Notes: generated from the letters alone by a model not told the origin. A stretch of 64,000 nucleotides of DNA from an uncultured Flavobacteriaceae bacterium (GCA_964561925.1 CAZLRW010000002.1:7882-71881); one strand, 5' to 3'. Positions 1 through 64,000 are shown, numbered from the stretch's first letter. Translations and numbers: made by a program.

Positions 1-663
1 CCCCAAGATCAGCGCAACCTCGTCGTCGGAGCGGGTCAGGTCGAAGAGGCCTGTGGTGATCGCGAGAACGCGACCGTCGGCGGCGGCGTTGATCTCGGGG
101 CTGCGGACAAGCAGTGTCGGGAACTCGCACACCGTCTCGGGCGTCGCGGTCAGCGTGCGGCCATCGGTCAGGCGCAGGTTGACGGCGCCGTCGCGTGCGG
201 CGGCGTTCGACAATTGGATGAAGCGTTCGGTGGCACCCTTGCCTTCGCCCACGGGATCGTCGCCGACGTGGGTGATCGTGGCGCCTGCGCGCAATCCGAC
301 TTGGGCTGCGGGCGCGCCTTCGACGGCGAGCGCCACCGTCACCGCGTTCGTCAGGCCGAAGTCGCTTTGCAGCCGCGCGCGATCGTCGGGGTTCGCAAAG
401 TTCGCCAGCGACCACACGATGATGCCGAGATCGGGGCGCGTCTCGTCGCTTTTCGCGCACGTCGCGGCGGCGGCTTTGCGTAGACGGAAACCGACGCGCT
501 CCACGCGCGCGCGCTGTTGCATGTAGCGGGCGAGGCCTTGCGTGACGCTGGCCGCAGCGGGTGCCGGCGCTTGCGTCACGGGCGGAGCGATTTCGGGTGC
601 CGTCGAACAGGCGGCGACGCCGAGCGTTGCGGCGGCGATCAGGGCGAGACGCGTGTTCGACAT
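1..663 (-). CDS. Putative lipoprotein, possibly M48-peptidase-like (N-terminal part only; gene runs off the left edge)
   Basis: ATG at 663-661 on the minus strand, with an open frame to position 1. My own translation, MSNTRLALIAAATLGVAACSTAPE..., has a lipobox (LGVAAC). The ORF is absent from the ORF track, probably because the window edge truncates it. The product guess is weak. Confidence 0.55.
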   Translation of the reverse strand, partial: MSNTRLALIAAATLGVAACSTAPEIAPPVTQAPAPAAASVTQGLARYMQQRARVERVGFRLRKAAAATCAKSDETRPDLGIIVWSLANFANPDDRARLQSDFGLTNAVTVALAVEGAPAAQVGLRAGATITHVGDDPVGEGKGATERFIQLSNAAARDGAVNLRLTDGRTLTATPETVCEFPTLLVRSPEINAAADGRVLAITTGLFDLTRSDDEVALILG

Positions 664-671
664 ACGCAACC

Positions 672-1859
672 TCAATCGAGCTGGAAGACGAGCGATTTGA
701 GATACGCCGTCTCCGGTAACAGCGGATGAACGGGATGATCCGCCGCCGCGCCGCTTGCGCGGATCAAGCGGGCAATGCGGCCGGCTTTCGCGATGCCTTG
801 CGCGCACTCGTGCAGAAATCGATCTTGTGTGATCGCGTGGCTACAGGAGGCGAGGCAGAGAAAGCCGCCGGGCGCGACGAGAGGGGCTGCGAGGCGCGCA
901 AGCTTGCGATAGCCGCGCGCGCCCGATTCCAAATCCTTCTTCGCGCGCACGAAGGGCGGCGGATCGCACGAGACGACGTCGAAGCGTTCGCCGGCGGGCG
1001 CCATTTCGTCCAGTTCTTCGAGAACGTCGCAGCGGCGAAGGTCGGCGCGCGAGTCGAGGCCGTTCGCTTGGGCGGTGGCAGACGCCGCGTCGAGCGCGGC
1101 TTGCGAGGAATCGAGCAAGACGGCCGACTTTGCGCCCGCCTTCAACGCGCCCAGTGCGAGCGCGCCGACATAGGCGTAGGCGTCGAGAAGCGTCGCGCCC
1201 TTCGCGAGACCGACGAGAAACGTCCGGTTGTCGCGCTGGTCGTAGAACCAGCCGGTCTTTTGGCCGGCCAGCGGGTCGATGCGGTGGCGAATGCCCGCCT
1301 CTTCGACGAAGACGCCGGCATCGAGCGTCCCGTGAGCGACGTGGATATCGTCTTTCAGGCCTTCGTGCGCGCGCGCGGGTGCGTTGCTCTTGACGACGAT
1401 CGCGCGCGGCTTGAACTCGGCGCGCAGGGCGTCGAGCCAGTGGGGGCCGAGCGCGTCCATGCCTGCCGTACCCGACTGCGCGACCAAGACGTCGTCGAAG
1501 CGGTCGACCACGAGGCCCGGACATTCGTCTGCTTCGGCGTGGACGAGGCGGTAGTGCGGCGTCTTGAACAGTTTGCGGCGCAGCGCATCGGCGCGCGCGA
1601 AACGTTCGCGGAAGAAGGCCGCGTCGATCGTCGACTTCGCCTCGCGCGACAGAATGCGGGCGGCGATGAGGCTGTGCGGATTGAAATAGGCGGCGGCGAC
1701 GGGTTCCCCGCGGTCGCTCGCGATCGTGACGAGCGAACCCGGCTTCAGCGCCTTCGTCGCGCGGTCCATCACGATTTCGTTCGAATAGACCCACGGGGCG
1801 CCGCCCTTCGCGCGCGCACCGTGTTTTTGGAGGAATCGGATCGCCGGCCGTTCGCTCAC
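672..1859 (-). CDS. rlmI: Class I SAM-dependent 23S rRNA (m5C) methyltransferase, RlmI-like
   Basis: Last 396 codons of ORF 672..2255. GTG at 1859 overlaps the upstream stop (GTGA). PUA-like N-terminus (WVYSNEIVMD...) plus a methyltransferase core (LDAYAYVGALA..., DVVSCDPPPF). The longer N-terminal extension is Arg/Pro-rich and overlaps the neighbouring gene. Confidence 0.85.
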   Translation of the reverse strand: MSERPAIRFLQKHGARAKGGAPWVYSNEIVMDRATKALKPGSLVTIASDRGEPVAAAYFNPHSLIAARILSREAKSTIDAAFFRERFARADALRRKLFKTPHYRLVHAEADECPGLVVDRFDDVLVAQSGTAGMDALGPHWLDALRAEFKPRAIVVKSNAPARAHEGLKDDIHVAHGTLDAGVFVEEAGIRHRIDPLAGQKTGWFYDQRDNRTFLVGLAKGATLLDAYAYVGALALGALKAGAKSAVLLDSSQAALDAASATAQANGLDSRADLRRCDVLEELDEMAPAGERFDVVSCDPPPFVRAKKDLESGARGYRKLARLAAPLVAPGGFLCLASCSHAITQDRFLHECAQGIAKAGRIARLIRASGAAADHPVHPLLPETAYLKSLVFQLD

Positions 1860-2842
1860 AACATCGCCGCGAGAACGCGGTCGGGCGGTTTGTGGCCGTC
1901 GGCAAAGGTCTTGATGTTGATGATGACCTTCTCGCCCATGTCGACGCGGCCCTCGAGCGTGGCCGAACCCATGTGCGGTAAGAGCACGACGTTGCTGAGC
2001 TTCAAGAGCTTCGGGTTCACGGCGGGTTCGTGTTCGAAGACGTCGAGGCCCGCGCCCGCGAGTTCGTTCGCTTCCAGCATGCGGGCGAGCGCGTTTTCGT
2101 CGATCACCTCGCCGCGCGCGGTGTTGACCAGATAGGCGGTCGGCTTCATCAACTTCAACCGGCGCGCGGACAGCAAATGATAGGTCGCCGGCGTGTGCGG
2201 GCAGTTGACCGAGACCATGTCCATCCGTGCGAGCATCTGGTCGAGGCTGTCCCAATAGGTCGCCTCAAGCTCTTCTTCCATCGGCTTCGGAACGGGCTTG
2301 CGGTTGTGATAGTGAATCTGCAATCCGAACGCCTTGGCGCGGCGCGCGACGGCTTGGCCGATGCGGCCCATGCCGATGATGCCGAGCCGCTTGCCGGTGA
2401 TGCGCTGGCCCAGCATCCAGGTCGGCGACCAGCCCTTAAAGTCGCCCTTGGCCAGGACGGCCGCGCCTTCGACGATGCGGCGCGGCACGGCGAGCAGCAA
2501 CGCCATCGTGATGTCGGCCGTGTCTTCCGTCAGAACGCCCGGCGTGTTCGTCACCGTGATCGCGCGGGCGCGTGCGGTTTCGAGATCGATGTTGTCGACG
2601 CCGGCACCGAAATTCGCGATCAGCTTCAGCCGCTCGCCCGAGCGCGAGAGAATGCGCGCGTCCAGGCGATCGGTCACCGTCGGCACCAGGACGTCGGCCG
2701 TCGCTACCGCCTCGATCAGCTTGTCACGGCTCATCGGCGTGTCGTCGACGTTCAGCCGCGCGTCGAAAAGCTCGCGCATGCGGGTCTCGATCGCGTCGGG
2801 CAGCTTGCGGGTGACGATGACAAGGGGTTTCTTGGCGGGCAT
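1856..2842 (-). CDS. D-isomer-specific 2-hydroxyacid dehydrogenase (glyoxylate/hydroxypyruvate reductase-like)
   Basis: 328 aa with the NAD-binding motif GIIGMGRIGQAVARRA and the typical catalytic/NAD domain layout. Confidence 0.85.
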   Translation of the reverse strand: MPAKKPLVIVTRKLPDAIETRMRELFDARLNVDDTPMSRDKLIEAVATADVLVPTVTDRLDARILSRSGERLKLIANFGAGVDNIDLETARARAITVTNTPGVLTEDTADITMALLLAVPRRIVEGAAVLAKGDFKGWSPTWMLGQRITGKRLGIIGMGRIGQAVARRAKAFGLQIHYHNRKPVPKPMEEELEATYWDSLDQMLARMDMVSVNCPHTPATYHLLSARRLKLMKPTAYLVNTARGEVIDENALARMLEANELAGAGLDVFEHEPAVNPKLLKLSNVVLLPHMGSATLEGRVDMGEKVIINIKTFADGHKPPDRVLAAML

Positions 2843-3003
2843 CGGATCGGATGAAAACGGGTGTCAGCCCCTTCCTTAGCAGAGGGAAACGCCGTTGGCC
2901 TAGTGCTAACGAGACGTCATTTTTCTTCGCGTGCTAACCCAATTTTAAGCGCGTAGCCGCTGATATTCCTTATCAATTTCTCCAACGGATCGACCCCCGA
3001 GGC

Positions 3004-3612
3004 ATGCGCAAAGACAAGCTTCGACCGCGGGCGTTTCGGCGCCCGGTTGCCGTCCTCGCCGTTCTGATATGCAGCGCCACACCGGGTTGGGCGGGCGAGC
3101 GCACCGGCGCGGTCGTTCAGCCCCGGGCCAAGCCGGTGTTGGAGGCCGCCCTCCATGCCGCGAACAAGCCGGTGGTGCCGCCGCCGATCGTCGCCACGGG
3201 GCTGCCGGTGCCGCGCTGGGTCACGATCAAGGCCGGGCGGGTGAACGTGCGGCGCGGGCCGTCGCTCGAGCAGGAGATCGTGTGGACCTACGTCAAGCCG
3301 GGCGTGCCGGTCGAGATCATCGCCGAGTACGCCGCTTGGCGGCGCATCCGCGACGTGGACGGGGCGACCGGCTGGGTCATCGCCGCCCTGCTCGACGGAC
3401 GGCGCAATGTGATGGTGCAGGGTCGGGTGAACACGGCGATCCTCGCCGCGCCGAAAGCCGACGCGGACGCCGTCGCGTATGCCGAGCCCGGGCTCGTCGC
3501 CAAGCTCGTAGGCTGCGAGGGACCATGGTGCGAGGTTTCGACCCGCGGCTATGAGGGCTACGTCGCGCGCGAGCGGCTTTGGGGCGTTTATGACGATGAG
3601 GTGGTGAAGTAG
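3004..3612 (+). CDS. Secreted bacterial SH3 domain protein
   Basis: 202 aa. Signal-like N-terminus (AVLAVLICSATPGWA). SH3-type core: WVTIKAGRVNVRRGPS...VEIIAEYAAWRRIRD.DGATGWV. Confidence 0.75.
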   Translation: MRKDKLRPRAFRRPVAVLAVLICSATPGWAGERTGAVVQPRAKPVLEAALHAANKPVVPPPIVATGLPVPRWVTIKAGRVNVRRGPSLEQEIVWTYVKPGVPVEIIAEYAAWRRIRDVDGATGWVIAALLDGRRNVMVQGRVNTAILAAPKADADAVAYAEPGLVAKLVGCEGPWCEVSTRGYEGYVARERLWGVYDDEVVK

Positions 3613-3655
3613 CGACCAGCGATCAGCTGACTTTTGCCGCCGTTTCGGGCACTCT

Positions 3656-3889
3656 GTGCTCATGGCTGAAGTCCGTATCACAGGAATCCCGGCGCCGTTG
3701 CTCCGCCTTTTGAAGGCGAGGGCCAAGAGCGCCGACGTGTCTTTGTCAGCCTATCTCCGCACAGAGTTGTGTGCTCTTGCGGAGCGTCCGTCGCTCGACG
3801 AGCTTCGCGCTCGTCTCGCCACCCGCGCGCCGACCATACTACGCGGCCCACCCGCGCAGGTGCTCCGCGCTGAGCGCGATCGGCGGTAG
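3656..3889 (+). CDS. Ribbon-helix-helix antitoxin, FitA/VapB-like (no cognate toxin adjacent)
   Basis: 77 aa. (ML)MAEVRITGIPAPLLRLLKARAKSADVSLSAYLRTEL matches the RHH N-terminus of FitA/VapB-type antitoxins. The start may instead be ATG 3662. Confidence 0.6.
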   Translation: MLMAEVRITGIPAPLLRLLKARAKSADVSLSAYLRTELCALAERPSLDELRARLATRAPTILRGPPAQVLRAERDRR

Positions 3890-3894
3890 TCCTC

Positions 3895-4875
3895 CTAGAG
3901 CCCGTCAAATAGAGCCGTGGACAAATAGCGTTCGGCGAAGGAGGGGATGATCGCGACGATCGTCTTGCCGGCCATGTCCTTGCGGCCCGCCACTTCTAGC
4001 GCGGCGGCGACGGCCGCGCCCGACGAGATGCCGACCGGGATGCCTTCGAGGCGGGCGACTTTGCGTGCGGTCGCAAAGGCGGTCTCGTTGCCGATCGTGA
4101 TGATCTCGTCGATCACGTTGCGATCGAGAATGCCGGGCACGAAGCCCGCACCGATGCCTTGAATCTTGTGCGGTCCGGGCTGGCGGCCGGAGAGGACGGC
4201 GCTGTCTTCCGGTTCGACGGCGATCATCTTGAGCGAGGGCTTGCGCGCTTTGAGCACCGAGCCCACGCCCGTGATCGTGCCCCCGGTGCCGACGCCGGAG
4301 ATCACGGCGTCGACTTTGCCGGCGGTGTCGTTCCAAATCTCCTCGGCGGTCGTGCGGCGGTGGATCGCCGGGTTCGCAGGGTTCTCGAATTGCTGCGGAA
4401 TGATGGAATTCGGGATTTCTTTCGCGAGTTCGACCGCGCGCGCCACGGCACCGCGCATGCCTTGGGTCGCGGGCGTCAGTTCCAGTTTCGCGCCGAGGAT
4501 CAACAGCATCTTGCGGCGCTCGACCGACATCGATTCCGGCATGACGAGGATCAGCGGGTAGCCCTTTGCGGCCGCGACGAAGGCGAGTGCGATTCCGGTG
4601 TTGCCGGAGGTCGGCTCGATCAGCGTCGTTCCCGGCTTGATAACGCCGCGCGCTTCGAGATCCTCGATCATCGAAACGCCGATGCGGTCCTTGACGCTCG
4701 CCATCGGGTTGAAGAATTCGAGCTTGAGGAGGATTTCCGCGCCGGCACCGGCTTCCTTGGCCATCCGATTGAGGCGAACCAGCGGGGTGTCGCCGATCGT
4801 TTCGGTGATCGAATCGTAGACGCGGCCACGGCCGGGGGCGTGGGCGGGCGATTGTTTGCGGGCGGCTTCGCTCAT
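3895..4875 (-). CDS. cysK: Cysteine synthase A (O-acetylserine sulfhydrylase)
   Basis: 326 aa with the PLP-lysine motif SVKDRIG and the TSGNTG loop. Full length. Confidence 0.95.
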
Positions 4876-4917
4876 TTGGTGGTCCTTTTCGACGCTTTGT
4901 TCGGTTTGCTCAGTCAG

Positions 4918-5153
4918 TTTTCACCGCGAAGAACGCGAAGGAGTCGCGAAGAAGTCACGAAGAAGGAAGATGCCTCACACAATGAAACGATGGAACGATG
5001 AGTGAGACTTTTTTCGGCGCGAAGCGCCAAGTCGAACGAATTGATGCGCGCCTGCGGCGCGCAGGTTTGCGCCAGTTCATCGTGTCATCGTTTCATTGTG
5101 TGAGGTCCTCTTTGCGACTGCTTGGCGACTCCTTCGCGTTCTTCGTGGTGAAA
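4918..5153. repeat. Long imperfect inverted repeat (arms ~84 and ~77 nt, ~75-nt centre with two GC hairpins); MITE-like or structured RNA
   Basis: Left arm 4918-5001 (TTTCACCGCGAAGAACGCGAAGGAGTCGC...CCTCACACAATGAAACGATGGAACGATGA) pairs with the reverse complement of 5077-5153, with a few mismatches and one small indel. The centre holds GGCGCgaaGCGCC and GCGCGCCtgcGGCGCGC. Confidence 0.8.
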
Positions 5154-5181
5154 GCTGAATCAAACACGCCACCGCGGCCGG

Positions 5182-5634
5182 TCAGATTGCGAAGTCGGCG
5201 CGTTCGCCGATCGGCTCGGCGAGGCCGCGCTCCTCCGCCCTGCGGCAGAGGTCTTCGATCGTGATCGCATCGAGGCGATGCATCAGTTCACCGTGCACTT
5301 GGGCGACGACCGGACGGACGACATGTTCGCCGATCGGGGAGGTGCCGTTCAAGGGCGGCTCTTCGGCGACTTCCAGTTCGGCGACGATGCGCACGATCTC
5401 GCCCGCGGTGATGCGGCGGCGTTCCTTGGCCAGGCGATAGCCGCCGCGCGGTCCGCGCACGCCCTTGAGCACGCCCTGGCGGACGAGCGCCTGCATCACC
5501 TGTTCGAGGTAGCGGTGCGGTACGCCTTGGCGGCGGGTGATTTCCTTCGACTGCACGGGTTCGGGCCGCGAGTTCGTCGCGATGTCGACGACCGCCTCCA
5601 ATGCCAGGATCGCTTTTCTCGATAGGCGCAGCAT
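5182..5634 (-). CDS. Rrf2 family transcriptional regulator
   Basis: 150 aa. Winged-helix N-terminus MLRLSRKAILALEAVVDIA... and GVRGPRGGYRLA. Confidence 0.85.
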   Translation of the reverse strand: MLRLSRKAILALEAVVDIATNSRPEPVQSKEITRRQGVPHRYLEQVMQALVRQGVLKGVRGPRGGYRLAKERRRITAGEIVRIVAELEVAEEPPLNGTSPIGEHVVRPVVAQVHGELMHRLDAITIEDLCRRAEERGLAEPIGERADFAI

Positions 5635-5637
5635 GCG

Positions 5638-6099
5638 TCAGCTTCCCGTTTTGGCCCCGATGCCGGTCGAGCCGAAGCCGCCGGTACCGCGCGCCGTGCC
5701 GCTCAACGCCTCGACCCGTTCGAAGCGTACGGGCGCGACGGCGGCGACGACGAGCTGGGCGATGCGGTCGCCGCGCGCGATGCGGAACGGCTCGGGACCA
5801 TGGTTGATCAAGATGACTTTCACTTCGCCGCGATAGTCGGCGTCGATCGTGCCGGGGGCGTTCAATACGGTGACACCGTGTTTGAGCGCGAGGCCGGAAC
5901 GCGGGCGGACCTGGCCTTCGAACCCTTGCGGGATCGCAAGCGCGATTCCGGTCGCCACCGCGTGGATCGCGCCCGGCGCGATCGCCACGTCTTCGGCCGA
6001 GACGATGTCGGCGCCGGCGGCGCCCGCGGTCGCGTAGGCCGGCGGGTTCAGGCCGCGGCCGTGGGGTAGGGTCAGGATTTCGACGCGGGCTTCGCTCAC
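5638..6099 (-). CDS. dut: dUTP diphosphatase
   Basis: 153 aa with dUTPase motifs [16 protein letters not shown] and [10 protein letters not shown]. Confidence 0.95.
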
Positions 6100-7304
6100 G
6101 CGGCTGCTCCCTTCAGATGCGCCGCGATCTTGGCGGCGAGGCGGGCCGCCACTTCGCCCTTCGCGAGCTTCGGCCAGGTTTCGGTGTCGGCCGCCGAGAT
6201 GATGTGGACGGTGTTCTCATCGCCGCCCATCACGCCGGTGGCGGGCGAGACGTCGTTTGCGACGATCCAGTCGCAGCCCTTCTTCGCCCGTTTCGCCTTC
6301 GCGTGTTCGACGACCTTTTCGGTTTCGGCGGCGAAACCGACGACGAGGCGCGGGCGGCCCGTGCCGCGCGTCGCGAGCGTGTGCAGAATGTCCGGGTTCT
6401 CGACGAGCTTCAGCGCGGGCAAGCCGCCGGCGCCCTTCTTGATCTTCTGATTGGCGGCGTGGTCGACGCGCCAGTCGGCGACGGCCGCCGCACAGACCGC
6501 GACGTCGGCGGGCAGTGCCGCCTCGCAGGCGGCGAGCATTTGATGCGCGGTTTCGACCTTCACGAATTTCACGCCGCGCGGGGCGGCGATGTTCGTCGGG
6601 CCCGAGACGAGCGTCGTCGCGGCGCCAAGATCGGCAAGCGCACCCGCGATCGCGTAGCCCTGCTTGCCGGACGAACGGTTCGCGATGAAGCGCACGGGGT
6701 CGATCGGTTCGTGCGTCGGGCCGGCGGTGACCAGCGCGCTGACGCCCGCGAGCGCGTGGCTGCGCGCAAAGTGGGCTTCGACGGCGGAGAGAATCTGGGC
6801 CGGCTCCGCCATGCGGCCGGGACCGAATTCGCCGCACGCCATGTCGCCGTCATTGGGCCCTACGATCGCCACGCCGTCGGCCTTCAGCTGCGCGAGGTTG
6901 CGCTGCGTCGCGGCGTGCAGCCACATTCGCACGTTCATCGCAGGCGCGAGCAGCACCGGCTTGTCGGTCGCAAGCAACGCGGTCGAGGCCAGATCGTCAG
7001 CGCGGCCGGTCGCCATCTTCGCCATCAGGTCTGCCGTCGCGGGCGCGACGACAAGCAGGTCAGCGTCGCGCGAGAGTTGGATGTGGCCCATCTCCGCCTC
7101 GTCGGTGAGGCTGAAGAGGTCTTGATAGATTTTGTCGCCGGTCAGGCTTGCGACCGAGAGCGGGGTGACGAACTCGCCGCCCGCCTTGGTCAGGATCGCG
7201 CGCACGGCCGCGCCGCGCTCGCGCAGGCGGCGGATCAGTTCCAGCGACTTGTAGGCGGCAATGCCGCCGCCGATGACGAGCAGGATGCGTTTGCCGGTGA
7301 GCAC
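6096..7304 (-). CDS. coaBC: Bifunctional phosphopantothenoylcysteine decarboxylase / phosphopantothenate-cysteine ligase
   Basis: 402 aa. Flavoprotein N-domain (GGIAAYKS) plus ligase C-domain (NRSSGKQG). 4-nt overlap with dut. Confidence 0.95.
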
Positions 7305-7419
7305 GCGTTCGGCCTCAATTCATGCAGTGAAGATGGGAATTATACCTAAGTACATCAAGGCGCGTGGAAATTTTGTTTTTGATGGTGAGGGCGGGGGTAA
7401 CCTACTGATAAATAGAGCG

Positions 7420-7543
7420 CTTCCCCCCTTGAGGGGGAAGCTGGCGCGCCGAAGGCGCGTCTGATGGGGGGCGGCGCGCAAAGGCCCCCCCATCCGTCTC
7501 GCCGCTCTCGCGGCGATCCACCTTCCCCCTCAAGGGGGGAAGG
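7420..7543. repeat. Composite GC-rich palindromic intergenic element (REP/RIME-like)
   Basis: CTTCCCCCCTTGAGGGGGAAG (7420-7440) and CCTTCCCCCTCAAGGGGGGAAGG (7521-7543) flank two further GC hairpins: GCGCGCCgaaGGCGCGT and GGGGGG-13nt-CCCCCC. The shadow ORFs across it read ...PLEGEGG..., as is common for such repeats. Confidence 0.7.
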
Positions 7544-7588
7544 GTTGGCTCTAACGGGATACCCCCGCACGATTTCAAGCGAACAACC

Positions 7589-7873
7589 TCATGTACCCGG
7601 AACTTGCTTGGCCGAGCCAAGTTTGCGCGCCTCGCGGACGAGGGCGCGCAAGGCGCGCGCTTCGCGGCGCCAGGCGTCGCCCCTTGTGCCGTGTTTCCAG
7701 GCGTTGCGATTGCCGTGCGGCGCGCCGCCGCGCGCGCCGTGAAAGCGGCAGACGCGATAGCCGCGAACAGCCGGCGCCCGGCAGGGCATTTTCGTCCGCT
7801 TCGAGCGGCTAGCGCAACGCGGTGCTGCCCAAAGCCTGGTGACCATTGAGAGCCGTGTGACCGTTGAGTCCAT
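7589..7873 (-). CDS. Small HGGxSTG-like / Cys-Arg-rich protein (mobile-element-associated type)
   Basis: C-terminal part of ORF 7589..8026: ...RCASRSKRTKMPCRAPAVRGYRVCRFHGARGGAPHGNRNAWKHG.... ATG 7873 is preceded by AAGGAA. The start is uncertain (alternatives 7846 and 7789). It would overlap the upstream ORF by 65 nt. Confidence 0.5.
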   Translation of the reverse strand: MDSTVTRLSMVTRLWAAPRCASRSKRTKMPCRAPAVRGYRVCRFHGARGGAPHGNRNAWKHGTRGDAWRREARALRALVREARKLGSAKQVPGT

Positions 7874-8396
7874 GTCCGTTTCCTTTGTGCGCGGCGCGCG
7901 CGGTGACCTCCCTCTCGCCGCGAATGACGACGTGTTCGACGGTGACCGTCTTCGGCAAGCCTTCGCCGCGGCGGCGATCGAGCGCTTCGACCAGCGCCGC
8001 GTAGGCCCGCGACAGCCGTCCCGCATGCGCCAGGTTCTCGTCGCGCATCTGCGGCTGTTGCGCCGGATCCGCCGCCTTGCGAAAGCACTCCATGGCGGCG
8101 TTGTGGCAAGCGATCATTTGCGCGCCCAGCATGCCCTCAAGCTCGTTGCGGGGACTGAGGCTCACCAAAGCCGCCAGCGCGGCTTCGGCCTTCGTGCGCC
8201 GGTCCGCGTCGTTTCCGGGATTGATGTAAAGGGCTGCCGCCGTTTGCCGGGCGATCAGCGCGTTGAACGCATCCGAGGAAGAGCCGCCGACGTGACGCAT
8301 CGTGGCGGGGCCGGGGTTGGTAGGCGCAGCACCGCGTTCGCCCGGCCGCTCCTGCGTGCTGCTTGCGGCGTTCGTCGCCTTGCGGTCGTCAGTCAT
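7809..8396 (-). CDS. Hypothetical protein
   Basis: 195 aa with protein-like composition (...NELEGMLGAQMIACHNAAMECFRKAADPAQQPQMRDENLAHAGRLSRAYAALVEALDRRRGEG...KTVTVEHVVI). An AT-rich stretch lies upstream. No family recognised with certainty. Confidence 0.55.
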   Translation of the reverse strand: MTDDRKATNAASSTQERPGERGAAPTNPGPATMRHVGGSSSDAFNALIARQTAAALYINPGNDADRRTKAEAALAALVSLSPRNELEGMLGAQMIACHNAAMECFRKAADPAQQPQMRDENLAHAGRLSRAYAALVEALDRRRGEGLPKTVTVEHVVIRGEREVTARAAHKGNGHGLNGHTALNGHQALGSTALR

Positions 8397-8793
8397 CGCG
8401 CCGTCCGGTCCTGATGTTACATAAGCTTTATTTATTTAGAACACATAATGAGCATTGGCAAGCGCCCAAACCAAGCCAAAGCGCGAGTCCCGCCCAAAGC
8501 GTGGGGCGGCAGCGCACACTCGCGCGCCAATTTCCAGGGAACAGCGCTCGTCGTGGGACCGCCGGCGTCCCCCTGGCTGGCCGTTGGCGCTCTCTGTTGC
8601 CGGGCGATACGCCGACGCTGCGCTGCCCCGAACCGGGGACACGATACCTATTGCCCATGACACCGGGGTGTCCGCCTCCGCTTTCGCTCCGGCGGATGCA
8701 GGCGAGACGCCTGCGGTCCCAGGGAGAGTTCTCCTTTTTCGGCGCTGCATCCTACGAACTAAGTCGTAGAGCTAACAGCGGGCGGTCTTAGGT

Positions 8794-10368
8794 TTAGAAC
8801 TGCGCGGCTGCTAATGCGGCCAGCGCCAACGCGCCGATCCAGATGGCTACTCTTATGTGTTGGGTGCGCTGGGTTTGGGCGCGGGCGATCGCTTCGGTGC
8901 TGTCGGGGTGAAGGCGGAGGCCGTTGGTGGTTAGGTGGCTTGCCACTTGTTCGGCGTTTTTGAGGACTTCGGGGAGGGCGGCGATCGCGCGACCCAATGT
9001 CGTCATGCCTTCGGCGGCTTGGTTCAGGCGGGCCCCAGGGCCCACTTGATCGATCATCCATTGTTCGACGACGGGTTGTGCCGATTCCCAGATCGAGTGG
9101 CTTGGGTCGAGCTGTCTTGCGACGCCTTCGACGACGACCATCGTCTTTTGCAGCATCGCGAGTTGCGGCTGCATCTCCATGTCGAAGAGGCGGGTGACTT
9201 CGAAGAGTTGCGTGAGCAGGCGGGCCATCGACATGTTGCTCGCGGGCCTTCCGAAGATCGGTTCGCCGATTGCGCGCAGGGCTTGGGCGAAGTCTTCGAC
9301 GCTGTGACGCGGCGGCACGAAGCCCACTTGCAAATGGATCTGCGCGACGCGGCGGTAGTCGCGTGCCAAGAAGCCGCCGAGCGTTTCGGCCATGAAGCGG
9401 CGCGAGAGCGCGTCGAGGCGGCCCATGATGCCGAAGTCGACGGCGACGAGCTTGCCCGCTTTGTCGACGAACAGGTTTCCCGGATGCATGTCGGCGTGGA
9501 AGAAGCCGTCGCGCAACGCGTGGCGCAGGAAGTTTTGGATCACCGCCGTCGCCAGGTGCTTCATATCGTGGCCTTGCGCGCGCAGGGACGCGATGTCTTT
9601 GAGCGGCGTGGCGTCGATCCACTCGGTGGCCAGAACGCGGCGCGTGGTTAGGTCCCAATCGACTGCGGGCACGCGGAAGTCCGAGTCTTTCGCTGTGTTC
9701 GCCGCCATCTCGGCGGCGGCGGCCGCCTCCAAGCGCAGATCCATTTCGATGACGACGGAGCGGGCGAGCGTTTCGACGCCGGCGGCCGGCTTCATCCGCT
9801 TCATCTCGGCGCCGCCGAAGCGTTCCGCGTTGCGGGCGGCCCAGGCGAAAGCTTTGAGGGCGGCCGCGAATTCCTGCTCGACGCCGGGGCGGAGGATTTT
9901 TAGCGCGCGAAGCTGCGCCGCGCCGCCGGTGCCGGGTTTGAGCGCGACTTTGTGGACTTGCGCGATCGAGGCGGCGGCGACCGCTTCGCCGATGTCGCCC
10001 AAGACTTCTACGCGTTCGGCGGGGAGTTCTTCGCGCAAGATGCGCATGGCTTCGGCGACGGGGAACGGCGACAGGCGATCCTGCAGGTCGGCAAGATCGC
10101 GTGCGATGTCGTTGCCGATGACGTCCGGGCGCGTCGCCAGGAATTGGCCGGCTTTGATGTAGGCGGGGCCGAGCGCGGTCAGCGCGCGGGCGAGGCGTTC
10201 GCCGCTGCGGCCTTGGGCCACGGAACGGTTTTTGGGGAATAGGTATTTGAGGAGTTTCGCTTGCGGCGGCGCGAATGCCTCCCATTCGGGCGGCGGCAGG
10301 ACGCCGTGGGCGCCGAGGACGCTGCCCGCGCGCATCAGACGGCGCATCATAGCGAAGGCGCGCAGCAT
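8794..10368 (-). CDS. ubiB: Ubiquinone biosynthesis regulatory kinase-like protein UbiB (ABC1 family)
   Basis: ABC1/UbiB sequence with AASIAQVH and [14 protein letters not shown] 10368 overlaps the ubiE stop (TGATG). The upstream 18 codons of ORF 8794..10422 were discarded. Confidence 0.9.
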
Positions 10369-11123
10369 CAGAGTTTCCAGCCGGAGTGCATCGCGACGAT
10401 GCCGCCGGAGAGGTCGCGCCATTTCACTTGTTCGAAGCCCGCCTCGGCGATCATCGCCGCAAACTTCTTCTGCGGCGGGAAGCGGCGGATGCTCTCGACG
10501 AGATATTGGTACGACGCGCGGTCGTTTGCGACGGCTTCGCCGATCGCCGGGATCGCGTTGAACGACCAGGCGTCGTAGAGGCTTTCGAGGACGGCGTTTT
10601 CGACCTTCGAGAACTCGAGGCAGAGGAAGCGGCCGCCCTTCTTCAGTACACGGAACGCCTCGGCGAGCGCGCGGTCGATGTGGGTCACGTTGCGGATGCC
10701 GAAGGCGATCGTGTAGGCGTCGAACGCGGCGTCCGGCAGCGGCAGGCGTTCGGCGTCGCCCGCGGTGAACGTCACGCGGCCTGCCACGCCTTTCTCCGCG
10801 GCGCGCTCGCGGCCGACGGCCAGCATCTCCGGGTTAATGTCGCAGACGACGGCGCTGCCGGGTTTGCCGCCCAAGCGCTCGAGGAAGCGGAATGCGATGT
10901 CGCCGGTGCCGCCCGCGACGTCGAGCAGCGCGGTGCCGGGCGCGGGCGCCAGCCAGTCCATCATCGCCTGCTTCCAGATGCGATGAACGCCGAACGACAT
11001 CAGGTCGTTCATCACGTCGTAGCGGCGGGCGACGTTCGAGAAGACGCGGCCGACCAGGCGCGATTTCTCCTCCTCCGCGACCTCGCGGAAACCGAACGAC
11101 ACCGTGCGCTTTTCGTCGGCCAT
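10368..11123 (-). CDS. ubiE: Demethylmenaquinone / 2-methoxy-6-polyprenyl-1,4-benzoquinol methyltransferase
   Basis: [15 protein letters not shown]...[28 protein letters not shown]. Start taken at the 16th codon of ORF 10368..11168. Confidence 0.9.
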
Positions 11124-11183
11124 GGGGGCTCCAGAGCGAACATAGTGCTCGCAAATTCCTTGAACCACGTTACACAGCGTCCC

Positions 11184-12035
11184 ATGCCCGAATTGCCCGA
11201 GGTCGAAACCGTCCGCCAGGGGCTTTTGCCTGTGCTCGAAGGCCGCAGGTTCAAGCGCGTGATCGCGCGGCGCGGCGATTTGCGCTTCCCGCTGCCCACG
11301 AAGTTTGCCGAACGGTTAACGGGGCGGCGCGTCGAGACGCTGACGCGGCGGGCGAAGTACATCCTCGCGCATCTCGACGGGGACGAGGTGCTGATCATGC
11401 ATCTGGGCATGTCGGGGCGGTTTTCGATCGAAGGCGCGAGAGTGGGCGCGTTCGTTCACGCGACGCCGGACGGCGGCAAGCACGATCACATCATCTTCGA
11501 AACCGACGCCGGTGCGCGCGTGACGTTCACAGATCATCGGCGGTTCGGGATGATGGATCTGTTCAAGGCGTCAGAGGCGGCGACGTACAAGCACCTTGCG
11601 GGACTTGGGCCGGAGCCGTTGTCCGGCGCGTTTTCGCCCAGCGCGTTGGACGCGGCGCTTAAGGGCAAGCGGACGCCGATCAAAGCGGCGCTGCTCGATC
11701 AGAGGGTCGTTGCGGGGCTCGGCAATATCTATGTGTGCGAAGCGCTGTTTCGCGCCGGGATCTCGCCGAAACGCTTGGCGGCGACGGTCGTGGGCGCGCG
11801 GTCGCGCAAACTCGTGCCGGAGGTGAAAGCGGTGCTGCGCGCGGCGATCAAGGCGGGCGGATCGTCGTTGCGCGACTACAAGCAGGCGAACGGCGAACTC
11901 GGATACTTTCAACACAATTTTTCCGTCTACGACCGCGAGGGGCAAGCTTGTGCGCGAAAAGGTTGCACGGGCGTCGTGAAACGTATCGTGCAATCGGGGC
12001 GTTCGACATTCTATTGCGCGACGTGCCAGCGCTAG
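11184..12035 (+). CDS. mutM: Formamidopyrimidine-DNA glycosylase
   Basis: [15 protein letters not shown]-terminus and a C-terminal zinc finger (C..GC...YCATCQ). C-terminal 283 codons of ORF 10386..12035. Confidence 0.95.
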
Positions 12036-12088
12036 CGGGGGCGGCCGGATTGCGCTACATCGCCGGCCAACATTCGGACGGAGCCCCC

Positions 12089-12865
12089 ATGACCTTCGAG
12101 ACGATCAAGACCGAGACGCGCGGCGCGGTGTTGCTGATCACGCTGAACCGGCCGCAGGCGCTGAACGCGCTGAACGCGCAGGTCGTGGCCGAGCTTTGCA
12201 CGGCGCTCGATCAGGCGGAGGCGAATGCCGGCGTTCGCGCGCTGGTGCTCACGGGGTCGGAGAAGGCGTTCGCTGCGGGGGCCGACATCAAGGAGATGCA
12301 GCCCAAAAGCTATATGGACGCCTACGGCGAGGATTTGTTCGCGCGGCTCAACGACCGCTTCGCGGCGTTCCGCAAGCCGGTGATCGCGGCGATTGCGGGC
12401 TTTGCGCTGGGCGGCGGGTGCGAGCTTGCGATGTTGTGCGATTTTATCATTGCCGCGGACAACGCAAAGTTCGGGCAGCCCGAGATCAAACTTGGCGTTA
12501 TGCCGGGGATCGGCGGGACGCAGCGGCTTACGCGCTTCGTCGGCAAGTCGAAGGCGATGGAAATGTGCTTGACGGGCCGCATGATGGATGCCGCGGAAGC
12601 GGAACGCGCGGGGCTTGTGAGCCGCGTGGTGCCGCTCGCCGAACTCGCGAATGAGGCGATGAAAGCCGCCGAGGCGATCGCCGACATGTCGGCGCCGATC
12701 GCGATGATGACGAAGGAAGCGATCAACCGCGCCTACGAAACGACTCTGACGGAAGGCGTGCGTTTCGAACGGCGCGTGTTCCACGCGATGTTTGCGACCG
12801 CCGACCAGAAAGAAGGCATGGCGGCCTTCGTCGAAAAGCGAAAAGCGAAGTTCGAACACCGCTAA
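12089..12865 (+). CDS. Enoyl-CoA hydratase (crotonase family)
   Basis: [28 protein letters not shown]..., [10 protein letters not shown] and GGGCELAM. C-terminal 258 codons of ORF 11735..12865. Confidence 0.9.
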
Positions 12866-12887
12866 GGGTTGCGACAACAATTCCAGG

Positions 12888-12916
12888 TTGACGCTCCCGG
12901 GGGTGCTGCGTATAAC
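12888..12916 (+). promoter_or_regulatory. Sigma-70-like promoter upstream of rpsT
   Basis: TTGACG (12888-12893), a 17-nt spacer, then TATAAC (12911-12916). It lies ~48 nt upstream of the rpsT ATG, and AAGGGA is placed as an SD. Confidence 0.5.
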
Positions 12917-12963
12917 CCGCGACCCCTGAGCAACAGGGCAAGCAGGTTCAAGGGACGATCCAC

Positions 12964-13230
12964 ATGGCGAATATCCGCTCGGCAGCCAAAGCAGCGCGCA
13001 AAGCCAAGCGCCGCGAGGCCATCAACACCGCGCGGAAGAGCCGGGTTCGCACCTTCGTGCGCAAGGTCGAAGAGGCGATCGCTTCGGGCGACGCGAAGGC
13101 GGCGGCGGACGCCCTGCGCGCAGCTCAGCCCGAGATCGTGCGCGGCGGCAACAAGCGCGTTCTGCACAAGCGGGCGGCGGCCCGCAAGGTGTCGCGGCTC
13201 ACCCGCCGCGTGAAGGCCCTTTCGAAGTAA
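12964..13230 (+). CDS. rpsT: 30S ribosomal protein S20
   Basis: 88 aa, [18 protein letters not shown]...; basic, typical S20. Confidence 0.95.
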
Positions 13231-13773
13231 ACAGTTTTCTCTTCGAACTGGACTTGCATTTCTCTTCAATCGCGAGACGCCTCACGTGGTGCACACCGTG
13301 CGCGCGACGGGACCCTTCTGCGACATGGTCCGTCTACGGATTATTGATGAAACTGCCACATTGACGGTCACGGCACGGCGCATTAGCGTCTTGATATCGG
13401 CATGTAATTACCTACGTTTCGTGATGCCGGGCGCGCGTCGTGCGCCATCGATTTTTCCTCTCGTACCCGCGTCGCCTGCTCTCAAGAATGCGCACGTTGT
13501 GCATTTTTTAGCTGACGTTCCTATTGAGTTCACTTGAGCCGCCAAAGCGGTTAGTTTATGGTAAATGAAGATGGGAAATACAGGAATGACGACAATGAAC
13601 AAGAAGACGCGTGGTGACGTTGGGGTCGCCTCTGTCGTTGTCACCAATGGCCGGGACAATCCGGCTACCGTATTCTAGATCGTCTATCCCCCCTCTCTTC
13701 TTTCACGACATTTCGGTTCTTTGCGCGGCTTGGCCGCCACGACCGGATTCCGCCTGAAGGGTCCCGCAAATCC

Positions 13774-14202
13774 ATGAGCTATGCCGGCGACATCAGCGCG
13801 CGCGAAGCGTGGGATCTGCTGAAAAGCGACCCCAAGGCGCAGCTCGTCGACGTGCGGACGGCGGCGGAATGGTCGTTCGTCGGGATCCCGGATCTGAGCG
13901 CGCTGGGCCGCAAGGCGGTGCTGGTCGAGTGGCAAAGCTTCCCGGCGATGGCGCGCAATCCGGCATTCGAGGCGATGGTGGCCGAACGGCTGGCGGCCGC
14001 CGGCGCGGACGACGCCAGCCCGGTGTCGTTCCTGTGCCGCTCGGGCGCGCGCAGCCAGGCCGCCGCCGTGGTCATGACCGCGGCCGGATTCAAAAAATGC
14101 TTCAACATTGCCGGCGGTTTCGAGGGCGACCTGAATTCCGCCAAACATCGCGGGCAAACAAACGGTTGGAAATTCGAGAATCTTCCTTGGGTTCAAGCAT
14201 GA
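13774..14202 (+). CDS. Rhodanese-like sulfurtransferase domain protein
   Basis: 142 aa with active-site loop FLCRSGARS and C-terminal NIAGGFEG. Confidence 0.85.
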   Translation: MSYAGDISAREAWDLLKSDPKAQLVDVRTAAEWSFVGIPDLSALGRKAVLVEWQSFPAMARNPAFEAMVAERLAAAGADDASPVSFLCRSGARSQAAAVVMTAAGFKKCFNIAGGFEGDLNSAKHRGQTNGWKFENLPWVQA

Positions 14203-14453
14203 CCCGGCGTCTGAGGGGACTGCCGGGAGACTATCGGTAAAGGGTGTCGGGGCGTCGGCCGCGCAAGAAGACGAGAGAGCTTCGCGCGGTCTTCCCGGAA
14301 AATTCGGTGGCGTTGGGGCCGGGCGTTCGCGTCCGGTGATCGGGGGGTCTTGCCCAACGCGCGACGTGCCTACGCATAAAAAAGTGCCTGCCGTCGCGGC
14401 AACGCGCGGACGGGCGATTGGGGCAATAAGCAAGGCAGAGAAGGGACCTCCAC

Positions 14454-15935
14454 GTGACGTCACAAGAAAACAAGACGACGGAAGGCATCGAGAAGTTCGA
14501 CGCGGTTTGGCTGCGCGTGCGCGAGCGGCTGAAGGCGGAGTTGGGAACGCAACGGTTTCAGTATTGGATCGAGCCGCTGCGCGTCGTGTCGGTCGAGGAC
14601 GGACGCATCGTCATCGCCTGCAACAGCCGTTTCGAGCGCGACAAGGTGGTCGAGAGCCACGGCGAGCGCATCGCAAATCTGATCGCGGAGATCGCGGGCG
14701 CTGGTTCGGCGATCGATTTCATCGTCGATCAGCGGCCGCGTGCGGTGACGGCGCCGCAGGCAGCGAGTTCGCGGGCGACAACGCTCGACAGTCTGGGCGT
14801 GCCGCCGGTCGAGCCGACGCTCGTCGAGGGGTCGATTCCGCTCAACCGGTCGTACACGTTCGACGGGTTCATCCCGGGGCGCTCGAACCAGATCGCCTTG
14901 CAGGAGGCCAAGCGCACGGCCGACGCCGACGTGCCGCTCGCCAACCCGCTGTTCTTCTACGGCTCGACGGGTCTCGGGAAGACGCACCTCATGCACGCGA
15001 TCGCGTGGCGGAAGCTGCAGCGCAATCCGAATTTGCGCGTGCTCTTGGTCACCGCCGAGACGTTCATGCGCTATTTCATCACGGCGCTGCGCGCGAACGA
15101 CACGCTCGCGTTCAAGAACCAGATGCGCAACGTCGATCTGCTGCTGGTCGACGACTTGCACTTCATTTTGGGCAAGGAGGCGACGCAGGAGGAGCTTCTC
15201 ACCGCGCTCGACTGGCTGAACGACAACCAGAAGCAGATCGTGCTTTCGGCCGACCGTTCGCCGTCGTTGTTCGAGAACATCTCCGATCGCGCGCGCTCGC
15301 GGCTGCTGAAGGGGGCCTCGGTCGAAATCGGCGCCACGGATTTCGAACTCAGGCTTGCGATCCTGGAATCGAAGGCGCGGCTTGTGTCGCGCGAGCGGCC
15401 GGGGTTCGTGCTGAACACGGAAGCCGCGCACTTCATGGCGCAGCGCATCAACACGAACACGCGAGAACTCGAAGGGGCGCTCAATCGCGTGATTACGCAA
15501 AGCGGCGACGGTTCGCGGCCGGTGACGATCGAGAACCTGAACGTATGGCTCGCCGATTTCCTGCGTGCATACGACCGGCGCGTAACGATCGAGGAAATCA
15601 AGAAGCGGGTGGCCGAGCACTACCGGCTCAAGACGACCGATCTCGAATCGCCGAACCGGTCGCGGTCGATCGTCAGGCCGCGCCAGATTGCGATGTATCT
15701 CGCGCGGCTGCTGACGCCGCGGTCATACCCCGAGATCGGGCGGCGATTCGGGAATCGCGACCATACGACGGTGATGCACGCGGTCGAGACGATTCAGCGC
15801 CTGACCTCGATGGATGCGTCGTTCGCCGAAGAGGTCGAGCAGCTGCGTTTGTCGATCAGAAATTGGCCACTTGAAGGCGTGCAGGCTGGCTTCAAAGGGG
15901 CTTCGGCTGGGGAGGAAACCCAACCTCAGGTGTGA
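14454..15935 (+). CDS. dnaA: Chromosomal replication initiator DnaA
   Basis: 493 aa, GTG start. Walker A GSTGLGKTHL. C-terminal DNA-binding domain (IAMYLARLLT..S.PEIGRRFGNRDHTTVMHA). Confidence 0.95.
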   Translation: MTSQENKTTEGIEKFDAVWLRVRERLKAELGTQRFQYWIEPLRVVSVEDGRIVIACNSRFERDKVVESHGERIANLIAEIAGAGSAIDFIVDQRPRAVTAPQAASSRATTLDSLGVPPVEPTLVEGSIPLNRSYTFDGFIPGRSNQIALQEAKRTADADVPLANPLFFYGSTGLGKTHLMHAIAWRKLQRNPNLRVLLVTAETFMRYFITALRANDTLAFKNQMRNVDLLLVDDLHFILGKEATQEELLTALDWLNDNQKQIVLSADRSPSLFENISDRARSRLLKGASVEIGATDFELRLAILESKARLVSRERPGFVLNTEAAHFMAQRINTNTRELEGALNRVITQSGDGSRPVTIENLNVWLADFLRAYDRRVTIEEIKKRVAEHYRLKTTDLESPNRSRSIVRPRQIAMYLARLLTPRSYPEIGRRFGNRDHTTVMHAVETIQRLTSMDASFAEEVEQLRLSIRNWPLEGVQAGFKGASAGEETQPQV

Positions 15936-16141
15936 GGCCGTAAACGCCTTGCTTTTCAAATAGTTATTTGACGGCCGGTGGCGGCGTCCCAGGGCGAATT
16001 CCTGTTCCCTTGGGGCGCCGCATGCCGTTATAATCACGGCATATCCCCGCGCTTTGCGGCTTTGCCGGCGATCGCCCGCAAATCCCCTCGAACGAGCGCG
16101 GCGTTTTTGTCTCTAACCCCCTCGTTTTTCGCGGACGCCGG

Positions 16142-17260
16142 ATGCGCATCACAATCGAACGGGCAAGCCTTCTCAAAGCGTTGAACCATGTGCAGAGCGT
16201 CGTCGAGCGGCGCAACACGATTCCGATCCTGTCCAACGTTCTCTTGCACGCCGAAAAAGGGGCGCTGTCGCTGACGGCGACGGACCTCGACATCGAGGTG
16301 GTGGAATCGGTGAGCGCCGACGTGGTGCGCGGCGGGGCGACGACGGCGTCGGCGCATACGCTCTACGACATCGTGCGCAAGCTGCCCGAGGGCGCGCAGG
16401 TGCAACTGGAGCACGGCGAGGGCGACGGGCGGCTGACGCTGTCGGCGGGGCGTTCGAAGTTTCAGCTGCAGGCACTGCCGCGCGAGGACTTTCCGCAGAT
16501 GTCCGCCGGTAGCTTGCCGCACAAATTCTCGATCGGCGCGGGCGACCTTTCCGAACTCATCGACAAGACGCGGTTCGCCGTATCGACCGAGGAGACGCGC
16601 TATTACCTGAACGGCATCTATCTCCACGCGCATCAGGAGAAGAACAAGACGTTCTTGCGCGCGGTGGCGACCGACGGGCACCGGCTCGCGCGCTACGAGA
16701 TGCAGGCGCCGAAGGGGGCTGCCGAGATTCCCGGCATCATCGTTCCGCGCAAGACGGTGAACGAAATCCGCAAGCTGCTCGAAGATCTGGACGGCAACGT
16801 CGATCTGCAGGTGTCTGACACGAAGATCAAGTTCAACCTGGGCGGCGTGACGCTGACGTCGAAGCTGATCGACGGCACGTTTCCGGAGTATCAGCGCGTG
16901 ATCCCGTCGGGCAACGACAAGGTGCTCGAGGTCGTGCGCGACGAGTTGAAAGAGGCGATCGATCGCGTTTCGACGGTTTCGACCGAGAAGTCGCGGGCGG
17001 TGAAGCTGAACCTCGAAAAGGGCAAGCTTACGCTTTCCGTGGTGAGCCCCGAGGCCGGGACGGCGACCGAAGAGCTTCTGATCGACTACAAGGCGGCGGC
17101 GATCGAGATCGGGTTCAACGCGCGCTACATCATGGACATCTTGGAGCGCGTCGACGGCGCGAAGGCGATCTTCCTGTTCTCGGACGCCGGGTCGCCGACC
17201 TTGGTTCGCGACAGCGAAGGCGAGGCGGCGCTCTACGTTTTGATGCCGATGCGCGTTTGA
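16142..17260 (+). CDS. dnaN: DNA polymerase III beta sliding clamp
   Basis: 372 aa, MRITIERASLLKALNHVQSVVERRNTIPILSNVLL.... Confidence 0.95.
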   Translation: MRITIERASLLKALNHVQSVVERRNTIPILSNVLLHAEKGALSLTATDLDIEVVESVSADVVRGGATTASAHTLYDIVRKLPEGAQVQLEHGEGDGRLTLSAGRSKFQLQALPREDFPQMSAGSLPHKFSIGAGDLSELIDKTRFAVSTEETRYYLNGIYLHAHQEKNKTFLRAVATDGHRLARYEMQAPKGAAEIPGIIVPRKTVNEIRKLLEDLDGNVDLQVSDTKIKFNLGGVTLTSKLIDGTFPEYQRVIPSGNDKVLEVVRDELKEAIDRVSTVSTEKSRAVKLNLEKGKLTLSVVSPEAGTATEELLIDYKAAAIEIGFNARYIMDILERVDGAKAIFLFSDAGSPTLVRDSEGEAALYVLMPMRV

Positions 17261-17282
17261 GCGCCAAAGGTTCTATGCGGTC

Positions 17283-18470
17283 ATGAGTATCGGGGGGCCA
17301 GTCGCCGGGGTTTCGGCTCGCGCGTCCGCGCGGGTCGCGGTCACGCGCCTGATGCTCACGAATTTCCGTTCGTACGGCATGTTGGATCTGCGCGTGGCGC
17401 CGCAGCACGTGGTGCTCGTCGGGCCGAACGGTGCGGGCAAAACCAACGTGCTGGAAGCGATGTCCATGCTTTCTTCCGGCCGCGGCTTGCGCGGCGTGAA
17501 GCTTAGCGAGCTTGCGCGGTCGGCGCCGGGCGAGACGGCGGTGCGGCCCTGGGCGGTGTCGGCGGCGGTGTCGAGCGGCGGCTACGAGACGCAGCTCGGC
17601 GTGGGTTACATGCCGGGTGGAGAAGAGTCGGGCGGCGGCGCGAAGCGTGCGGTTCGGATCGACGGCGTTCCGGTCGCCAACCCGGCGCAGCTTGCCGAGC
17701 GCGTGCGGCTGACCTGGCTGACGCCGTCGATGGACGGTTTGTTCGTCGAAGGGACGTCGGAGCGGCGCCGTTTTCTCGACCGATTGATCGCAGGCTTCGA
17801 TCCCGCGCACGCGCGGCTTTGGGCCTCTTACGAAGGGGCGATGCGCGAGCGGCTGGGTGCCTTGCGCGCCGGCGCGCAGGCGGCTTGGCTCAACGCGCTG
17901 GAGCGCACGATGGCGGAGGCCGGCGTCGCGCTGGTCGCCTCGCGTCTTGCGGGTTTGGGCGCGATCGAGCGCGTGATGGAAACGCAGCGTGCGTCGAGTT
18001 TTCCGCGCGCCGATGTCGCCGTCAAAGGCGAGATCGAGGATTTGCTCGGACGCCACGCGGCGGTCGAAGTCGAGGATCAATTCGCGCATCTGCTGCAGGC
18101 CGCGCGCGGCAGCGATGCGGATGCGGGCCGCACGAGCGTGGGGCCGCATCTGACCGACTTCGCCGTGCGTCATCGCGAGAAGGGGCGGGAGGCGCGCGCC
18201 TGCTCGACGGGCGAACAGAAGGCGCTGCTCATCCGGTTGACGCTCGCGGGTGCGGCCTTGCCGGCGCCGGGTGGGTGCGAGACGCCGGTGCTTCTGCTCG
18301 ACGAGGTGGCGGCGCATTTCGACGAGACACGGCGGCGGGCGCTGTTCGACGAGGTCGATGCGCTCGGCGTGCAGGCGTGGATGACGGGCACGGATCAATC
18401 CGCTTTTTCGGCGCTGGACGGCAGCGCGCAGTTTCACCGCGTCAGCGACGGCCAGATCCGGCCGATCTGA
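17283..18470 (+). CDS. recF: DNA replication/repair protein RecF
   Basis: 395 aa with Walker A GPNGAGKTN and signature GEQKALL. Confidence 0.9.
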   Translation: MSIGGPVAGVSARASARVAVTRLMLTNFRSYGMLDLRVAPQHVVLVGPNGAGKTNVLEAMSMLSSGRGLRGVKLSELARSAPGETAVRPWAVSAAVSSGGYETQLGVGYMPGGEESGGGAKRAVRIDGVPVANPAQLAERVRLTWLTPSMDGLFVEGTSERRRFLDRLIAGFDPAHARLWASYEGAMRERLGALRAGAQAAWLNALERTMAEAGVALVASRLAGLGAIERVMETQRASSFPRADVAVKGEIEDLLGRHAAVEVEDQFAHLLQAARGSDADAGRTSVGPHLTDFAVRHREKGREARACSTGEQKALLIRLTLAGAALPAPGGCETPVLLLDEVAAHFDETRRRALFDEVDALGVQAWMTGTDQSAFSALDGSAQFHRVSDGQIRPI

Positions 18471-20921
<2,451 letters not shown>

Positions 20922-21203
20922 TCAGCGCCGTTCGCGCGAGTGCCAAATGCGGACGACTCGGATGATCTGCTCTTCCTCATACACGCGGTAGCGAATGACG
21001 TAGGCTCCTTTGCCGAAGGGTACAATCAACTCGCGGAGCTGCGCCCGAAGTGGCCTTCCCTTGTTGGGTGTGCCGCGTAGCGAGAGCGCCGAGTCGTAGA
21101 TGAGCTCGATAGCCCGGCGTGCAGCCTCTGCGTTTCGCGGGTGAAGAAACGCGTGCAGGCGATCGAGGTCGTCATAAGCCTGGCCAAGAAACCGGACTTT
21201 CAC
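20922..21203 (-). CDS. Type II toxin, RelE/ParE family (ParE-like)
   Basis: 93 aa, ...GAYVIRYRVYEEEQIIRVVRIWHSRE. 4-nt overlap with the upstream antitoxin. Its stop abuts the gyrB stop. Confidence 0.75.
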   Translation of the reverse strand: MKVRFLGQAYDDLDRLHAFLHPRNAEAARRAIELIYDSALSLRGTPNKGRPLRAQLRELIVPFGKGAYVIRYRVYEEEQIIRVVRIWHSRERR

Positions 21204-21457
21204 GGGGCCGCCTGACCCCTCCTCCGCATCATCACATCGAGCCGGTGGCGCACTTCCTCCTCATCGAAGTCCTCGCCGGTCTTTTCGAACTCGGCAAGTC
21301 GCGCAAGTTCAATCGTCAAGTCGTCGTCGTCTTGCAGCAATTTCTTGATTGCGTCGGTGACGATTTCGGAAGGGGTGCGGTGCGTGTCCGTTGCCAGTCT
21401 TTGGACCGCAGCGTCGAGCTCCGGATCAATTTCGATGGTGCGGACAATCTTATTCAT
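21200..21457 (-). CDS. RHH (CopG/ParD-like) antitoxin
   Basis: MNKIVRTIEIDPELDAAVQRLATDTHRTPSEIVTDAIKKLL followed by an acidic tail. Start chosen at the 13th codon of ORF 21200..21493 (alternative 21469). Confidence 0.7.
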   Translation of the reverse strand: MNKIVRTIEIDPELDAAVQRLATDTHRTPSEIVTDAIKKLLQDDDDLTIELARLAEFEKTGEDFDEEEVRHRLDVMMRRRGQAAP

Positions 21458-21581
21458 GGAATGCAGCATGCCACAGCCTGCGGCGCCCTCCAACCACTCG
21501 GCGTGCGAAAATGGCGCTTCCGAGGCGCGCCTGAATCTGTAGGTTTGGAGCGTTCATGCCATTTATCTTAAGGACCGAGAG

Positions 21582-22253
21582 ATGAAAGTGTCAGAGGCAA
21601 TCAACTCGCGCATCGCCACGCGTGCATTTCTCGACAAACCGGTTCCGGGCGAGGTGTTGCGGCGGATTTTGGAGACGGCGAAGCGGGCGCCTTCGGGCGG
21701 GAATTTGCAGCCCTGGCATGTGTGGGTGCTGGCGGGCGAGCCGATGGTGCGGTTCAAGGCGCTGATCAAGGAGAAGATGGGGGCAGCCCCGCGCGGCGAG
21801 GGGACAGAGTACAGCATCTATCCGCCCGAATTGAAGGAGCCTTACAAGGCGCGGCGCTTCAAGTGCGGCGAGGACATGTACGCCACGATCAATGTCGGGC
21901 GCGAGGACAAGTTCGGGCGGCTTTTGAACTTCGCGCGGAACTTCGAGTTCTTCGGCGCGCCGGCCGCGTTCTTCTTCGCGATCGACCGGCAGATGCAGCA
22001 GGGGCAGTGGGCCGATCTCGGCATGTTCATGCAGTCGATCATGCTGCTCGCGCGCGAGGAGGGTCTGCACACCTGTCCGCAGGAGGCGTGGGCGATTTGG
22101 TACAAAACGGTCGGCGAGTTCTTCTCGATCCCGGGCGAGCTCATGCTTTTTTGCGGGATGGGCATCGGCTTCATGGACGAGGCGCACCCGATCAACGGCT
22201 TGCGCACGGACCGCGCGCCGCTCGAGGAATTCGCGACGTTCGTCGGCGTTTAG
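21582..22253 (+). CDS. Nitroreductase family protein
   Basis: 223 aa, RIATRAFLDKPVP...ILETAKRAPSGGNLQPW. Confidence 0.85.
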   Translation: MKVSEAINSRIATRAFLDKPVPGEVLRRILETAKRAPSGGNLQPWHVWVLAGEPMVRFKALIKEKMGAAPRGEGTEYSIYPPELKEPYKARRFKCGEDMYATINVGREDKFGRLLNFARNFEFFGAPAAFFFAIDRQMQQGQWADLGMFMQSIMLLAREEGLHTCPQEAWAIWYKTVGEFFSIPGELMLFCGMGIGFMDEAHPINGLRTDRAPLEEFATFVGV

Positions 22254-22702
22254 GCCTTTTTCAGCGCGGCTTCTTTTGCGGCGGCCGCGTCGGCCGGGCT
22301 TAGTTCGAGTTCGACGGCGACGCGATCGATCATCATCGTTTCGAGCCGGTGGAGCGTGCCGTCGGCAAGCGCCACATCCCAAAGATGCCTGACGATGTCG
22401 ATCCGCTCGGGCATCGAGTAACCCTTCTTGATCGCCTGGCAGAAGACCCAATTGTCGTAGGTGTTCGCCTGGCGGGCTTCGGCCAGCGCGAACAGCGTGC
22501 GGGCTTGCTCGGCCGGCAGTTTCAGCATCTCGCGCAACAGGCGGATGACGGTGCCCTGCTCCACGGCGTCGTAGTGGCTGTCGAGGCGCGAGGCTTCGAT
22601 CAAGAGGGCCGCCACAGCGACCTGGCGACGTTCGAACGGATCGGGGTTGATCGCGTTCGCTTCCATGCGCTTTTCGAGATAGGCGACGATCTTGTCGAAC
22701 AT
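22250..22702 (-). CDS. TerB-family (tellurite-resistance-like) protein
   Basis: 150 aa. The two-half TerB-like pattern (AAALLIEASRLDSHYDAVE... and RIDIVRHLWDVALADGTLHRLE...) was recognised from memory of the family. Confidence 0.65.
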   Translation of the reverse strand: MFDKIVAYLEKRMEANAINPDPFERRQVAVAALLIEASRLDSHYDAVEQGTVIRLLREMLKLPAEQARTLFALAEARQANTYDNWVFCQAIKKGYSMPERIDIVRHLWDVALADGTLHRLETMMIDRVAVELELSPADAAAAKEAALKKA

Positions 22703-22749
22703 GCGAGTCTAATCCCGTGCGGCTGCCTCGGATTCTCGCACGGCGTCCC

Positions 22750-22783
22750 AAAAAGGCAAAGGGCCGAAGTTTCCTTCGGCCCC
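22750..22783 (-). terminator. Rho-independent terminator after RND paralogue A
   Basis: GGGCCGAAG-tttc-CTTCGGCCC (22761-22782). On the minus strand it is followed by TTTGCCTTTTT. Confidence 0.65.
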
Positions 22784-22801
22784 GGCTTCTTTCGGATTCG
22801 G

Positions 22802-25540
22802 TTACTGCCAGTGGCCGCCGGGCTCCGGGCCGGCGTAGGGCAGTTTCTTGCGTGGGATCAGCGTGTCGATCACGACCGCAAGGCCCGGCAAGGCGGTCAG
22901 CGCCATCACCATGTTCGTGATGAACATGAAGGTCAGCAGCAGGCCCATGTCGGCTTGGAACTTCAGCGGCGAGAATGCCCACGTGGACACGCCGACCGCA
23001 AAGTTGATCGCCGTGAAGACAACGCCGTTGCCCGTTTCCAGCACGGTTTCGGCATAGGCATCGGTGATGTTGACGCCGCGCGACAGGTGATACTGCAACC
23101 GGTTGTAGATGTAGTAGGCATAGTCGATGCCTATGCCGACCACGAGCACGATGACGGGCAGCGTCGACACCTTCAGACCGATGTCGAGCTCCAGCATGAA
23201 GTAGTAGCCGAAGAACGTGGCGTAGGTCAGCGGCAGACAGCAGCCGACCGCCGCGCGCCAGTCGAAGTAGGTGATGTAGGTGAGGAAGATCACAACCGCG
23301 TAGACGATCAAGATCGACGGCAGTTCGTACTCGTGGATCGTCTCGTTGACCGCCGCCGCGACACCCGAATTACCGGAGGCCAGTCGGATGCGGAACGAGT
23401 CCGGCACGCCGTCGACCAATATCATCTGAGCCTTGGCAAACTCGGGCTTGGCGAAAACGGCCGCGATGTCGATCTGCGCCTTGCCGTCGGGGCCGGGCGT
23501 CACGTCGATCGAGGTCGTGGCGCCCTCGATCTTCGCACCGACGATCGCCTTCTCGTCATTCTCAGGCGGCGCTCCGTAGCCTTGAACCGAGAACGATTGC
23601 GGTTTGTCCTTGATCGCAGCCGGCGCCGTGTAGGTGACCGTCGCGACATCGTCGCGCCGGTAGGCCCAAACGCTCGTCGGCTTCGCCGGTTCGCGCCGCG
23701 CTTTGCCGTCGGCCAGGTACTCCGGCGGCATGATCATGTCGGTGTAGTCCTTGCCGGCGGAGAGGACCGGCTCGAAGCCGCGGGCCGCGATCCACTCCTT
23801 CACGGCCGCAACGACATTCTTGATCGTCTCGGCCTTGCCGTCGATCAGGAACACCTGCAACGGCATCAGCGTGCAGTCGACGTCGATCAAGCCCGAAGAG
23901 GGGGGGATCGGGCCGACGGCTTGAACCAGCGCATATTGATTGCGCGGCAAAGCCCGCCATTTGAGGTTGCCTTCGTTCCACCCGGAGGCGATCTGTTTGG
24001 CGGTGAACGGGGCGCTTTGCACGTCGCGCACGCCGTCGACGTTGCGCATGTACCAGCTGAATTCGTTCAAGTAATTCATGCTGCCGTAGTTGATGCAGGC
24101 CTGGGGCGGCGTCTCGACGACGATCGTCATCAGATCGAGGCCGACCGAGAACTTCTCCGAGATAATCCGTGCGTCGACGTTGTAGCGCGCGTTCGGGTGG
24201 AGTTCCGGCGAGCCCGGGTGCAGGTCGCCGATGTGGCGCTCGCCGCTCTTGATGAAGGTGAAGACGAAGAGGCCGAAGAAAACGATCGAAACCGGGAAGG
24301 CGACCGCCGGTTTGCCGAAGACGGCGAGCTTTTTCATGTAACCGAGGCGCTGATCGCGGGCGGCCATTACGCGCTCGCGGTAGTTCTCCGGGAATTTCAT
24401 GTAGGTGACGAGCACCGGCAGCATGACCAGGTTCGTCACGATCTTGAGTGCCGTGCCGATCGAGGCCGTGATCGCAAGTTCCTGAATCTGCGGGATCGGT
24501 ACGATGATGAGCGCCGCGAAGCCTACGACGTCGGTGATGAGCGAGATCGAACCCGGCACCAAGAGGCCGCGGAAGCTCGACCGGCCGGCGCGCTCGGCAT
24601 TCGAGCCGTGCGCGAGTTCGGCCGTGATCATATTGAGCTGCTGAACGCCGTGACTGGTACCAATGGCGAAGACCAAAAACGGCACGAGAATGGCGAGCGG
24701 GTCGAGGCCGAAACCGAACAGCGTGAGCATACCGAACTGCCACACGACCGAGGTCGCCGAACAGAACACCGTGAGCCACGTCAGCTTCCAATCGCGGCAA
24801 TAGAAGTAGAGCGAGAGGACCGTCAGGATGAACGCGAGAGCGAAGAACGGCGGCGCGGACTCGATGCCGCCTTTGGCGATGTCGGAAATGTTCTTGGCGA
24901 AGCCGATGATGTGGACTTCGAGGCCGTCCTTCTCGAACTTCTGACGGATCTTCTGCTCGAGTTCCTCGCCGAGGGCGATGTAGTCGAGCCTCTGCTGCGT
25001 CGCCGGATCGAACTCGAGGAGTTCGGTCACGACGAGCGAGGCGGTGAAGTCGTTCGACACCAAGCGGCCGACGAGATTGCCCTTCAGAACGTCGTTCTTC
25101 AGCTGCTTGATCGCGACGCCTTCCATTTCGTCGGGCGTGATCTTGCCCGGGATCACGTCGCGCGCGGAGATGCCTTCCTCGTTGATCTCCAGAATGCGCG
25201 TGTTCGGCGTCCAAAGACTCGTGACGGTGCGGCGGTCGACGCCCGGCAGATAGAAGATGTCCTGCGTGATGTCGTTCAGGGTCTTCAGGAACTGCTTGTC
25301 CCAGATGTCGCCCTTCGTGTTGCGCAGCACGATGATGACGCGGTTCGCGCCGAACAGGCGGTCCTGGTACTCGCGAAACGTCTCGATGTACTCGTGGTCC
25401 GTCGGCAAGCCTTTGAAGAAGCCCGCGTCCATGCGCAGCTTCGTCGCCTGGTAGCCCATGACGATCGTGAGGAGGGCGAGCGCCGCAAGCAGAAGAACGC
25501 GCCCACGGAAGAAAATGGTTTCGAGAAAAGTGATGATCAC
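22802..25540 (-). CDS. RND-superfamily exporter, MMPL / sterol-sensing-domain type (paralogue A)
   Basis: 912 aa, GTG start. Two blocks of TM helices, each preceded by a large soluble loop. Motifs: FGANRVIIV, PGVDRRTVTSLWTPN, LDPLAILVPFLVFAIGTSHGVQQLN. No MFP or OMF gene nearby. Confidence 0.85.
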   Translation of the reverse strand: MIITFLETIFFRGRVLLLAALALLTIVMGYQATKLRMDAGFFKGLPTDHEYIETFREYQDRLFGANRVIIVLRNTKGDIWDKQFLKTLNDITQDIFYLPGVDRRTVTSLWTPNTRILEINEEGISARDVIPGKITPDEMEGVAIKQLKNDVLKGNLVGRLVSNDFTASLVVTELLEFDPATQQRLDYIALGEELEQKIRQKFEKDGLEVHIIGFAKNISDIAKGGIESAPPFFALAFILTVLSLYFYCRDWKLTWLTVFCSATSVVWQFGMLTLFGFGLDPLAILVPFLVFAIGTSHGVQQLNMITAELAHGSNAERAGRSSFRGLLVPGSISLITDVVGFAALIIVPIPQIQELAITASIGTALKIVTNLVMLPVLVTYMKFPENYRERVMAARDQRLGYMKKLAVFGKPAVAFPVSIVFFGLFVFTFIKSGERHIGDLHPGSPELHPNARYNVDARIISEKFSVGLDLMTIVVETPPQACINYGSMNYLNEFSWYMRNVDGVRDVQSAPFTAKQIASGWNEGNLKWRALPRNQYALVQAVGPIPPSSGLIDVDCTLMPLQVFLIDGKAETIKNVVAAVKEWIAARGFEPVLSAGKDYTDMIMPPEYLADGKARREPAKPTSVWAYRRDDVATVTYTAPAAIKDKPQSFSVQGYGAPPENDEKAIVGAKIEGATTSIDVTPGPDGKAQIDIAAVFAKPEFAKAQMILVDGVPDSFRIRLASGNSGVAAAVNETIHEYELPSILIVYAVVIFLTYITYFDWRAAVGCCLPLTYATFFGYYFMLELDIGLKVSTLPVIVLVVGIGIDYAYYIYNRLQYHLSRGVNITDAYAETVLETGNGVVFTAINFAVGVSTWAFSPLKFQADMGLLLTFMFITNMVMALTALPGLAVVIDTLIPRKKLPYAGPEPGGHWQ

Positions 25541-25823
25541 GCGACGGCCGCCTCTGGAACGATCGATACCAAGGGGGAGCCGGCGGCTTGGGCGCGGAAC
25601 AAGCGTCCAACGCTAGTCTCGGCACAACAACCCACGAAATCCCCCCGGGGCAGTCCGATCTACCGCACCCCCGCTTAAGACGGGGTTCAACGCCGCAGTC
25701 CCGGGTTGCCTTCCGGTCCATGTTTTTGTCATAGGCGCGATTACGTCAAGCGGTTCGGTGTTGCGCGCGTGCATCTGACGCGCGGATGAGGGGCGCCAGC
25801 GCGCTTTGCGCTTTTCCATAATT

Positions 25824-25850
25824 AAATGGGGGCCATTGTGGCCCCCATTT
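25824..25850 (-). terminator. Rho-independent terminator after RND paralogue B
   Basis: AAATGGGGGCC-attgt-GGCCCCCATTT, a perfect 11-bp stem 8 nt beyond the stop. On the minus strand it is followed by TTTAATTAT. Confidence 0.65.
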
Positions 25851-25857
25851 TCGAAGC

Positions 25858-28599
25858 TTAGTGCCAGTGGCCGCCCGGCTCGGGGCCCGGATAGGGAAGC
25901 TTTTTGCGCGGCAGCAGGGTGTCCATTACGACGGCAATGCCAGGTAGGGCCGTCAGAGCCATCGCCATGTTCGTGATGAACATGAACGTCATGAGAAGAC
26001 CCATGTCGGCTTGGAACTTCAGCGGCGAGAACGTCCAGGTCGAAACGCCGACCGCGAAGTTCAGCGCCGTGAAGAAGATGCCGTTGCCCGTCTCGAGGAT
26101 CGTCTCTTGATAGGCCTCGCTGATGTTGACGCCTCGCGATAGGTGATACTGGAGGCGGTTGTAAATGTAATACGCATAGTCGACACCGACACCGACCACG
26201 AGCACGATCACCGGCAGCGTCGACACCTTCAGGCCGATGTCGAGTTCAAGCATGAAGAAGTAGCCGAAGAACGTGGAGAACAAGAGCGGCAGCATGCAAC
26301 CGACGGCGGCGCGCCAGTCGAAGTACGTGACGTAGGTCAGGAACAGCACCATCGCGTACACGATCAGCGTCGAGGGGCCCTCGTACCACTCGATCGTCTG
26401 GTTGACGGCGGCGGTCACGCCCGAGTTGCCGGACGCCATGCGGGTCGTGAAGGAGTCGGGAACACCGTCGAGCACGAAGAGTTCGGCGTCCTTGAACTCC
26501 GGCTTCGAGATGACCGGGACGAGGTCGACCTTCGCCGTGCCGTCTTCGCCCGGCGACACCTCGACGCTGCCTTCGGCGCCGGCGACGACGTCGCCCACGA
26601 GACCACGCAATTGTTCGTTGCCCTCGGGCGGCCGTTTGTAGCCCTTCACGGTGAAGACTTGCTTCTGGCCTTTGAGCTGCTGCGGCGGCGTGTAGACGAG
26701 GTTCTGGGCCTCTTCGCGCGTTACCGTCCAAGTCGACGTCGGTTTCGCAGGTTCGCGGCGCGGTTTGCCGTCGGCCAGGAACTCCGGCGGCATGATGCGG
26801 TCGCCGTTGTTGCGGCCGGCCGACAGGATCGGCGTGAAGCCGCGCGCGGCCATCCACTCTTCAACTTTCTCGACGACGCCTTCGATCGTCGTCGCCTTGC
26901 CGTCGACCAGGAACACCTGCAGCGGCAGAAGCGTACAATCGACGTCGATCAGGCCGGACGACGAGGGGATCGGGCCAACGGCCTGGACCAGCGCGTAGGT
27001 GTTGCGCGGCAGCGCGCGCCATTTGAGATTGCCTTCGTTCCAACCGGCGGCGATCTGCTTGGCGGTGAACGGCGCGCTCTGCACTTCGCGCACGCCGTCG
27101 ACGTTGCGCATGTACCAGCTGAACTCGTTCAGATAGTTCATCGACGCGTAGTTGATGCAGGCTTGCGGCGGCGTTTCGACGACGATCGTGAAGAGGTCGA
27201 GGCCGACCGAGAATTTCTCCGAAATTACGCGGGCGTCCACGTTGTAGCGCGCGTCGGGGCGCAATTCCGGCGAGCCGGGATGCAGGTCGCCGACGTGACG
27301 CTCGAGGCTCGCGAAGATCGCGCCCACGAACATGACGAGGAACGCGAAGGTCAGCGGGAATGCGACTTTCGGCGTGCCGAACACGCCCAGTTTCTTCATG
27401 AAGTTCAGGCGCGCGTCGCGGGCGCGGGTGATGCGCTCGCGGTAGCCGTCGTCGTACGTGAAGTAGGACGCGATGACGGGCAGCATGATCAGGTTCGTGA
27501 TGATCTTCAGCGCCGTGCCGATCGAGGCGGTGACCGCGAGTTCCTTGATCTGGGGGATCGGAACCACGAACAGCGCGGCAAAGCCGACGACCGCGGTCAC
27601 GAGCGAGAGCGATCCCGGGATCAAGAGGCCGCGGAAGCTCGATCGTGCGGCACCCTCGGGCGATGTGCCGTACGAGAGTTCCGAGGTCATCATGTTCAAT
27701 TGCTGGACGCCATGACTGGTGCCGATCGCGAACACCAAGAACGGCACGAGAATCGCGAGCGGGTCGAGGCCGTAGCCGAGCACGGTCAACAGGCCGAATT
27801 GCCAGACGACCGAGGTCAACGAACAGCCGACGGTGAGCCAGGTCAGCTTCCAGTTACGGCAATAGAAATAGACGGCAAGCACCGTCAGTACGAATGCCAG
27901 ACCGAAGAAGAGCGGCGCCGATTCGATGCCGCCCTTCGCGATGTCGGAGATGTTCTTCGCGAAGCCGATAATGTGGATCTCGAACGGATCCTTCTCGAAC
28001 TTCTGGCGTATCTTCGACTCCAGCTCCTCGCCCAACTTGATGTAGTTCAGTTTTTCGCCGGATGCGGGGTCGAATTCGAGCAACTCGGCGACGATCAGCG
28101 AGGCCGTGAAATCGTTCGAGACGAGGCGGCCGACGAGATTGCCCTTCAGAACGTCGTTCTTCAGCTGCTTGATCGCGGCGCCTTCGATTTCGTCGGGCGT
28201 GATCTTGCCCGGAATGACGTCGCGGGCCGATATGCCCTCTTCCGTGATCTCGAGAATGCGGGTGTTCGGCGTCCAGAGGCTGGTGACCGTGCGGCGGTCG
28301 ACGCCGGGCAAATAGAAGACGTCTTGCGTGACGTCGTTCAGCGTCTTCAGGAACTGCTTGTTCCAGATGTCGCCCTTCGTGTTGCGGACGACGATGATGA
28401 TGCGGTTCGCGCCGAACAGTTTGTCCTGATACTCGAAGAACGTGTCGATGTAGGGGTGGTGTTCCGGCAGGCCTTTGTAGAAGCCCGCATCCATCCGCAG
28501 CTTCGTCGCTTCGTAGCCGAGCACGATGGTCGTGAGCGCGATGAGCGCCAGGACGATGACGCGGCCGCGGAAGAAGATCGTCTCGAGAAAGCGGATCAT
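25858..28599 (-). CDS. RND-superfamily exporter, MMPL / sterol-sensing-domain type (paralogue B)
   Basis: 913 aa, ATG start with AGGAG upstream. Collinear with paralogue A from MIRFLETIFFRGRV to PEPGGHWH. Confidence 0.85.
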   Translation of the reverse strand: MIRFLETIFFRGRVIVLALIALTTIVLGYEATKLRMDAGFYKGLPEHHPYIDTFFEYQDKLFGANRIIIVVRNTKGDIWNKQFLKTLNDVTQDVFYLPGVDRRTVTSLWTPNTRILEITEEGISARDVIPGKITPDEIEGAAIKQLKNDVLKGNLVGRLVSNDFTASLIVAELLEFDPASGEKLNYIKLGEELESKIRQKFEKDPFEIHIIGFAKNISDIAKGGIESAPLFFGLAFVLTVLAVYFYCRNWKLTWLTVGCSLTSVVWQFGLLTVLGYGLDPLAILVPFLVFAIGTSHGVQQLNMMTSELSYGTSPEGAARSSFRGLLIPGSLSLVTAVVGFAALFVVPIPQIKELAVTASIGTALKIITNLIMLPVIASYFTYDDGYRERITRARDARLNFMKKLGVFGTPKVAFPLTFAFLVMFVGAIFASLERHVGDLHPGSPELRPDARYNVDARVISEKFSVGLDLFTIVVETPPQACINYASMNYLNEFSWYMRNVDGVREVQSAPFTAKQIAAGWNEGNLKWRALPRNTYALVQAVGPIPSSSGLIDVDCTLLPLQVFLVDGKATTIEGVVEKVEEWMAARGFTPILSAGRNNGDRIMPPEFLADGKPRREPAKPTSTWTVTREEAQNLVYTPPQQLKGQKQVFTVKGYKRPPEGNEQLRGLVGDVVAGAEGSVEVSPGEDGTAKVDLVPVISKPEFKDAELFVLDGVPDSFTTRMASGNSGVTAAVNQTIEWYEGPSTLIVYAMVLFLTYVTYFDWRAAVGCMLPLLFSTFFGYFFMLELDIGLKVSTLPVIVLVVGVGVDYAYYIYNRLQYHLSRGVNISEAYQETILETGNGIFFTALNFAVGVSTWTFSPLKFQADMGLLMTFMFITNMAMALTALPGIAVVMDTLLPRKKLPYPGPEPGGHWH

Positions 28600-29030
28600 T
28601 GGACTCGTCTACTCCTGCACGCGGCCGGCGGCGGCGTTGGTTGTCGTTCGATCGGCGGCGCGGGCGATCGGAGATTCCGGGTCGCGGCGGCTGGAAATTT
28701 GAACGGGTGAGCGCGATGGCGGGTTCGGGCAACGCGCGGGCGCAATTCGGCCGGTCACTGCTCTTCCCCTTCCCACGCGGTGCCTTTCGGCGACCAATGA
28801 CATCCCCCGGGGCAGCGCGGGCGGCCTCTTTGGGCGCTCCATTCCCCCGCGATGTCCCTACCACGATTCAGACATTGCGCGAACACACACAGGGACGCAA
28901 AAAACGAACACTCTTGTTGCTGTCAGGCGACCTGTCATTCGAGCAACGCGGATTTCGCGTTATGGTTGTGCAGACGATAACCACATCGTCATTAAGGCTG
29001 CTCTAACGTCGACATGGCCATAGTCGAACC

Positions 29031-29067
29031 TGACGATCACGTCACATTTAAGTTGACGTGTGCGTCA
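29031..29067. promoter_or_regulatory. Two tandem 14-bp palindromes TGACG-N4-CGTCA (operator-like) upstream of the di-iron protein gene
   Basis: TGACGatcaCGTCA (29031-29044) and TGACGtgtgCGTCA (29054-29067), centres 23 bp apart, 55-90 nt upstream of ATG 29122. Confidence 0.45.
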
Positions 29068-29121
29068 TTTTCTCTAAGGTGGTTAGGTCCGACTTTTTCG
29101 AACCGGTGGGAGTTTGATCCA

Positions 29122-30243
29122 ATGACGGCGATGCAGATCACGAAGGACAACGCGTACGACGCGCTCGATCCGAAAGACTTCCCGGCGATGATGGAGGTCG
29201 ACCGCTACAACGCGCGTTCGACGGCTTTCGACAAGATCATCTCGGCGACCCACGACCATTTCTGGGATCCGCTCGACAAGAAGTACATCGACTACAGCGA
29301 GAAGTTCGATCTCGAGAACGAAGCGATCCTGCCGGAAGAGTTCTTTCCGATCTTCCAGACGAAATTCGGCGAAAAGCTGAGCGCGAAGCAGAAGATAAAG
29401 TTCGCGAACGAGTCCGCGCGCTGGATCCTGTCGTCGATCCTGCACGGCGAGCAGGGGGCGCTGTCGCTCTCGGCCTCGCTCTGTCACATTCTGCGCGATC
29501 CGGGTGCTCAAGAATACGCCGCGAACCAGGCTCGCGAAGAAGCGCGGCACGTCACGGGTTTCGCGCGTTATGTGCAAGCGCGTTGGGGCAAGCCGCTGCC
29601 GGTCGGACCTACGCTCGGTGCGCTTCTGACCGACCTCGTGCTGGCGCCGGAGGTCTACAAGAAGATCGTCGGCATGCAGATGCTGGTCGAGGGGCTCGCG
29701 ATGGGCGCCTTCGCGACGCTCTACACGAAGTCGCGCGATCCGCTGCTGGTGCGGCTGACCCAGCTCGTCATGACGGACGAGGCGTTCCACCACAAGTTCG
29801 GCAAGATCTGGGCGGACCGCACGATTCCGAAGCTGTCGAAGGACGAGCAGAACATCGTCGAGGACTGGGCGGCGAGCTGCTTCCAGACGCTGCTGTTCAA
29901 CCTGATCAACCCCGAGCAGATGAAGTCCGTCTACGAGTCGGTCGGGATCGACTGGAAGGCGGCGCACGAGTCGCTTCTCGAGGCGATCACGGACGAGCAT
30001 CGCCGCGAGCGCATGCGCCAAGGCACGGACATTTTCCGCGTGCTGATCAAGACGCTGCTCAAGGCCGGCATCATCACGGACCGCACGAAGTCGTTCTATG
30101 CGATGTATGTCGACATGGAAGAGCTCAAGGCCGAGGGCGATCACATGATCGGCGACGACATCGCGGAGGAAGGAATCAGGTTCCTTCAAACGGTGAACTT
30201 CGGCACGAAGGGCAAGGCGACCGCGCTGCTTGCGGCGGAGTAG
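29122..30243 (+). CDS. Ferritin-like di-iron carboxylate protein (AurF-like di-iron oxygenase family), function unknown
   Basis: Ligand pattern HGEQGAL ... EEARHV ... MLVEGLAMGAF ... TDEAFHHKFG (E / ExxH / E / ExxH). GGGAG lies 8 nt before ATG 29122. The upstream 36 codons of ORF 29014..30243 were discarded. Confidence 0.75.
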   Translation: MTAMQITKDNAYDALDPKDFPAMMEVDRYNARSTAFDKIISATHDHFWDPLDKKYIDYSEKFDLENEAILPEEFFPIFQTKFGEKLSAKQKIKFANESARWILSSILHGEQGALSLSASLCHILRDPGAQEYAANQAREEARHVTGFARYVQARWGKPLPVGPTLGALLTDLVLAPEVYKKIVGMQMLVEGLAMGAFATLYTKSRDPLLVRLTQLVMTDEAFHHKFGKIWADRTIPKLSKDEQNIVEDWAASCFQTLLFNLINPEQMKSVYESVGIDWKAAHESLLEAITDEHRRERMRQGTDIFRVLIKTLLKAGIITDRTKSFYAMYVDMEELKAEGDHMIGDDIAEEGIRFLQTVNFGTKGKATALLAAE

Positions 30244-30268
30244 CCGGTTCATCAGTAGCATTTGACGA

Positions 30269-30299
30269 AGGGCGGCCCGTCGCGGCCGCCCTTTTGTTT
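30269..30299 (+). terminator. Rho-independent terminator after the di-iron protein gene
   Basis: AGGGCGGCC-cgtcgc-GGCCGCCCT followed by TTTGTTT. Confidence 0.75.
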
Positions 30300-30316
30300 G
30301 GCTACGATGACCGCCC

Positions 30317-30763
30317 ATGAGCGATGCGGCGAACGGCGTCTTTGGTGTGACAAGCGACGTGGCGCGCGGCGTCGGCCGGCTGCTGCTCGAACGAGGCTTG
30401 CCGCCGCTGTTCGAATTCACGCTGCCCTCCGGCCGGCGCCTCGACGTGGCCGCGGTGTCGGAGGCCGGCGACATCACGGCGGTCGAGATCAAGGTCAGCC
30501 TCGCCGATTTTCGCGCGGACGCGAAGTGGAACGAGTATCTCGATTACTGCGACCGGTATTACTTCGCGGTGCCGGACGGCTTTCCACAAGAGCTACTGCC
30601 CGCCGAGCAGGGGTTGATCGTCGCCGACAGGTTCGGCGCGGCGATCGTGCGCGAGGCGCCGTACGCGCCGCTTGCCGCCGCGCGGCGCAAGGCGCTGCTG
30701 ATACGGTTCGCACGCGCCGCCGCCGAACGGTATGCGCGCGCGGGCGATCCGTTCGCACCTTGA
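30317..30763 (+). CDS. mmcB: MmcB-family DNA repair protein (DUF1052)
   Basis: 148 aa, ...GRRLDVAAVSEAGDITAVEIKVSLADFRADAKWNEYLDYCDRYYFAVP.... Confidence 0.8.
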   Translation: MSDAANGVFGVTSDVARGVGRLLLERGLPPLFEFTLPSGRRLDVAAVSEAGDITAVEIKVSLADFRADAKWNEYLDYCDRYYFAVPDGFPQELLPAEQGLIVADRFGAAIVREAPYAPLAAARRKALLIRFARAAAERYARAGDPFAP

Positions 30764-30826
30764 GGCACAAACTGGCCCGGTCGCTCCCGCGTTGATCCGC
30801 GGCAAGCGGCGTGCTCTTCATCGCGC

Positions 30827-32296
30827 ATGAACGAACGCTCCTCCCTCACCCGGTACGTCGCACCGATGGCCGGCGTTCGCGTGCTTTGCATCGGCGACGT
30901 GATGCTCGACCATTTCGTCTACGGTTCCGTCGAGCGCGTGTCGCCGGAAGCGCCGATCCCGGTGCTCAAGGTCGTGCGCGAGGCACGGATGCTGGGCGGC
31001 GCGGGCAACGTGGCGCGCAACGTGCGCGCGCTGAACGCACCGGTGTCGCTGATCGGCGCCGTCGGTGACGACGCGGCCGGAGATGAAGTTCGGGCGCTGT
31101 TGTCGGATTCGGCTTGGATCACGGCGATGCTCGCTGTTGCCGCCGGACGGCCGACAACGGTCAAGACGCGCTATGTCGCGCACGGGCAGCAATTGCTTCG
31201 TGCCGACCGGGAGGAAACCCACGCGCTCGGCGCGGACGTGGCGGGGCGGCTGAAGGGGCTGATCGATCGGGCGATACCGAGCGCCGACGTGGTGCTGATT
31301 TCGGACTACGCGAAGGGCGTCGTGACGGGCGAGATCGCTGCGCATGCGATCAAGGCCGCGCGTGCGGCGGGCAAACCGGCGATCGTGGATACGAAGGCGA
31401 GCGAGCTTGCGCCGTTTCGCGGCGCCACGTTGCTGACCCCTAACGCACGGGAACTCGGCGCGGCGGCGCGGATGCCGGCGGGCGACGATCGCGAGGTCGA
31501 GGCGGCGGCCCGGCATCTCGTCGATGGGTTCGACCTCGGCGGGATCGTGGTGACGCGTTCGGAGCGCGGAATGACCGTGTCCGAACGCGGCCAAGGCGCC
31601 GTCCATCTTCCTGCGGAAGCGCGCGAGGTGTTCGATGTTTCGGGCGCGGGCGACACGGTGCTGGCCGTGCTTGCGCTTGCGCTCGGTGCGGGCGCTGCGC
31701 TGCGCGATGCGGCCGCACTTGCGAACACGGCGGCGGGCATCGTCGTGGGCAAGCGGGGGACGGCCGCGGTCCATCCGGACGAGTTGGTGCGTGCGCTGCG
31801 CGCGACCGAGATGAAGGGCACGAACGAGAAGATCGTCTCGCTCGAACGTGGGGCGGAGCTTGCGCAGGCTTGGCGCGCGAAGAGGCTGAGCGTCGGGTTC
31901 ACGAACGGGTGCTTCGACCTCCTGCATCCGGGGCACGTCTCGCTGCTGGCGCAGGCGCGGGCGAATTGCGACCGGTTGATCGTGGGCCTCAACACCGATG
32001 CGTCGGTTCGCCGGCTCAAAGGCGACGGGCGGCCGGTCAATGCCGAGATGGCGCGCGCGGTCGTGCTGGCGGCCCTGGAGACGGTCGATGCGGTCGTGCT
32101 GTTTGCCGAAGAAACGCCGATCCGGCTGATCGAGGCGGTCAGGCCCGATGTTCTGGTGAAGGGCGCCGACTATGCGATCGAGAACGTGGTCGGCGCCGAG
32201 TTCGTGCGCGCGCATGGGGGGCGCATCGTGCTCGCCGAACTCGTTCCGGGGCAAAGCACGACCGGCCTCATCCAGCGGATGGACAAAGGCAAGTAG
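30827..32296 (+). CDS. hldE: Bifunctional D-glycero-beta-D-manno-heptose-7-phosphate kinase / heptose-1-phosphate adenylyltransferase
   Basis: 489 aa. N-terminal PfkB-type kinase (DVSGAGDTV) plus C-terminal cytidylyltransferase (GFTNGCFDLLHPGH). Confidence 0.93.
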   Translation: MNERSSLTRYVAPMAGVRVLCIGDVMLDHFVYGSVERVSPEAPIPVLKVVREARMLGGAGNVARNVRALNAPVSLIGAVGDDAAGDEVRALLSDSAWITAMLAVAAGRPTTVKTRYVAHGQQLLRADREETHALGADVAGRLKGLIDRAIPSADVVLISDYAKGVVTGEIAAHAIKAARAAGKPAIVDTKASELAPFRGATLLTPNARELGAAARMPAGDDREVEAAARHLVDGFDLGGIVVTRSERGMTVSERGQGAVHLPAEAREVFDVSGAGDTVLAVLALALGAGAALRDAAALANTAAGIVVGKRGTAAVHPDELVRALRATEMKGTNEKIVSLERGAELAQAWRAKRLSVGFTNGCFDLLHPGHVSLLAQARANCDRLIVGLNTDASVRRLKGDGRPVNAEMARAVVLAALETVDAVVLFAEETPIRLIEAVRPDVLVKGADYAIENVVGAEFVRAHGGRIVLAELVPGQSTTGLIQRMDKGK

Positions 32297-32848
32297 CTAT
32301 TTCGGCGAGCGCTTGGCCAAGATTCGCTGCAGCGTGCGGCGGTGCATGTTGAGTCGGCGCGCGGTTTCCGAGACGTTTTGGCCGCAGAGTTCGTAGACGC
32401 GCTGAATGTGTTCCCAGCGCACGCGGTCGGCCGACATCGGGTTTTCGGGCGGCGCGGGCTTTTGACTGGGCGAGGCGAGAAGGGCGTTCGCCACGTCGTC
32501 GGCGTCCGCCGGCTTCGAGAGGTAGTCGATCGCGCCGTGCTTCACCGCCGCGACGGCCGTCGCGATGTTGCCGTAGCCGGTGAGCATCACGACCTTGGCG
32601 TCCGCGCGCGATTGGTGCAGCACCTCGACGACATCGAGCCCGTTGCCGGATTGGCCGATGCGCAAGTCGACCACGGCGAAGGCCGGCGGCGTGCGGCGGG
32701 CGTGGGCGATCGCTTCATCGGCGGTTTCGCAGGCCGTGACCAGAAAGCCGCGCGCTTCCATGGCGCGGGCGAGGCGCTGGCGGAACGGGGCGTCGTCGTC
32801 GACGATCAGCAAGGTTTTGTCGGGTAAGCCTTCGGCGGAAAGGGCCAC
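32297..32848 (-). CDS. regA: Redox response regulator RegA/ActR/PrrA family
   Basis: 183 aa. Receiver domain plus a highly conserved C-terminal HTH (NVSETARRLNMHRRTLQRILAKR). Confidence 0.92.
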   Translation of the reverse strand: MALSAEGLPDKTLLIVDDDAPFRQRLARAMEARGFLVTACETADEAIAHARRTPPAFAVVDLRIGQSGNGLDVVEVLHQSRADAKVVMLTGYGNIATAVAAVKHGAIDYLSKPADADDVANALLASPSQKPAPPENPMSADRVRWEHIQRVYELCGQNVSETARRLNMHRRTLQRILAKRSPK

Positions 32849-32933
32849 GTCGTTTCCCCTCGAATTGAGGCCATGATCGGACGGCGCGCACTATAGGGGC
32901 GAAGTTCAGCCAAGGCCAGCCTTCGGTCCTGCG

Positions 32934-34253
32934 TTATCCTCTTGAAATCGCAGGGTTCTCGAGGTTCCGCCGGGGCAGGATCATCCGCACGACAGCGCCG
33001 CCTTGCGGGCGGTTGCCGAACGTGACCTTGCCGCCGATACGCTCGAGCAGCGTCTTGGCGATGAAGAAGCCGAGGCCGAGGCCCGCGTGGCCGTCGGCGT
33101 GAAGATTGGCGGGCGCGCCTTCCTTGCGGTTCGAGTCGAGGCCTGCGCGCGAGGTGACATAAGGCTCGCCCAAGCGCGTCAGGATTTCGGTGTCGAACCC
33201 CGTGCCGTCGTCGCCGATCGTCATGTCGACGCTGGTGTCGTTCCAGGTGGCGTCGATGTCGACCTTCGTCGTGGCGAAGTCGACCGCGTTCTCGATCAGG
33301 TTGCCGATGCCGTGCACGACTTCCGGCGTGCGCAGGACGTTGATGGCGCCTTCGCCGTGGGCCCTGACGTTGATGTCGATGCCGAAGCCGCGGTGAGGTT
33401 CGGCGATTTCGTCGATCAGGGCGGCAAGCGGCAGACGCTGTACGACGTTGTCTTCGTCCGTATCCTGCTGCGAGAGGCGCGAGAGAATCTCCCGGCAGCG
33501 TTCGGCCTGGCTGCGCAGCAGCCGAACGTCCTCAAGCCAGGGGCTTTCTTGCGGGATGTCGCGTTCGAGTTCGCGCGCGACGACAGAGATCGTGCCCAAG
33601 GGCGTGCCGAGTTCGTGGGCCGCTGCTGCTGCCAGTGCGCCCAAATCGGACAAGCGTTGCTCGCGCGCGAGGGCCGATTGGGCGGCGGCGAGCGCGGCTT
33701 GCATGCGCCGCGCCTCGTCGGCGGTGCGCCAGGCGTAAATCAGGCTGAAGCCGATGCAGAGCGTGAGGGCCACCCAGTTCCCGGCGATGTAGAGCGCGGG
33801 CAGGCTCAACGGCGCGTTCGGGTCCCAGGGCAGCGGCCAGTGCAGGACGGAGATCGTCGAGATGCAGCCGAGCGCCAGGAAGGCGAGCGCCAGCGTCGAG
33901 CCGAGGCTCAAGTTGGCGGCCGAGATCACGACGGGGGCGAGAAAGAGGATGGAAAACGGATTCTCGATGCCGCCGGTCAAAGCCAGCATCGCGGTCAGCT
34001 GCATGATGTCGAAGGCCAGGTGAGCGGTTGCCTCGCGCTCGCTCAAGACATGGACGTTGGGGTAGAGGAAGAACATCAGCGCGTTGAAGGCGACGGCCAC
34101 GCCGATCACCATGAGGCACTGCACGATCGGCAGCTGATACTTCAGGCCGAGGAAGACGATGAAGATCGCGACCAACTGCCCGATGACGCCGAGCGAGCGG
34201 ACGAAGATCAGCGTGCGCAGACGGATGCTCGAGCTGGCGCTCGGCGCCCGCAC
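32934..34253 (-). CDS. regB: Redox sensor histidine kinase RegB/ActS/PrrB family
   Basis: 439 aa. Multi-TM N-terminus, H-box AAAAHELGTPL, HATPase C-terminus. Confidence 0.9.
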   Translation of the reverse strand: MRAPSASSSIRLRTLIFVRSLGVIGQLVAIFIVFLGLKYQLPIVQCLMVIGVAVAFNALMFFLYPNVHVLSEREATAHLAFDIMQLTAMLALTGGIENPFSILFLAPVVISAANLSLGSTLALAFLALGCISTISVLHWPLPWDPNAPLSLPALYIAGNWVALTLCIGFSLIYAWRTADEARRMQAALAAAQSALAREQRLSDLGALAAAAAHELGTPLGTISVVARELERDIPQESPWLEDVRLLRSQAERCREILSRLSQQDTDEDNVVQRLPLAALIDEIAEPHRGFGIDINVRAHGEGAINVLRTPEVVHGIGNLIENAVDFATTKVDIDATWNDTSVDMTIGDDGTGFDTEILTRLGEPYVTSRAGLDSNRKEGAPANLHADGHAGLGLGFFIAKTLLERIGGKVTFGNRPQGGAVVRMILPRRNLENPAISRG

Positions 34254-34285
34254 GGCCCATAAGCTCGTCGCTTGTCCGTCGGCGG

Positions 34286-34867
34286 CTATTTCGGTTTCGC
34301 CTTCTTCAAAAGGGCGACGAGATCGGCCCGCTGATTGCGTTCGGCGATGTCGAGCGCCGTCGCGCCGGAGGCGTCCGTTTCCTCGACGTTCGCGCCGCGA
34401 TCGAGGAGGAGCTTCACCATTTCTCTGTGTCCGGCGCGCGTCGCCTTGATCAGTGCCGTTTCGCGCAAGGCGCCGGGCAGGTCAATATCGGCCTTGTTGT
34501 CGAGAAGGTAGGCCGCGATCGCGATGTCGCCATTCGCGCCGGCCAGCGTCAGCGCGGTCGTGTCGTCTTTGCTGCGGTCGTCCGGCCGGGCGCCGTTCTC
34601 GATCAGAATTTTCACGACGTCGAGGTTGCGCGACGCCGTCGCCAAAACGATCAGCGGCGTGCCGTCGGCGGCGCGCTTGTGAACGGAGGCGCCGGCGACC
34701 AAGGCGGCGTTCGTGTCTTCGACCGAACCTTTTTCGACGGCGCGAACGATCGGCGCGTCGCCGAAGAGTTCGTCCAGCGGCGAGGCGGCATTCGCGGCAC
34801 CTACGCCCGCCACCGACACAGCCGCCGCTGCTACCCACGCCAGCCAGTTCTTGCGCATCGCCTGCAT
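34286..34867 (-). CDS. Secreted ankyrin-repeat protein
   Basis: Signal peptide MQAMRKNWLAWVAAAAVSVAGVGAANA, then ankyrin repeats (GTPLIVLATASRNLDVVKILIENGARPD, TALTLAGANGDIAIAAYLLDNKADID...). Start at the 27th codon of ORF 34286..34945. Confidence 0.8.
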   Translation of the reverse strand: MQAMRKNWLAWVAAAAVSVAGVGAANAASPLDELFGDAPIVRAVEKGSVEDTNAALVAGASVHKRAADGTPLIVLATASRNLDVVKILIENGARPDDRSKDDTTALTLAGANGDIAIAAYLLDNKADIDLPGALRETALIKATRAGHREMVKLLLDRGANVEETDASGATALDIAERNQRADLVALLKKAKPK

Positions 34868-35020
34868 GTCCCCGTTGCGCGCCGTTAACTCCCGACCCGC
34901 GGCGCCGATAATAGCGGGTGGCGATGGCTTGGGAAGTGGCGGCAAATTCCTCAGGATTTATCCGCCATTAAGGGCCGATCTTTAGATTTTGCAGCCGGTT
35001 GAACAGGACATCCGGCTCGC

Positions 35021-36967
35021 ATGGGCAAGGGCAACGGCAAGCGGCGCGGCGGTACGCGCGCGCAACGCGCGGAGGCCGCCGAAGACGCGGCTGCGCCGAC
35101 GCGCGGCTGGCGCCTGCTGCACCGAGCCGCCGTCGCCGGTGTTTGGCTCTCGCTGTTCGTCGCAGGATTGCTCGCCTATTTCGCGGCCGATCTGCCGTCG
35201 ACCGACGGATTGCGGCGGCAGGACAGCGCGCACGCCGTGACGCTTCTCGACGCGAACGGGCGGATCATCGCGCGGCGCGGCATCGATTCCGGCTTGCCGG
35301 TCGCGATCGGCGATCTGCCGCCCTATGTCGCCCAAGCGGTGCTCGCGAGCGAGGACCGGCGCTTCTATTCGCATTTCGGTTTGGACCTTTGGGGGCTGGG
35401 ACGGGCCGCCTTCGTCAACATGCAAGAAGGGCGGATCGTTCAGGGCGGATCGACGATCACGCAGCAATTGGCGAAGAATTTGTTCCTCGAGCCCGAGCGC
35501 ACCTACTCGCGCAAGATCCAGGAGGCGTTGCTTGCGGTCTATCTCGAGATGTCGTTCTCGAAGGACGAGATTCTGGCGATCTATCTGAACCGCGTCTATT
35601 TCGGCGCCGGGGCCTACGGGCTCGATGCCGCGGCGCGGCGCTATTTCAACAAGCCCGCGTCGCGGCTGACGCTGGTGGAGGCGGCGATCCTGGCGGGCCT
35701 CTTGAAGGCGCCGACGCGTTACTCGCCGGTCAACGGGATCGAACTGGCGCAAGCGCGGGCGCGCATCGTGCTGCAGGCGATGGTCGATGTCGGCTATATC
35801 GACGAGGCGGCGCGCGACGAGGCGCTGCACACGCGGCCGAAGCTCGCGACGGGCCCCGCGGTCTCGGGCAATCAGTATTTCGCCGATTGGATCATGGAGC
35901 AGTTGCCGGGGCTGGTCGGGCGGCCGGACACGGACATCGTGGTGGAGACGACGCTCGATCTCGGTCTGCAACGGCTTGCCGAGGACGCGGTCATCAAGAC
36001 GCTGCGCGAGAAAGGGGCCGCCGACACGCAAGGCGCGCTGATCGCCATGACGCCCGACGGGGCGGTCAAGGCGATGGTCGGCGGGCGCTCGTACATGATG
36101 TCGGAGTTCAACCGCGCCACGCAGGCCAAGCGTCAGCCCGGGTCGGCGTTCAAGCCGTTCGTGTTTTTGACCGCGCTTGAAGCCGGCCGCTCGCCGATGT
36201 CGCGCGTCACCGATGCGAAAGTGACCTATCGCGGCTGGACGCCCGCGAACTATTCCGACACGTACGAAGGCGACATGACGCTGGGCGATGCGCTGGCGAA
36301 GTCGGTGAACACGGTGGCGGTGCAGCTCTGTCTCGAACTTGGGCCGGAGACGGTTGCGAGCACGGCCAGGCGCATGGGCATTCTCTCGGATCTCGCCGCG
36401 GTGCCGTCGCTTGCGCTCGGAACGTCGGAGGTGACGCTGCTCGAGCTTGCGAACGCCTATGTGCCGTTCGCGACCGGCGGGCGCGGGGCTATCGCGCATG
36501 GCGTCAAGCGGGTGAAGGGGATCGACGGCGGCGTGCTCTACGAGCGGTCGGGCTCGGGCCTCGGGCCGCTCGTCGACGCCGATGTCGCGGGCGCGATGAA
36601 CCGCATGCTGATCAAGGCGGTGCGCACGGGCACGGGCAAGGCCGCGCTTCTCGCCGACCGGCCGTCGGCGGGTAAGACCGGCACGTCGCAGGACTTCAAA
36701 GACGCTTGGTTCATCGGCTACACGCGCCAGCTCGTGGCCGGGGTCTGGGTCGGCAACGACGCGAACCAGGCGATGAGCAAGTCGATCCGCGGCGGTACGC
36801 TGCCCGCCACGATGTGGAAGTCGTTCATGGCGCGCGCGATGGCCGGAAAGCCCGCGCAGCCTCTGCCCGGCGACGACGTCGTCGATCCGCCGGAGGCGGA
36901 CGATGGCTCGGCGTTCGACGATCTGCTGGCAGGGTTGTTCGAGGACAAGAAAGACAAGGCGAACTGA
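35021..36967 (+). CDS. Class A penicillin-binding protein (transglycosylase + transpeptidase)
   Basis: 648 aa. GT51 motifs (SEDRRFYSHFGLD, GGSTITQQLAKN). Transpeptidase motifs (SAFKPF, KTGTS). Confidence 0.9.
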   Translation: MGKGNGKRRGGTRAQRAEAAEDAAAPTRGWRLLHRAAVAGVWLSLFVAGLLAYFAADLPSTDGLRRQDSAHAVTLLDANGRIIARRGIDSGLPVAIGDLPPYVAQAVLASEDRRFYSHFGLDLWGLGRAAFVNMQEGRIVQGGSTITQQLAKNLFLEPERTYSRKIQEALLAVYLEMSFSKDEILAIYLNRVYFGAGAYGLDAAARRYFNKPASRLTLVEAAILAGLLKAPTRYSPVNGIELAQARARIVLQAMVDVGYIDEAARDEALHTRPKLATGPAVSGNQYFADWIMEQLPGLVGRPDTDIVVETTLDLGLQRLAEDAVIKTLREKGAADTQGALIAMTPDGAVKAMVGGRSYMMSEFNRATQAKRQPGSAFKPFVFLTALEAGRSPMSRVTDAKVTYRGWTPANYSDTYEGDMTLGDALAKSVNTVAVQLCLELGPETVASTARRMGILSDLAAVPSLALGTSEVTLLELANAYVPFATGGRGAIAHGVKRVKGIDGGVLYERSGSGLGPLVDADVAGAMNRMLIKAVRTGTGKAALLADRPSAGKTGTSQDFKDAWFIGYTRQLVAGVWVGNDANQAMSKSIRGGTLPATMWKSFMARAMAGKPAQPLPGDDVVDPPEADDGSAFDDLLAGLFEDKKDKAN

Positions 36968-36983
36968 CCGGATCGCCTGCTCT

Positions 36984-37772
36984 CTAAGCCGCGGCGCGGC
37001 GGCGTTTGGGCTTTTGGGCGGTGTAGCGGTGGAGTTCGGTGCCGTTTTCGCGCAGCCAGGTTTGCGCCGCGACGGCGTCGTCTTGGCCCACGAGCCGGTC
37101 GACGATGCGCCAGAAACGCACGCCGTGGTTCATCTCGCGCAGGTGCGCGACTTCATGGGCGGCGACGTAGTTCAAGACGAATGCCGGCGCCATGACGAGG
37201 CGCCAGGAGAGCGAGACGGCGCCGCTCGTCGAGCAGGAGCCCCAACGGCTGGTCGCGTCGCGCACCGTGATGCGCGAGACCTTCACGCCCAATTCTTCGG
37301 CCAGCGCATTGATGCGGCGCGTGATCTGGGTCCGCGCCTGCTTCTTCAGCCAATCTTCGATGCGGCGCGGCGCGTGTTCGCGCTTGCCCGTGACGCGGAT
37401 CGTGGGACGCGACGCGTCGTTGTCGACCCACACGCCGCCGCGTTCGGGCGTCAGGCGAATGACATAGAGGCTGCCCTTGAAGAGCACGGTGTCGCCGGGT
37501 TCGAGATAGACCGGTTCGGGCACGCGGGCGAGGCGGCCGGCGATCCAGTCGCCCTCCTGGCGCGCGAAGTCGAGCGCCTTGGGGACGGAGCGTTCGGAGG
37601 GGGCGATCACCGCGACTTCGCCGGTCGACGGGTGCACCTTGACGATCAAACGCCTGGCGCGCGGGTTCAGGCGCACATTCACCGCAACCGAGCGCCCCCG
37701 GATCTTCAGCGTCTCTTGGCGCGACCGCTTCTCCACGACCTTAGACCCTCGCTCGAAAACCGTTACACTCAC
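36984..37772 (-). CDS. YgjP-like (DUF45/M48-type) metal-dependent hydrolase
   Basis: 262 aa with HExxH in YVAAHEVAHLREMNHGVRFW. Confidence 0.8.
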   Translation of the reverse strand: MSVTVFERGSKVVEKRSRQETLKIRGRSVAVNVRLNPRARRLIVKVHPSTGEVAVIAPSERSVPKALDFARQEGDWIAGRLARVPEPVYLEPGDTVLFKGSLYVIRLTPERGGVWVDNDASRPTIRVTGKREHAPRRIEDWLKKQARTQITRRINALAEELGVKVSRITVRDATSRWGSCSTSGAVSLSWRLVMAPAFVLNYVAAHEVAHLREMNHGVRFWRIVDRLVGQDDAVAAQTWLRENGTELHRYTAQKPKRRRAAA

Positions 37773-37817
37773 CCCACATCGCCCACGGACTCCTCACCCA
37801 TTGCCAGGCTTCAGACC

Positions 37818-38243
37818 ATGACGGAGCGACCGCGTTTTCACTTGGCCTTTCCCGTTCACGACCTGGACAAGGCGCGCGCCTTTTACGGCGGGGTGCTCGG
37901 TTGTCCGGAGGGCCGATCCTCTGCCGAATGGGTCGACTTCGACTTCTTCGGGCATCAAATCGTCACCCATTTGACCCCCTCCACCGACACAAGGGAAGGG
38001 AGAAACGAGGTTGACGGCGAACTCGTGCCCGTGCGCCACTTCGGTGTCATCCTAACCCCTTCTAAATTCAGAGAAATCGCTGCCAAACTGCGTGCCGGAG
38101 GCGCGCCGTTTTTGATCGAGCCTCAGACCCGATTTCAGGGACTTCCCGGTGAGCAATTAACGATGTTCGTCAGCGACCCTTCGGGCAACGCCTTGGAATT
38201 CAAGGCCTTCGCGGACGACCGGATGGTCTTTGCGAAGTCTTAA
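37818..38243 (+). CDS. VOC (glyoxalase/dioxygenase) family protein
   Basis: MTERPRFHLAFPVHDLDKARAFYGGVLGC.... C-terminal 141 codons of ORF 36903..38243. Confidence 0.8.
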   Translation: MTERPRFHLAFPVHDLDKARAFYGGVLGCPEGRSSAEWVDFDFFGHQIVTHLTPSTDTREGRNEVDGELVPVRHFGVILTPSKFREIAAKLRAGGAPFLIEPQTRFQGLPGEQLTMFVSDPSGNALEFKAFADDRMVFAKS

Positions 38244-38275
38244 CGAACAGCGTGTTCCTTAATATCACAGTAAGG

Positions 38276-38938
38276 TTAACGAAGGGTTAGCCCGAGGTGC
38301 GTTTCCAGCGCCTCGATCGCGGGGGCGGCCGCTTCGACTTTGATCGTGGTCATGCCGAGTTCGCGGGCCGGTTTCAGGTTGATCCCGAGGTCGTCGAGAT
38401 AGATCGCGCGGGCGGGATCGACGGCAAGACGGTCGAGCATCATCCGGTAGATGCGCGGATCGGGTTTGCGGATGGCGACCTTCGAAGATTCGATGACGTG
38501 ATGGAACAGCGTCATTGCCTCGTCGACACCGGCGTTGCGCCAGGTGTCGGCCTTCTCGGATTTCACGTTGTTTGTGATGCAGCCGGTTTTGAAGCGCGCC
38601 GAAATGCGGCGTAGCGCTTCGAGCATCGCGGGACGCACGGCGCCGTGCAGGCAGGCGAGTACGTCGCGGCCGGGAAGATCGACGCCGATGGCGCGGGCTT
38701 CCGCTGCGAAAACCTGGTCGAAGACGTCGAGACCGATCTCCGAACGTTCGAAACGTGCCCAGGCGTTGGCGTGCGGGTTCGTCGCGTTGATGCGGCGGAT
38801 CGTGTCCTTCGGAATGCCGCGCGCCGCTTCAAGACGGTTGAACGCCTCGAACGGGCTCTCGGTGATGACGCCGCCGAAGTCGAAAATGACCGCTTCGAAC
38901 AAGATAAGTCTCCCTACTTTGGGTACGAAGGTTGGCAC
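38276..38938 (-). CDS. HAD-superfamily hydrolase
   Basis: 220 aa. AVIFDFGGVI N-terminal motif, CITNN, YLDDLGINL. Confidence 0.75.
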   Translation of the reverse strand: MPTFVPKVGRLILFEAVIFDFGGVITESPFEAFNRLEAARGIPKDTIRRINATNPHANAWARFERSEIGLDVFDQVFAAEARAIGVDLPGRDVLACLHGAVRPAMLEALRRISARFKTGCITNNVKSEKADTWRNAGVDEAMTLFHHVIESSKVAIRKPDPRIYRMMLDRLAVDPARAIYLDDLGINLKPARELGMTTIKVEAAAPAIEALETHLGLTLR

Positions 38939-39085
38939 GGCGAAGGCGACGGCGTCACGCCGTCACCAGGCGATTCCCGGCGTTCTTCCCTAGGGGCACC
39001 GGCGCGCGCCCTTGCGGCTGTATGTCCCTTGTGAAACGTTCCGGCCGCAACCCTATTGTTCGAATGACGTTCCAAGGATCACTCG

Positions 39086-39499
39086 ATGCCTGAAGCCCGT
39101 TCCGGCGGGCGGCCCCGGCCGCGTTCGCCCCACATTCAGATCTATCGCTGGCCGATCACGATGGGGACTTCCATCCTGCATCGGATCACGGGGGTGGGGC
39201 TCGCGTTCGGGACGTTCATCCTGCTTTGGTGGCTGGTCGCGGCAGCGCTGGGGCCGGAGCCTTACGCGGTGTTCGCGGCGAGTGCTTCGCACTGGTTCGG
39301 GCGGCTCGTGCTCTTCGGTTTCACGCTTGCGCTCGTCTATCACGCGCTGAACGGCGTCAGGCACTTGTTCTGGGATCTGGGAGCCGGCTTCAAACTCGAG
39401 ACCGCGAACGCCACGGGGCTTGTCGTCTACGGTCTCACGCTTGCGATCACGTTTCTTGTCTGGGTCGTCGCGTACAGTTCCATGGGGGCCTGGCAATGA
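39086..39499 (+). CDS. sdhC: Succinate dehydrogenase cytochrome b556 subunit
   Basis: 137 aa, SPHIQIYRWPITMGTSILHRITGV. Confidence 0.92.
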   Translation: MPEARSGGRPRPRSPHIQIYRWPITMGTSILHRITGVGLAFGTFILLWWLVAAALGPEPYAVFAASASHWFGRLVLFGFTLALVYHALNGVRHLFWDLGAGFKLETANATGLVVYGLTLAITFLVWVVAYSSMGAWQ

Positions 39500-39870
39500 G
39501 CATTCAAACGCCCTTGGGCCGCGTGCGCGGGCTTGGTTCCGCGAAGTCGGGCGTCGCACATTTTTGGCACCAGCGGTTGTCTGCGGCGGCATTGGTGCCG
39601 CTCACAATCTGGTTCGTGTGGTCGGTCGCGCGTTACGCCGGCGCGCCTTATGCCGAGGTGGTCGCGTTTTTTCACAATCCGTTCAATGCGGCGGCGATGC
39701 TGCTGTTCGTGTTGGGAGGGCTCTATCACATGGTGCTCGGGCTGCAGGTCGTGGTCGAAGACTACATTCGCCGCGAGACGACCAGGCTCGGCCTTCTGAT
39801 TCTCATCAACTTCGCTGCGTTCGCGGCCGGCGTGACTGCGGTCATTGCCGTGCTGCGGCTTGCGGTTTAG
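39496..39870 (+). CDS. sdhD: Succinate dehydrogenase hydrophobic membrane anchor
   Basis: [30 protein letters not shown].... ATGA overlap with sdhC. Confidence 0.9.
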
Positions 39871-39880
39871 GAGCCGCGTC

Positions 39881-41668
39881 ATGGCCGCTTATCCGATCAC
39901 CGATCATACGTTCGACGTCGTCGTCGTGGGCGCGGGCGGCGCGGGCTTGCGCGCGACGCTCGAGGCGGCACGGCATGGGTTGAAGGTCGCCAACATCACG
40001 AAGGTGTTCCCGACGCGCAGCCACACGGTCGCCGCGCAAGGCGGCATCTCGGCCGCGCTTGGCAACATGGAGCCCGACGACTGGCGCTGGCATATGTACG
40101 ACACGGTGAAGGGGTCGGACTGGCTCGGCGACCAGGACGCGATCGAGTATCTGTGCCGGCACGCGCCGGAAGCGGTCTATGAGCTCGAGCATTTCGGCGT
40201 GCCGTTTAGCCGTACGGAAGAAGGCAAGATCTATCAGCGCGCCTTCGGCGGCATGACGAAGGACTACGGCAAGTCGTCGATCCAACGTACGGCGGCCGCC
40301 GCCGACCGCACGGGGCACGCGATCCTGCATACGCTCTATGGGCAGAGCCTGCGCTATGATGCCGAGTTCTTCATCGAGTACTTCGCACTCGACCTCATCA
40401 TGGAAGACGGCCGCTGCCGCGGGTTGATGGCGTGGTCGCTCGACGACGGGTCCATCCACCGCTTCCGCGCGAACAAGGTGATCTTGGCGACGGGCGGTTA
40501 CGGGCGGGCCTATTACACCTGCACCGGCGCGCACACACAGACGGGCGACGGCAACGCGATGGTGCTGCGCGCGGGGCTGCCGCTGCAAGACATGGAGTTC
40601 GTCCAGTTCCATCCGACCGGCGTCTACGGCGCGGGCGTGCTGATCACCGAGGGTGTGCGGGGTGAGGGCGGGTATCTGACGAACGCGAACGGCGAGCGCT
40701 TCATGGAACGCTACGCGCCGAGCGTGAAGGACCTTGCGTCGCGCGACGTCGTCAGCCGCGCCATGACGATCGAGATTCGCGAGGGGCGCGGGGTCGGTCC
40801 CCACAAGGACCACATTCACCTGCACCTCAGCCATCTCGATCCGAAGATCATTCACGAACGGCTGCCGGGCATTTCCGAATCTGCGCGCATCTTTGCCGGC
40901 GTCGACGTGACGAAGCAGCCGATCCCGGTGCTTCCGACCGTGCACTACAACATGGGCGGCATCCCCACGAACTATCACGGCGAGGTCGTGACGCTGAAGG
41001 ACGGCAATCCGGACGCGGTCGTGCCGGGCTTGATGGCGATCGGCGAGGCGGCGTGCGTCTCGGTGCACGGCGCCAATCGGTTGGGTTCGAACTCGTTGAT
41101 CGATCTTGTCGTGTTCGGAAAGGCCGCGGGCCTGAAGTGCGCCGCCGACGTGAAGCCCGGCGAACGGCAGGCGGAGTTCGCCAAGGGTGCGGGCGATCAT
41201 GCGCTGGCGCGGCTCGATCGGTTCCGCAACGCGAAGGGCGGCGCGCCGGCGTCGCAGCTCAGGTTGCGCATGCAGCGCGCGATGCAAAGCCACTGTCCGG
41301 TGTTCCGCGTCGGGTCGGAACTCAAGAAGGGCGTCGATGCGGTGGCGCAGATTTACAAAGAGTTGCCGAACATCGACGTGAAAGACCGATCGATGATCTG
41401 GAACAGCGATCTCGTCGAGACGCTGGAGTTCGACAATCTGATCGCCCAAGCGGCGGTGACGGTCGAGGGCGCCTATGCGCGCGAGGAAAGCCGCGGCGGT
41501 CATGCGCGCGAAGACTTCCCGAACCGCGACGATCAGAAGTGGATGAAGCACACGCTGTCGTGGTTCGATGCGAAGACCGGCGCCGTGAAGCTCGACTACC
41601 GGCCGGTGCACACTTTCACGCTGTCGAACGACGTCGAGTACATCGCGCCGAAGGCGCGCGTGTATTGA
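39881..41668 (+). CDS. sdhA: Succinate dehydrogenase flavoprotein subunit
   Basis: [24 protein letters not shown] and [11 protein letters not shown]. Start at the 13th codon of ORF 39845..41668. Confidence 0.96.
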
Positions 41669-41672
41669 TCCG

Positions 41673-42458
41673 TTGCGGGTCCTGATCACCGGCGGCTCGG
41701 AGGGAATCGGCCTTGCGCTCGCGCATCAGGCGGTCGCTGCGGGTGCCGCGGTGGAACTTTGGGCGCGGCGGGGCGAGAAGCTTGCTGCGGCGGCGGATGC
41801 CCTGAACGCCCGGCGCGCGTCGTCGGCGACGGTTCGTGCGGTCGACGTCAGCCGGCCCGAGGACGTTCGCGCGGCGGCCGGCGCCTACCTCGCAGGCGGC
41901 GCGCCCGACCGGGTGTTTCATTGCGCGGGCTTTGCCGTTGCGGCCTTTCTCGACGACATCGCCGACCGCGATGTCGAGCAGCTGTTCGCCGTCAACGCTG
42001 CGGGAGCCATTCACGTCGCGCGGGCCTTCGCGCCGGTGATGGCGGCGCGCGGGGCGGGGGCGATCGTTCTCACGGCTTCGGATTTGGGCTTCATCGGCTT
42101 GTTCGGCTGGTCGGTCTATGCGGCGACGAAGCATGCGGTCGTGGGATTCGCCTCGTCGTTGCGCAACGAACTGAAGCCGTTCGGCGTGTCGGTGCAGGCG
42201 CTGTGCCCGCCCGCGACGCAGACGCCGGGCTTCGATCGCGAGAACGAAACGAAGCCCGCCTCTGTGCGCAAGGCCGAAGAGGCAGGCGGGGTGATGCGCG
42301 CTGAGGACGTGGCCGCCTATGCTTGGCGGCGCTGCGGGCGGGGCGGGCTCTACCTCATTCCGAACCGGACGTCGCGGTTGCTGTTTGCGCTTTCGCGCGT
42401 GTCGACGGGGTTGGCGCACGCGTTGGTTCCTGCGCCCGGCCCCGGACAGGCGCGCTGA
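41673..42458 (+). CDS. Short-chain dehydrogenase/reductase (SDR)
   Basis: 261 aa with a TTG start 5 nt after the sdhA stop. ITGGSEGIG and YAATKHA. Confidence 0.8.
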   Translation: MRVLITGGSEGIGLALAHQAVAAGAAVELWARRGEKLAAAADALNARRASSATVRAVDVSRPEDVRAAAGAYLAGGAPDRVFHCAGFAVAAFLDDIADRDVEQLFAVNAAGAIHVARAFAPVMAARGAGAIVLTASDLGFIGLFGWSVYAATKHAVVGFASSLRNELKPFGVSVQALCPPATQTPGFDRENETKPASVRKAEEAGGVMRAEDVAAYAWRRCGRGGLYLIPNRTSRLLFALSRVSTGLAHALVPAPGPGQAR

Positions 42459-42552
42459 CGGCGGCGTGACGGGCGCTACAGCCGGCCGCCACAATCGCGC
42501 CCCAGGTCGCCGCCCATAGTCGGCGGACTCAAGCGTTGGAGGGCTTCCCGCG

Positions 42553-43914
42553 ATGGCCATTCTTCCCGATTCGGTGGCGCGTTCGCCCGGGCTCAAATTT
42601 CTGCTTGTCGGACTGATCACGCTTGCGATGGCGGTGCCGTTGTTCTTCGTGTTCATCGCGCTGATGGACCGGCAGGAATATGCGCGGACCGCTATCGCCG
42701 ATATCGCGCGCGGATGGGGCGGTTCGCAAACGGTCGGCGGACCCGTGCTTGCGGTGCCTTATGTCGTCGCCGAAAGCCATCGTGCCGCCGACGGGACGGT
42801 AACGACCACCGACGTGCGGCGTGTGGCGATCTTCCTGCCGAAGTCGCTGAGGGCACAGGCCACGACGAAGACCGAAACGCGCTCGCGCGGGATCTTCGAT
42901 GCGAACGTCTACACGGCCGAGGTGGTTTTGAGCGGCGCGTTCGCCACGCCGGACTTTGCGGACGCGGGTTTCGCCGCGAAGTCGATCGCGTGGGATCAGG
43001 CGGTGTTGCTCGTCACCGTGTCGGATTTGCAGGGCTTGGCCGAGAACGTGTCGGTCGCATGGGGACCGGCGCAGACGCCGGTCGCGTTCCGCCCCGGGCT
43101 GATCGCGGAGCTCGGCGGCTATCCCGGGATCAATGCGCGCGTGCGGATGACGGGCGAGCCGGGCGACACGGCGTTTTCGATCGCGCTGAAACTGCGCGGC
43201 ACGAGCGATCTGCAGTTCACGGCGGCCGGCGAAATCACCGAGGCCGCGGTCGCGGGCGACTGGCCGCATCCGAGCTTCCAAGGGAACTTCCTGCCCACCG
43301 CACGCGAGATCACGACCGCGGGCTTCAGCGCATCGTGGAAAGTGCCGCATCTTGCGCGGAACCTGCCGCAGGCTTCGCCCGTGCCGGACAATCTGTTCGC
43401 GGGGTTGAGCGGGGCCAGCTTCGGCGTGTCGTTCTATCAGCCGGTCAATTTCTATCAGCTGGTCGAGCGGGCGTTGAAATACGCGGTCATGTTCGTCGGC
43501 TTCGCGTTTCTTGCGTTCTTCTTGATCGAGACGCTGTCGGGGTCGCGCATTCACGGCGTCCAGTATCTTCTGATCGGCGGCGCGCAGGTCGTGTTCTACC
43601 TCCTGCTGCTTTCGCTTGCGGAGCAGATCGGATTCGACTTCGCGTACGGGTGCGCGGCGGCGGCGACGGTGGTGCTGGTCGCGCTCTATGCGTGGTCGGC
43701 CCTCAAGAGTTCGTCTTTGGCCATGACGGTGTTCGGCGTGCTTGCGGTTCTCTATGCGCTGTTGTTCCTGCTGTTGAAACAGGAAGACTATGCGCTTGTG
43801 ATCGGCGCGTGCGCCGCCTTCGCCGCGATCGCGGTCACGATGTTTGCGACGCGCAACGTCGATTGGTACCGGACGGGCGAGAAGGCGCGCGTCGGGTTCG
43901 GCACGCGCAATTGA
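42553..43914 (+). CDS. creD: CreD-family inner membrane protein
   Basis: 453 aa. N-terminal TM segment, a large soluble region, and a C-terminal TM cluster. WGGSQTVGGPVLAVPY is typical of CreD. Confidence 0.8.
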   Translation: MAILPDSVARSPGLKFLLVGLITLAMAVPLFFVFIALMDRQEYARTAIADIARGWGGSQTVGGPVLAVPYVVAESHRAADGTVTTTDVRRVAIFLPKSLRAQATTKTETRSRGIFDANVYTAEVVLSGAFATPDFADAGFAAKSIAWDQAVLLVTVSDLQGLAENVSVAWGPAQTPVAFRPGLIAELGGYPGINARVRMTGEPGDTAFSIALKLRGTSDLQFTAAGEITEAAVAGDWPHPSFQGNFLPTAREITTAGFSASWKVPHLARNLPQASPVPDNLFAGLSGASFGVSFYQPVNFYQLVERALKYAVMFVGFAFLAFFLIETLSGSRIHGVQYLLIGGAQVVFYLLLLSLAEQIGFDFAYGCAAAATVVLVALYAWSALKSSSLAMTVFGVLAVLYALLFLLLKQEDYALVIGACAAFAAIAVTMFATRNVDWYRTGEKARVGFGTRN

Positions 43915-43918
43915 CGCG

Positions 43919-46648
43919 TCAGCGCAAGGCCGCGGCGAGATCGGCGCCGTGGGCCTTGCGCCAGGAGACGCAGCGATCGACCGTTTCCAGTGTGTTCGCG
44001 AACACCCGCGGGGCGCCGGGGATTTCGGCCAGCATCGGTTTGAAGAACCACTCGATCTCGGCCTTCGACGAACTGCCGCACAGGAGTTCCGTCAGGCGGA
44101 TAAAGCGCGCGCGGCCGTCCTTCGGCACGCGGGCGGCGAGCCGCTTGAAGTCGTCGCGCAGCCACGTCCACGCGCGGGCGCGCCGCTCGTCGTCGGCGAA
44201 GACCTCGCGCATGTAGGTGCGCAGCATCTCGCGCGCGGTCAGGGCGCCCGAGCCGACGAACTCTTCGATCTCCTTGATCGCCTGCGGGTCGCGCGCGGCG
44301 ACAAGGGCGCGAACGGCCGCGGTCCGGAAGTCGGCATCGCTCGAGCCTTTGATCGCGGTCATCGCGTCGCGGGCGACCGGTCCGCCGCCGGTGAAGACCG
44401 CCGCCCAAAGCGCCACGGGAATCAACTCCGGCGTCATCGATGCGGGTGTCTCGCCGCGCGCGAGGGCGCGCAGGCGGGCGGCGCCTGCCGCGGCGAGCGG
44501 CGAGAGCGTGGCCGGGTCGCGCGCGACCTTGACCATGATCTCGGCCAATTCGGCGCGTGCGAGCGCGCTCGCGGGCGGCTCGCGCCGTCCAGGTTCGAGG
44601 CCCATACGCGTCATCGCGGGCGCGAACCACGCGCGCGTTCTCTGCTCGAAGCGCGGGAGGTCGGCGCGGGCGAGCAGATTGCCGCGGATCTCGGCTAAGA
44701 ATTCGCGCGTCAGTTCGAGCACATCCCATGGCGCGCTGCCCGAGACCGACTGAATCGCCCCAAGGTAAATCGCGGCGTCGGCATCGCCGGCACGGAACGC
44801 CGCGCGCAGGCTGTGCAACGTCGCGAGTTGTTCGGCGGGCGTCATCTTAGGGGTGAGCGTCGCGAACGCCTGCCATGCGTCGCGCGGCATCGAGAAGCGG
44901 TAGTAGCCGGCGCCGTCCGCGTTCGGGAAGATCGCGGCGCCGCATTGGTTCGCGAGCGTCACGGTGGTGCTTTTGCCGGTCATGAGCGTACAGGAGGCCG
45001 GGCGCGCGCGGTTCATGTCGCGCATGCAAACCGGTATCTGCCAGAGCCGCTTGTCGTCGGCGTTTTCAGCGCCGTAAGGCGATTGCGTCAGCTCGACGGA
45101 GAGGTCGCGCCCGGCGCAAGCGGCCTTCACATGGACCAGCGGGACACCGGGCTGATTCAAGAACGACGAGAAGGCGGGTACGATCTCCGGCCGGGCGGAG
45201 CCTTGTGCGAGCGATTCCATGAAGTCGCGCGCGTCGGCGACGCCGTGCGGGAAGCGGCGCATATGGGTGCGCACGCCTTCGCGAAACGCATCGGGCCCCA
45301 AGAACGATTCGAACATCGCCAGCACCCCGCCGCCTTTGTCGTAGGTGAGGCCGTCGAAGGCGTTGACGATGTCGTCGTTCGAGGCGATCGGCTGGCGGAT
45401 CGCGCGGGCGGAGGCGAGCGAGTCGGTGTCCATGACGGCGAGCGCGTCGCGCACGGTCTCGCGCGCGAAGTCGCCGTCCGGCCAGACCGCCGCGGACGCC
45501 TTGTTGCCCATCCAGGTCGCGAACGATTCGTTCAGCCAGATGTCGTCCCACCATTTCGGCGTGACGAGGTCGCCGAACCATTGGTGCGCCAGTTCGTGCG
45601 CGTGGAGAAGCGTGAAGTAGCGCTTTTGCTGAACGGCCGAGGCGTCGTCCAACAAGATGCCGCGCTCGGTGTAGGTGATGGCGCCGGCGTTCTCCATGCC
45701 GCCGGCGCTGAAGTTCGGCGGGGCGATCAGATCGAGCTTCGGATAGGGATAGGGGGCGGCGAAGTACTCTTCGAGATAGCGCAGCTGCGGCGGCGTCTGC
45801 ACCAACGCGAAGCGCGTGCGTTCGCCTTTGCCGGCGACGGCAATGCCGCGCAGCGGGATGGGCGCCTGGCGCAGGCGCGACGGCGGGATCGTCGGCCCCT
45901 CCTCCACGTCGTAGGGGCCGACCGCGAAGGCAATCAAGTACGTGGGCAACGGCTCGGTTGTCGCGAACGTGATTTTCTTCAGCCCGCCGGCGGCCGTCGC
46001 CTCGTTCACCGGCGGGGTGTTCGTAACGACCGTGTCGGCGGTGCGGGCGGTCACCGTGATGTCGTAGGGCGTCTTGAAGCGCGGTTCGTCAAAGGACGGA
46101 AATGCGCGGCGGGCGGAGATCGATTCAAACTGGGTCCAGATATAGGGTTCGCCGCTGTCGGTTTGGACGGTGAGCGCGTCGGGCGCCTTCTCGAACGTCG
46201 TGCTGAACGGCAGGCGCAATGTCGCCATGCCGGCCGGGAGTTCGTCGTCGAATGTGAGGCGGGCGACGCCGCTTTCGTGGACCTGGGCATATGTGCCGTT
46301 GACCGACTTGCCGCCCGCGAGGCGTGCCGTCACAGGTTCGACGTCGAGTTCGTTGCCGTGCAGATAAACCGTGCGCGCCGGGCTTTTGAGTTCGACCTCG
46401 ATTTCCACGACGCCGCTGTAGCGCGGTTCGGTCGGGACAAGCGTCAGGTCGAGGCGATAGCGGCGCGGCGTGACCGACGTCGGCAGTTGACCTAAGGGTG
46501 CGTTCGGATCGGCGACCGCTACGGACTTGGTGCCGTTTTGCTGCGGCGACTGCGCATCGCCGCACGCCGCTACGGCGGCGGCGAGACAGAGAGCGGCGAG
46601 CGGAGCGAGGATGCGCATGCGGGACCTTCGTGCGACGGCACGCGACAT
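43919..46648 (-). CDS. M1-family aminopeptidase (aminopeptidase N-like), lipoprotein
   Basis: GMENAG and HELAHQWFGDLV...WLNESFA. Lipobox AAVAAC. Start at the 26th codon of ORF 43919..46723 (alternative 46618). Confidence 0.88.
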   Translation of the reverse strand: MSRAVARRSRMRILAPLAALCLAAAVAACGDAQSPQQNGTKSVAVADPNAPLGQLPTSVTPRRYRLDLTLVPTEPRYSGVVEIEVELKSPARTVYLHGNELDVEPVTARLAGGKSVNGTYAQVHESGVARLTFDDELPAGMATLRLPFSTTFEKAPDALTVQTDSGEPYIWTQFESISARRAFPSFDEPRFKTPYDITVTARTADTVVTNTPPVNEATAAGGLKKITFATTEPLPTYLIAFAVGPYDVEEGPTIPPSRLRQAPIPLRGIAVAGKGERTRFALVQTPPQLRYLEEYFAAPYPYPKLDLIAPPNFSAGGMENAGAITYTERGILLDDASAVQQKRYFTLLHAHELAHQWFGDLVTPKWWDDIWLNESFATWMGNKASAAVWPDGDFARETVRDALAVMDTDSLASARAIRQPIASNDDIVNAFDGLTYDKGGGVLAMFESFLGPDAFREGVRTHMRRFPHGVADARDFMESLAQGSARPEIVPAFSSFLNQPGVPLVHVKAACAGRDLSVELTQSPYGAENADDKRLWQIPVCMRDMNRARPASCTLMTGKSTTVTLANQCGAAIFPNADGAGYYRFSMPRDAWQAFATLTPKMTPAEQLATLHSLRAAFRAGDADAAIYLGAIQSVSGSAPWDVLELTREFLAEIRGNLLARADLPRFEQRTRAWFAPAMTRMGLEPGRREPPASALARAELAEIMVKVARDPATLSPLAAAGAARLRALARGETPASMTPELIPVALWAAVFTGGGPVARDAMTAIKGSSDADFRTAAVRALVAARDPQAIKEIEEFVGSGALTAREMLRTYMREVFADDERRARAWTWLRDDFKRLAARVPKDGRARFIRLTELLCGSSSKAEIEWFFKPMLAEIPGAPRVFANTLETVDRCVSWRKAHGADLAAALR

Positions 46649-46751
46649 TAAGGGACGCTTTCGGGTTTGTGTACCGGGTGGACGGATGGGGGCGGGCGGG
46701 CTACATCCCTGAGGAAGCGTCATTACGTCCCAGATTCTCCTAAGGTCCTCG

Positions 46752-47531
46752 ATGGTTCAGCTTACTCTGCCGAAGAACAGCAAGGTCAAGACCGGCAAGA
46801 CCTGGCCTGCCCAGCAGGCTGCCGCGAACACCAAGACGTTCAAGGTCTATCGCTGGGACCCGGAGGACGGGCAAAACCCCCGGCTCGACACCTATACCGT
46901 CGATATCGACAATTGCGGTCCGATGATCTTGGACGCGCTCATCAAGATCAAGAACGAGATCGATCCGACGCTGACGTTCCGCCGCTCTTGCCGGGAGGGC
47001 GTATGCGGGTCGTGCGCCATGAACATCGACGGTTCGAACACGCTGGCCTGCACGAAGGCGATCGCGGATATCAAAGGACCGGTCGCGGTCTATCCTCTGC
47101 CGGCGATGGACGTGGTCAAAGATCTCGTGCCGGACATGACGCATCTCTATGCGCAGTACGCCTCGATCGAGCCGTGGCTGCATACGAAGACGCCGACGCC
47201 GGAGAAGGAATGGCGCCAATCGCCCGAGGACCGGCAGAAGCTGGACGGGCTCTACGAGTGCATCCTGTGCGCATGTTGCTCCACGTCGTGTCCCAGCTAT
47301 TGGTGGAACCAGGACCGGTATCTGGGGCCTGCGGTGTTGCTGCAGGCTTATCGCTGGCTTGCCGACAGCCGCGACGAGGCGAAGGGCGAGCGGCTCGACA
47401 ATCTCGAAGATCCGTTCCGGCTCTATCGCTGCCACACGATCATGAACTGCGCGAGCGCGTGCCCGAAGGGATTGAACCCCGCGCAGGCGATCGGCGAAAT
47501 CAAGCAGATGATGGTCAAGCGATCGATCTGA
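46752..47531 (+). CDS. sdhB: Succinate dehydrogenase iron-sulfur subunit
   Basis: 259 aa with Fe-S motifs [23 protein letters not shown] and [12 protein letters not shown]. Confidence 0.96.
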
Positions 47532-47534
47532 GCC

Positions 47535-48665
47535 ATGGGGCCCGTCCGCTACGAGATCGAGTACCGGGCGGCGCGGGCTCAGTTTCTGCTGCGGGCGCGC
47601 AAGCTCGGCGCCGCGCTGGAGCGGTACGAGAACACAGCGGCGCGCGGACCGTTCGGCGAAGCGCTGGTTACGGACGTTGCTTGGCTTGGCCCTCAGGACG
47701 CGCGTTGCGTGTTCTTGTGCACGTCGGGCATGCACGGGCTTGAGGGTTCGGCCGGATCGGCGGCGCAGTCGGCGTGGCTCGAGGCGGCGCCGGTCCTTCC
47801 CGAGGGTGTTGCGGTCTGCCTCGTGCATGCGCTGAACGCCTGGGGATTTGCGCACATCGCGCGCTGCACCGAGAACAACGTCGATCTCAATCGCAACTTC
47901 ATGGATTTCGGGAAGGCGCTGCCGCTCAATCCCTACTACGGCCATGTGCGCGACGTGATCCGGCTGCCGCGCGTGAGCGCGGACCAGTTGCCGTTCCTGA
48001 TGTCGGAGCACCAGCGGCTTGTCGCCGAGCTTGGTCCTGCGGCGATGGCTTACGCCGTCAATGCGGGCCAGTACGAGGATGCGGAAGGCCTTGCCTATGG
48101 CGGGGCCGGGCCCGAGTTCGGGTACCGCGTGGTGCGGGATCACGTGTTGCCGAAGCTCGGGCGGGCCGAGAGAGTCGGGCTCATCGATTGGCATACCGGC
48201 GTCGGCGCGTTCGGCGAGGTTGCGTTTCTGCCGACGGACCGCGAGGGCAGCGCCGCTTGGACGCGTGCGGCAGCGTGGTGGGGGCGTGAGCGCGTCAGAG
48301 GTTGGAAACGATCCTCAGCTGAGGCCGCGATCGAGGCGGACGAGGCGGAGAGCGGGCTGACCGTGCACAAAGACGGGCAGTTGCGCTTCGCGCTGCAACG
48401 CTGGCTGCCGTCGGCCGAGGTGACGGGTGCCGTCATCGAATTCGGCACGGAGCGCGAGGGCGACATGCTGAAGCTCGTGTTGATGACGGTGTACGAGCGG
48501 TGGCTGCGCTTCGTCGATCGCGGCGAGCGGCATGGCCCGCAACACGCACAGCATCTGGCGCTCGCGCTGTCTTGCTTTGCACCGGACGATGCCGATTGGC
48601 GGGCGTTGGTGTTGCGCGAAGGGCCGCGGCTGATGAACCAGGCGATCGAAGGATTGGCGGCTTAA
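47535..48665 (+). CDS. DUF2817-like (M14 carboxypeptidase / succinylglutamate desuccinylase-like) protein
   Basis: 376 aa, ...FLCTSGMHGLEGSAGSAAQ...HALNAWGFAH..R.TENNVDLNRNF.... Family assignment is from memory. Confidence 0.65.
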   Translation: MGPVRYEIEYRAARAQFLLRARKLGAALERYENTAARGPFGEALVTDVAWLGPQDARCVFLCTSGMHGLEGSAGSAAQSAWLEAAPVLPEGVAVCLVHALNAWGFAHIARCTENNVDLNRNFMDFGKALPLNPYYGHVRDVIRLPRVSADQLPFLMSEHQRLVAELGPAAMAYAVNAGQYEDAEGLAYGGAGPEFGYRVVRDHVLPKLGRAERVGLIDWHTGVGAFGEVAFLPTDREGSAAWTRAAAWWGRERVRGWKRSSAEAAIEADEAESGLTVHKDGQLRFALQRWLPSAEVTGAVIEFGTEREGDMLKLVLMTVYERWLRFVDRGERHGPQHAQHLALALSCFAPDDADWRALVLREGPRLMNQAIEGLAA

Positions 48666-49924
48666 CGGCTTTCGCGAACGACGTCGACCATGGCGGTGGC
48701 GAGCGCAACAAGGTCGGCGTCGCCGATCGCGAGCGGCGGTGTCGTGTAGACAATATTCGCGAACGGACGGATCCACACGCCCTTGTCGACGAAGCGGCGG
48801 CGCAGATCGTTGCGGTCGAGCGTCTCCAACTCGATGACGCCGATCGCGCCCTTTACGCGCACGTCGCGCACGCCGGGCAGGCCGCGCGCGGGTTCGAGAC
48901 CGCGCTTGAGCGCCTGCTCGATACGCGCCGCGTCGGCAATGCGCGGTTCCTTCTCGAAGAGATCGAGCGAGGCGTTCGCCGCTGCGCAGGCGAGCGCGTT
49001 GCCCATGTAGGTCGGCCCGTGCATCAGCGCCGCCGCGGGGTCGTCGGAAAGGAAGCCTTCGAAGATGCGCTCGCTTGCGACCGTTGCGGCGAGCGGCAGC
49101 GTGCCGCCGGTCAAGGCTTTGCCGAGACAGACGATGTCGGGCACGACGCCCGCCTGACCCATCGCGAACATCGTTCCGGTGCGCGCGAAGCCGGTGAAGA
49201 TCTCGTCGAGGATGAGGATCATGCCGTGGCGGCGCGCCGCGTCGGCGATGCGGCGCAGCGTTTCGGGGGAATGGAACTTCATGCCCGCCGCCCCTTGCAC
49301 CAGCGGTTCGACGATCACGGCTGCGATGTCGCGCGCATAACGGCCGAGCGTTTGGTCGAGTGCGTCCGTCTTCGCGGCGTCGGTCGGCAAGTCGACGACA
49401 AACTGCTCGCTCAGCGCGCCTTTGAACAGCGCGTGCATGCCTTCGTCGGGGTCGCAGATCGCCATCGTCGCGAACGTGTCGCCGTGATAGCCGCCCTTGA
49501 AGCTCAAGATTTTCGTCCGGCCGCGTTCGCCGCGATTTATCCAGAACTGCATCGCCATCTTGAGCGCGACTTCGACGGCGACGGAACCCGAGTCGGAAAA
49601 GAACACGCGGTTCAAATCGCCGGGCAGCAGGCGCGCGAGACGGCTGGCGAGCGTGTAAGCCTGCTCGTGCGCGAGGCCGCCCAGCATGACGTGGGGCAGG
49701 GTTTCGAGCTGGCGCGCGACCGTTTCGCGGATGTGCGAATGATTGTAGCCGTGCGCGACGGTCCACCACGACGCGACGCCGTCAATGAGTTCGCGCCCGT
49801 CCGCGAGTTTCAGCCGTGCGCCCTGTGCGCCGACGACGGCGAGCGGCGCCGGTGCCGTCTTCATCTGCGCATAGGGCAGCCAGATGTGCGGCCGACCGTC
49901 GGCGAGCCAAGCGGGCGTGCTCAA
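48662..49924 (-). CDS. bioA: Adenosylmethionine-8-amino-7-oxononanoate aminotransferase
   Basis: HIWLPYAQM..., [13 protein letters not shown] and [11 protein letters not shown]. The only start upstream of the conserved N-terminus is TTG 49924, which overlaps the bioB stop. The rest of ORF 48662..50308 lies inside bioB. Confidence 0.88.
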
Positions 49925-50937
49925 ACGTCCATCGGGCGCACGCCGAGCTTCTCCCAGAGCGCGTCGTCCTTTTCCTTCGCGGGGTTCGCGGTCGTGAGCA
50001 GCTTGGCGCCGATGAAGATCGAGTTCGCGCCGGCAAGGAAGCACAACGCCTGCAGCTCTTCGCTCATGTGCTCGCGACCCGCGGACAGGCGCACGACGGA
50101 AGAGGGCATCATGATGCGGGCGGCGGCGATCGTGCGCGCGAATTCGATGCCGTCGATGGCCGCACTTTCGCCCAAGGGCGTGCCTTTGATCTTCATCAGC
50201 GCGTTGATCGGCACGGATTCGGGCGGCACCGGCAAGTTCGCGAGCGTGACCAGCATGCCGATGCGGTCGTCGCGCCCTTCGCCCATGCCGACGATGCCGC
50301 CGCAGCAAACGGCCATCCCGGCGTCGCGTACGTGTTCCAACGTGTCGAGACGGTCCTGGAGCGTGCGCGTCGTGACGACCTTGCCGTAGTACTCCGGGCC
50401 GGTGTCGATGTTGTGGTTGTAGTAATCGAGACCGGCATCGGCGAGGCGATCGGCCTGCGGCTTCGACAACATGCCGAGCGTCATGCAGGTCTCAAGTCCC
50501 ATCGCCTTGACCTCGCGCACCATGTCGCAAACGGCGTCAAGGTCGCGGTCCTTGGGTTCGCGCCAGGCCGCGCCCATGCAGAAGCGCGAGGCGCCGCCCG
50601 CCTTCGCTTCGGCCGCGGCCTTCTTGACCGCCTCGACCGTCATCAGCTTCGTCGCCTTCAGGCCGGTGTCGAAATGCGCCGACTGGCTGCAATAGCCGCA
50701 ATCCTCGGGGCAGCCGCCCGTCTTGATCGAGAGCAGCGTCGACATCTGCACTTCGTTCGCGTCGAAGTGGGCGCGGTGCACCGATTGGGCGCGGAAGATC
50801 AGGTCGGCGAACGGCAGCTCGAACAGGGCGCGGGCGGCCGCCAAGGTCCAGCGTTGGGCGGTCGCCTTTGGCGGCGGAGAGCTTATCGTTTCTAGGGTCA
50901 TAGTTCGCGACGTGGTTGGCGGAGGGCGGCGCAGCAT
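49921..50937 (-). CDS. bioB: Biotin synthase
   Basis: Radical-SAM motif [13 protein letters not shown]. Alternative start at ATG 50901. Confidence 0.93.
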
Positions 50938-51055
50938 AGGGGGCGCGGCGGGGGCGTCAAGGAACGCACGGCTTAAATCTGTTCTGAGTGTGTCTTGTGT
51001 TTCCAGGCCAGGTTTATTTCAATGAAGCTTCGGTTTCGGTGGTCGTTCAAAGCAG

Positions 51056-53053
51056 GTGAACACAATGAGGCTCCAGGCACTTGTGGGTTTTTTGTTTCTG
51101 TTTGCGGCGAGCGGCTTGTCGACGAGCGCGTGGGCTGGATCGAGTGCGGACACATACGGCAATCCGCCGGACCACGACCGACCGTTGATCTCGCCCGACG
51201 GCACGCACCTGGCGGTCATGATGCCTCTTGGCGAGAACGGAGGCATCAAGATCATCAAGCTCGGCGGCGGGGGAAGCTGTGGAATTGCACCCTCAGCGGT
51301 CAAAGTGCGCGGCATGTTCTGGGTTGCACCGAATCGCCTTGCCGTTTCGGTTAGTTTTTTCTTCCTGCCCGAGGGGGCGCCGAACGAGCCGAGATATCAA
51401 GCGGAAGTGTTCCGATACATCGTCGTGAACACCGAATGCCGCGACTCCTATGACGTTCTGCGGGATCACAAGGACTACGGCCGACTTGCCGGGTTCAGCT
51501 ATGTCGGGCGAGCGGCAGACAGCAGTTACCTGCTGTTCGCCGCTTTCAATGTGCGTAGCCGAAATGTCGTCGAGAACGTGACGTCGATCCGCATGAAGTA
51601 CCGCGATCGGACGAGCCTCGACGTCTACAAAATCGACACGGCGACAGGCAAGAGCGCGCCGTTTCAACCAGGTACCCCAGACACCGACAGTTGGATTGCC
51701 GATCAGGCGGGGCAGCTGCGCCTTCGAATCGACGTCGATCAGTACGGCAAGACATCCGTGTTCGCGCGCCTCGGCGACGGCGATGCATGGGACCTCGTTC
51801 ACGACTCGTCGACCGTTGCCGACGATTCACGTTCGCTTTCTTTCGTCACGATGGGCAATCAGCCCGACACAGCCTACGTGATCACTCGCAACGGCGGCGA
51901 CAAGGACGGCGTCTACGAGTTCAATCTGCGTTCGAAGGCCCTCGGCCGTCTTGTCTTCCAGCATCCGAAGGTCGACGTGGACGGCGTCGCGGTTGACCCA
52001 TACACCGATCAAGCTGTCGGAACGGCCTACACGGTCGACCATCCGGCGGCGGAGTACTTCGACCGCTCGTACGCGCAACTGCAGGCCGACATCACAGCGA
52101 CGTTTCCGGGCGAAAACATTCAACTGGTTTCGGTTTCGAGCGACCGCAAAAAGGCCGTCGCTCTCGTCGAGGGCCCCCAAAATCCCTCGGGGGTCTATTA
52201 TCTCGCGAACATGACGGAACCCAGCATCGGGAAGATAGGTGCACGCTACGGCTCAATCGGCGCTGCAACTGTCGGAGCGGTCAAGTCGATCAGCTATCCG
52301 GCACGGGACGGCATGACGGTTCCCGCGTATCTGACCCTGCCGCCCGGTTCGCCGGGCAAGAACTTGCCGCTTGTCGTGATGCCTCATGGCGGACCGCACC
52401 TTCGCGACACCGCGAGCTTCGATCCATGGGCGCAGTTTCTTGCATCGCGAGGTTATGCGGTGCTGCAGCCCCAGTTCCGCGGCTCGTCAGGTTTCGGTCA
52501 CAAACACCTGGAAGCCGGGCGGCGGCAGTGGGGGCGCGGGATGCAGGACGACATCTCGGACGGCGTGAAGCACCTGATCGCGAATGGAACGGCCGACGCT
52601 TCAAAAGTCTGCATCTATGGCTGGTCGTATGGCGGCTACGCGGCGATGGCGGGTCTCGCGCTGACACCCGAACTCTACAAGTGTGCGGTTGCGGGCGCAG
52701 GCATTTCCGATCTGTTGCTGCTGCTTGGAGATTCTGCCCGTGAGGGGAATTGGGCGCTGAAGGTGGACAAAGCATGGATCGGAAGTCCTATCGACGATCG
52801 TGACAACCTGTCGGCCGCTTCACCCATCAAGCAAGTCGGCAAGATTCGTGCACCTCTGTTGCTCATCCATCCAAAGGACGACACGGTCGTTCCAATCCGG
52901 CAGAGCAAGTTGATGGCCGATGCTATGGCGCAAGCCGGCAAGCAGGTGGAATACATCGAACTTGAGGGCGACGATCACTGGCTTTCCAAGGCATCGACCA
53001 GCAAGCGCGTGTTGCGCGAACTCGAGCGGTTCCTGGCGCTGCACCTGAAGTAG
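51056..53053 (+). CDS. S9-family serine peptidase (prolyl oligopeptidase / dipeptidyl peptidase-like), secreted
   Basis: 665 aa. Signal peptide (LFLFAASGLSTSAWA), beta-propeller-like N-terminal half, and catalytic GWSYGGYAA...D...H. Codon third positions are visibly less GC-rich than in the neighbours. Confidence 0.85.
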   Translation: MNTMRLQALVGFLFLFAASGLSTSAWAGSSADTYGNPPDHDRPLISPDGTHLAVMMPLGENGGIKIIKLGGGGSCGIAPSAVKVRGMFWVAPNRLAVSVSFFFLPEGAPNEPRYQAEVFRYIVVNTECRDSYDVLRDHKDYGRLAGFSYVGRAADSSYLLFAAFNVRSRNVVENVTSIRMKYRDRTSLDVYKIDTATGKSAPFQPGTPDTDSWIADQAGQLRLRIDVDQYGKTSVFARLGDGDAWDLVHDSSTVADDSRSLSFVTMGNQPDTAYVITRNGGDKDGVYEFNLRSKALGRLVFQHPKVDVDGVAVDPYTDQAVGTAYTVDHPAAEYFDRSYAQLQADITATFPGENIQLVSVSSDRKKAVALVEGPQNPSGVYYLANMTEPSIGKIGARYGSIGAATVGAVKSISYPARDGMTVPAYLTLPPGSPGKNLPLVVMPHGGPHLRDTASFDPWAQFLASRGYAVLQPQFRGSSGFGHKHLEAGRRQWGRGMQDDISDGVKHLIANGTADASKVCIYGWSYGGYAAMAGLALTPELYKCAVAGAGISDLLLLLGDSAREGNWALKVDKAWIGSPIDDRDNLSAASPIKQVGKIRAPLLLIHPKDDTVVPIRQSKLMADAMAQAGKQVEYIELEGDDHWLSKASTSKRVLRELERFLALHLK

Positions 53054-53086
53054 CGTTCGGGCGCGCGGGTCCATATTATCGGACCC

Positions 53087-54223
53087 ATGGGATCTCTCGA
53101 CGAATTTGCCAGGCGCAAGCTCGAGCGGCTGGCGTCGGCTTCGCTGGTGCGGCGGCTGCGCACGACCGACACGGGCGCGGGCCACCGGTTGCGCGGTGAC
53201 GCGAGGCGCCGCGTCAATTTCTGTTCAAACGACTATTTGGGGCTGGCACAGGATGCGCGGCTTGTCGAAGCGGCGTGCGAGGCCGCTGCGAGTTATGGCG
53301 CCGGCGCAGGGGCATCGCGGCTGGTGACGGGCAATCATCCGCTCTATGCGACGCTTGAGGCGAAGATCGCGGCGCTCAAGGGCACCGAAGCCGCCGTCGT
53401 TTTCGGGTCGGGGTATCTCGCGAATCTCGGGGCGATCCCGTCGCTTGCCGGCGAAGGGGATTTGGTTCTTGCCGACGCTCTGTCGCATGCCTGCATGATG
53501 TCGGGCGCGCGACTGTCGGGCGCGCGCGTCGAGCTCTTCGCGCATAACGACGTGGACGATCTCAAGGCCAAGCTCGCGACGTTTCGCGGCGCGGCGCGGC
53601 ATTGTCTGGTGATCACGGAAGGCGTGTTCAGCATGGACGGCGACTTGGCGCCGCTGCGCGACATCGTTTCCGTCGCGCGCGAACATGACGCCTGGACGAT
53701 GACGGACGACGCGCACGGGTTGGGGGTCGTGGGCGAGGGGCGCGGTTCGGCGGCGCATTGGGGCGTGGCGCCGGACGTTCAGATGGGGACCCTTTCGAAA
53801 GCGGTTGGAGCCTATGGCGGCTATGTCGCGGCGAGCGCGGCCGTCGTCGAACTGCTGATCAACCGGGCGCGATCGCTCATCTATGCGACGGCGTTGCCGC
53901 CGCCGGTGGTGGCGGCAGCGATTGCGGGCGTCGACATCATTGCGCGCGAACCGGCTCTGTGCGCGAGGCCCTTGGCCAAGGCGCGCGCGTTTGCGGCGGC
54001 GCTCGATCTTCCGCCCGCCCAATCGGCGATCGTGCCGCTGGTGATGGGATCGGCGTCGCGCGCGCTTGCGGCGTCGGCTGCGCTCGAAGAGGCAGGCTTT
54101 CTCGTCACCGCCATTCGGCCGCCGACCGTGCCCGACGGAACGGCGCGGCTTCGGGTGACGTTCTCGGCCGCGCATGACGATCGCGACGTGGCGGCGCTCG
54201 CCCAAGCGGTGCGTCGGCTGTGA
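53087..54223 (+). CDS. bioF: 8-amino-7-oxononanoate synthase
   Basis: 378 aa. NDYLGL, DDAHG, and the PLP-lysine region GTLSKAVG. Confidence 0.92.
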   Translation: MGSLDEFARRKLERLASASLVRRLRTTDTGAGHRLRGDARRRVNFCSNDYLGLAQDARLVEAACEAAASYGAGAGASRLVTGNHPLYATLEAKIAALKGTEAAVVFGSGYLANLGAIPSLAGEGDLVLADALSHACMMSGARLSGARVELFAHNDVDDLKAKLATFRGAARHCLVITEGVFSMDGDLAPLRDIVSVAREHDAWTMTDDAHGLGVVGEGRGSAAHWGVAPDVQMGTLSKAVGAYGGYVAASAAVVELLINRARSLIYATALPPPVVAAAIAGVDIIAREPALCARPLAKARAFAAALDLPPAQSAIVPLVMGSASRALAASAALEEAGFLVTAIRPPTVPDGTARLRVTFSAAHDDRDVAALAQAVRRL

Positions 54224-54882
54224 GCGGGTATTTCATCACGGCGACAGGTACGGAGCTCGGAAAGACGCACCTCACCTGCAGTGCGATCGGCGCGTTGCGG
54301 CAACGCGGGATTCCGGTCGACGCCTTGAAGCCTGTAATCAGCGGTTTCGACCCCGACGCGGTTGACGTGAGCGACACGGGCTTGATCATGCGCGCGTTGG
54401 GGCGGCGAGCCGATGCTGCCGCCATCGCCGAGATGTCGCCGTGGCGGTTCCGGGCGCCGCTCTCGCCCGATATGGCGGCGGCGCGCGAGGGGCGGCCGGT
54501 TGCTGCCGAAGAGGTGGTCGATCTCTGCCGGCGTGCGCTCGAGACCGCTACTGGCGTGATGCTGATCGAAGGAGCGGGCGGGATCATGTCGCCGTTGGCT
54601 CAGGGCTTCACCAATCTCGATTTGCTTGTGCGGCTCGACGCGCGTGTCGTGTTGGTCGCCGGCACGTATCTGGGCACGATCAGCCACACGCTGACGGCCT
54701 GCGAGGCGCTGGCGGCGCGCGGGCGTGCGCCTTGGGCGATCGTGTTGTCCGAATCCGTCGAGAGCCCGGTTCCGCCCGGCGAGACCGCCGCGAGCATCGG
54801 GCAATTCACGGCGGCGCCGATCTATCTGATGCCGCGCGGGCAAGGCGCGCCGGACGATCTTGTCGAGGCGATGCTGGGTTAA
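54220..54882 (+). CDS. bioD: Dethiobiotin synthase
   Basis: 220 aa, FITATGTELGKT P-loop. 4-nt overlap with bioF. Confidence 0.9.
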   Translation: MSGYFITATGTELGKTHLTCSAIGALRQRGIPVDALKPVISGFDPDAVDVSDTGLIMRALGRRADAAAIAEMSPWRFRAPLSPDMAAAREGRPVAAEEVVDLCRRALETATGVMLIEGAGGIMSPLAQGFTNLDLLVRLDARVVLVAGTYLGTISHTLTACEALAARGRAPWAIVLSESVESPVPPGETAASIGQFTAAPIYLMPRGQGAPDDLVEAMLG

Positions 54883-55361
54883 GGTTTGATGACGATCGGC
54901 GTTCCGACCGAGACCATGCGGTAGATCTCTTCGATCTCGGCGTTCGTCACGGCGATGCAGCCCAAGGTCCAGTCGGGAACGACGCCCAGGGGGCGGAGCG
55001 CTGCGAGGTATTCCGGCGTGCCGTGGATCATGATCTGGCCGCCGGGAGAGACGCCTTTCGCCGCCGCTGCGGCCTGGTCGCGGCGGTTGGGGTAGGAGAT
55101 GCGCAACGACAGGTGGAAGCTGGACCAAGGGTTCTTGGCGTCGATGACGTAACGGCCCTCGGGCGTGCGCGAGTCGCCCTCCTGCTCCTTGTGACCAACG
55201 GGATTTCCGCCGAGCGCGATGCGGTAGGTCTTGATCGCCTTTCGGTTCGCGTAGAGCGTCATCACCCGTTTCGTCTTGTCGACCACAATGAGATTGGCCT
55301 GACGGGCGGAGGCTGGCGCTGCCAGGGCAAGTACAATCAACAGGGCGAAAATCGCGCGCAT
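54879..55361 (-). CDS. L,D-transpeptidase (YkuD) family protein
   Basis: Signal peptide MRAIFALLIVLALAAPASA. Catalytic IMIHGT...TLGCIAV. Start at the 56th codon of ORF 54879..55526. Confidence 0.85.
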   Translation of the reverse strand: MRAIFALLIVLALAAPASARQANLIVVDKTKRVMTLYANRKAIKTYRIALGGNPVGHKEQEGDSRTPEGRYVIDAKNPWSSFHLSLRISYPNRRDQAAAAAKGVSPGGQIMIHGTPEYLAALRPLGVVPDWTLGCIAVTNAEIEEIYRMVSVGTPIVIKP

Positions 55362-55524
55362 GGGGGCCTTGCGTCTTGGGGTGCGGCTTCTTGCCAGCGA
55401 AAAGCGGCAATCGATTGACGTAACCGCGCCTTGTTGCCGGATTTCCGCCGTATTTGAGTCATGATGCTTTCGGCGCGAGAATGGTCCGCCGGTCTGGGTC
55501 CGGCTCACACACGGGAAAATTGTC

Positions 55525-56607
55525 ATGATGCGCGTATCTGCGTTTCTTGCCGCGCTGAGCTTTGCGCTCGCGGGCGCCGCGGCGGCGGCTCCTATTCCGC
55601 CGGGCAGCTATCAGTCGACGTGCAAGGACATCTATGCGGACGGCACGACACTATCGGCGACGTGCCGGGGGTCGTTCGGCCAGTGGAACTACAGCACGCT
55701 GCGCGACTATCGCGATTGCGAGGGCGACATCGCGAACGAGCGCGGACGCCTCGTCTGCCGCGACGATCCCTACGACGACGGCGACGACCAATGGCTGCCG
55801 CGCGGCAGCTACCGCGAGACGTGCCGGCGCGCGCGCGTCGTGGACCGGACGCTCACCGCCGAATGCGTCGACCGCAACGGCAATTGGCGCTACAGCGAAC
55901 TCGTCGACTTCAGCCGCTGCCGCGGCGACATCGCGAACGCGAACGGCCGGCTCGTCTGCCGCAGCGACGACGACGATGACGATTGGGCGCCGAACGGAAG
56001 CTATCGCGACACGTGCCGGCGCGTGAACGTTCAAGAGGGCACGTTGACGGCCGAGTGTCGCGATCGCGACGGACGCTGGCGCTACACGGAGCTGCCCAAT
56101 TACCGTTCGTGCCGCGGCGACATCGCGAACGTGAACGGCATGTTGCGCTGCCGGTTCGGCGACGACGACAACGGCGAGTTGCCGGACGGGAGCTGGCGGT
56201 CGAGCTGCCGCAATGCGCGCGTCGTCGGGTCGATCCTCTATGCGCAATGCCGCAACAGGTACGGCGAATGGCGCAACACGTCGCTCGATCTGCGGAACTG
56301 CGAGCGGGACGTGCGCAATGTCGACGGCAGGCTCGTCTGCGGCGGCGCCGGCGGCTTCGGCCGGATCACGCTCTACAGGCACACGAACTTCGGCGGGAAG
56401 TCGCGTACGTTCACGTCGGACGTGCCCGACCTCAACCCGTATGCGTTCGGCAACCTGGCTTCGAGCGTGGTCGTGCAGGGCGGCGTCTGGCAACTGTGCG
56501 ACAGGCCGAATTACCGCGGCTATTGCATCGTCATCGACCGCACGAACGCGAATCTTTGGACGCTCGGCTTCAACGACCGGGCGGAATCGGTCAGGCGCGT
56601 CCGCTAG
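55525..56607 (+). CDS. Secreted protein with four cyanovirin-N-homology (CVNH) half repeats plus a C-terminal beta/gamma-crystallin domain
   Basis: Signal peptide. Four ~55-aa repeats of GS[YW]..[ST]C......L.A.C....G.W.....L.....C.GDIAN.NG.L.C separated by acidic linkers. Repeat 2 resembles the cyanovirin-N second half (ETCR...LAAEC...IANIDGTL). The tail [11 protein letters not shown]...SSVVV / [11 protein letters not shown]...ESVRRV gives two Greek-key motifs. Confidence 0.8.
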
Positions 56608-56638
56608 CGCTGGCGGCCTGCGATTTGCTAGGACTAAC

Positions 56639-56670
56639 GGAGGCCGGACGGATGTCCGGCCTTCGCTTTT
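56639..56670 (+). terminator. Rho-independent terminator after the CVNH gene
   Basis: AGGCCGGAC-ggat-GTCCGGCCT followed by TCGCTTTT. Confidence 0.7.
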
Positions 56671-56686
56671 CGGGAGGAGTTTGTTC

Positions 56687-57523
56687 ATGGAAACCGTTCA
56701 ACTCGACCGGCGCGCGTTTGCCGTGACGGGCCTTGCCGCCGGGTTTGCGCTGTCGGTGCAGCCGGTCGCGGCCTCGACGATTGCGACGGACGCTGCGGGG
56801 CTCGATGCGGGCGAGGTCAAGATCCCGGTCCCCGACGGCGAAATTCCCGCCTATCGTGCGATGCCCGCGAAAGGCACGAAACTTCCCACGATCGTCGTGA
56901 TCCACGAGATCTTCGGCGTGCACGAGTGGATCAAGGACATCTGCCGGCGCTTCGCCAAGCAGGGCTATCTGGCGGTCGCGCCCTACGTCTATTCGCGTCA
57001 GGGCGATGCAATGGCGTATACCGACATCCGAAAGCTCGTCGAAGAACTGGTCGCGAAGGTCGACGACACGGTCGTGCTCAGCGATCTCGATGCGACCGCC
57101 AAGTGGGCGGCGGCGAACGGCGGCGACGGTGCGAAGCTCGGCGTCACGGGGTTCTGCTGGGGCGGACGGCAGACGTGGCTCTACACGGCGCACAACGCAA
57201 ACGTGAAGGCGGGCGTCGCGTGGTACGGGCGGCTGACGCGGCCCGACGGGAACACGCAGCCCAAGCATCCGGTCGAAGTGGCGTCGGCGCTCAAAGGTCG
57301 GGCGCTCGGGCTCTACGGCGGGCTGGACAAGGGCATCCCTCTGACGCAGGTCGATGCGATGCGTGCGGCGCTCAAGGTCGCCGGCGACGCGAAGTCGGAG
57401 ATCGTCGTCTATCCGCAGGCCGATCACGGTTTCTTGGCCGATTACCGGCCGACCTACAACGAGGCCGCCGCTAGGGAAGCCTGGGCGCGGTGTCTCAAGT
57501 GGTTCAAGGATAACGGCGTGTAA
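56687..57523 (+). CDS. Dienelactone hydrolase family protein (Tat-type signal)
   Basis: [23 protein letters not shown]..., [16 protein letters not shown] and [10 protein letters not shown]-terminal 278 codons of ORF 56213..57523. Confidence 0.85.
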
Positions 57524-57590
57524 GGCGTGGCACGGGACGGGCGCTTGCGCATAAGGTCAGGCCGATAGTGCAACCGATCGTCGTCCGTCC

Positions 57591-60353
57591 GTGAGTGCCG
57601 ACCCTCAAGCCGAGGCCAAGTTCCAACAGGAAGTGGCCGCCAATCTGACGCGCAACTATGTCAGCCAGCTTGCCCACGGCATGTTGGCGATGACGGGGTT
57701 TCGGCTCGTCAACGCGCCCACGTTCGTGCCGGCTTATCTGTTCGTCCTGTCGGGCTCGCCGACAGTCGTGGGCCTAGCGCTCGCGACTCAGCATCTGGGC
57801 GCGTTCTTTTCGAGCGTGTTCGGGGCGACGGCGATCGAACACCGCCGGCGCATCGTGGATCTCGGTCTTCGATACGGCTGGGCGATGCGTCTTGCGGTGT
57901 TGGGGCTTGCGCTCTCCGGCTTCCTGTTGCCCGACGCGTATGTGCTCTACGCGTTCGCGCTGTTCTTAGGGTTGCTCGGCGTGTTTTCGGGCATGCAGAA
58001 CGTGCTTTGGAACGTGCTGCTGACGAAGACGATTCCGGCGGAGCGGCGCGGCATGCTGATCGGCATGCGCAACTTCCTGGGCGGGATGACGGCGTCTGGC
58101 GTCGCGTATGTCGGCGGGACCTATCTCGTCGAAGGCAACGCGTTCGGCAACGGCTATGCGTCGACGTTTCTTCTCGCCTTCGTGCTGACCGCGCTGGGGT
58201 TGACGCTGCTCTATCTCGTTCGCGAGCCCGAGTCGCCCACGGTGCGGGCGCCGGTCAGCGTGCGCGAGCGCCTCGGCGATATTCCCGCATTGATGCGCGA
58301 CCGCGCGTTCGCGGTCTATTTCTGGGCGCAGACGCTTGCGACGCTCGGCACGCTTGCGCTGCCGTTCTACATTCTCTTCGTCGCCAAGACGCAAGGGATG
58401 AGCGGGGAGACGTTGGGGCTGTTGTCGCTCGGCCTTTTGGTTTCGCAGACGGTGGCCAATCTCGTTTGGGGCTGGATGGCGGATCGCGTCGGCTTCAAGG
58501 CGGTGTTCGTGCCGGCCCTTCTGCTGTGGGCGGGCGCAACGATCGCGCTGTTGTTCTCGTCGGATATCTCGGGCGCGCTGTTCTGCTTCGTCGGCATCGG
58601 CGCCGGCTATGCAGGGTTTCTGATCGCGGCACAGAACATGGTGCTCGAGTTCGGCACGCGCGACGACTTGCCGATGCGCATAGCGATGGTTAACTCAGCG
58701 CAATCTCTGGTTCAGGTCATCGGCGCGGTTGCAGGCGGACAAATGGCCGCGACGCTGGGATATGAAGCGGTGTTCGCCGCGGCTGCGCTTGCCAAGCTCG
58801 CGGCGGCTGTCATGTTGTGGTTGTATGTGCGCGAACCGCGTTCGCGGCGGCCTTTGGGGGAGGTCGTGGTGGATGCGGGTGAGGGATTCGAAATGTCAGT
58901 CAGTGGCGATGGGGCCGCTGTTCCCCCCAACGCGGCCGGGCAACAGCAGTCGCGGGCAAAGACGTCGAGCGAAGCGAAGCGGGCGAAGTCGCCCTTGGGC
59001 GTGCGCGTCGACGACATCAAATGGACGCTGCTTCCGGCTTGGGCCGCCTTGTTCATTCTGGCGATCTGGACGGGCGCGTGGATGTTCGCGTTCGTGCTCG
59101 GGCTCGGCGTCGCGTTGATCGCCGTCGCGCGACTGGGCTTCGTGCGCAGTCTTCCCGAACCGGTCTTGGGGGCCGCCGCACCACAGCCTTCGTCGCCCCT
59201 TCGGGCGTCGATCACGGCGGAACCGGCCGTGCAACCGGTTGCCGCTGCGGCAAAGCCCGAGTTTGTTCCGTCCGACATCGTCCGCCGGCTCCCGGATCCC
59301 GCGATCCTGACCGACTTTTCCGGTCGCATCATCGCCGGCAACGATGCGATGGAGCAGGTGTTCGGCGTCGCCGAGCCGCGCAAACACCTGGCCAGCGTGA
59401 TCCGCGCGCCGCAAGTGCTGGGCGCGCTCGATCTGGCGCTTGCCGGGCGCGGCGCGCAGCGCGTCGAGTTTCCGGTCGTCGGCACGCCCGAACAGAATTT
59501 CGAGGCCTATATCTCGCCCGTCGAGGGATCGGACCGGACGCCGCGCGCGGCGCTGATCGTGCTGCGCGATCTGACGAAGGCGCAGCGCGTCGAGCAGATG
59601 CGCGCCGATTTCGTCGCGAACGCAAGCCACGAATTGCGCACGCCGCTTGCCTCGCTCACCGGCTTCATCGACACGCTGCGCGGTCATGCGAAGGACGACC
59701 CGGACGCGCAGGAACGCTTCCTCGGCATCATGGCCGAGCAGGCGATGCGCATGCGGCGCCTGATCGACGATCTGTTGTCGCTGACGCGGATCGAACTCAA
59801 CGAGCATGTGCGGCCGGCGGGAAGCGTCAATCTCAGCGACGTTGCGGAAGAAGTGCTGAACGCGTTTTCGCCCGTCGCGGCCGGCGCGAACGTTCAACTC
59901 GAAATCGTCGAACCGTCGTCGCTGCCGAACGTGGCCGGCGACCGGGACGAATTGTTCCAGGTGGTGCAGAACCTCGTCGACAACGCGATCAAGTACGGCA
60001 AGCCGCAGACGGTCGTCACGCTCGAACTCGGCACGCGGCGCGCGGCCCCCGGCGAGCCCGGGCCTTCGCCCGCCGTCTACGTCGCCGTGCGCGACCGCGG
60101 CGAGGGGATCGCGCGCGAGCACATTCCGCGGCTCACGGAGCGGTTCTATCGCGTCGACGTCCGGCGCAGCCGCGCGATCGGCGGCACGGGGCTTGGGCTT
60201 GCGATCGTCAAGCACATCGTGAACCGCCATCGCGGACGCATGTCGGTCGAGAGCAAGGTGGGCGAAGGATCCACGTTCACCGTGTATTTGCCCTTGGCCA
60301 CCGAAGTGGGGGCGGGCGAAGCGCCGCAACCGGGACTGCTTGCGGCGTCATAA
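57591..60353 (+). CDS. phoR: Fusion protein: 12-TM MFS-type permease (aa 1-415) + phosphate-regulon sensor kinase PhoR (aa ~478-920)
   Basis: Single 920-codon frame with a GTG start. The N-terminal half is 6+6 hydrophobic helices. The C-terminal half has a TM hairpin, a PAS-like segment, H-box ANASHELRTPL, and ATPase boxes QNLVDNAIKY and GGTGLGLAIVKHIV. It is followed by phoU-phoB. Confidence 0.8.
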   Translation: MSADPQAEAKFQQEVAANLTRNYVSQLAHGMLAMTGFRLVNAPTFVPAYLFVLSGSPTVVGLALATQHLGAFFSSVFGATAIEHRRRIVDLGLRYGWAMRLAVLGLALSGFLLPDAYVLYAFALFLGLLGVFSGMQNVLWNVLLTKTIPAERRGMLIGMRNFLGGMTASGVAYVGGTYLVEGNAFGNGYASTFLLAFVLTALGLTLLYLVREPESPTVRAPVSVRERLGDIPALMRDRAFAVYFWAQTLATLGTLALPFYILFVAKTQGMSGETLGLLSLGLLVSQTVANLVWGWMADRVGFKAVFVPALLLWAGATIALLFSSDISGALFCFVGIGAGYAGFLIAAQNMVLEFGTRDDLPMRIAMVNSAQSLVQVIGAVAGGQMAATLGYEAVFAAAALAKLAAAVMLWLYVREPRSRRPLGEVVVDAGEGFEMSVSGDGAAVPPNAAGQQQSRAKTSSEAKRAKSPLGVRVDDIKWTLLPAWAALFILAIWTGAWMFAFVLGLGVALIAVARLGFVRSLPEPVLGAAAPQPSSPLRASITAEPAVQPVAAAAKPEFVPSDIVRRLPDPAILTDFSGRIIAGNDAMEQVFGVAEPRKHLASVIRAPQVLGALDLALAGRGAQRVEFPVVGTPEQNFEAYISPVEGSDRTPRAALIVLRDLTKAQRVEQMRADFVANASHELRTPLASLTGFIDTLRGHAKDDPDAQERFLGIMAEQAMRMRRLIDDLLSLTRIELNEHVRPAGSVNLSDVAEEVLNAFSPVAAGANVQLEIVEPSSLPNVAGDRDELFQVVQNLVDNAIKYGKPQTVVTLELGTRRAAPGEPGPSPAVYVAVRDRGEGIAREHIPRLTERFYRVDVRRSRAIGGTGLGLAIVKHIVNRHRGRMSVESKVGEGSTFTVYLPLATEVGAGEAPQPGLLAAS

Positions 60354-60355
60354 TT

Positions 60356-60373
60356 CCTTCATCGATCTGTTAC
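60356..60373 (+). promoter_or_regulatory. Pho-box-like direct repeat upstream of phoU
   Basis: CCTTCAT-cgat-CTGTTAC compared with the consensus CTGTCAT-N4-CTGTCAT (5/7 and 6/7 matches, correct 11-bp phasing). Ends 37 nt before the phoU ATG. Confidence 0.3.
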
Positions 60374-60409
60374 ACTAGGTCCGCACGCGGCGCATAGCAC
60401 GAGGCGGAA

Positions 60410-61129
60410 ATGTCCGAACATATCGTCAAGTCCTTTCACGACCAGCTCGAAGCGCTGAGCACGGGGATCGTGCAAATGGGCGGGCTTTGCGAAACGCAGC
60501 TCGGACACGCAATCGACGCGATCGTGCGGCGCGACGCGGCGCTCGCCGAGCAGGTCGTCGCGCTCGACGCCAGGGTCGATCAGTTCGAGGCGAACCTCGA
60601 GCAACAGGCCGTGCAACTGTTGGCGTTGCGGCAGCCTCTCGCGCTCGATCTGCGGGAGACGATCGCGGCCCTGAAGATTTCGGCCGACCTCGAACGGATC
60701 GGCGATCTTGCGAAGAACGTCGCCAAGCGGGCGATGGTGCTTTCGACTGATACGCCGGACGCGCATCTGACGCAGGGGCTCGCGCGGATGGGGCGCTTGG
60801 CGCTGGCGCAGGTCAAGAACGTGCTCGACTCCTATGCGAAACGCGACGCGAACGCGGCGATGACCGTCTGGCGGCGCGACGGGGAGATCGACGAGATCTA
60901 CAATTCGCTGTTCCGGGAACTCCTGACCTACATGATGGAGGATCCGCGCAAGATCGGACCTTCGACCCATCTTCTGTTCGTCGCGAAGAACTTCGAACGG
61001 GTCGGCGATCACGCGACGAACATCGCAGAGACCGTGCACTACGTGGTGACGGGCTCGCGGATCGGGGACCAGCGGCCGAAGAGCGACATCACCTCGACAA
61101 CTTCGATGACCCCGCATGACAAACCCTGA
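60410..61129 (+). CDS. phoU: Phosphate signalling complex protein PhoU
   Basis: 239 aa with two PhoU repeats (DLERIGDLAKNVA and NFERVGDHATNIAE). Confidence 0.93.
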   Translation: MSEHIVKSFHDQLEALSTGIVQMGGLCETQLGHAIDAIVRRDAALAEQVVALDARVDQFEANLEQQAVQLLALRQPLALDLRETIAALKISADLERIGDLAKNVAKRAMVLSTDTPDAHLTQGLARMGRLALAQVKNVLDSYAKRDANAAMTVWRRDGEIDEIYNSLFRELLTYMMEDPRKIGPSTHLLFVAKNFERVGDHATNIAETVHYVVTGSRIGDQRPKSDITSTTSMTPHDKP

Positions 61130-61859
61130 CGCCCTCAATCCCGCCGTCAAGCAAAGCGCGCCGCGCCGCCCTCTGGTCCTGGTGGCCGAGGACGAAAGCG
61201 CTCTGATGACGCTCCTGCGCTACAATCTCGAGAAAGAAGGCTATCGCTCGGCGGAAGCGGCCGACGGCGAAGCGGCGCTGATGCTGGCCAGCGAAGAGGC
61301 GCCTGACCTCGTGCTGCTCGATTGGATGATGCCGAAGGTCTCAGGCATCGAAGTGTGCCGGCGGTTGAGAAGCCGGGCCGAGACGCGCAACGTTCCGATC
61401 ATCATGCTGACCGCGCGGGGCGAAGAAGCCGACCGGGTGCGCGGTCTCGATACCGGCGCCGACGACTACATCACGAAGCCGTTCTCGATGACGGAACTTC
61501 TGGCGCGCATTCGGGCCGTGATGCGGCGCGTGCGGCCGGCGCTGGCGGAAGACGTTGTGCAATTCGGCGACGTCTCGATCGACCGGGCGGCGCACCGCGT
61601 CCGGCGCGGGGACAAGGACATCCATCTCGGGCCGACCGAGTACCGGTTGCTCGACCACTTCCTGCAGCATCCGGGGCGCGTGTTCAGCCGCGAGCAGCTG
61701 CTGGACGCCGTGTGGGGCTCGGGCGTGTATGTCGATGCGCGTACGGTCGACGTTCACATCGGACGTCTGCGCAAGGCGCTGAACGAGCCCGGACAGCTCG
61801 ATCCGATCCGCACGGTGCGCTCGGCCGGGTACGCGCTGGACGAATCGTTCAAGAACTGA
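61116..61859 (+). CDS. phoB: Phosphate regulon response regulator PhoB (OmpR family)
   Basis: 247 aa. Receiver (LVAEDE...DLVLLDWMMP) plus a winged-helix domain (LGPTEYRLLDHFLQHPGRVFSREQLLDAVWG). Overlaps phoU by 14 nt. Confidence 0.92.
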   Translation: MTNPDALNPAVKQSAPRRPLVLVAEDESALMTLLRYNLEKEGYRSAEAADGEAALMLASEEAPDLVLLDWMMPKVSGIEVCRRLRSRAETRNVPIIMLTARGEEADRVRGLDTGADDYITKPFSMTELLARIRAVMRRVRPALAEDVVQFGDVSIDRAAHRVRRGDKDIHLGPTEYRLLDHFLQHPGRVFSREQLLDAVWGSGVYVDARTVDVHIGRLRKALNEPGQLDPIRTVRSAGYALDESFKN

Positions 61860-61875
61860 AACGCGTTCGGCCATG

Positions 61876-61908
61876 AAAAAAGGGTCTGCCTTGCGGCAGA
61901 CCCTTTTC
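61876..61908. terminator. Bidirectional rho-independent terminator between phoB and gcrA
   Basis: AAAAA-AGGGTCTGCC-ttgc-GGCAGACCCT-TTTC. A-run and T-run flank a perfect 10-bp stem. Confidence 0.8.
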
Positions 61909-61929
61909 GGCTTCCCCTCCGAAACCGGG

Positions 61930-62406
61930 TCAGCTGTTCGCCAGATAGCGGCGGAAGTCGCGGTCGCGCTCGCGGTCGCGGCGGCTTTGCGTCGGCTGGA
62001 ACGCCTTGACCGAATGGGCGTCGCAATAGGGCGAGCCGGCTTTCGGCGGATGGCCGCAGAAGTGGAACTCCTGCGTCGAGGGATCGCCGATCGGCCATTT
62101 GCACATGCGGTCGGAGATCGTGAGCACCGTGGTCTTGCGGCCCTGGTCGTCGACCACGGGATCGCGTTCGATGATCGGAACCTGAACCACCGGCGCCGGG
62201 CGCGGACGCGCGGCGCGGCGCGTGACCGTCATGCGCGGACGCTCGGCCCGTGCCGGCGTCGCGCGGCCGGCGAGGCCTAAGCGGTGCACCTTTCCGATGA
62301 CGGCGTTACGGGTGACCCCGCCCAGCTGGCGCGCGATCTGGCTCGCGCTCAGCCCTTCTGCCCAGAGCTGCTTCAGCTGCTCCACGCGCTCGTCCGTCCA
62401 ACCCAT
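61930..62406 (-). CDS. gcrA: Cell-cycle transcriptional regulator GcrA
   Basis: MGWTDERVEQLKQLWAEGLSASQIARQLGGVTRNAVIGKVHRLGL...CKWPIGDP...FCG....YC. Start at the 24th codon of ORF 61930..62475. Confidence 0.92.
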   Translation of the reverse strand: MGWTDERVEQLKQLWAEGLSASQIARQLGGVTRNAVIGKVHRLGLAGRATPARAERPRMTVTRRAARPRPAPVVQVPIIERDPVVDDQGRKTTVLTISDRMCKWPIGDPSTQEFHFCGHPPKAGSPYCDAHSVKAFQPTQSRRDRERDRDFRRYLANS

Positions 62407-62652
62407 TCGTACTGTCCTCCGCTCAGGGCAGGCTTGGTTAAGACGAGGCATAGTATGGATGTGAGTCGGACCCACAAGATCATATGCCTGGCGCTAGATA
62501 TAGTTATTGGGGATTGTTGTGCTTCGACCACAATGGTTAACGTCGCGTTAACGCGTGGGGATCTGTGCCTTCGTTGACAGGGCGAGGCGCCGAGCGAATA
62601 TTTCGCGTCCGCAGAGAACGGGTTTTCTGCGCCGTTTTCCGAGGAATTTGCC

Positions 62653-63849
62653 GTGATCGCTGCTGTGATGCCGACTTACGCGCGGGCGCCCGTCGCGTTT
62701 GAGCGGGGTGAAGGTCCCTATCTCATTTCGACCGACGGCCGGCGGTTCCTGGATTTTGGCGCCGGCATCGCCGTGAATGCGTTGGGTCACGCGCATCCGC
62801 ATCTTGTGGAGGCCCTGACCGCGCAGGCGGCCAAGCTTTGGCACACGTCGAACATCTATCAGATTCCGGGACAGCAGCGGCTGGCCGAGCGGCTCGTCGA
62901 GGCGACGTTCGCGGACACGGTCTTCTTCTGCAATTCGGGCGCCGAGGCGCTCGAGTGTTCGATCAAGATGGCGCGCAAGTACCATTCGCATCGCGGTGCT
63001 GCGGAGCGCTTCCGGATCGTGACCTTCGAAGGCGCGTTCCATGGGCGCACGCTCGCCACCATCGCCGCAGGCGGTCAGAAGAAGCACCTCGACGGATTCG
63101 GGCCGAAGGTCGACGGGTTCGATCAGGTGCCGTTCGGCGACCTCGAGGCGCTGAAGCAAGCTATCGGGCCAACGACGGCCGGGTTGCTGATCGAGCCGGT
63201 GCAAGGCGAGGGCGGTGTTCGGCCGGTTCTGCCGGCGTTCATGCAGGCGCTGCGGGCGCTCTGCGACGAGCACGGGCTGCTGTTGCTGCTCGACGAAGTT
63301 CAGACCGGCGTCGGACGGACGGGCAAACTCTTCGCGCACGAGTGGACGGGTGTCACACCGGACATCATGGCGATCGCGAAGGGTATCGGCGGCGGCTTTC
63401 CGATGGGTGCGTGTCTTGCGACCGAACGGGCTGCGGCCGGCCTGACGGCGGGTTCGCACGGCTCGACGTTCGGCGGCAATCCGCTTGCGATGGCGGTCGG
63501 CAATGCGGTGCTCGACATCGTTTTGGCGCCGGGCTTTCTCGATCACGTCAACCGCATCGCGAACTATCTTCGCCAGCAGCTTGCCATGGTGGCCGACCGC
63601 AATCGGGAGATCGTCGAAGAGGTGCGCGGGCAGGGGTTGCTGCTCGGCCTCAAGTGCAAGGTGGCGAACAACGAACTCATCGACGCGCTGCGCGAGCGCG
63701 GAATGCTGGCCGTCGGCGCGGGCGACAACGTCGTGCGCATTCTGCCGCCGCTGATCGTCGAGGAGGCGCATGTGCGCGAGGCGATCGGCATCCTGAACGA
63801 CGCCTGCGCGTTCCTTGCACACCGGCCGGCCAAGGACGCGGCGAAATGA
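62653..63849 (+). CDS. argD: Acetylornithine aminotransferase
   Basis: 398 aa. [27 protein letters not shown], and the PLP-lysine region [11 protein letters not shown]. Confidence 0.92.
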
Positions 63850-64000
63850 ACGCGCCCGCGAAACCAGCGACGCCGAAGCATTTCCTCGATCTCGACGCGT
63901 TCGATCCGGCGATGCTGCGCCGTCTCGTCGACGACGCCAAGCGGATGAAAAACGCGCGCAACGGGCGGCCGAAGGGATTGCCCGACGATGCGGCGCCGCT
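63846..64000 (+). CDS. argF: Ornithine carbamoyltransferase (N-terminal fragment; continues beyond the window)
   Basis: ATGA overlap with argD. My own translation is [35 protein letters not shown].... The typical OTCase N-terminus and the conserved argD-argF order support the call. Confidence 0.7.

What the first reader, a model, noticed from the sequence alone, without database searches (positions are those of the whole stretch)
22802..28599. Two tandem, diverged MMPL/SSD-type RND exporters, each its own transcription unit, with no MFP or OMF partner
Seen: adjacent same-strand ORFs of 912 and 913 codons align end to end, from MI(I)TFLETIFFRGRV... to ...PEPGGHW. They are near-identical in the membrane helices, for example LDPLAILVPFLVFAIGTSHGVQQLN in both. 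I did not compute identity. Each has its own leader (317 nt for A, over 500 nt of divergent spacer for B) and its own hairpin plus T-run terminator (22750-22783 and 25824-25850). No membrane-fusion or outer-membrane-factor gene is nearby. Established: RND proteins that act without MFP/OMF partners (MmpL, HpnN, sterol-sensing-domain type) usually move lipids or other envelope components. Inference: this is a duplicated envelope-lipid-type exporter pair, either a heteromer or two specificities, from a subfamily that as far as I know is uncharacterised in alphaproteobacteria.
Basis: partly seen in the sequence, partly recalled or inferred. Interest (0 to 1): 0.6.

Follow-up and report, generated by a model that had tools for sequence, protein, structure and literature searches.

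The report
Duplicated pump of split envelope system
The two neighbouring genes are real, anciently duplicated inner-membrane pumps of a known but poorly understood four-part envelope transport system for greasy molecules, and their outer-membrane and periplasmic partners are encoded elsewhere in the same genome rather than being absent.

Summary
Two same-strand ORFs (22802-25540, 912 aa; 25858-28599, 913 aa) are 76% identical end to end. Both match Pfam MMPL and Patched-SSD, and each is followed by a stable hairpin.

The proteins are not partner-less HpnN/MmpL-type exporters. They belong to the RND family that elsewhere sits in DUF1302-DUF1329-BNR-RND cassettes (the AmeABCD type). In a 201-genome class sample, all 19 genomes with this RND family also have DUF1302, against 3 of 182 without it. 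This genome encodes DUF1302, DUF1329 and BNR together on another contig.

The duplication is old. Copy A and copy B form separate, well-supported clades. Copy B is present in every related locus, while copy A survives in only 4 of about 20 and has been lost repeatedly. Both copies are under purifying selection. They differ most in a clade-specific, roughly 130-residue beta-rich insert in the second periplasmic domain.

One unexpected feature: cytoplasmic AurF-like di-iron genes flank both halves of the split system. One lies divergent from copy B. One or two more follow the DUF1302-DUF1329-BNR trio, in the slot the RND normally occupies.

Verdict: a new variant of a known kind, of moderate interest.

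The parts
22802..25540 (-). RND paralogue A (912 aa, GTG start). This is the optional, derived copy.
   Evidence: ORF and translation. Pfam MMPL, Patched SSD and Sterol-sensing. It falls in the A clade with the second copies of L005, L007 and L013, support 100. dN/dS within the A clade is 0.11-0.15.
25858..28599 (-). RND paralogue B (913 aa, ATG start). This is the copy present in every related locus.
   Evidence: ORF and translation. Pfam MMPL and Patched SSD. It falls in the B clade with all single-copy genes, support 99. The AF2 model has pLDDT 82 and pTM 0.80, and its nearest solved folds are MmpL5, MmpL4 and MmpL3.
26449..26841 (-). PD2 insert of B (residues 587-717), a beta-rich subdomain in the second periplasmic domain.
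   Evidence: In the model it lies between helix 569-586 and strand 718-723. Length at this site is 127-132 aa in Micropepsaceae, 119 and 151 aa in L039, 57 and 71 aa in G156 and G117, and 5 aa in Tepidicaulis. There is no Pfam hit and no structural relative (best E 0.07). dN/dS of A vs B here is 0.69, against 0.17 elsewhere.
23393..23779 (-). PD2 insert of A (residues 588-716).
   Evidence: Alignment with B. It is 51% identical to the insert of B.
22760..22783 (-). Intrinsic terminator after A.
   Evidence: The scan calls it: 10-bp stem, 7 GC pairs, T-run. Folding gives -28.8 kcal/mol, z -4.8.
25824..25850 (-). Hairpin after B (terminator-like, with a weak T-run).
   Evidence: Sequence read. 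Folding gives -21.6 kcal/mol, z -3.8. The scan did not call it. Strong terminators sit at the same position in L005, L007 and L013.
25541..25857 (-). 317-nt spacer and leader of A. It contains CTGCCCCGGGGG at 25642-25653.
   Evidence: The motif occurs only twice in the 4.9-Mb genome, once in each RND leader. Beyond the terminator the spacer does not align with the A spacers of other loci.
28600..29121 (.). Divergent control region between B and the AurF-like gene. It holds conserved leader blocks for B, CTGCCCCGGGGG at 28804-28815, and twin TGACG-N4-CGTCA palindromes at 29031-29044 and 29054-29067.
   Evidence: Conserved blocks across 15 loci, with no covariation-supported overall fold. No Rfam match. 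Genome-wide motif counts.
29122..30243 (+). AurF-like di-iron protein (two ExxH motifs, no signal peptide), a conserved divergent neighbour of the RND gene. The longest ORF starts at 29014.
   Evidence: Pfam AurF E 4e-9 and a weak aldehyde decarbonylase match. N-terminus and motifs. It is adjacent to the RND orthologue in all Micropepsaceae loci and in G156, G195, G010, G117, G066, Tepidicaulis and L039. Paralogues follow DUF1302-DUF1329-BNR on C4.
22250..22702 (-). TerB-domain protein downstream of the RND gene(s).
   Evidence: Pfam TerB E 2e-26. It follows the RND in all Micropepsaceae loci, in Tepidicaulis and in G156. It is separated from A by the terminator.

Best explanation
RND_A and RND_B are proton-motive-force-driven inner-membrane transporters with an MmpL-like architecture: 12 TM helices and two periplasmic domains. 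They belong to the RND family that forms the pump of the four-part DUF1302 / DUF1329 / BNR(Ycf48-like) / RND envelope module (AmeABCD type).

In this lineage the module is split. The outer-membrane barrel (DUF1302), the LolA-like periplasmic carrier (DUF1329) and the BNR propeller are encoded together on another contig (C4:50885-56305). The pump genes sit near the replication origin genes.

The inferred mechanism is as follows. The pump moves a hydrophobic molecule between the inner membrane and the periplasmic carrier. The carrier then shuttles it to or from the DUF1302 barrel. The cargo and the direction of transport are unknown.

The pair arose by one old tandem duplication, before the sampled Micropepsaceae radiated. 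B is the universal copy. A is an accessory copy that has been kept under purifying selection in a few lineages and lost in most. The copies differ mainly in a clade-specific beta-rich insert of the second periplasmic domain and in the TM6-TM7 region. This fits two pumps with different cargo or periplasmic-partner preference better than an obligate heteromer.

Shown here: homology, phylogeny, co-occurrence, presence of the partner genes, selection, and the predicted fold. Inferred: physical cooperation with the unlinked partners, the cargo class, and subfunctionalisation.
For: Family and fold:
- Pfam MMPL and SSD hits.
- AF2 model with pLDDT 82. Top solved folds are MmpL5, MmpL4 and MmpL3, TM-score 0.60-0.77.
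- Polar residues invariant across 42 homologues and present in both copies: H296 in TM4, and D807, Y808 and R815 in TM10.

Homology to cassette pumps:
- RNDs inside canonical DUF1302-DUF1329-BNR-RND clusters are 33-44% identical to B. There are 11 such loci from 10 genomes.
- They form one family with A and B, separated from remote COG1033 RNDs by branches of about 4.6 substitutions per site.
- A and B lie in an 'unlinked' sister clade (support 99). That clade also holds RNDs paired divergently with DUF1329 (G010, G195).

Co-occurrence:
- In 201 class genomes from 197 genera, 19 of 19 genomes with the RND family have DUF1302, against 3 of 182 without it. Fisher p = 8e-24.
- Two same-family genomes that lack the RND (G004, G189) also lack DUF1302 and DUF1329.

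Partners in this genome:
- DUF1302 (E 1e-139), DUF1329 (E 4e-123) and PSII_BNR (E 1e-18) are adjacent on C4. Two more DUF1329 genes lie on C17. All have hydrophobic, signal-peptide-like N-termini.

Literature:
- AmeABCD deletion lowers monoterpene tolerance (PMC6394551).
- The four genes are cofit even when split into two loci in P. stutzeri (bioRxiv 10.1101/072470) and P. putida (bioRxiv 10.1101/2020.07.04.188060).
- AlphaFold predicts DUF1329-DUF1302 and DUF1329-BNR-RND complexes (PMC10866462, PMC13499233).

Duplication:
- A clade support 100, B clade 99-100.
- The tandem is present in 4 independent assemblies.
- dN/dS is 0.09-0.18 within each clade.
- B alone is present in about 15 loci, with TerB directly downstream.
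Against: - The pump genes are not in a cassette with the partners, so cooperation rests on co-occurrence and homology, not on linkage in this genome.
- I could not place AmeD, PP_2019 or Sama_1591 themselves in the tree. The 'cassette clade' is defined by gene context only.
- NCBIfam's HAE3 model scores below its cut-off for A and B (147 and 131 vs 352 bits). The same is true of a cassette RND (186 bits).
- RND and DUF1329 copy numbers do not match one to one. G201 has 2 RNDs and 3 DUF1329 genes.
- dS is about 0.6-1.0 in a genome with GC3 near 0.87 and is probably saturated or biased, so the dN/dS values are approximate.
Confidence: 0.7

Rival explanations
1. One reading: stand-alone MmpL/HpnN-like lipid exporters. 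[quoted passage not shown]
For: There is no partner gene within about 10 kb. The nearest solved folds are MmpL3, MmpL4 and MmpL5. The SSD-type Pfam hits are real. The unlinked clade has been separate from the cassettes for a long time, so it could have become independent of them.
Against: The RND family co-occurs perfectly with DUF1302 in 201 genomes, and both are lost together in G004 and G189. HpnN and MmpL models score far below their cut-offs. Identity to MmpL structures is 12-14%, against 33-48% to cassette or DUF1329-adjacent pumps. Split but cofit arrangements are documented in Pseudomonas (bioRxiv 10.1101/072470).
Confidence: 0.15
2. A and B form an obligate heteromeric pump.
For: A is never found without B (4 of 4 tandem loci). 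Both are under purifying selection. The core periplasmic segments stay 90-95% identical.
Against: B occurs alone in about 15 related loci, and A was lost at least 3 times by free parsimony, or at least 5 times if only losses are allowed. B therefore works without A. A terminator hairpin separates the genes in all four tandem loci.
Confidence: 0.07
3. A and B are a dedicated transporter pair for the product or substrate of the neighbouring cytoplasmic AurF-like di-iron enzyme. On this reading the link to DUF1302, DUF1329 and BNR is secondary. It overlaps with the best explanation and differs in what defines the functional unit.
For: The AurF-like gene and the RND form a divergent pair conserved across at least 5 families. 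In G158 a remote COG1033 RND sits in the same slot. AurF-like paralogues follow the DUF1302-DUF1329-BNR trio in 5 genomes. The twin palindromes occur as a pair only upstream of AurF-like genes.
Against: 16 of about 25 genomes with this AurF-like subfamily have no RND or DUF1302 at all. G121 keeps the RND orthologue without the AurF-like gene. The pair sits inside a larger conserved syntenic block (HK/RR, MmcB, HldE), so adjacency may partly be inherited gene order. The palindromes lie next to the AurF-like start, not next to the RND start.
Confidence: 0.35
4. The duplication is an assembly artefact or a recent strain-level collapse or expansion.
For: The genome is a fragmented MAG of 439 contigs.
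Against: The copies are only 76% identical at protein level. The same tandem, with orthologous A and B clades, is present in three other assemblies. Both ORFs are intact and under purifying selection.
Confidence: 0.01

Closest known systems
AmeABCD of Castellaniella defragrans, and the cofit DUF1302/DUF1329/BNR(COG4447)/RND(COG1033) clusters of Shewanella, Kangiella and Pseudomonas (PMC6394551; bioRxiv 10.1101/072470; bioRxiv 10.1101/2020.07.04.188060; PMC10866462)
   Same: Same RND family: 33-44% identity to pumps inside such cassettes, and one monophyletic family. The genome encodes all three partner types. The RND family co-occurs strictly with DUF1302. A split into two unlinked loci is also known in P. 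stutzeri and P. putida.
   Different: - The split here is different. The BNR gene stays with DUF1302 and DUF1329, and the pump is alone. In Pseudomonas the BNR gene stays with the pump.
- The pump is tandemly duplicated.
- It carries a clade-specific insert of about 130 aa in PD2. AmeD-type pumps are about 780 aa.
- AurF-like di-iron genes occupy the pump's slot after the trio and also flank the pump.
- AmeD itself was not available for a direct comparison.
HpnN (hopanoid transporter, HAE3)
   Same: An RND of the COG1033/HAE3 type with no MFP or OMF partner. It gives weak local hits to the TM7-12 region.
   Different: NCBIfam HpnN models score 15-31 bits against cut-offs of 752-1100. No hopanoid genes were seen in the annotated neighbourhood. 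Partners of the DUF1302 and DUF1329 type are present in the genome.
Mycobacterial MmpL3, MmpL4 and MmpL5
   Same: These are the best structural matches: TM-score 0.60-0.64 normalised to the query and 0.71-0.77 normalised to the target. The overall layout is the same, with 12 TM helices and two periplasmic domains, and with family-specific additions in PD2.
   Different: Identity is 12-14%. TIGR00833 scores 56-72 bits against a cut-off of 875. The host is Gram-negative. The PD2 addition is a small beta-rich domain, not a coiled coil. No MmpS partner was looked for.
HAE1 tripartite pumps (AcrB or MexB with MFP and OMF)
   Same: RND superfamily. Both span the envelope by means of accessory proteins.
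   Different: TM-score is only 0.41-0.49. There is no MFP or OMF nearby. The OqxB model scores 26 bits against a cut-off of 2200.

Membership tests
RND superfamily, MMPL-type (Pfam PF03176) | Match to PF03176 above the gathering score | tested here: met
   A scores 54.3 bits and B 55.9 bits against a cut-off of 20.5.
RND superfamily, MMPL-type (Pfam PF03176) | 12 TM helices with two large periplasmic domains, after TM1 and after TM7 | tested here: met
   The AF2 model (pLDDT 82) shows TM1 at 13-31, PD1 at about 35-212, TM2-6 at 213-377, TM7 at 410-431, PD2 at about 435-723 and TM8-12 at 725-895. Foldseek places it with MmpL3, MmpL4 and MmpL5.
RND superfamily, MMPL-type (Pfam PF03176) | Conserved polar or charged residues in TM4 and TM10 (proton relay) | tested here: inconclusive
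   H296 (TM4) and D807, Y808 and R815 (TM10) are invariant in 42 homologues including both copies. Their equivalence to the MmpL3 Asp-Tyr pairs rests on my recollection and was not checked by structural superposition.
HAE3 (NCBIfam TIGR00921) | Score above the curated cut-off of 351.9 bits | tested here: not met
   A scores 147 bits and B 131 bits. HAE3 is still the best-scoring model. A pump from a canonical cassette also fails, at 186 bits, so the model does not cover this lineage.
AmeD lineage / DUF1302-DUF1329-BNR-RND module | The pump is homologous to, and in one family with, pumps encoded in such cassettes | tested here: met
   Identity to 11 cassette pumps is 33-44%. They form one family, well separated from remote COG1033 RNDs.
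AmeD lineage / DUF1302-DUF1329-BNR-RND module | The pump gene lies inside the four-gene cassette, which is the definition used in PMC6394551 | tested here: not met
   A and B are flanked by AurF-like and TerB genes. They fall in an 'unlinked' sister clade of the cassette clade.
AmeD lineage / DUF1302-DUF1329-BNR-RND module | The genome encodes DUF1302, DUF1329 and a COG4447/Ycf48-like BNR protein | tested here: met
   C4:50885-56305 encodes all three, and C17 holds two more DUF1329 genes.
AmeD lineage / DUF1302-DUF1329-BNR-RND module | Phyletic co-occurrence of the pump family with DUF1302 | tested here: met
   19 of 19 genomes with the pump have DUF1302, against 3 of 182 without it. Fisher p = 8e-24.
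AmeD lineage / DUF1302-DUF1329-BNR-RND module | Physical or genetic interaction of the four proteins (cofitness, complex formation) | not testable with these tools
   No multimer prediction or fitness data were available. The organism is an uncultured MAG.
HpnN hopanoid transporter | Match to NF052374 or TIGR03480 above the cut-off | tested here: not met
   Scores are 15.1 and 31.6 bits for A and 24.3 bits for B, against cut-offs of 1100 and 751.85.
HAE1 tripartite efflux pump | Adjacent MFP and OMF genes, and an AcrB-like porter and docking architecture | tested here: not met
   No HlyD or OEP domains were found in the genes annotated from 8794 to 38938. TM-score to AcrB-type pumps is 0.41-0.49.

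The most novel reading that the evidence does not exclude
In one alphaproteobacterial lineage (Micropepsaceae and neighbours) the four-part envelope module has been rebuilt around cytoplasmic AurF-like di-iron enzymes. Di-iron genes take the pump's place behind DUF1302-DUF1329-BNR. Another di-iron paralogue is paired divergently with the relocated, insert-bearing pump(s). The di-iron genes share a twin-palindrome operator. On this reading the di-iron enzyme makes or oxidises the hydrophobic cargo, and RND_A and RND_B are cargo- or partner-specific pumps of that pathway. This would give the orphan DUF1302/DUF1329/BNR/RND system a defined enzyme partner, and so a route to identifying its substrate.
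Probability: 0.35. Interest if true: 0.55.

Novelty: new variant of a known kind. Interest (0 to 1): 0.35.

Why it matters
The DUF1302/DUF1329/BNR/RND module is widespread in Gram-negative bacteria. It is linked to tolerance or use of hydrophobic compounds such as monoterpenes and fatty esters. Its cargo, its direction of transport and its mechanism are all still unknown.

This locus shows that apparently partner-less MMPL-type pumps in alphaproteobacteria can be the detached pump of that module. That matters for annotation and for reading "orphan" RND genes.

The lineage also offers natural experiments:
- a pump duplicated and then repeatedly lost;
- a hot spot for insertions in the second periplasmic domain, ranging from 5 to 151 residues;
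- a recurring physical link to one family of cytoplasmic di-iron enzymes, which might point to the substrate.

None of this overturns current understanding. It refines a known but poorly understood system.

Tried and rejected
- **One pump per DUF1329 carrier.** This genome has 3 RNDs and 3 DUF1329 genes. I rejected the idea because G201, a complete chromosome, has 2 RNDs and 3 DUF1329 genes, and the other MAGs show no consistent ratio.
- **AurF-like protein as an obligate partner of the pump.** Rejected in that form. 16 genomes with the subfamily lack the pump and DUF1302. G121 has the pump orthologue without the AurF-like gene.
- **A structured RNA or riboswitch in the leaders.** Rfam found nothing at E <= 1 apart from a chance viral hit. 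RNAalifold on 15 B leaders gave -5 kcal/mol with almost no covariation. Only a small GGGG-loop hairpin shows compensating changes, and it is not present in that form in the window.
- **Shared leader or operator motifs at the unlinked partner loci.** The conserved B-leader blocks do not recur upstream of the DUF1302 operon or of RND_C. The palindromes recur only at AurF-like genes.
- **Identity of the PD2 insert.** There is no Pfam hit at E <= 10 and no significant Foldseek match. The isolated-domain model is of only moderate confidence (pLDDT 70).
- **Sequence search of solved structures.** Only TM-region hits to MmpL3 and MmpL5 at E about 4e-8.
- **Recent gene conversion between A and B.** Not supported, because the A and B clades are cleanly separated.
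Full report
**Observation.**

The window holds two adjacent minus-strand ORFs exactly as described. RND_A is 22802-25540 (912 aa, GTG start). RND_B is 25858-28599 (913 aa, ATG start). BLASTP aligns them end to end with 76% identity, 88% positives and 2 gaps.

Both match Pfam MMPL and Patched-SSD above the gathering scores, and A also matches the Sterol-sensing domain.

They are periplasmic segments 81-160 (93-95%) and 441-560 (90-93%). The least conserved are residues 361-440 (57%) and 641-680 (35%).

A clear intrinsic terminator follows A at 22783-22760, folding at -28.8 kcal/mol with z -4.8. The hairpin after B (25850-25824) is stable at -21.6 kcal/mol (z -3.8), but its T-run is poor and the scan did not call it. 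The three other tandem loci have strong hairpin-plus-T-run terminators at the same place, so separate transcription units are plausible.

No HlyD-type MFP or OEP-type OMF domain occurs in the genes annotated between 8794 and 38938.

**Setting.**

The pair lies just downstream of dnaA-dnaN-recF-gyrB. The local gene order is nitroreductase(+), TerB(-), RND_A(-), RND_B(-), then divergently AurF-like(+), MmcB-like and HldE, then RR/HK, an ankyrin-repeat protein and PBP1. The closest loci in public genomes are mostly labelled Micropepsaceae MAGs. The assembly is a 4.9-Mb MAG in 439 contigs.

**The duplication.**

- In 22 related loci the whole neighbourhood is syntenic. Most carry a single RND gene, 78-85% identical to B and 74-77% identical to A, followed directly by TerB. 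Only L005, L007 and L013 carry a second gene, which is 83% identical to A.
- Trees give an A clade (window A plus those three second copies, support 100). They give a B clade holding every single-copy gene and the first copies (support 99-100). L020 is unresolved at the base.
- The duplication therefore predates the radiation of the sampled group. It is not an assembly artefact.
- Copy A has been lost at least 3 times by free parsimony. By inspection of that tree, at least 5 losses are needed if only losses are allowed.
- A more distant MAG (L039) has its own tandem of 936 and 904 aa. Its copies branch one after the other outside the A/B split, so tandem duplication has happened more than once at this locus.
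- Nei-Gojobori dN/dS is 0.11-0.15 within A and 0.09-0.18 within B. Between A and B it is 0.23 overall, 0.69 in the insert and 0.17 elsewhere. dS is probably saturated, so these are rough, but neither copy is decaying.
- In the three A copies where the start could be read (window, L005, L013) it is GTG or TTG. All B copies start with ATG.

**Which family.**

NCBIfam's best model is HAE3, below its cut-off. The HpnN, MmpL and OqxB models are far below theirs. Sequence search of the PDB finds only TM-region similarity to MmpL3 and MmpL5.

An AlphaFold2 model of B, built from a 42-sequence alignment, has pLDDT 82 and pTM 0.80. Its best solved matches are MmpL5, MmpL4 and MmpL3 at TM-score 0.60-0.77 and 12-14% identity. 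AcrB-type pumps reach only 0.41-0.49.

H296 in TM4 and D807, Y808 and R815 in TM10 are invariant across the 42 homologues, including both copies. This fits a working proton-driven transporter.

**The partners are elsewhere.**

The literature describes a lineage of HAE3 pumps encoded with an outer-membrane DUF1302 protein, a LolA-like DUF1329 protein and a COG4447/Ycf48-like BNR protein:
- AmeABCD of Castellaniella, whose deletion lowers monoterpene tolerance (PMC6394551);
- cofit four-gene clusters in Shewanella, Kangiella and Pseudomonas, split into two loci in P. stutzeri (bioRxiv 10.1101/072470) and in P. putida, where they are needed on Tween 20 and fatty esters (bioRxiv 10.1101/2020.07.04.188060);
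- AlphaFold predictions of DUF1329-DUF1302 and DUF1329-BNR-RND complexes (PMC10866462; PMC13499233).

The window's own genome encodes DUF1302 (894 aa), DUF1329 (465 aa) and a PSII_BNR protein (380 aa) side by side at C4:50885-56305. Two more DUF1329 genes lie on C17, and a third RND paralogue (779 aa, 40% identical to B) is at C4:27869-30208.

In an even sample of 201 genomes of the class (197 genera), the RND family (E <= 1e-60) occurs in 19 and DUF1302 in 22. All 19 RND genomes have DUF1302, and only 3 of the other 182 do. Fisher p = 8e-24. Two genomes of the same family but another genus (G004, G189) lack the RND, DUF1302 and DUF1329 together.

Eleven loci from ten genomes carry the canonical DUF1302-DUF1329-BNR-RND cassette, with pumps 33-44% identical to B.

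In a context-labelled tree all these pumps form one family, set apart from remote COG1033 RNDs by very long branches. Within the family, the cassette pumps form one clade (support 90) and the 'unlinked' pumps another (support 99). The unlinked clade contains a subclade of DUF1329-adjacent or orphan pumps, which includes this genome's RND_C. It also contains the clade of pumps that sit next to an AurF-like gene (support 100), which includes A and B.

I conclude that A and B are detached pumps of this module, not partner-less exporters. Direct cooperation remains inferred.

**The insert.**

A and B carry 129-131 extra residues between the last helix and the last strand of the second periplasmic domain. 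The same site holds 127-132 aa in Micropepsaceae, 119 and 151 aa in L039, 57 and 71 aa in two other families, and 5 aa in Tepidicaulis.

It is predicted to be beta-rich. It has no Pfam match and no significant structural relative (best E 0.07). It is the fastest-evolving part and the main difference between A and B. A role in partner or cargo selection is a reasonable guess and nothing more.

**The di-iron neighbour.**

The AurF-like gene is best started at 29122. It has two ExxH motifs and no signal peptide, and it is weakly similar to aldehyde-deformylating oxygenase.

It is the divergent neighbour of the pump in every Micropepsaceae locus where that flank is on the contig. It is also the neighbour in Tepidicaulis, in L039, and in G156, G195, G010, G117 and G066. 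In G158 a remote RND (22% identity) sits in the same slot.

Independently, one or two AurF-like paralogues (65-70% identical to the window's gene) follow the DUF1302-DUF1329-BNR trio on the same strand in this genome, in G201, G212 and G209, and in the more distant G215. That is the slot the pump occupies in canonical cassettes.

The twin TGACG-N4-CGTCA palindromes occur as a pair only twice in the genome, both times directly upstream of an AurF-like gene.

Against an obligate link: 16 of about 25 genomes with this subfamily have neither the pump nor DUF1302. G121 has the pump orthologue without the AurF-like gene. The pair also lies within a larger conserved syntenic block. I rate a true functional link at about one in three.

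**Verdict.**

This is a new variant of a known but poorly understood kind of system: split, with a duplicated insert-bearing pump, and flanked by di-iron genes. Earlier notes of this scan, which are unverified, describe the same module in many genomes, often beside enzymes that act on hydrophobic substrates. That agrees with this reading, but it also means the module itself is not rare. Interest is moderate.

Noticed in passing
window 29031-29044 and 29054-29067; G000 C4:56328-56341 and 56344-56357; C173:6306-6319: Twin TGACG-N4-CGTCA palindromes occur as a pair at only two places in the 4.9-Mb genome, both directly upstream of AurF-like di-iron genes. A single copy lies next to a fourth, distant AurF-like gene. 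There are 22 sites genome-wide. This looks like a common operator of the AurF-like paralogues. The pair is conserved in related loci (A3 alignment).
   Followed up: partly
window 25642-25653 and 28804-28815: CTGCCCCGGGGG occurs exactly twice in the whole genome, once in the leader of RND_A and once in the leader of RND_B.
   Followed up: partly
L001, L003, L004, L005, L006, L008, L010-L013, L015, L021, L022: 160-240 nt upstream of the B-type RND start: 13 of 18 B-type leaders have a small hairpin with a GGGG loop. The stems differ by compensating changes, for example GCGCT/AGCGC, CACTC/GAGTG and TGTGCATT/AATGCACA. It is not present in that form in the window. Rfam has no match.
   Followed up: partly
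L067 (G201 C1:3446000-3465999) and L070 (G212 C64): The DUF1302-DUF1329-BNR trio is itself tandemly duplicated and is then followed by two AurF-like genes. Duplication therefore affects both halves of the split system in this lineage.
   Followed up: no
L017 10001-12576 (G212 C60:109557-112132): The B-type RND of this MAG is split into two frames (residues 1-526 and 578-913). It is either a pseudogene or an assembly error.
   Followed up: no
L047 (G158 C20) 7106-10854: A remote COG1033/MMPL RND (about 22% identical to A and B) lies divergent from the AurF-like orthologue, in the slot that A/B-type pumps occupy elsewhere.
   Followed up: partly
L045 (G004) and L046 (G189): Same-family genomes of another genus keep the AurF-like gene, here next to hslVU and hisB. 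They lack the RND, DUF1302 and DUF1329 altogether.
   Followed up: partly
G000 C4:50115-50621: A Fur-family regulator gene lies divergent from the DUF1302-DUF1329-BNR-AurF-AurF cluster. This may tie the cluster, with its di-iron genes, to metal status.
   Followed up: no
window 21119-21571: A 150-aa ORF between gyrB and the nitroreductase gene has no Pfam match. I did not examine it.
   Followed up: no

Follow-up and report, generated by a model that had tools for sequence, protein, structure and literature searches.

The way in which the kinase PhoR senses phosphate has long been an open question. The protein lacks a sensor domain and is described as controlled via the transporter complex PstSCAB-PhoU, from which its signal is thought to come by a mechanism that is itself still open (10.1101/2023.03.23.533958). 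In this canonical PhoR-PstSCAB-PhoU-PhoB system (E. coli, Salmonella and most alphaproteobacteria), the partner of the kinase is an ABC importer. A transporter-family membrane protein likewise perceives the signal for a kinase in UhpC/UhpB, DctA/DcuS, LysP/CadC and BceAB/BceS, all of which are non-covalent pairs; UhpC, of the organophosphate:Pi antiporter family, is an MFS protein used as a sensor, and to our knowledge none of these systems controls PhoB. In yeast, Pho84, which carries no fused kinase and passes its signal to PKA, offers a conceptual parallel only. Precedents for transporter-kinase co-sensors include DctA/DcuS and BceAB/BceS, and the same source cites Pho84 as an MFS carrier that doubles as a phosphate-status sensor (PMC11109136). 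A precedent for the fusion of a transporter to a kinase is CbrA (PMC13022988), which belongs with CrbS/MxtR and RpuS to the SLC5/STAC sensor kinases, a 'transceptor' class that is described as rare (PMC13022988, PMC9100948, PMC5715377, PMC7096432).

Herein we describe a gene that fuses a permease of the major facilitator superfamily (MFS) to PhoR, found in a 64-kb window (the whole stretch of 64,000 nucleotides that was analysed). The locus resembles the canonical system in its 2-TM hairpin with almost no periplasmic loop, in the PAS-DHp-CA order that follows, in having phoU and phoB downstream and, on the reading given below, in a kinase that relies on a transporter for its input; it differs in its N-terminal 12-TM MFS, in that pstSCAB does not lie between phoR and phoU, and in that the partner is a covalently linked secondary carrier. 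With the SLC5/STAC kinases it shares a complete secondary transporter placed N-terminal to PAS-DHp-CA in one polypeptide. In contrast to these, the transporter is an MFS rather than a LeuT-fold SLC5 protein (the SSF/SLC5 profile gave no match on the transporter domain), STAC is replaced by a disordered linker and a retained TM hairpin (no Pfam domain at aa 418-466), the kinase family and regulon are PhoR/PhoB, and the origin can be traced to one stop codon lost or gained between adjacent genes. As for the UhpC/UhpB-type pairs, exactly their two-protein layout is seen in a split lineage of the family (L086), whereas the match of the fused MFS to the UhpT model is trivial (20 bits vs. a cutoff of 497). 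Literature searches found no published MFS-kinase or MFS-PhoR fusion, in agreement with the initial annotation, which knew of none; the transporter-kinase ('transceptor') theme as such is already known.

Results

Domain architecture of the fusion gene

The coordinates of the fusion gene, its domains and its neighbours are collected in Table 1. The initial annotation had read from the sequence one uninterrupted 920-codon ORF with MFS, linker, two-helix hairpin, PAS-like, H-box and ATPase segments, and this order was confirmed by Pfam and AlphaFold. The N-terminal half, which had been expected to match a transporter model, matched Pfam MFS_1 (E 1e-31, 110.6 bits vs. a gathering threshold of 33.4) and adopts a canonical MFS fold, and the three domains expected in the C-terminal half were all matched in Pfam as well (PAS_4, aa 565-665; HisKA, aa 671-735, E 3e-18; HATPase_c, aa 783-903, E 3e-28). 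The phospho-accepting H680 is encoded at 59628-59630, and the H-box and the N, G1 and G2 boxes are all present when read directly. The gene's own GTG start has no recognisable SD.

Table 1 Features of the MFS-PhoR locus, in positions of the 64-kb window.
Feature	Position	Strand	Evidence and remarks
Dienelactone-hydrolase-family (DLH, YghX-like) gene, Tat-like signal peptide	56687..57523	+	Pfam DLH E 7e-56
MFS::PhoR fusion gene	57591..60353	+	920 codons (920 aa), GTG start, TAA stop
12-TM MFS permease domain, complete, aa 19-412	57645..58826	+	Pfam MFS_1, AlphaFold, Foldseek
Disordered linker 1, cytoplasmic, aa 418-466	58842..58988	+	AlphaFold pLDDT, low-complexity, length varies
Internal SD-like motif GAGGG (58881-58885) and in-frame ATG, M435 (58893-58895)	58881..58895	+	
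PhoR's own TM hairpin (TM13-14), aa 468-517	58992..59141	+	AlphaFold, hydropathy
Disordered linker 2, hairpin to PAS, aa 518-557	59142..59261	+	AlphaFold pLDDT
Cytoplasmic PAS domain, aa 560-660	59268..59570	+	Pfam PAS_4, AlphaFold
Kinase core: DHp/HisKA aa 662-736, CA/HATPase_c aa 783-903	59574..60299	+	Pfam, Foldseek
phoU	60410..61129	+	TIGR02135 236 bits vs. cutoff 130; Pfam PhoU; gap after fusion 56 nt
phoB (response regulator)	61116..61859	+	TIGR02154 352 bits vs. cutoff 296; Pfam Response_reg and Trans_reg_C

The proposed topology, with a cytoplasmic MFS C-terminus that meets the PhoR N-terminus, holds. In the AlphaFold model, linker 1 has a pLDDT of about 26-32 and leads into the hairpin helices (468-494 and 497-517, joined by a 2-residue periplasmic turn; pLDDT about 80), which are homologous in position to the hairpin of unfused PhoRs. 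Linker 2 is again poorly ordered (pLDDT about 31-34), and the region behind it shows a PAS fold (pLDDT about 85). Linker 2, the SD-like motif with the ATG at M435 and the missing pstSCAB genes go beyond what had been described for this locus initially.

The permease half

Since Foldseek with the full-length model matched the kinase core only, a separate model of the MFS half was used for the permease. AlphaFold predicts twelve helices for the MFS half alone, in a 6+6 layout with a central loop at 208-237 (pLDDT 89, pTM 0.87), and Foldseek gave TM-scores of 0.7-0.77 to VMAT1/2, VAChT, OxlT, NorA and G6PT. The top structural neighbours are of the SLC18/DHA1 type, G6PT standing at rank 47 among generic MFS matches, and among PDB sequences only NorA matched (E about 0.02), which gives no hint of the substrate. 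NCBIfam returned only generic matches to this half, far under their cutoffs, including the phosphate and organophosphate carrier profiles (UhpT 19.9 bits vs. 497, PgtP 20.3 vs. 408), and no specific affinity in sequence or structure to the PHS family (Pho84) was detected. We assign the MFS half, which has no close relative that is characterised, to a small uncharacterised DHA1/SLC18-like subfamily. A 'transporter-sensor for phosphate' is unsupported, as this is an MFS without specific kinship to phosphate or organophosphate carriers.

Judged against the consensus GxxxD[RK]xG[RK][RK], loop 8-9 bears an intact motif A (GWMADRVGFK, aa 294-303; G294, D298 and G301 invariant) and loop 2-3 a variant of it (GATAIEHRRR, aa 78-87; G78, E83 and R85 invariant). 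The invariant polar residues of this half (R38, E83, R85, R100, Q136, K146, R153, R160, D298 and R363) include several of these, and standalone subfamily members, presumably transporters, have the invariant MFS residues too. The neighbours of other subfamily members (an MFS-GNAT fusion, P0062, and the standalone P0122, P0124 and P0271) include no phosphate genes and show no common theme, and the substrate can therefore not be inferred from them; none of the standalone members examined adjoins phoR.

The PhoR half and the pho locus

Among all kinase models in NCBIfam, the best match is the PhoR model TIGR02966 (aa 563-899, 308-310 bits vs. a cutoff of 334). The unfused orthologue in L086 scores 324 bits against the same cutoff; the clade as a whole is slightly divergent. 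By Foldseek the kinase fold resembles WalK, HK853 and others. Judged from sequence, the kinase half is a PhoR orthologue. The phoU and phoB genes said to follow immediately do so, each past its NCBIfam equivalog cutoff, and they overlap one another by 14 nt. The nearest unfused PhoRs are 45-54% identical to the kinase half and lie in phoR-pstSCAB-phoU-phoB operons. By tblastn with E. coli PstS, PstC, PstA and PstB on the window and all fetched flanks, no pst genes were found in the 64-kb window or within ±10 kb of the fusion loci; pstSCAB has been lost from the pho locus of the fusion lineage.

The order DLH gene, fusion, phoU, phoB, gcrA (minus strand), argD is constant, even at 56% identity. 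The DLH gene, whose NCBIfam YghX-like match is weak, has a strong SD and precedes the fusion in 15 of the 17 loci with an examined upstream flank, with a gap of 18-87 nt in most loci, and it is probably co-transcribed with the MFS/PhoR gene. An extra gene is inserted between the two in L002, L010, L013 and L093 (an aldo-keto reductase where identified). Scans of 56.4-62.6 kb found no sigma-70-like promoter sites and only weak terminator matches, which lie inside coding sequence. A search for the E. coli-type Pho box (CTGTCATN4CTGTCAT, up to 3 mismatches) gave one distant match, below chance, and this consensus is uninformative for an alphaproteobacterium.

Conservation and selection across the junction

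About 55 protein clusters, at 56-85% identity, have this domain set, and an uninterrupted fusion ORF of 910-955 aa with the same synteny is found in 14 of 15 complete loci, in Micropepsaceae-like MAGs. Among the fusion-bearing MAGs are the assemblies with contigs JAGOBA010000002.1, JBEBHP010000005.1, WGNJ01000015.1, CADEFU010000002.1 and DALYLR010000009.1. Matches over the full length are confined to Micropepsaceae or unclassified alphaproteobacterial MAGs, the fusion-bearing group consisting of uncultured soil and freshwater alphaproteobacteria, and the fused state runs throughout the main clade (66-85% identity to the query). At present the proteins carry the database labels 'MFS transporter' or 'hypothetical protein', and PhoR would therefore be missed in the annotations of these MAGs.

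Relatives keep the fusion, as the initial reading would have it, and decay of the N-terminal half, which would have spoken against that reading, is absent. With omega at 0.155 for the MFS, 0.18 for the PAS and 0.08 for the kinase core, the MFS half is, by its substitution pattern, under purifying selection (omega 0.16). Linker 1 is looser (omega 0.27), with every indel a multiple of 3, and linker 2 is the fastest-evolving segment (dN 0.81, omega 0.40). At the junction, no stop occurs in codons 418-434 in 16 taxa, compared with about 11 expected under neutrality (P about 1.5e-5), an estimate based on a rough tree length (NJ, 4-fold sites) and on a 17-codon target partly overlapping the SD-like motif; on this count, selection also keeps the frame open across the junction.

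Two sequences depart from the common pattern. In L018 a single extra G lies at the junction, inside a conserved motif, and conservation goes on in the +1 frame; we rejected this broken frame as a natural split, the 1-nt indel being a probable, not proven, assembly error. P0057 (aldo-keto reductase plus MFS, 83% identical) was likewise rejected as another kind of fusion, for its sequence is garbled to either side of the MFS, and we take it as a gene call in which frameshifting has drawn in the upstream aldo-keto reductase gene, as arranged in L093.

An unfused sister lineage

From three samples (L086, L087 and L088) we retrieved an MFS of 454 aa and a PhoR of 479 aa that are adjacent and unfused, lie in the same frame and have TAA plus 3 codons between them; the split-form lineage comes from SRR29704193. 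The tree of the MFS agrees with that of PhoR, and the fused clade branches as one group from the PhoRs of pst-pho operons. All MFS genes linked to phoR form one monophyletic group, and the split form is nested with the fused P0054/P0055, each in 200 of 200 bootstrap replicates. By the congruence of their trees the two halves co-evolve, and the unfused, adjacent, co-evolving pair constitutes 'Rosetta-stone' evidence that both proteins work together. The transporter-kinase partnership put forward in the initial annotation is well supported, by this nested pair with congruent trees as well as by the stop-free junction. The covalent link is favoured but dispensable, because one lineage works with separate proteins. 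The fusion would have originated from an MFS gene and phoR placed head to tail and in the same frame in the pho locus of a Micropepsaceae-like alphaproteobacterial lineage, with one stop codon as the sole difference between the separate and the fused state.

A candidate internal start

The ATG of M435 is present without exception (50 of 50 main-clade proteins), and no other column between aa 418 and 470 is invariant. AGGG stands 7 nt upstream of it in 15 of 15 loci, even where the encoded amino acids differ, and an SD-like motif accompanies only 2 of the 23 in-frame ATGs of the fusion ORF. A start at M435 would lie 46 aa from the TM hairpin, against 20-45 aa in unfused PhoRs. This pattern suggests that the SD-like motif and M435 are a candidate start for a 486-aa PhoR-only isoform. 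Free PhoR would then probably also be made and could dimerise with the full-length form; the conserved internal SD-like motif with its ATG and the viable split lineage show free PhoR to be compatible with function.

Discussion

We favour, with moderate confidence, the reading that this is a selectively maintained fusion in which the permease acts as PhoR's dedicated membrane co-sensor. The MFS is very probably a built-in partner of the PhoR sensor; signal passage from the MFS to the kinase, its direction, its ligand and the second isoform are what we infer beyond this. Covalent attachment of a transporter to the kinase, as initially claimed, stands as a conserved ORF, whereas the passing of a signal from one to the other is kept here as a proposal. 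A substrate-dependent conformational state of the MFS would bias the kinase versus phosphatase activity of PhoR towards PhoB, and this input would act with PhoU, replacing or adding to the usual PstSCAB input. Coupling through the chain cannot be a rigid relay, because about 50 disordered residues and PhoR's own TM hairpin intervene. It is instead expected to be lateral, between MFS helices and TM13-14 or between MFS cytoplasmic loops and PAS/PhoU, in which case the tether would mainly enforce proximity and a 1:1 stoichiometry. Against such co-sensing it counts that two long disordered linkers would permit independent action of the domains, that neither homology nor the context of its other members links the MFS subfamily to phosphate, and that free PhoR is compatible with function. 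Moreover, since phoU is retained, the classical Pst-PhoU input may remain the main signal if pstSCAB lies elsewhere in the genomes.

One rival to a selected partnership is a neutral read-through, in which the stop codon disappeared from a housekeeping or efflux MFS gene that had no relation to phoR and by chance preceded it in frame. No information would pass; a working kinase would come from the M435 start, and the MFS would be an ordinary transporter with a harmless tail. Such an account would fit the invariant SD-like motif and ATG amid a drifting disordered linker, the fusion's own GTG without SD, the kinship of the MFS to DHA1/efflux-type carriers with its missing phosphate signature, and the existence of a split lineage and of one MAG with a 1-nt frameshift exactly at the junction. 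We nonetheless consider it improbable: it predicts harmless stops in codons 418-434, where about 11 are expected and none occurs, while the fused state persists over the main clade (66-85% identity to the query), the adjacency of MFS and phoR is retained with congruent trees even in the split lineage, and the other subfamily members examined are unlinked to phoR. In addition, translation of the MFS forces a full-length product, and each permease would carry a second kinase module, probably at some cost. A mere artefact, i.e., a missed stop or a frameshift merging two genes in the window, is effectively refuted. Indel errors do occur in such MAGs, as the single-base junction indel of L018 and the frameshift-garbled P0057 illustrate, but across many projects and assemblers the same ORF recurs, in about 55 independent clusters and in 14 of 15 complete loci, and all linker indels preserve the frame.

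It is also conceivable, and in our view just as unlikely as a neutral read-through, that the MFS half does not transport at all and is a pure ligand receptor, like UhpC, or simply a membrane anchor or localisation module for PhoR. UhpC sets the precedent of an MFS protein as sensor, and the many invariant polar residues could equally form a binding site for sensing only. Against this, the conformational switch of motif A remains intact in one loop (8-9) and conserved in the other (2-3), the invariant residues are common to standalone members that are presumably transporters, and the MFS half is constrained as closely as the PAS; an anchor in particular would be unneeded, as PhoR keeps its own TM hairpin.

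Beyond the favoured reading of the permease as a dedicated co-sensor, a more specific version, which we regard as tentative and on the doubtful side, holds that the MFS has replaced PstSCAB as the phosphorus-status transporter of PhoR/PhoU, with the PhoR-only isoform tuning the ratio of sensing-competent to free kinase. In its strongest form, pstSCAB would be wholly missing from the fusion-bearing genomes. If true, this would be a bacterial, covalently wired phosphate/organophosphate 'transceptor', a prokaryotic counterpart of yeast Pho84.

The fusion attaches PhoR to a different and much simpler, single-polypeptide transporter, and it extends the rare bacterial transporter-kinase fusions (so far SLC5/STAC, e.g., CbrA) to the major facilitator superfamily. 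It further provides a clean, datable case of a fusion arising or reverting via one stop codon between same-frame neighbours, and together the fused and unfused sister lineages offer a compact, genetically separable model for transporter-to-PhoR signalling.

Architecture of the fusion gene and its protein

The initial annotation had read one gene as an MFS permease joined through a linker and a transmembrane hairpin to a PAS-like segment and the boxes of a PhoR kinase, with phoU and phoB behind it, and all of these elements were present where it had placed them (see table). The gene is one uninterrupted open frame from a GTG start to a TAA stop, and the profile search suggested at that stage returned MFS_1 in the N-terminal half (Pfam, E 1e-31, far over the gathering threshold) and PAS_4, HisKA and HATPase_c in the C-terminal half. 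The PhoR model TIGR02966 was the top NCBIfam kinase model, with 308 bits against an equivalog cutoff of 334 bits, and the next two genes, phoU and then phoB, both passed their equivalog cutoffs. Architecture, best-model match, synteny and phylogeny identify the kinase half as orthologous to PhoR, with a score slightly under the curated cutoff.

An AlphaFold model of the full protein, built with 59 homologues, contained 12 confident MFS helices in a 6+6 layout (pLDDT ~90), a disordered linker 1 (pLDDT ~30), a two-helix hairpin with a turn of two residues and a second disordered stretch, followed by PAS, DHp and CA; its C-terminal half matched kinase cores including WalK and HK853. The N-terminal 420 residues, modelled separately (pLDDT 89, pTM 0.87), matched the solved MFS carriers VMAT1/2, VAChT, OxlT, SfMCT, NorA and G6PT with TM-scores of 0.7-0.77. 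This half is a bona fide MFS, for which the closest structures are DHA1/SLC18-type and the similarity to phosphate/organophosphate MFS families is no more than generic (NCBIfam profiles, structure search).

Features of the fusion gene, its protein and their surroundings (window coordinates unless a locus is named; omega is the median of pairwise Nei-Gojobori estimates against 14 loci)
Feature	Nucleotides (strand)	Residues	Omega
dnaA-dnaN-recF-gyrB cluster	14454-20921 (+)
MMPL/RND-type protein, 912 aa	22802-25540 (-)
MMPL/RND-type protein, 913 aa	25858-28599 (-)
Small histidine kinase, 439 aa	32934-34253 (-)
Ankyrin-repeat protein	34286-34945 (-)
sdhA	39845-41668
creD homologue	42553-43914 (+)
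sdhB	46752-47531
CVNH/crystallin gene	55525-56607 (+)
CVNH/crystallin gene, split-form locus	L086:5935-6900
Dienelactone-hydrolase-family gene (DLH)	56687-57523 (+)
Fusion gene, 920 codons	57591-60353 (+)
MFS half			0.155
Linker 1		418-466	0.27
Candidate internal start M435 (ATG)	58893-58895	435
TM hairpin		468-494, 497-517	0.24
Linker 2		518-557	0.40
TIGR02966 match		563-899
PAS (PAS_4, Pfam)		565-665	0.18
Kinase core			0.08
HisKA (Pfam)		671-735
HATPase_c (Pfam)		783-903
Frame break	L018:11290-11365
gcrA directly after fusion	L003:12751-13321
gcrA directly after fusion	L007:3556-4118
MFS-GNAT fusion	L082:8001-9779

Conservation and genomic context

Among 5.8 billion proteins clustered at 90% identity, ~55 clusters share the MFS_1, HisKA and HATPase_c content (897-955 aa, 85% down to 56% identity to the query), and their database names are 'MFS transporter', 'hypothetical protein' or 'signal transduction histidine kinase'. 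In the species-representative genomes searched, full-length matches were confined to Micropepsaceae-labelled or unclassified Alphaproteobacteria MAGs, a few of the matches being third-party assemblies mislabelled Flavobacteriaceae, and the genomes ranking next (Azospirillaceae, Stellaceae, Acetobacteraceae and others) matched only over residues ~563-920. Four loci (L003, L004, L007 and L014; 74-77% identity) are titled 'uncultured Flavobacteriaceae bacterium', yet hold an alphaproteobacterial locus including GcrA; their labels are evidently wrong, or the bins contaminated. Orthologues thus keep the fusion, as the initial annotation had proposed to check, with one open frame of 915-929 codons in 14 of the 15 complete loci. 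The exception, L018, has one extra G within a conserved motif, between the SD-like motif and the M435 ATG (TTT G GAG ATG), after which conservation resumes in the +1 frame. The break, which leaves a 453-aa MFS and a +1-frame PhoR, sits precisely where the two genes naturally meet, and the extra G (on a 544-kb contig) is probably an assembly indel.

The fused loci share the order DLH - fusion - phoU - phoB - gcrA(-) - argD down to 56% identity, except for L003 and L007, where gcrA directly follows a fusion with an intact kinase half and phoU-phoB are absent from the locus, meaning that the cognate regulator is elsewhere or lost. The nearest unfused PhoRs have the canonical phoR-pstS-pstC-pstA-pstB-phoU-phoB arrangement, whereas no pst genes were found within +/-10 kb of any fusion or in the 64-kb window, which indicates that they left this operon; the MFS gene adjoins phoR, or is fused to it, in an operon without pst. 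Throughout the clade the YghX-like DLH (Tat-type signal RRAF, strong SD) lies 5' of the MFS/PhoR gene, with which it may share an operon, and it could be a clue to what the MFS carries. The window and L086 have, in the same position, a gene for a secreted-looking protein that combines three cyanovirin-N homology (CVNH) repeats with a C-terminal beta/gamma-crystallin domain.

Elsewhere, the dnaA-dnaN-recF-gyrB cluster indicates that the window adjoins the chromosomal replication origin, with the pho locus ~40 kb from dnaA. The MMPL/RND-type membrane proteins (Patched/sterol-sensing-domain-like) are tandem paralogues, and the second, small histidine kinase (HisKA + HATPase_c) adjoins the ankyrin-repeat gene, not a response regulator. 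The homologue of the inner-membrane protein CreD lies between sdhA and an M1 aminopeptidase gene, with no creBC nearby; these unrelated genes set sdhA and sdhB apart.

Origin of the fusion

The MFS half belongs to a small subfamily (exhaustive HMMER search, E <= 1e-30; 102 clusters at 50% identity) of nearly all standalone permeases of 420-450 aa, in which every PhoR fusion falls into one representative. Three independent samples place its closest standalone member, P0269 (~55% identical), in the syntenic locus, ordered YkuD - CVNH/crystallin - DLH - MFS (454 aa) - PhoR (479 aa) - PhoU - PhoB - GcrA(-) - ArgD - OTCase - Hsp33. At the junction of this split form (...GAG ATG TAA GGA GCC CTC GTG...) both ORFs are in one frame with a stop and three further codons between them, and the MFS stop lies partly within an AAGGAG Shine-Dalgarno. 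One substitution would suffice to pass between the split and fused states.

Neighbour-joining trees of the MFS half and the PhoR core (200 bootstrap replicates each) were congruent. The phoR-linked MFS genes all fell in one clade (200/200), the main fused clade was monophyletic (200/200) and the split form clustered with two deep-branching fused proteins, P0054 and P0055 (200/200), while a clade of all fused forms minus the split one was recovered in 0/200. This nesting implies two fusions, or a single fusion and a single later fission; under either history MFS and phoR have remained together and co-evolved. The subfamily members P0122, P0124, P0271 and the MFS-GNAT fusion P0062 had no phoR or phosphate-related neighbours. 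In other bacteria a GNAT acetyltransferase domain lies C-terminal to the same MFS subfamily (P0060-P0062, 585-592 aa), and the subfamily has gained a cytoplasmic partner on more than one occasion.

A candidate internal start

M435 is the sole invariant column of residues 418-470 in 50 main-clade sequences, and AGGG lies 7 nt 5' of its ATG in 15/15 loci with DNA, despite differing residues (EGFEM, QGLGM, QGLDM, QGLTM). P0054 retains GEATM; P0055 lacks the motif and has GGGM just before TM13. An SD-like motif occurs at 2 of the 23 in-frame ATGs of the fusion ORF and is missing from the annotated GTG start, which follows the DLH gene by 18-24 nt in several loci. Unfused PhoRs start 20-45 aa before the hairpin, and M435 lies 46 aa before TM13. 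This conservation points to a 486-aa PhoR-only isoform, probably translated alongside the full-length protein.

Alternative explanations and proposed coupling

An assembly artefact as the source of the ORF can be regarded as excluded, given its recurrence across the clusters and complete loci. The main rival is a neutral read-through fusion with PhoR translated from M435, which agrees with the internal start, with a floppy linker and with an MFS of non-phosphate lineage. Were the fusion neutral, stops in codons 418-434 (TM12 end to the internal Met) would be harmless and ~11 nonsense events would be expected over 16 taxa, given a tree 6.4 substitutions per site long at 4-fold sites; none was seen (P ~1.5e-5, a rough estimate), and the covalent link appears to be kept by selection. 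Neutral read-through, which also leaves unexplained the persistence of the fused state and the way MFS and phoR remain adjacent and co-evolve in the split lineage, is in our judgement unlikely. Comparably improbable is an MFS half serving as a transport-dead receptor or anchor. The omega of the permease shows it to be as constrained as the PAS domain, and with its invariant polar or charged residues, standalone relatives included (R38, E83, R85, R100, Q136, K146, R153, R160, D298, R363), does not bear out the decay that the initial annotation had considered; these shared residues and motif A (GWMADRVGFK, intact, in loop 8-9; in loop 2-3 a conserved variant) favour a carrier that still works.

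The transport-type MFS and PhoR are thus an evolutionarily locked pair, in which fusion is favoured, both domains are selected and PhoU and PhoB are retained. The MFS would act as a co-sensor of PhoR, as the initial annotation had envisaged. A disordered tether of ~50 residues, the retained PhoR hairpin and another disordered 40 residues leave no rigid signal along the chain, unlike STAC-linked CbrA, for which such a relay has been proposed (PMC13022988). Lateral contacts of the MFS helices with TM13-14, or of MFS cytoplasmic loops with PAS or PhoU, would be the plausible route, resembling DctA/DcuS or BceAB/BceS (PMC11109136); the tether would assure proximity and stoichiometry, and mixed dimers of short and full-length isoforms could tune sensitivity. 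Having neither SLC5 nor STAC, the protein is not an SLC5/STAC kinase, and it is unrelated to UhpC and the OPA carriers, though alike in concept.

Transporter-kinase fusions have been called rare (PMC13022988; PMC11109136), and, in keeping with the initial annotation, our full-text literature searches turned up no account of an MFS-PhoR or MFS-histidine-kinase fusion. How transporters control PhoR is put as an unresolved question (10.1101/2023.03.23.533958), and a natural, separable, single-polypeptide transporter-PhoR pair, known from MAGs alone, bears directly on it.
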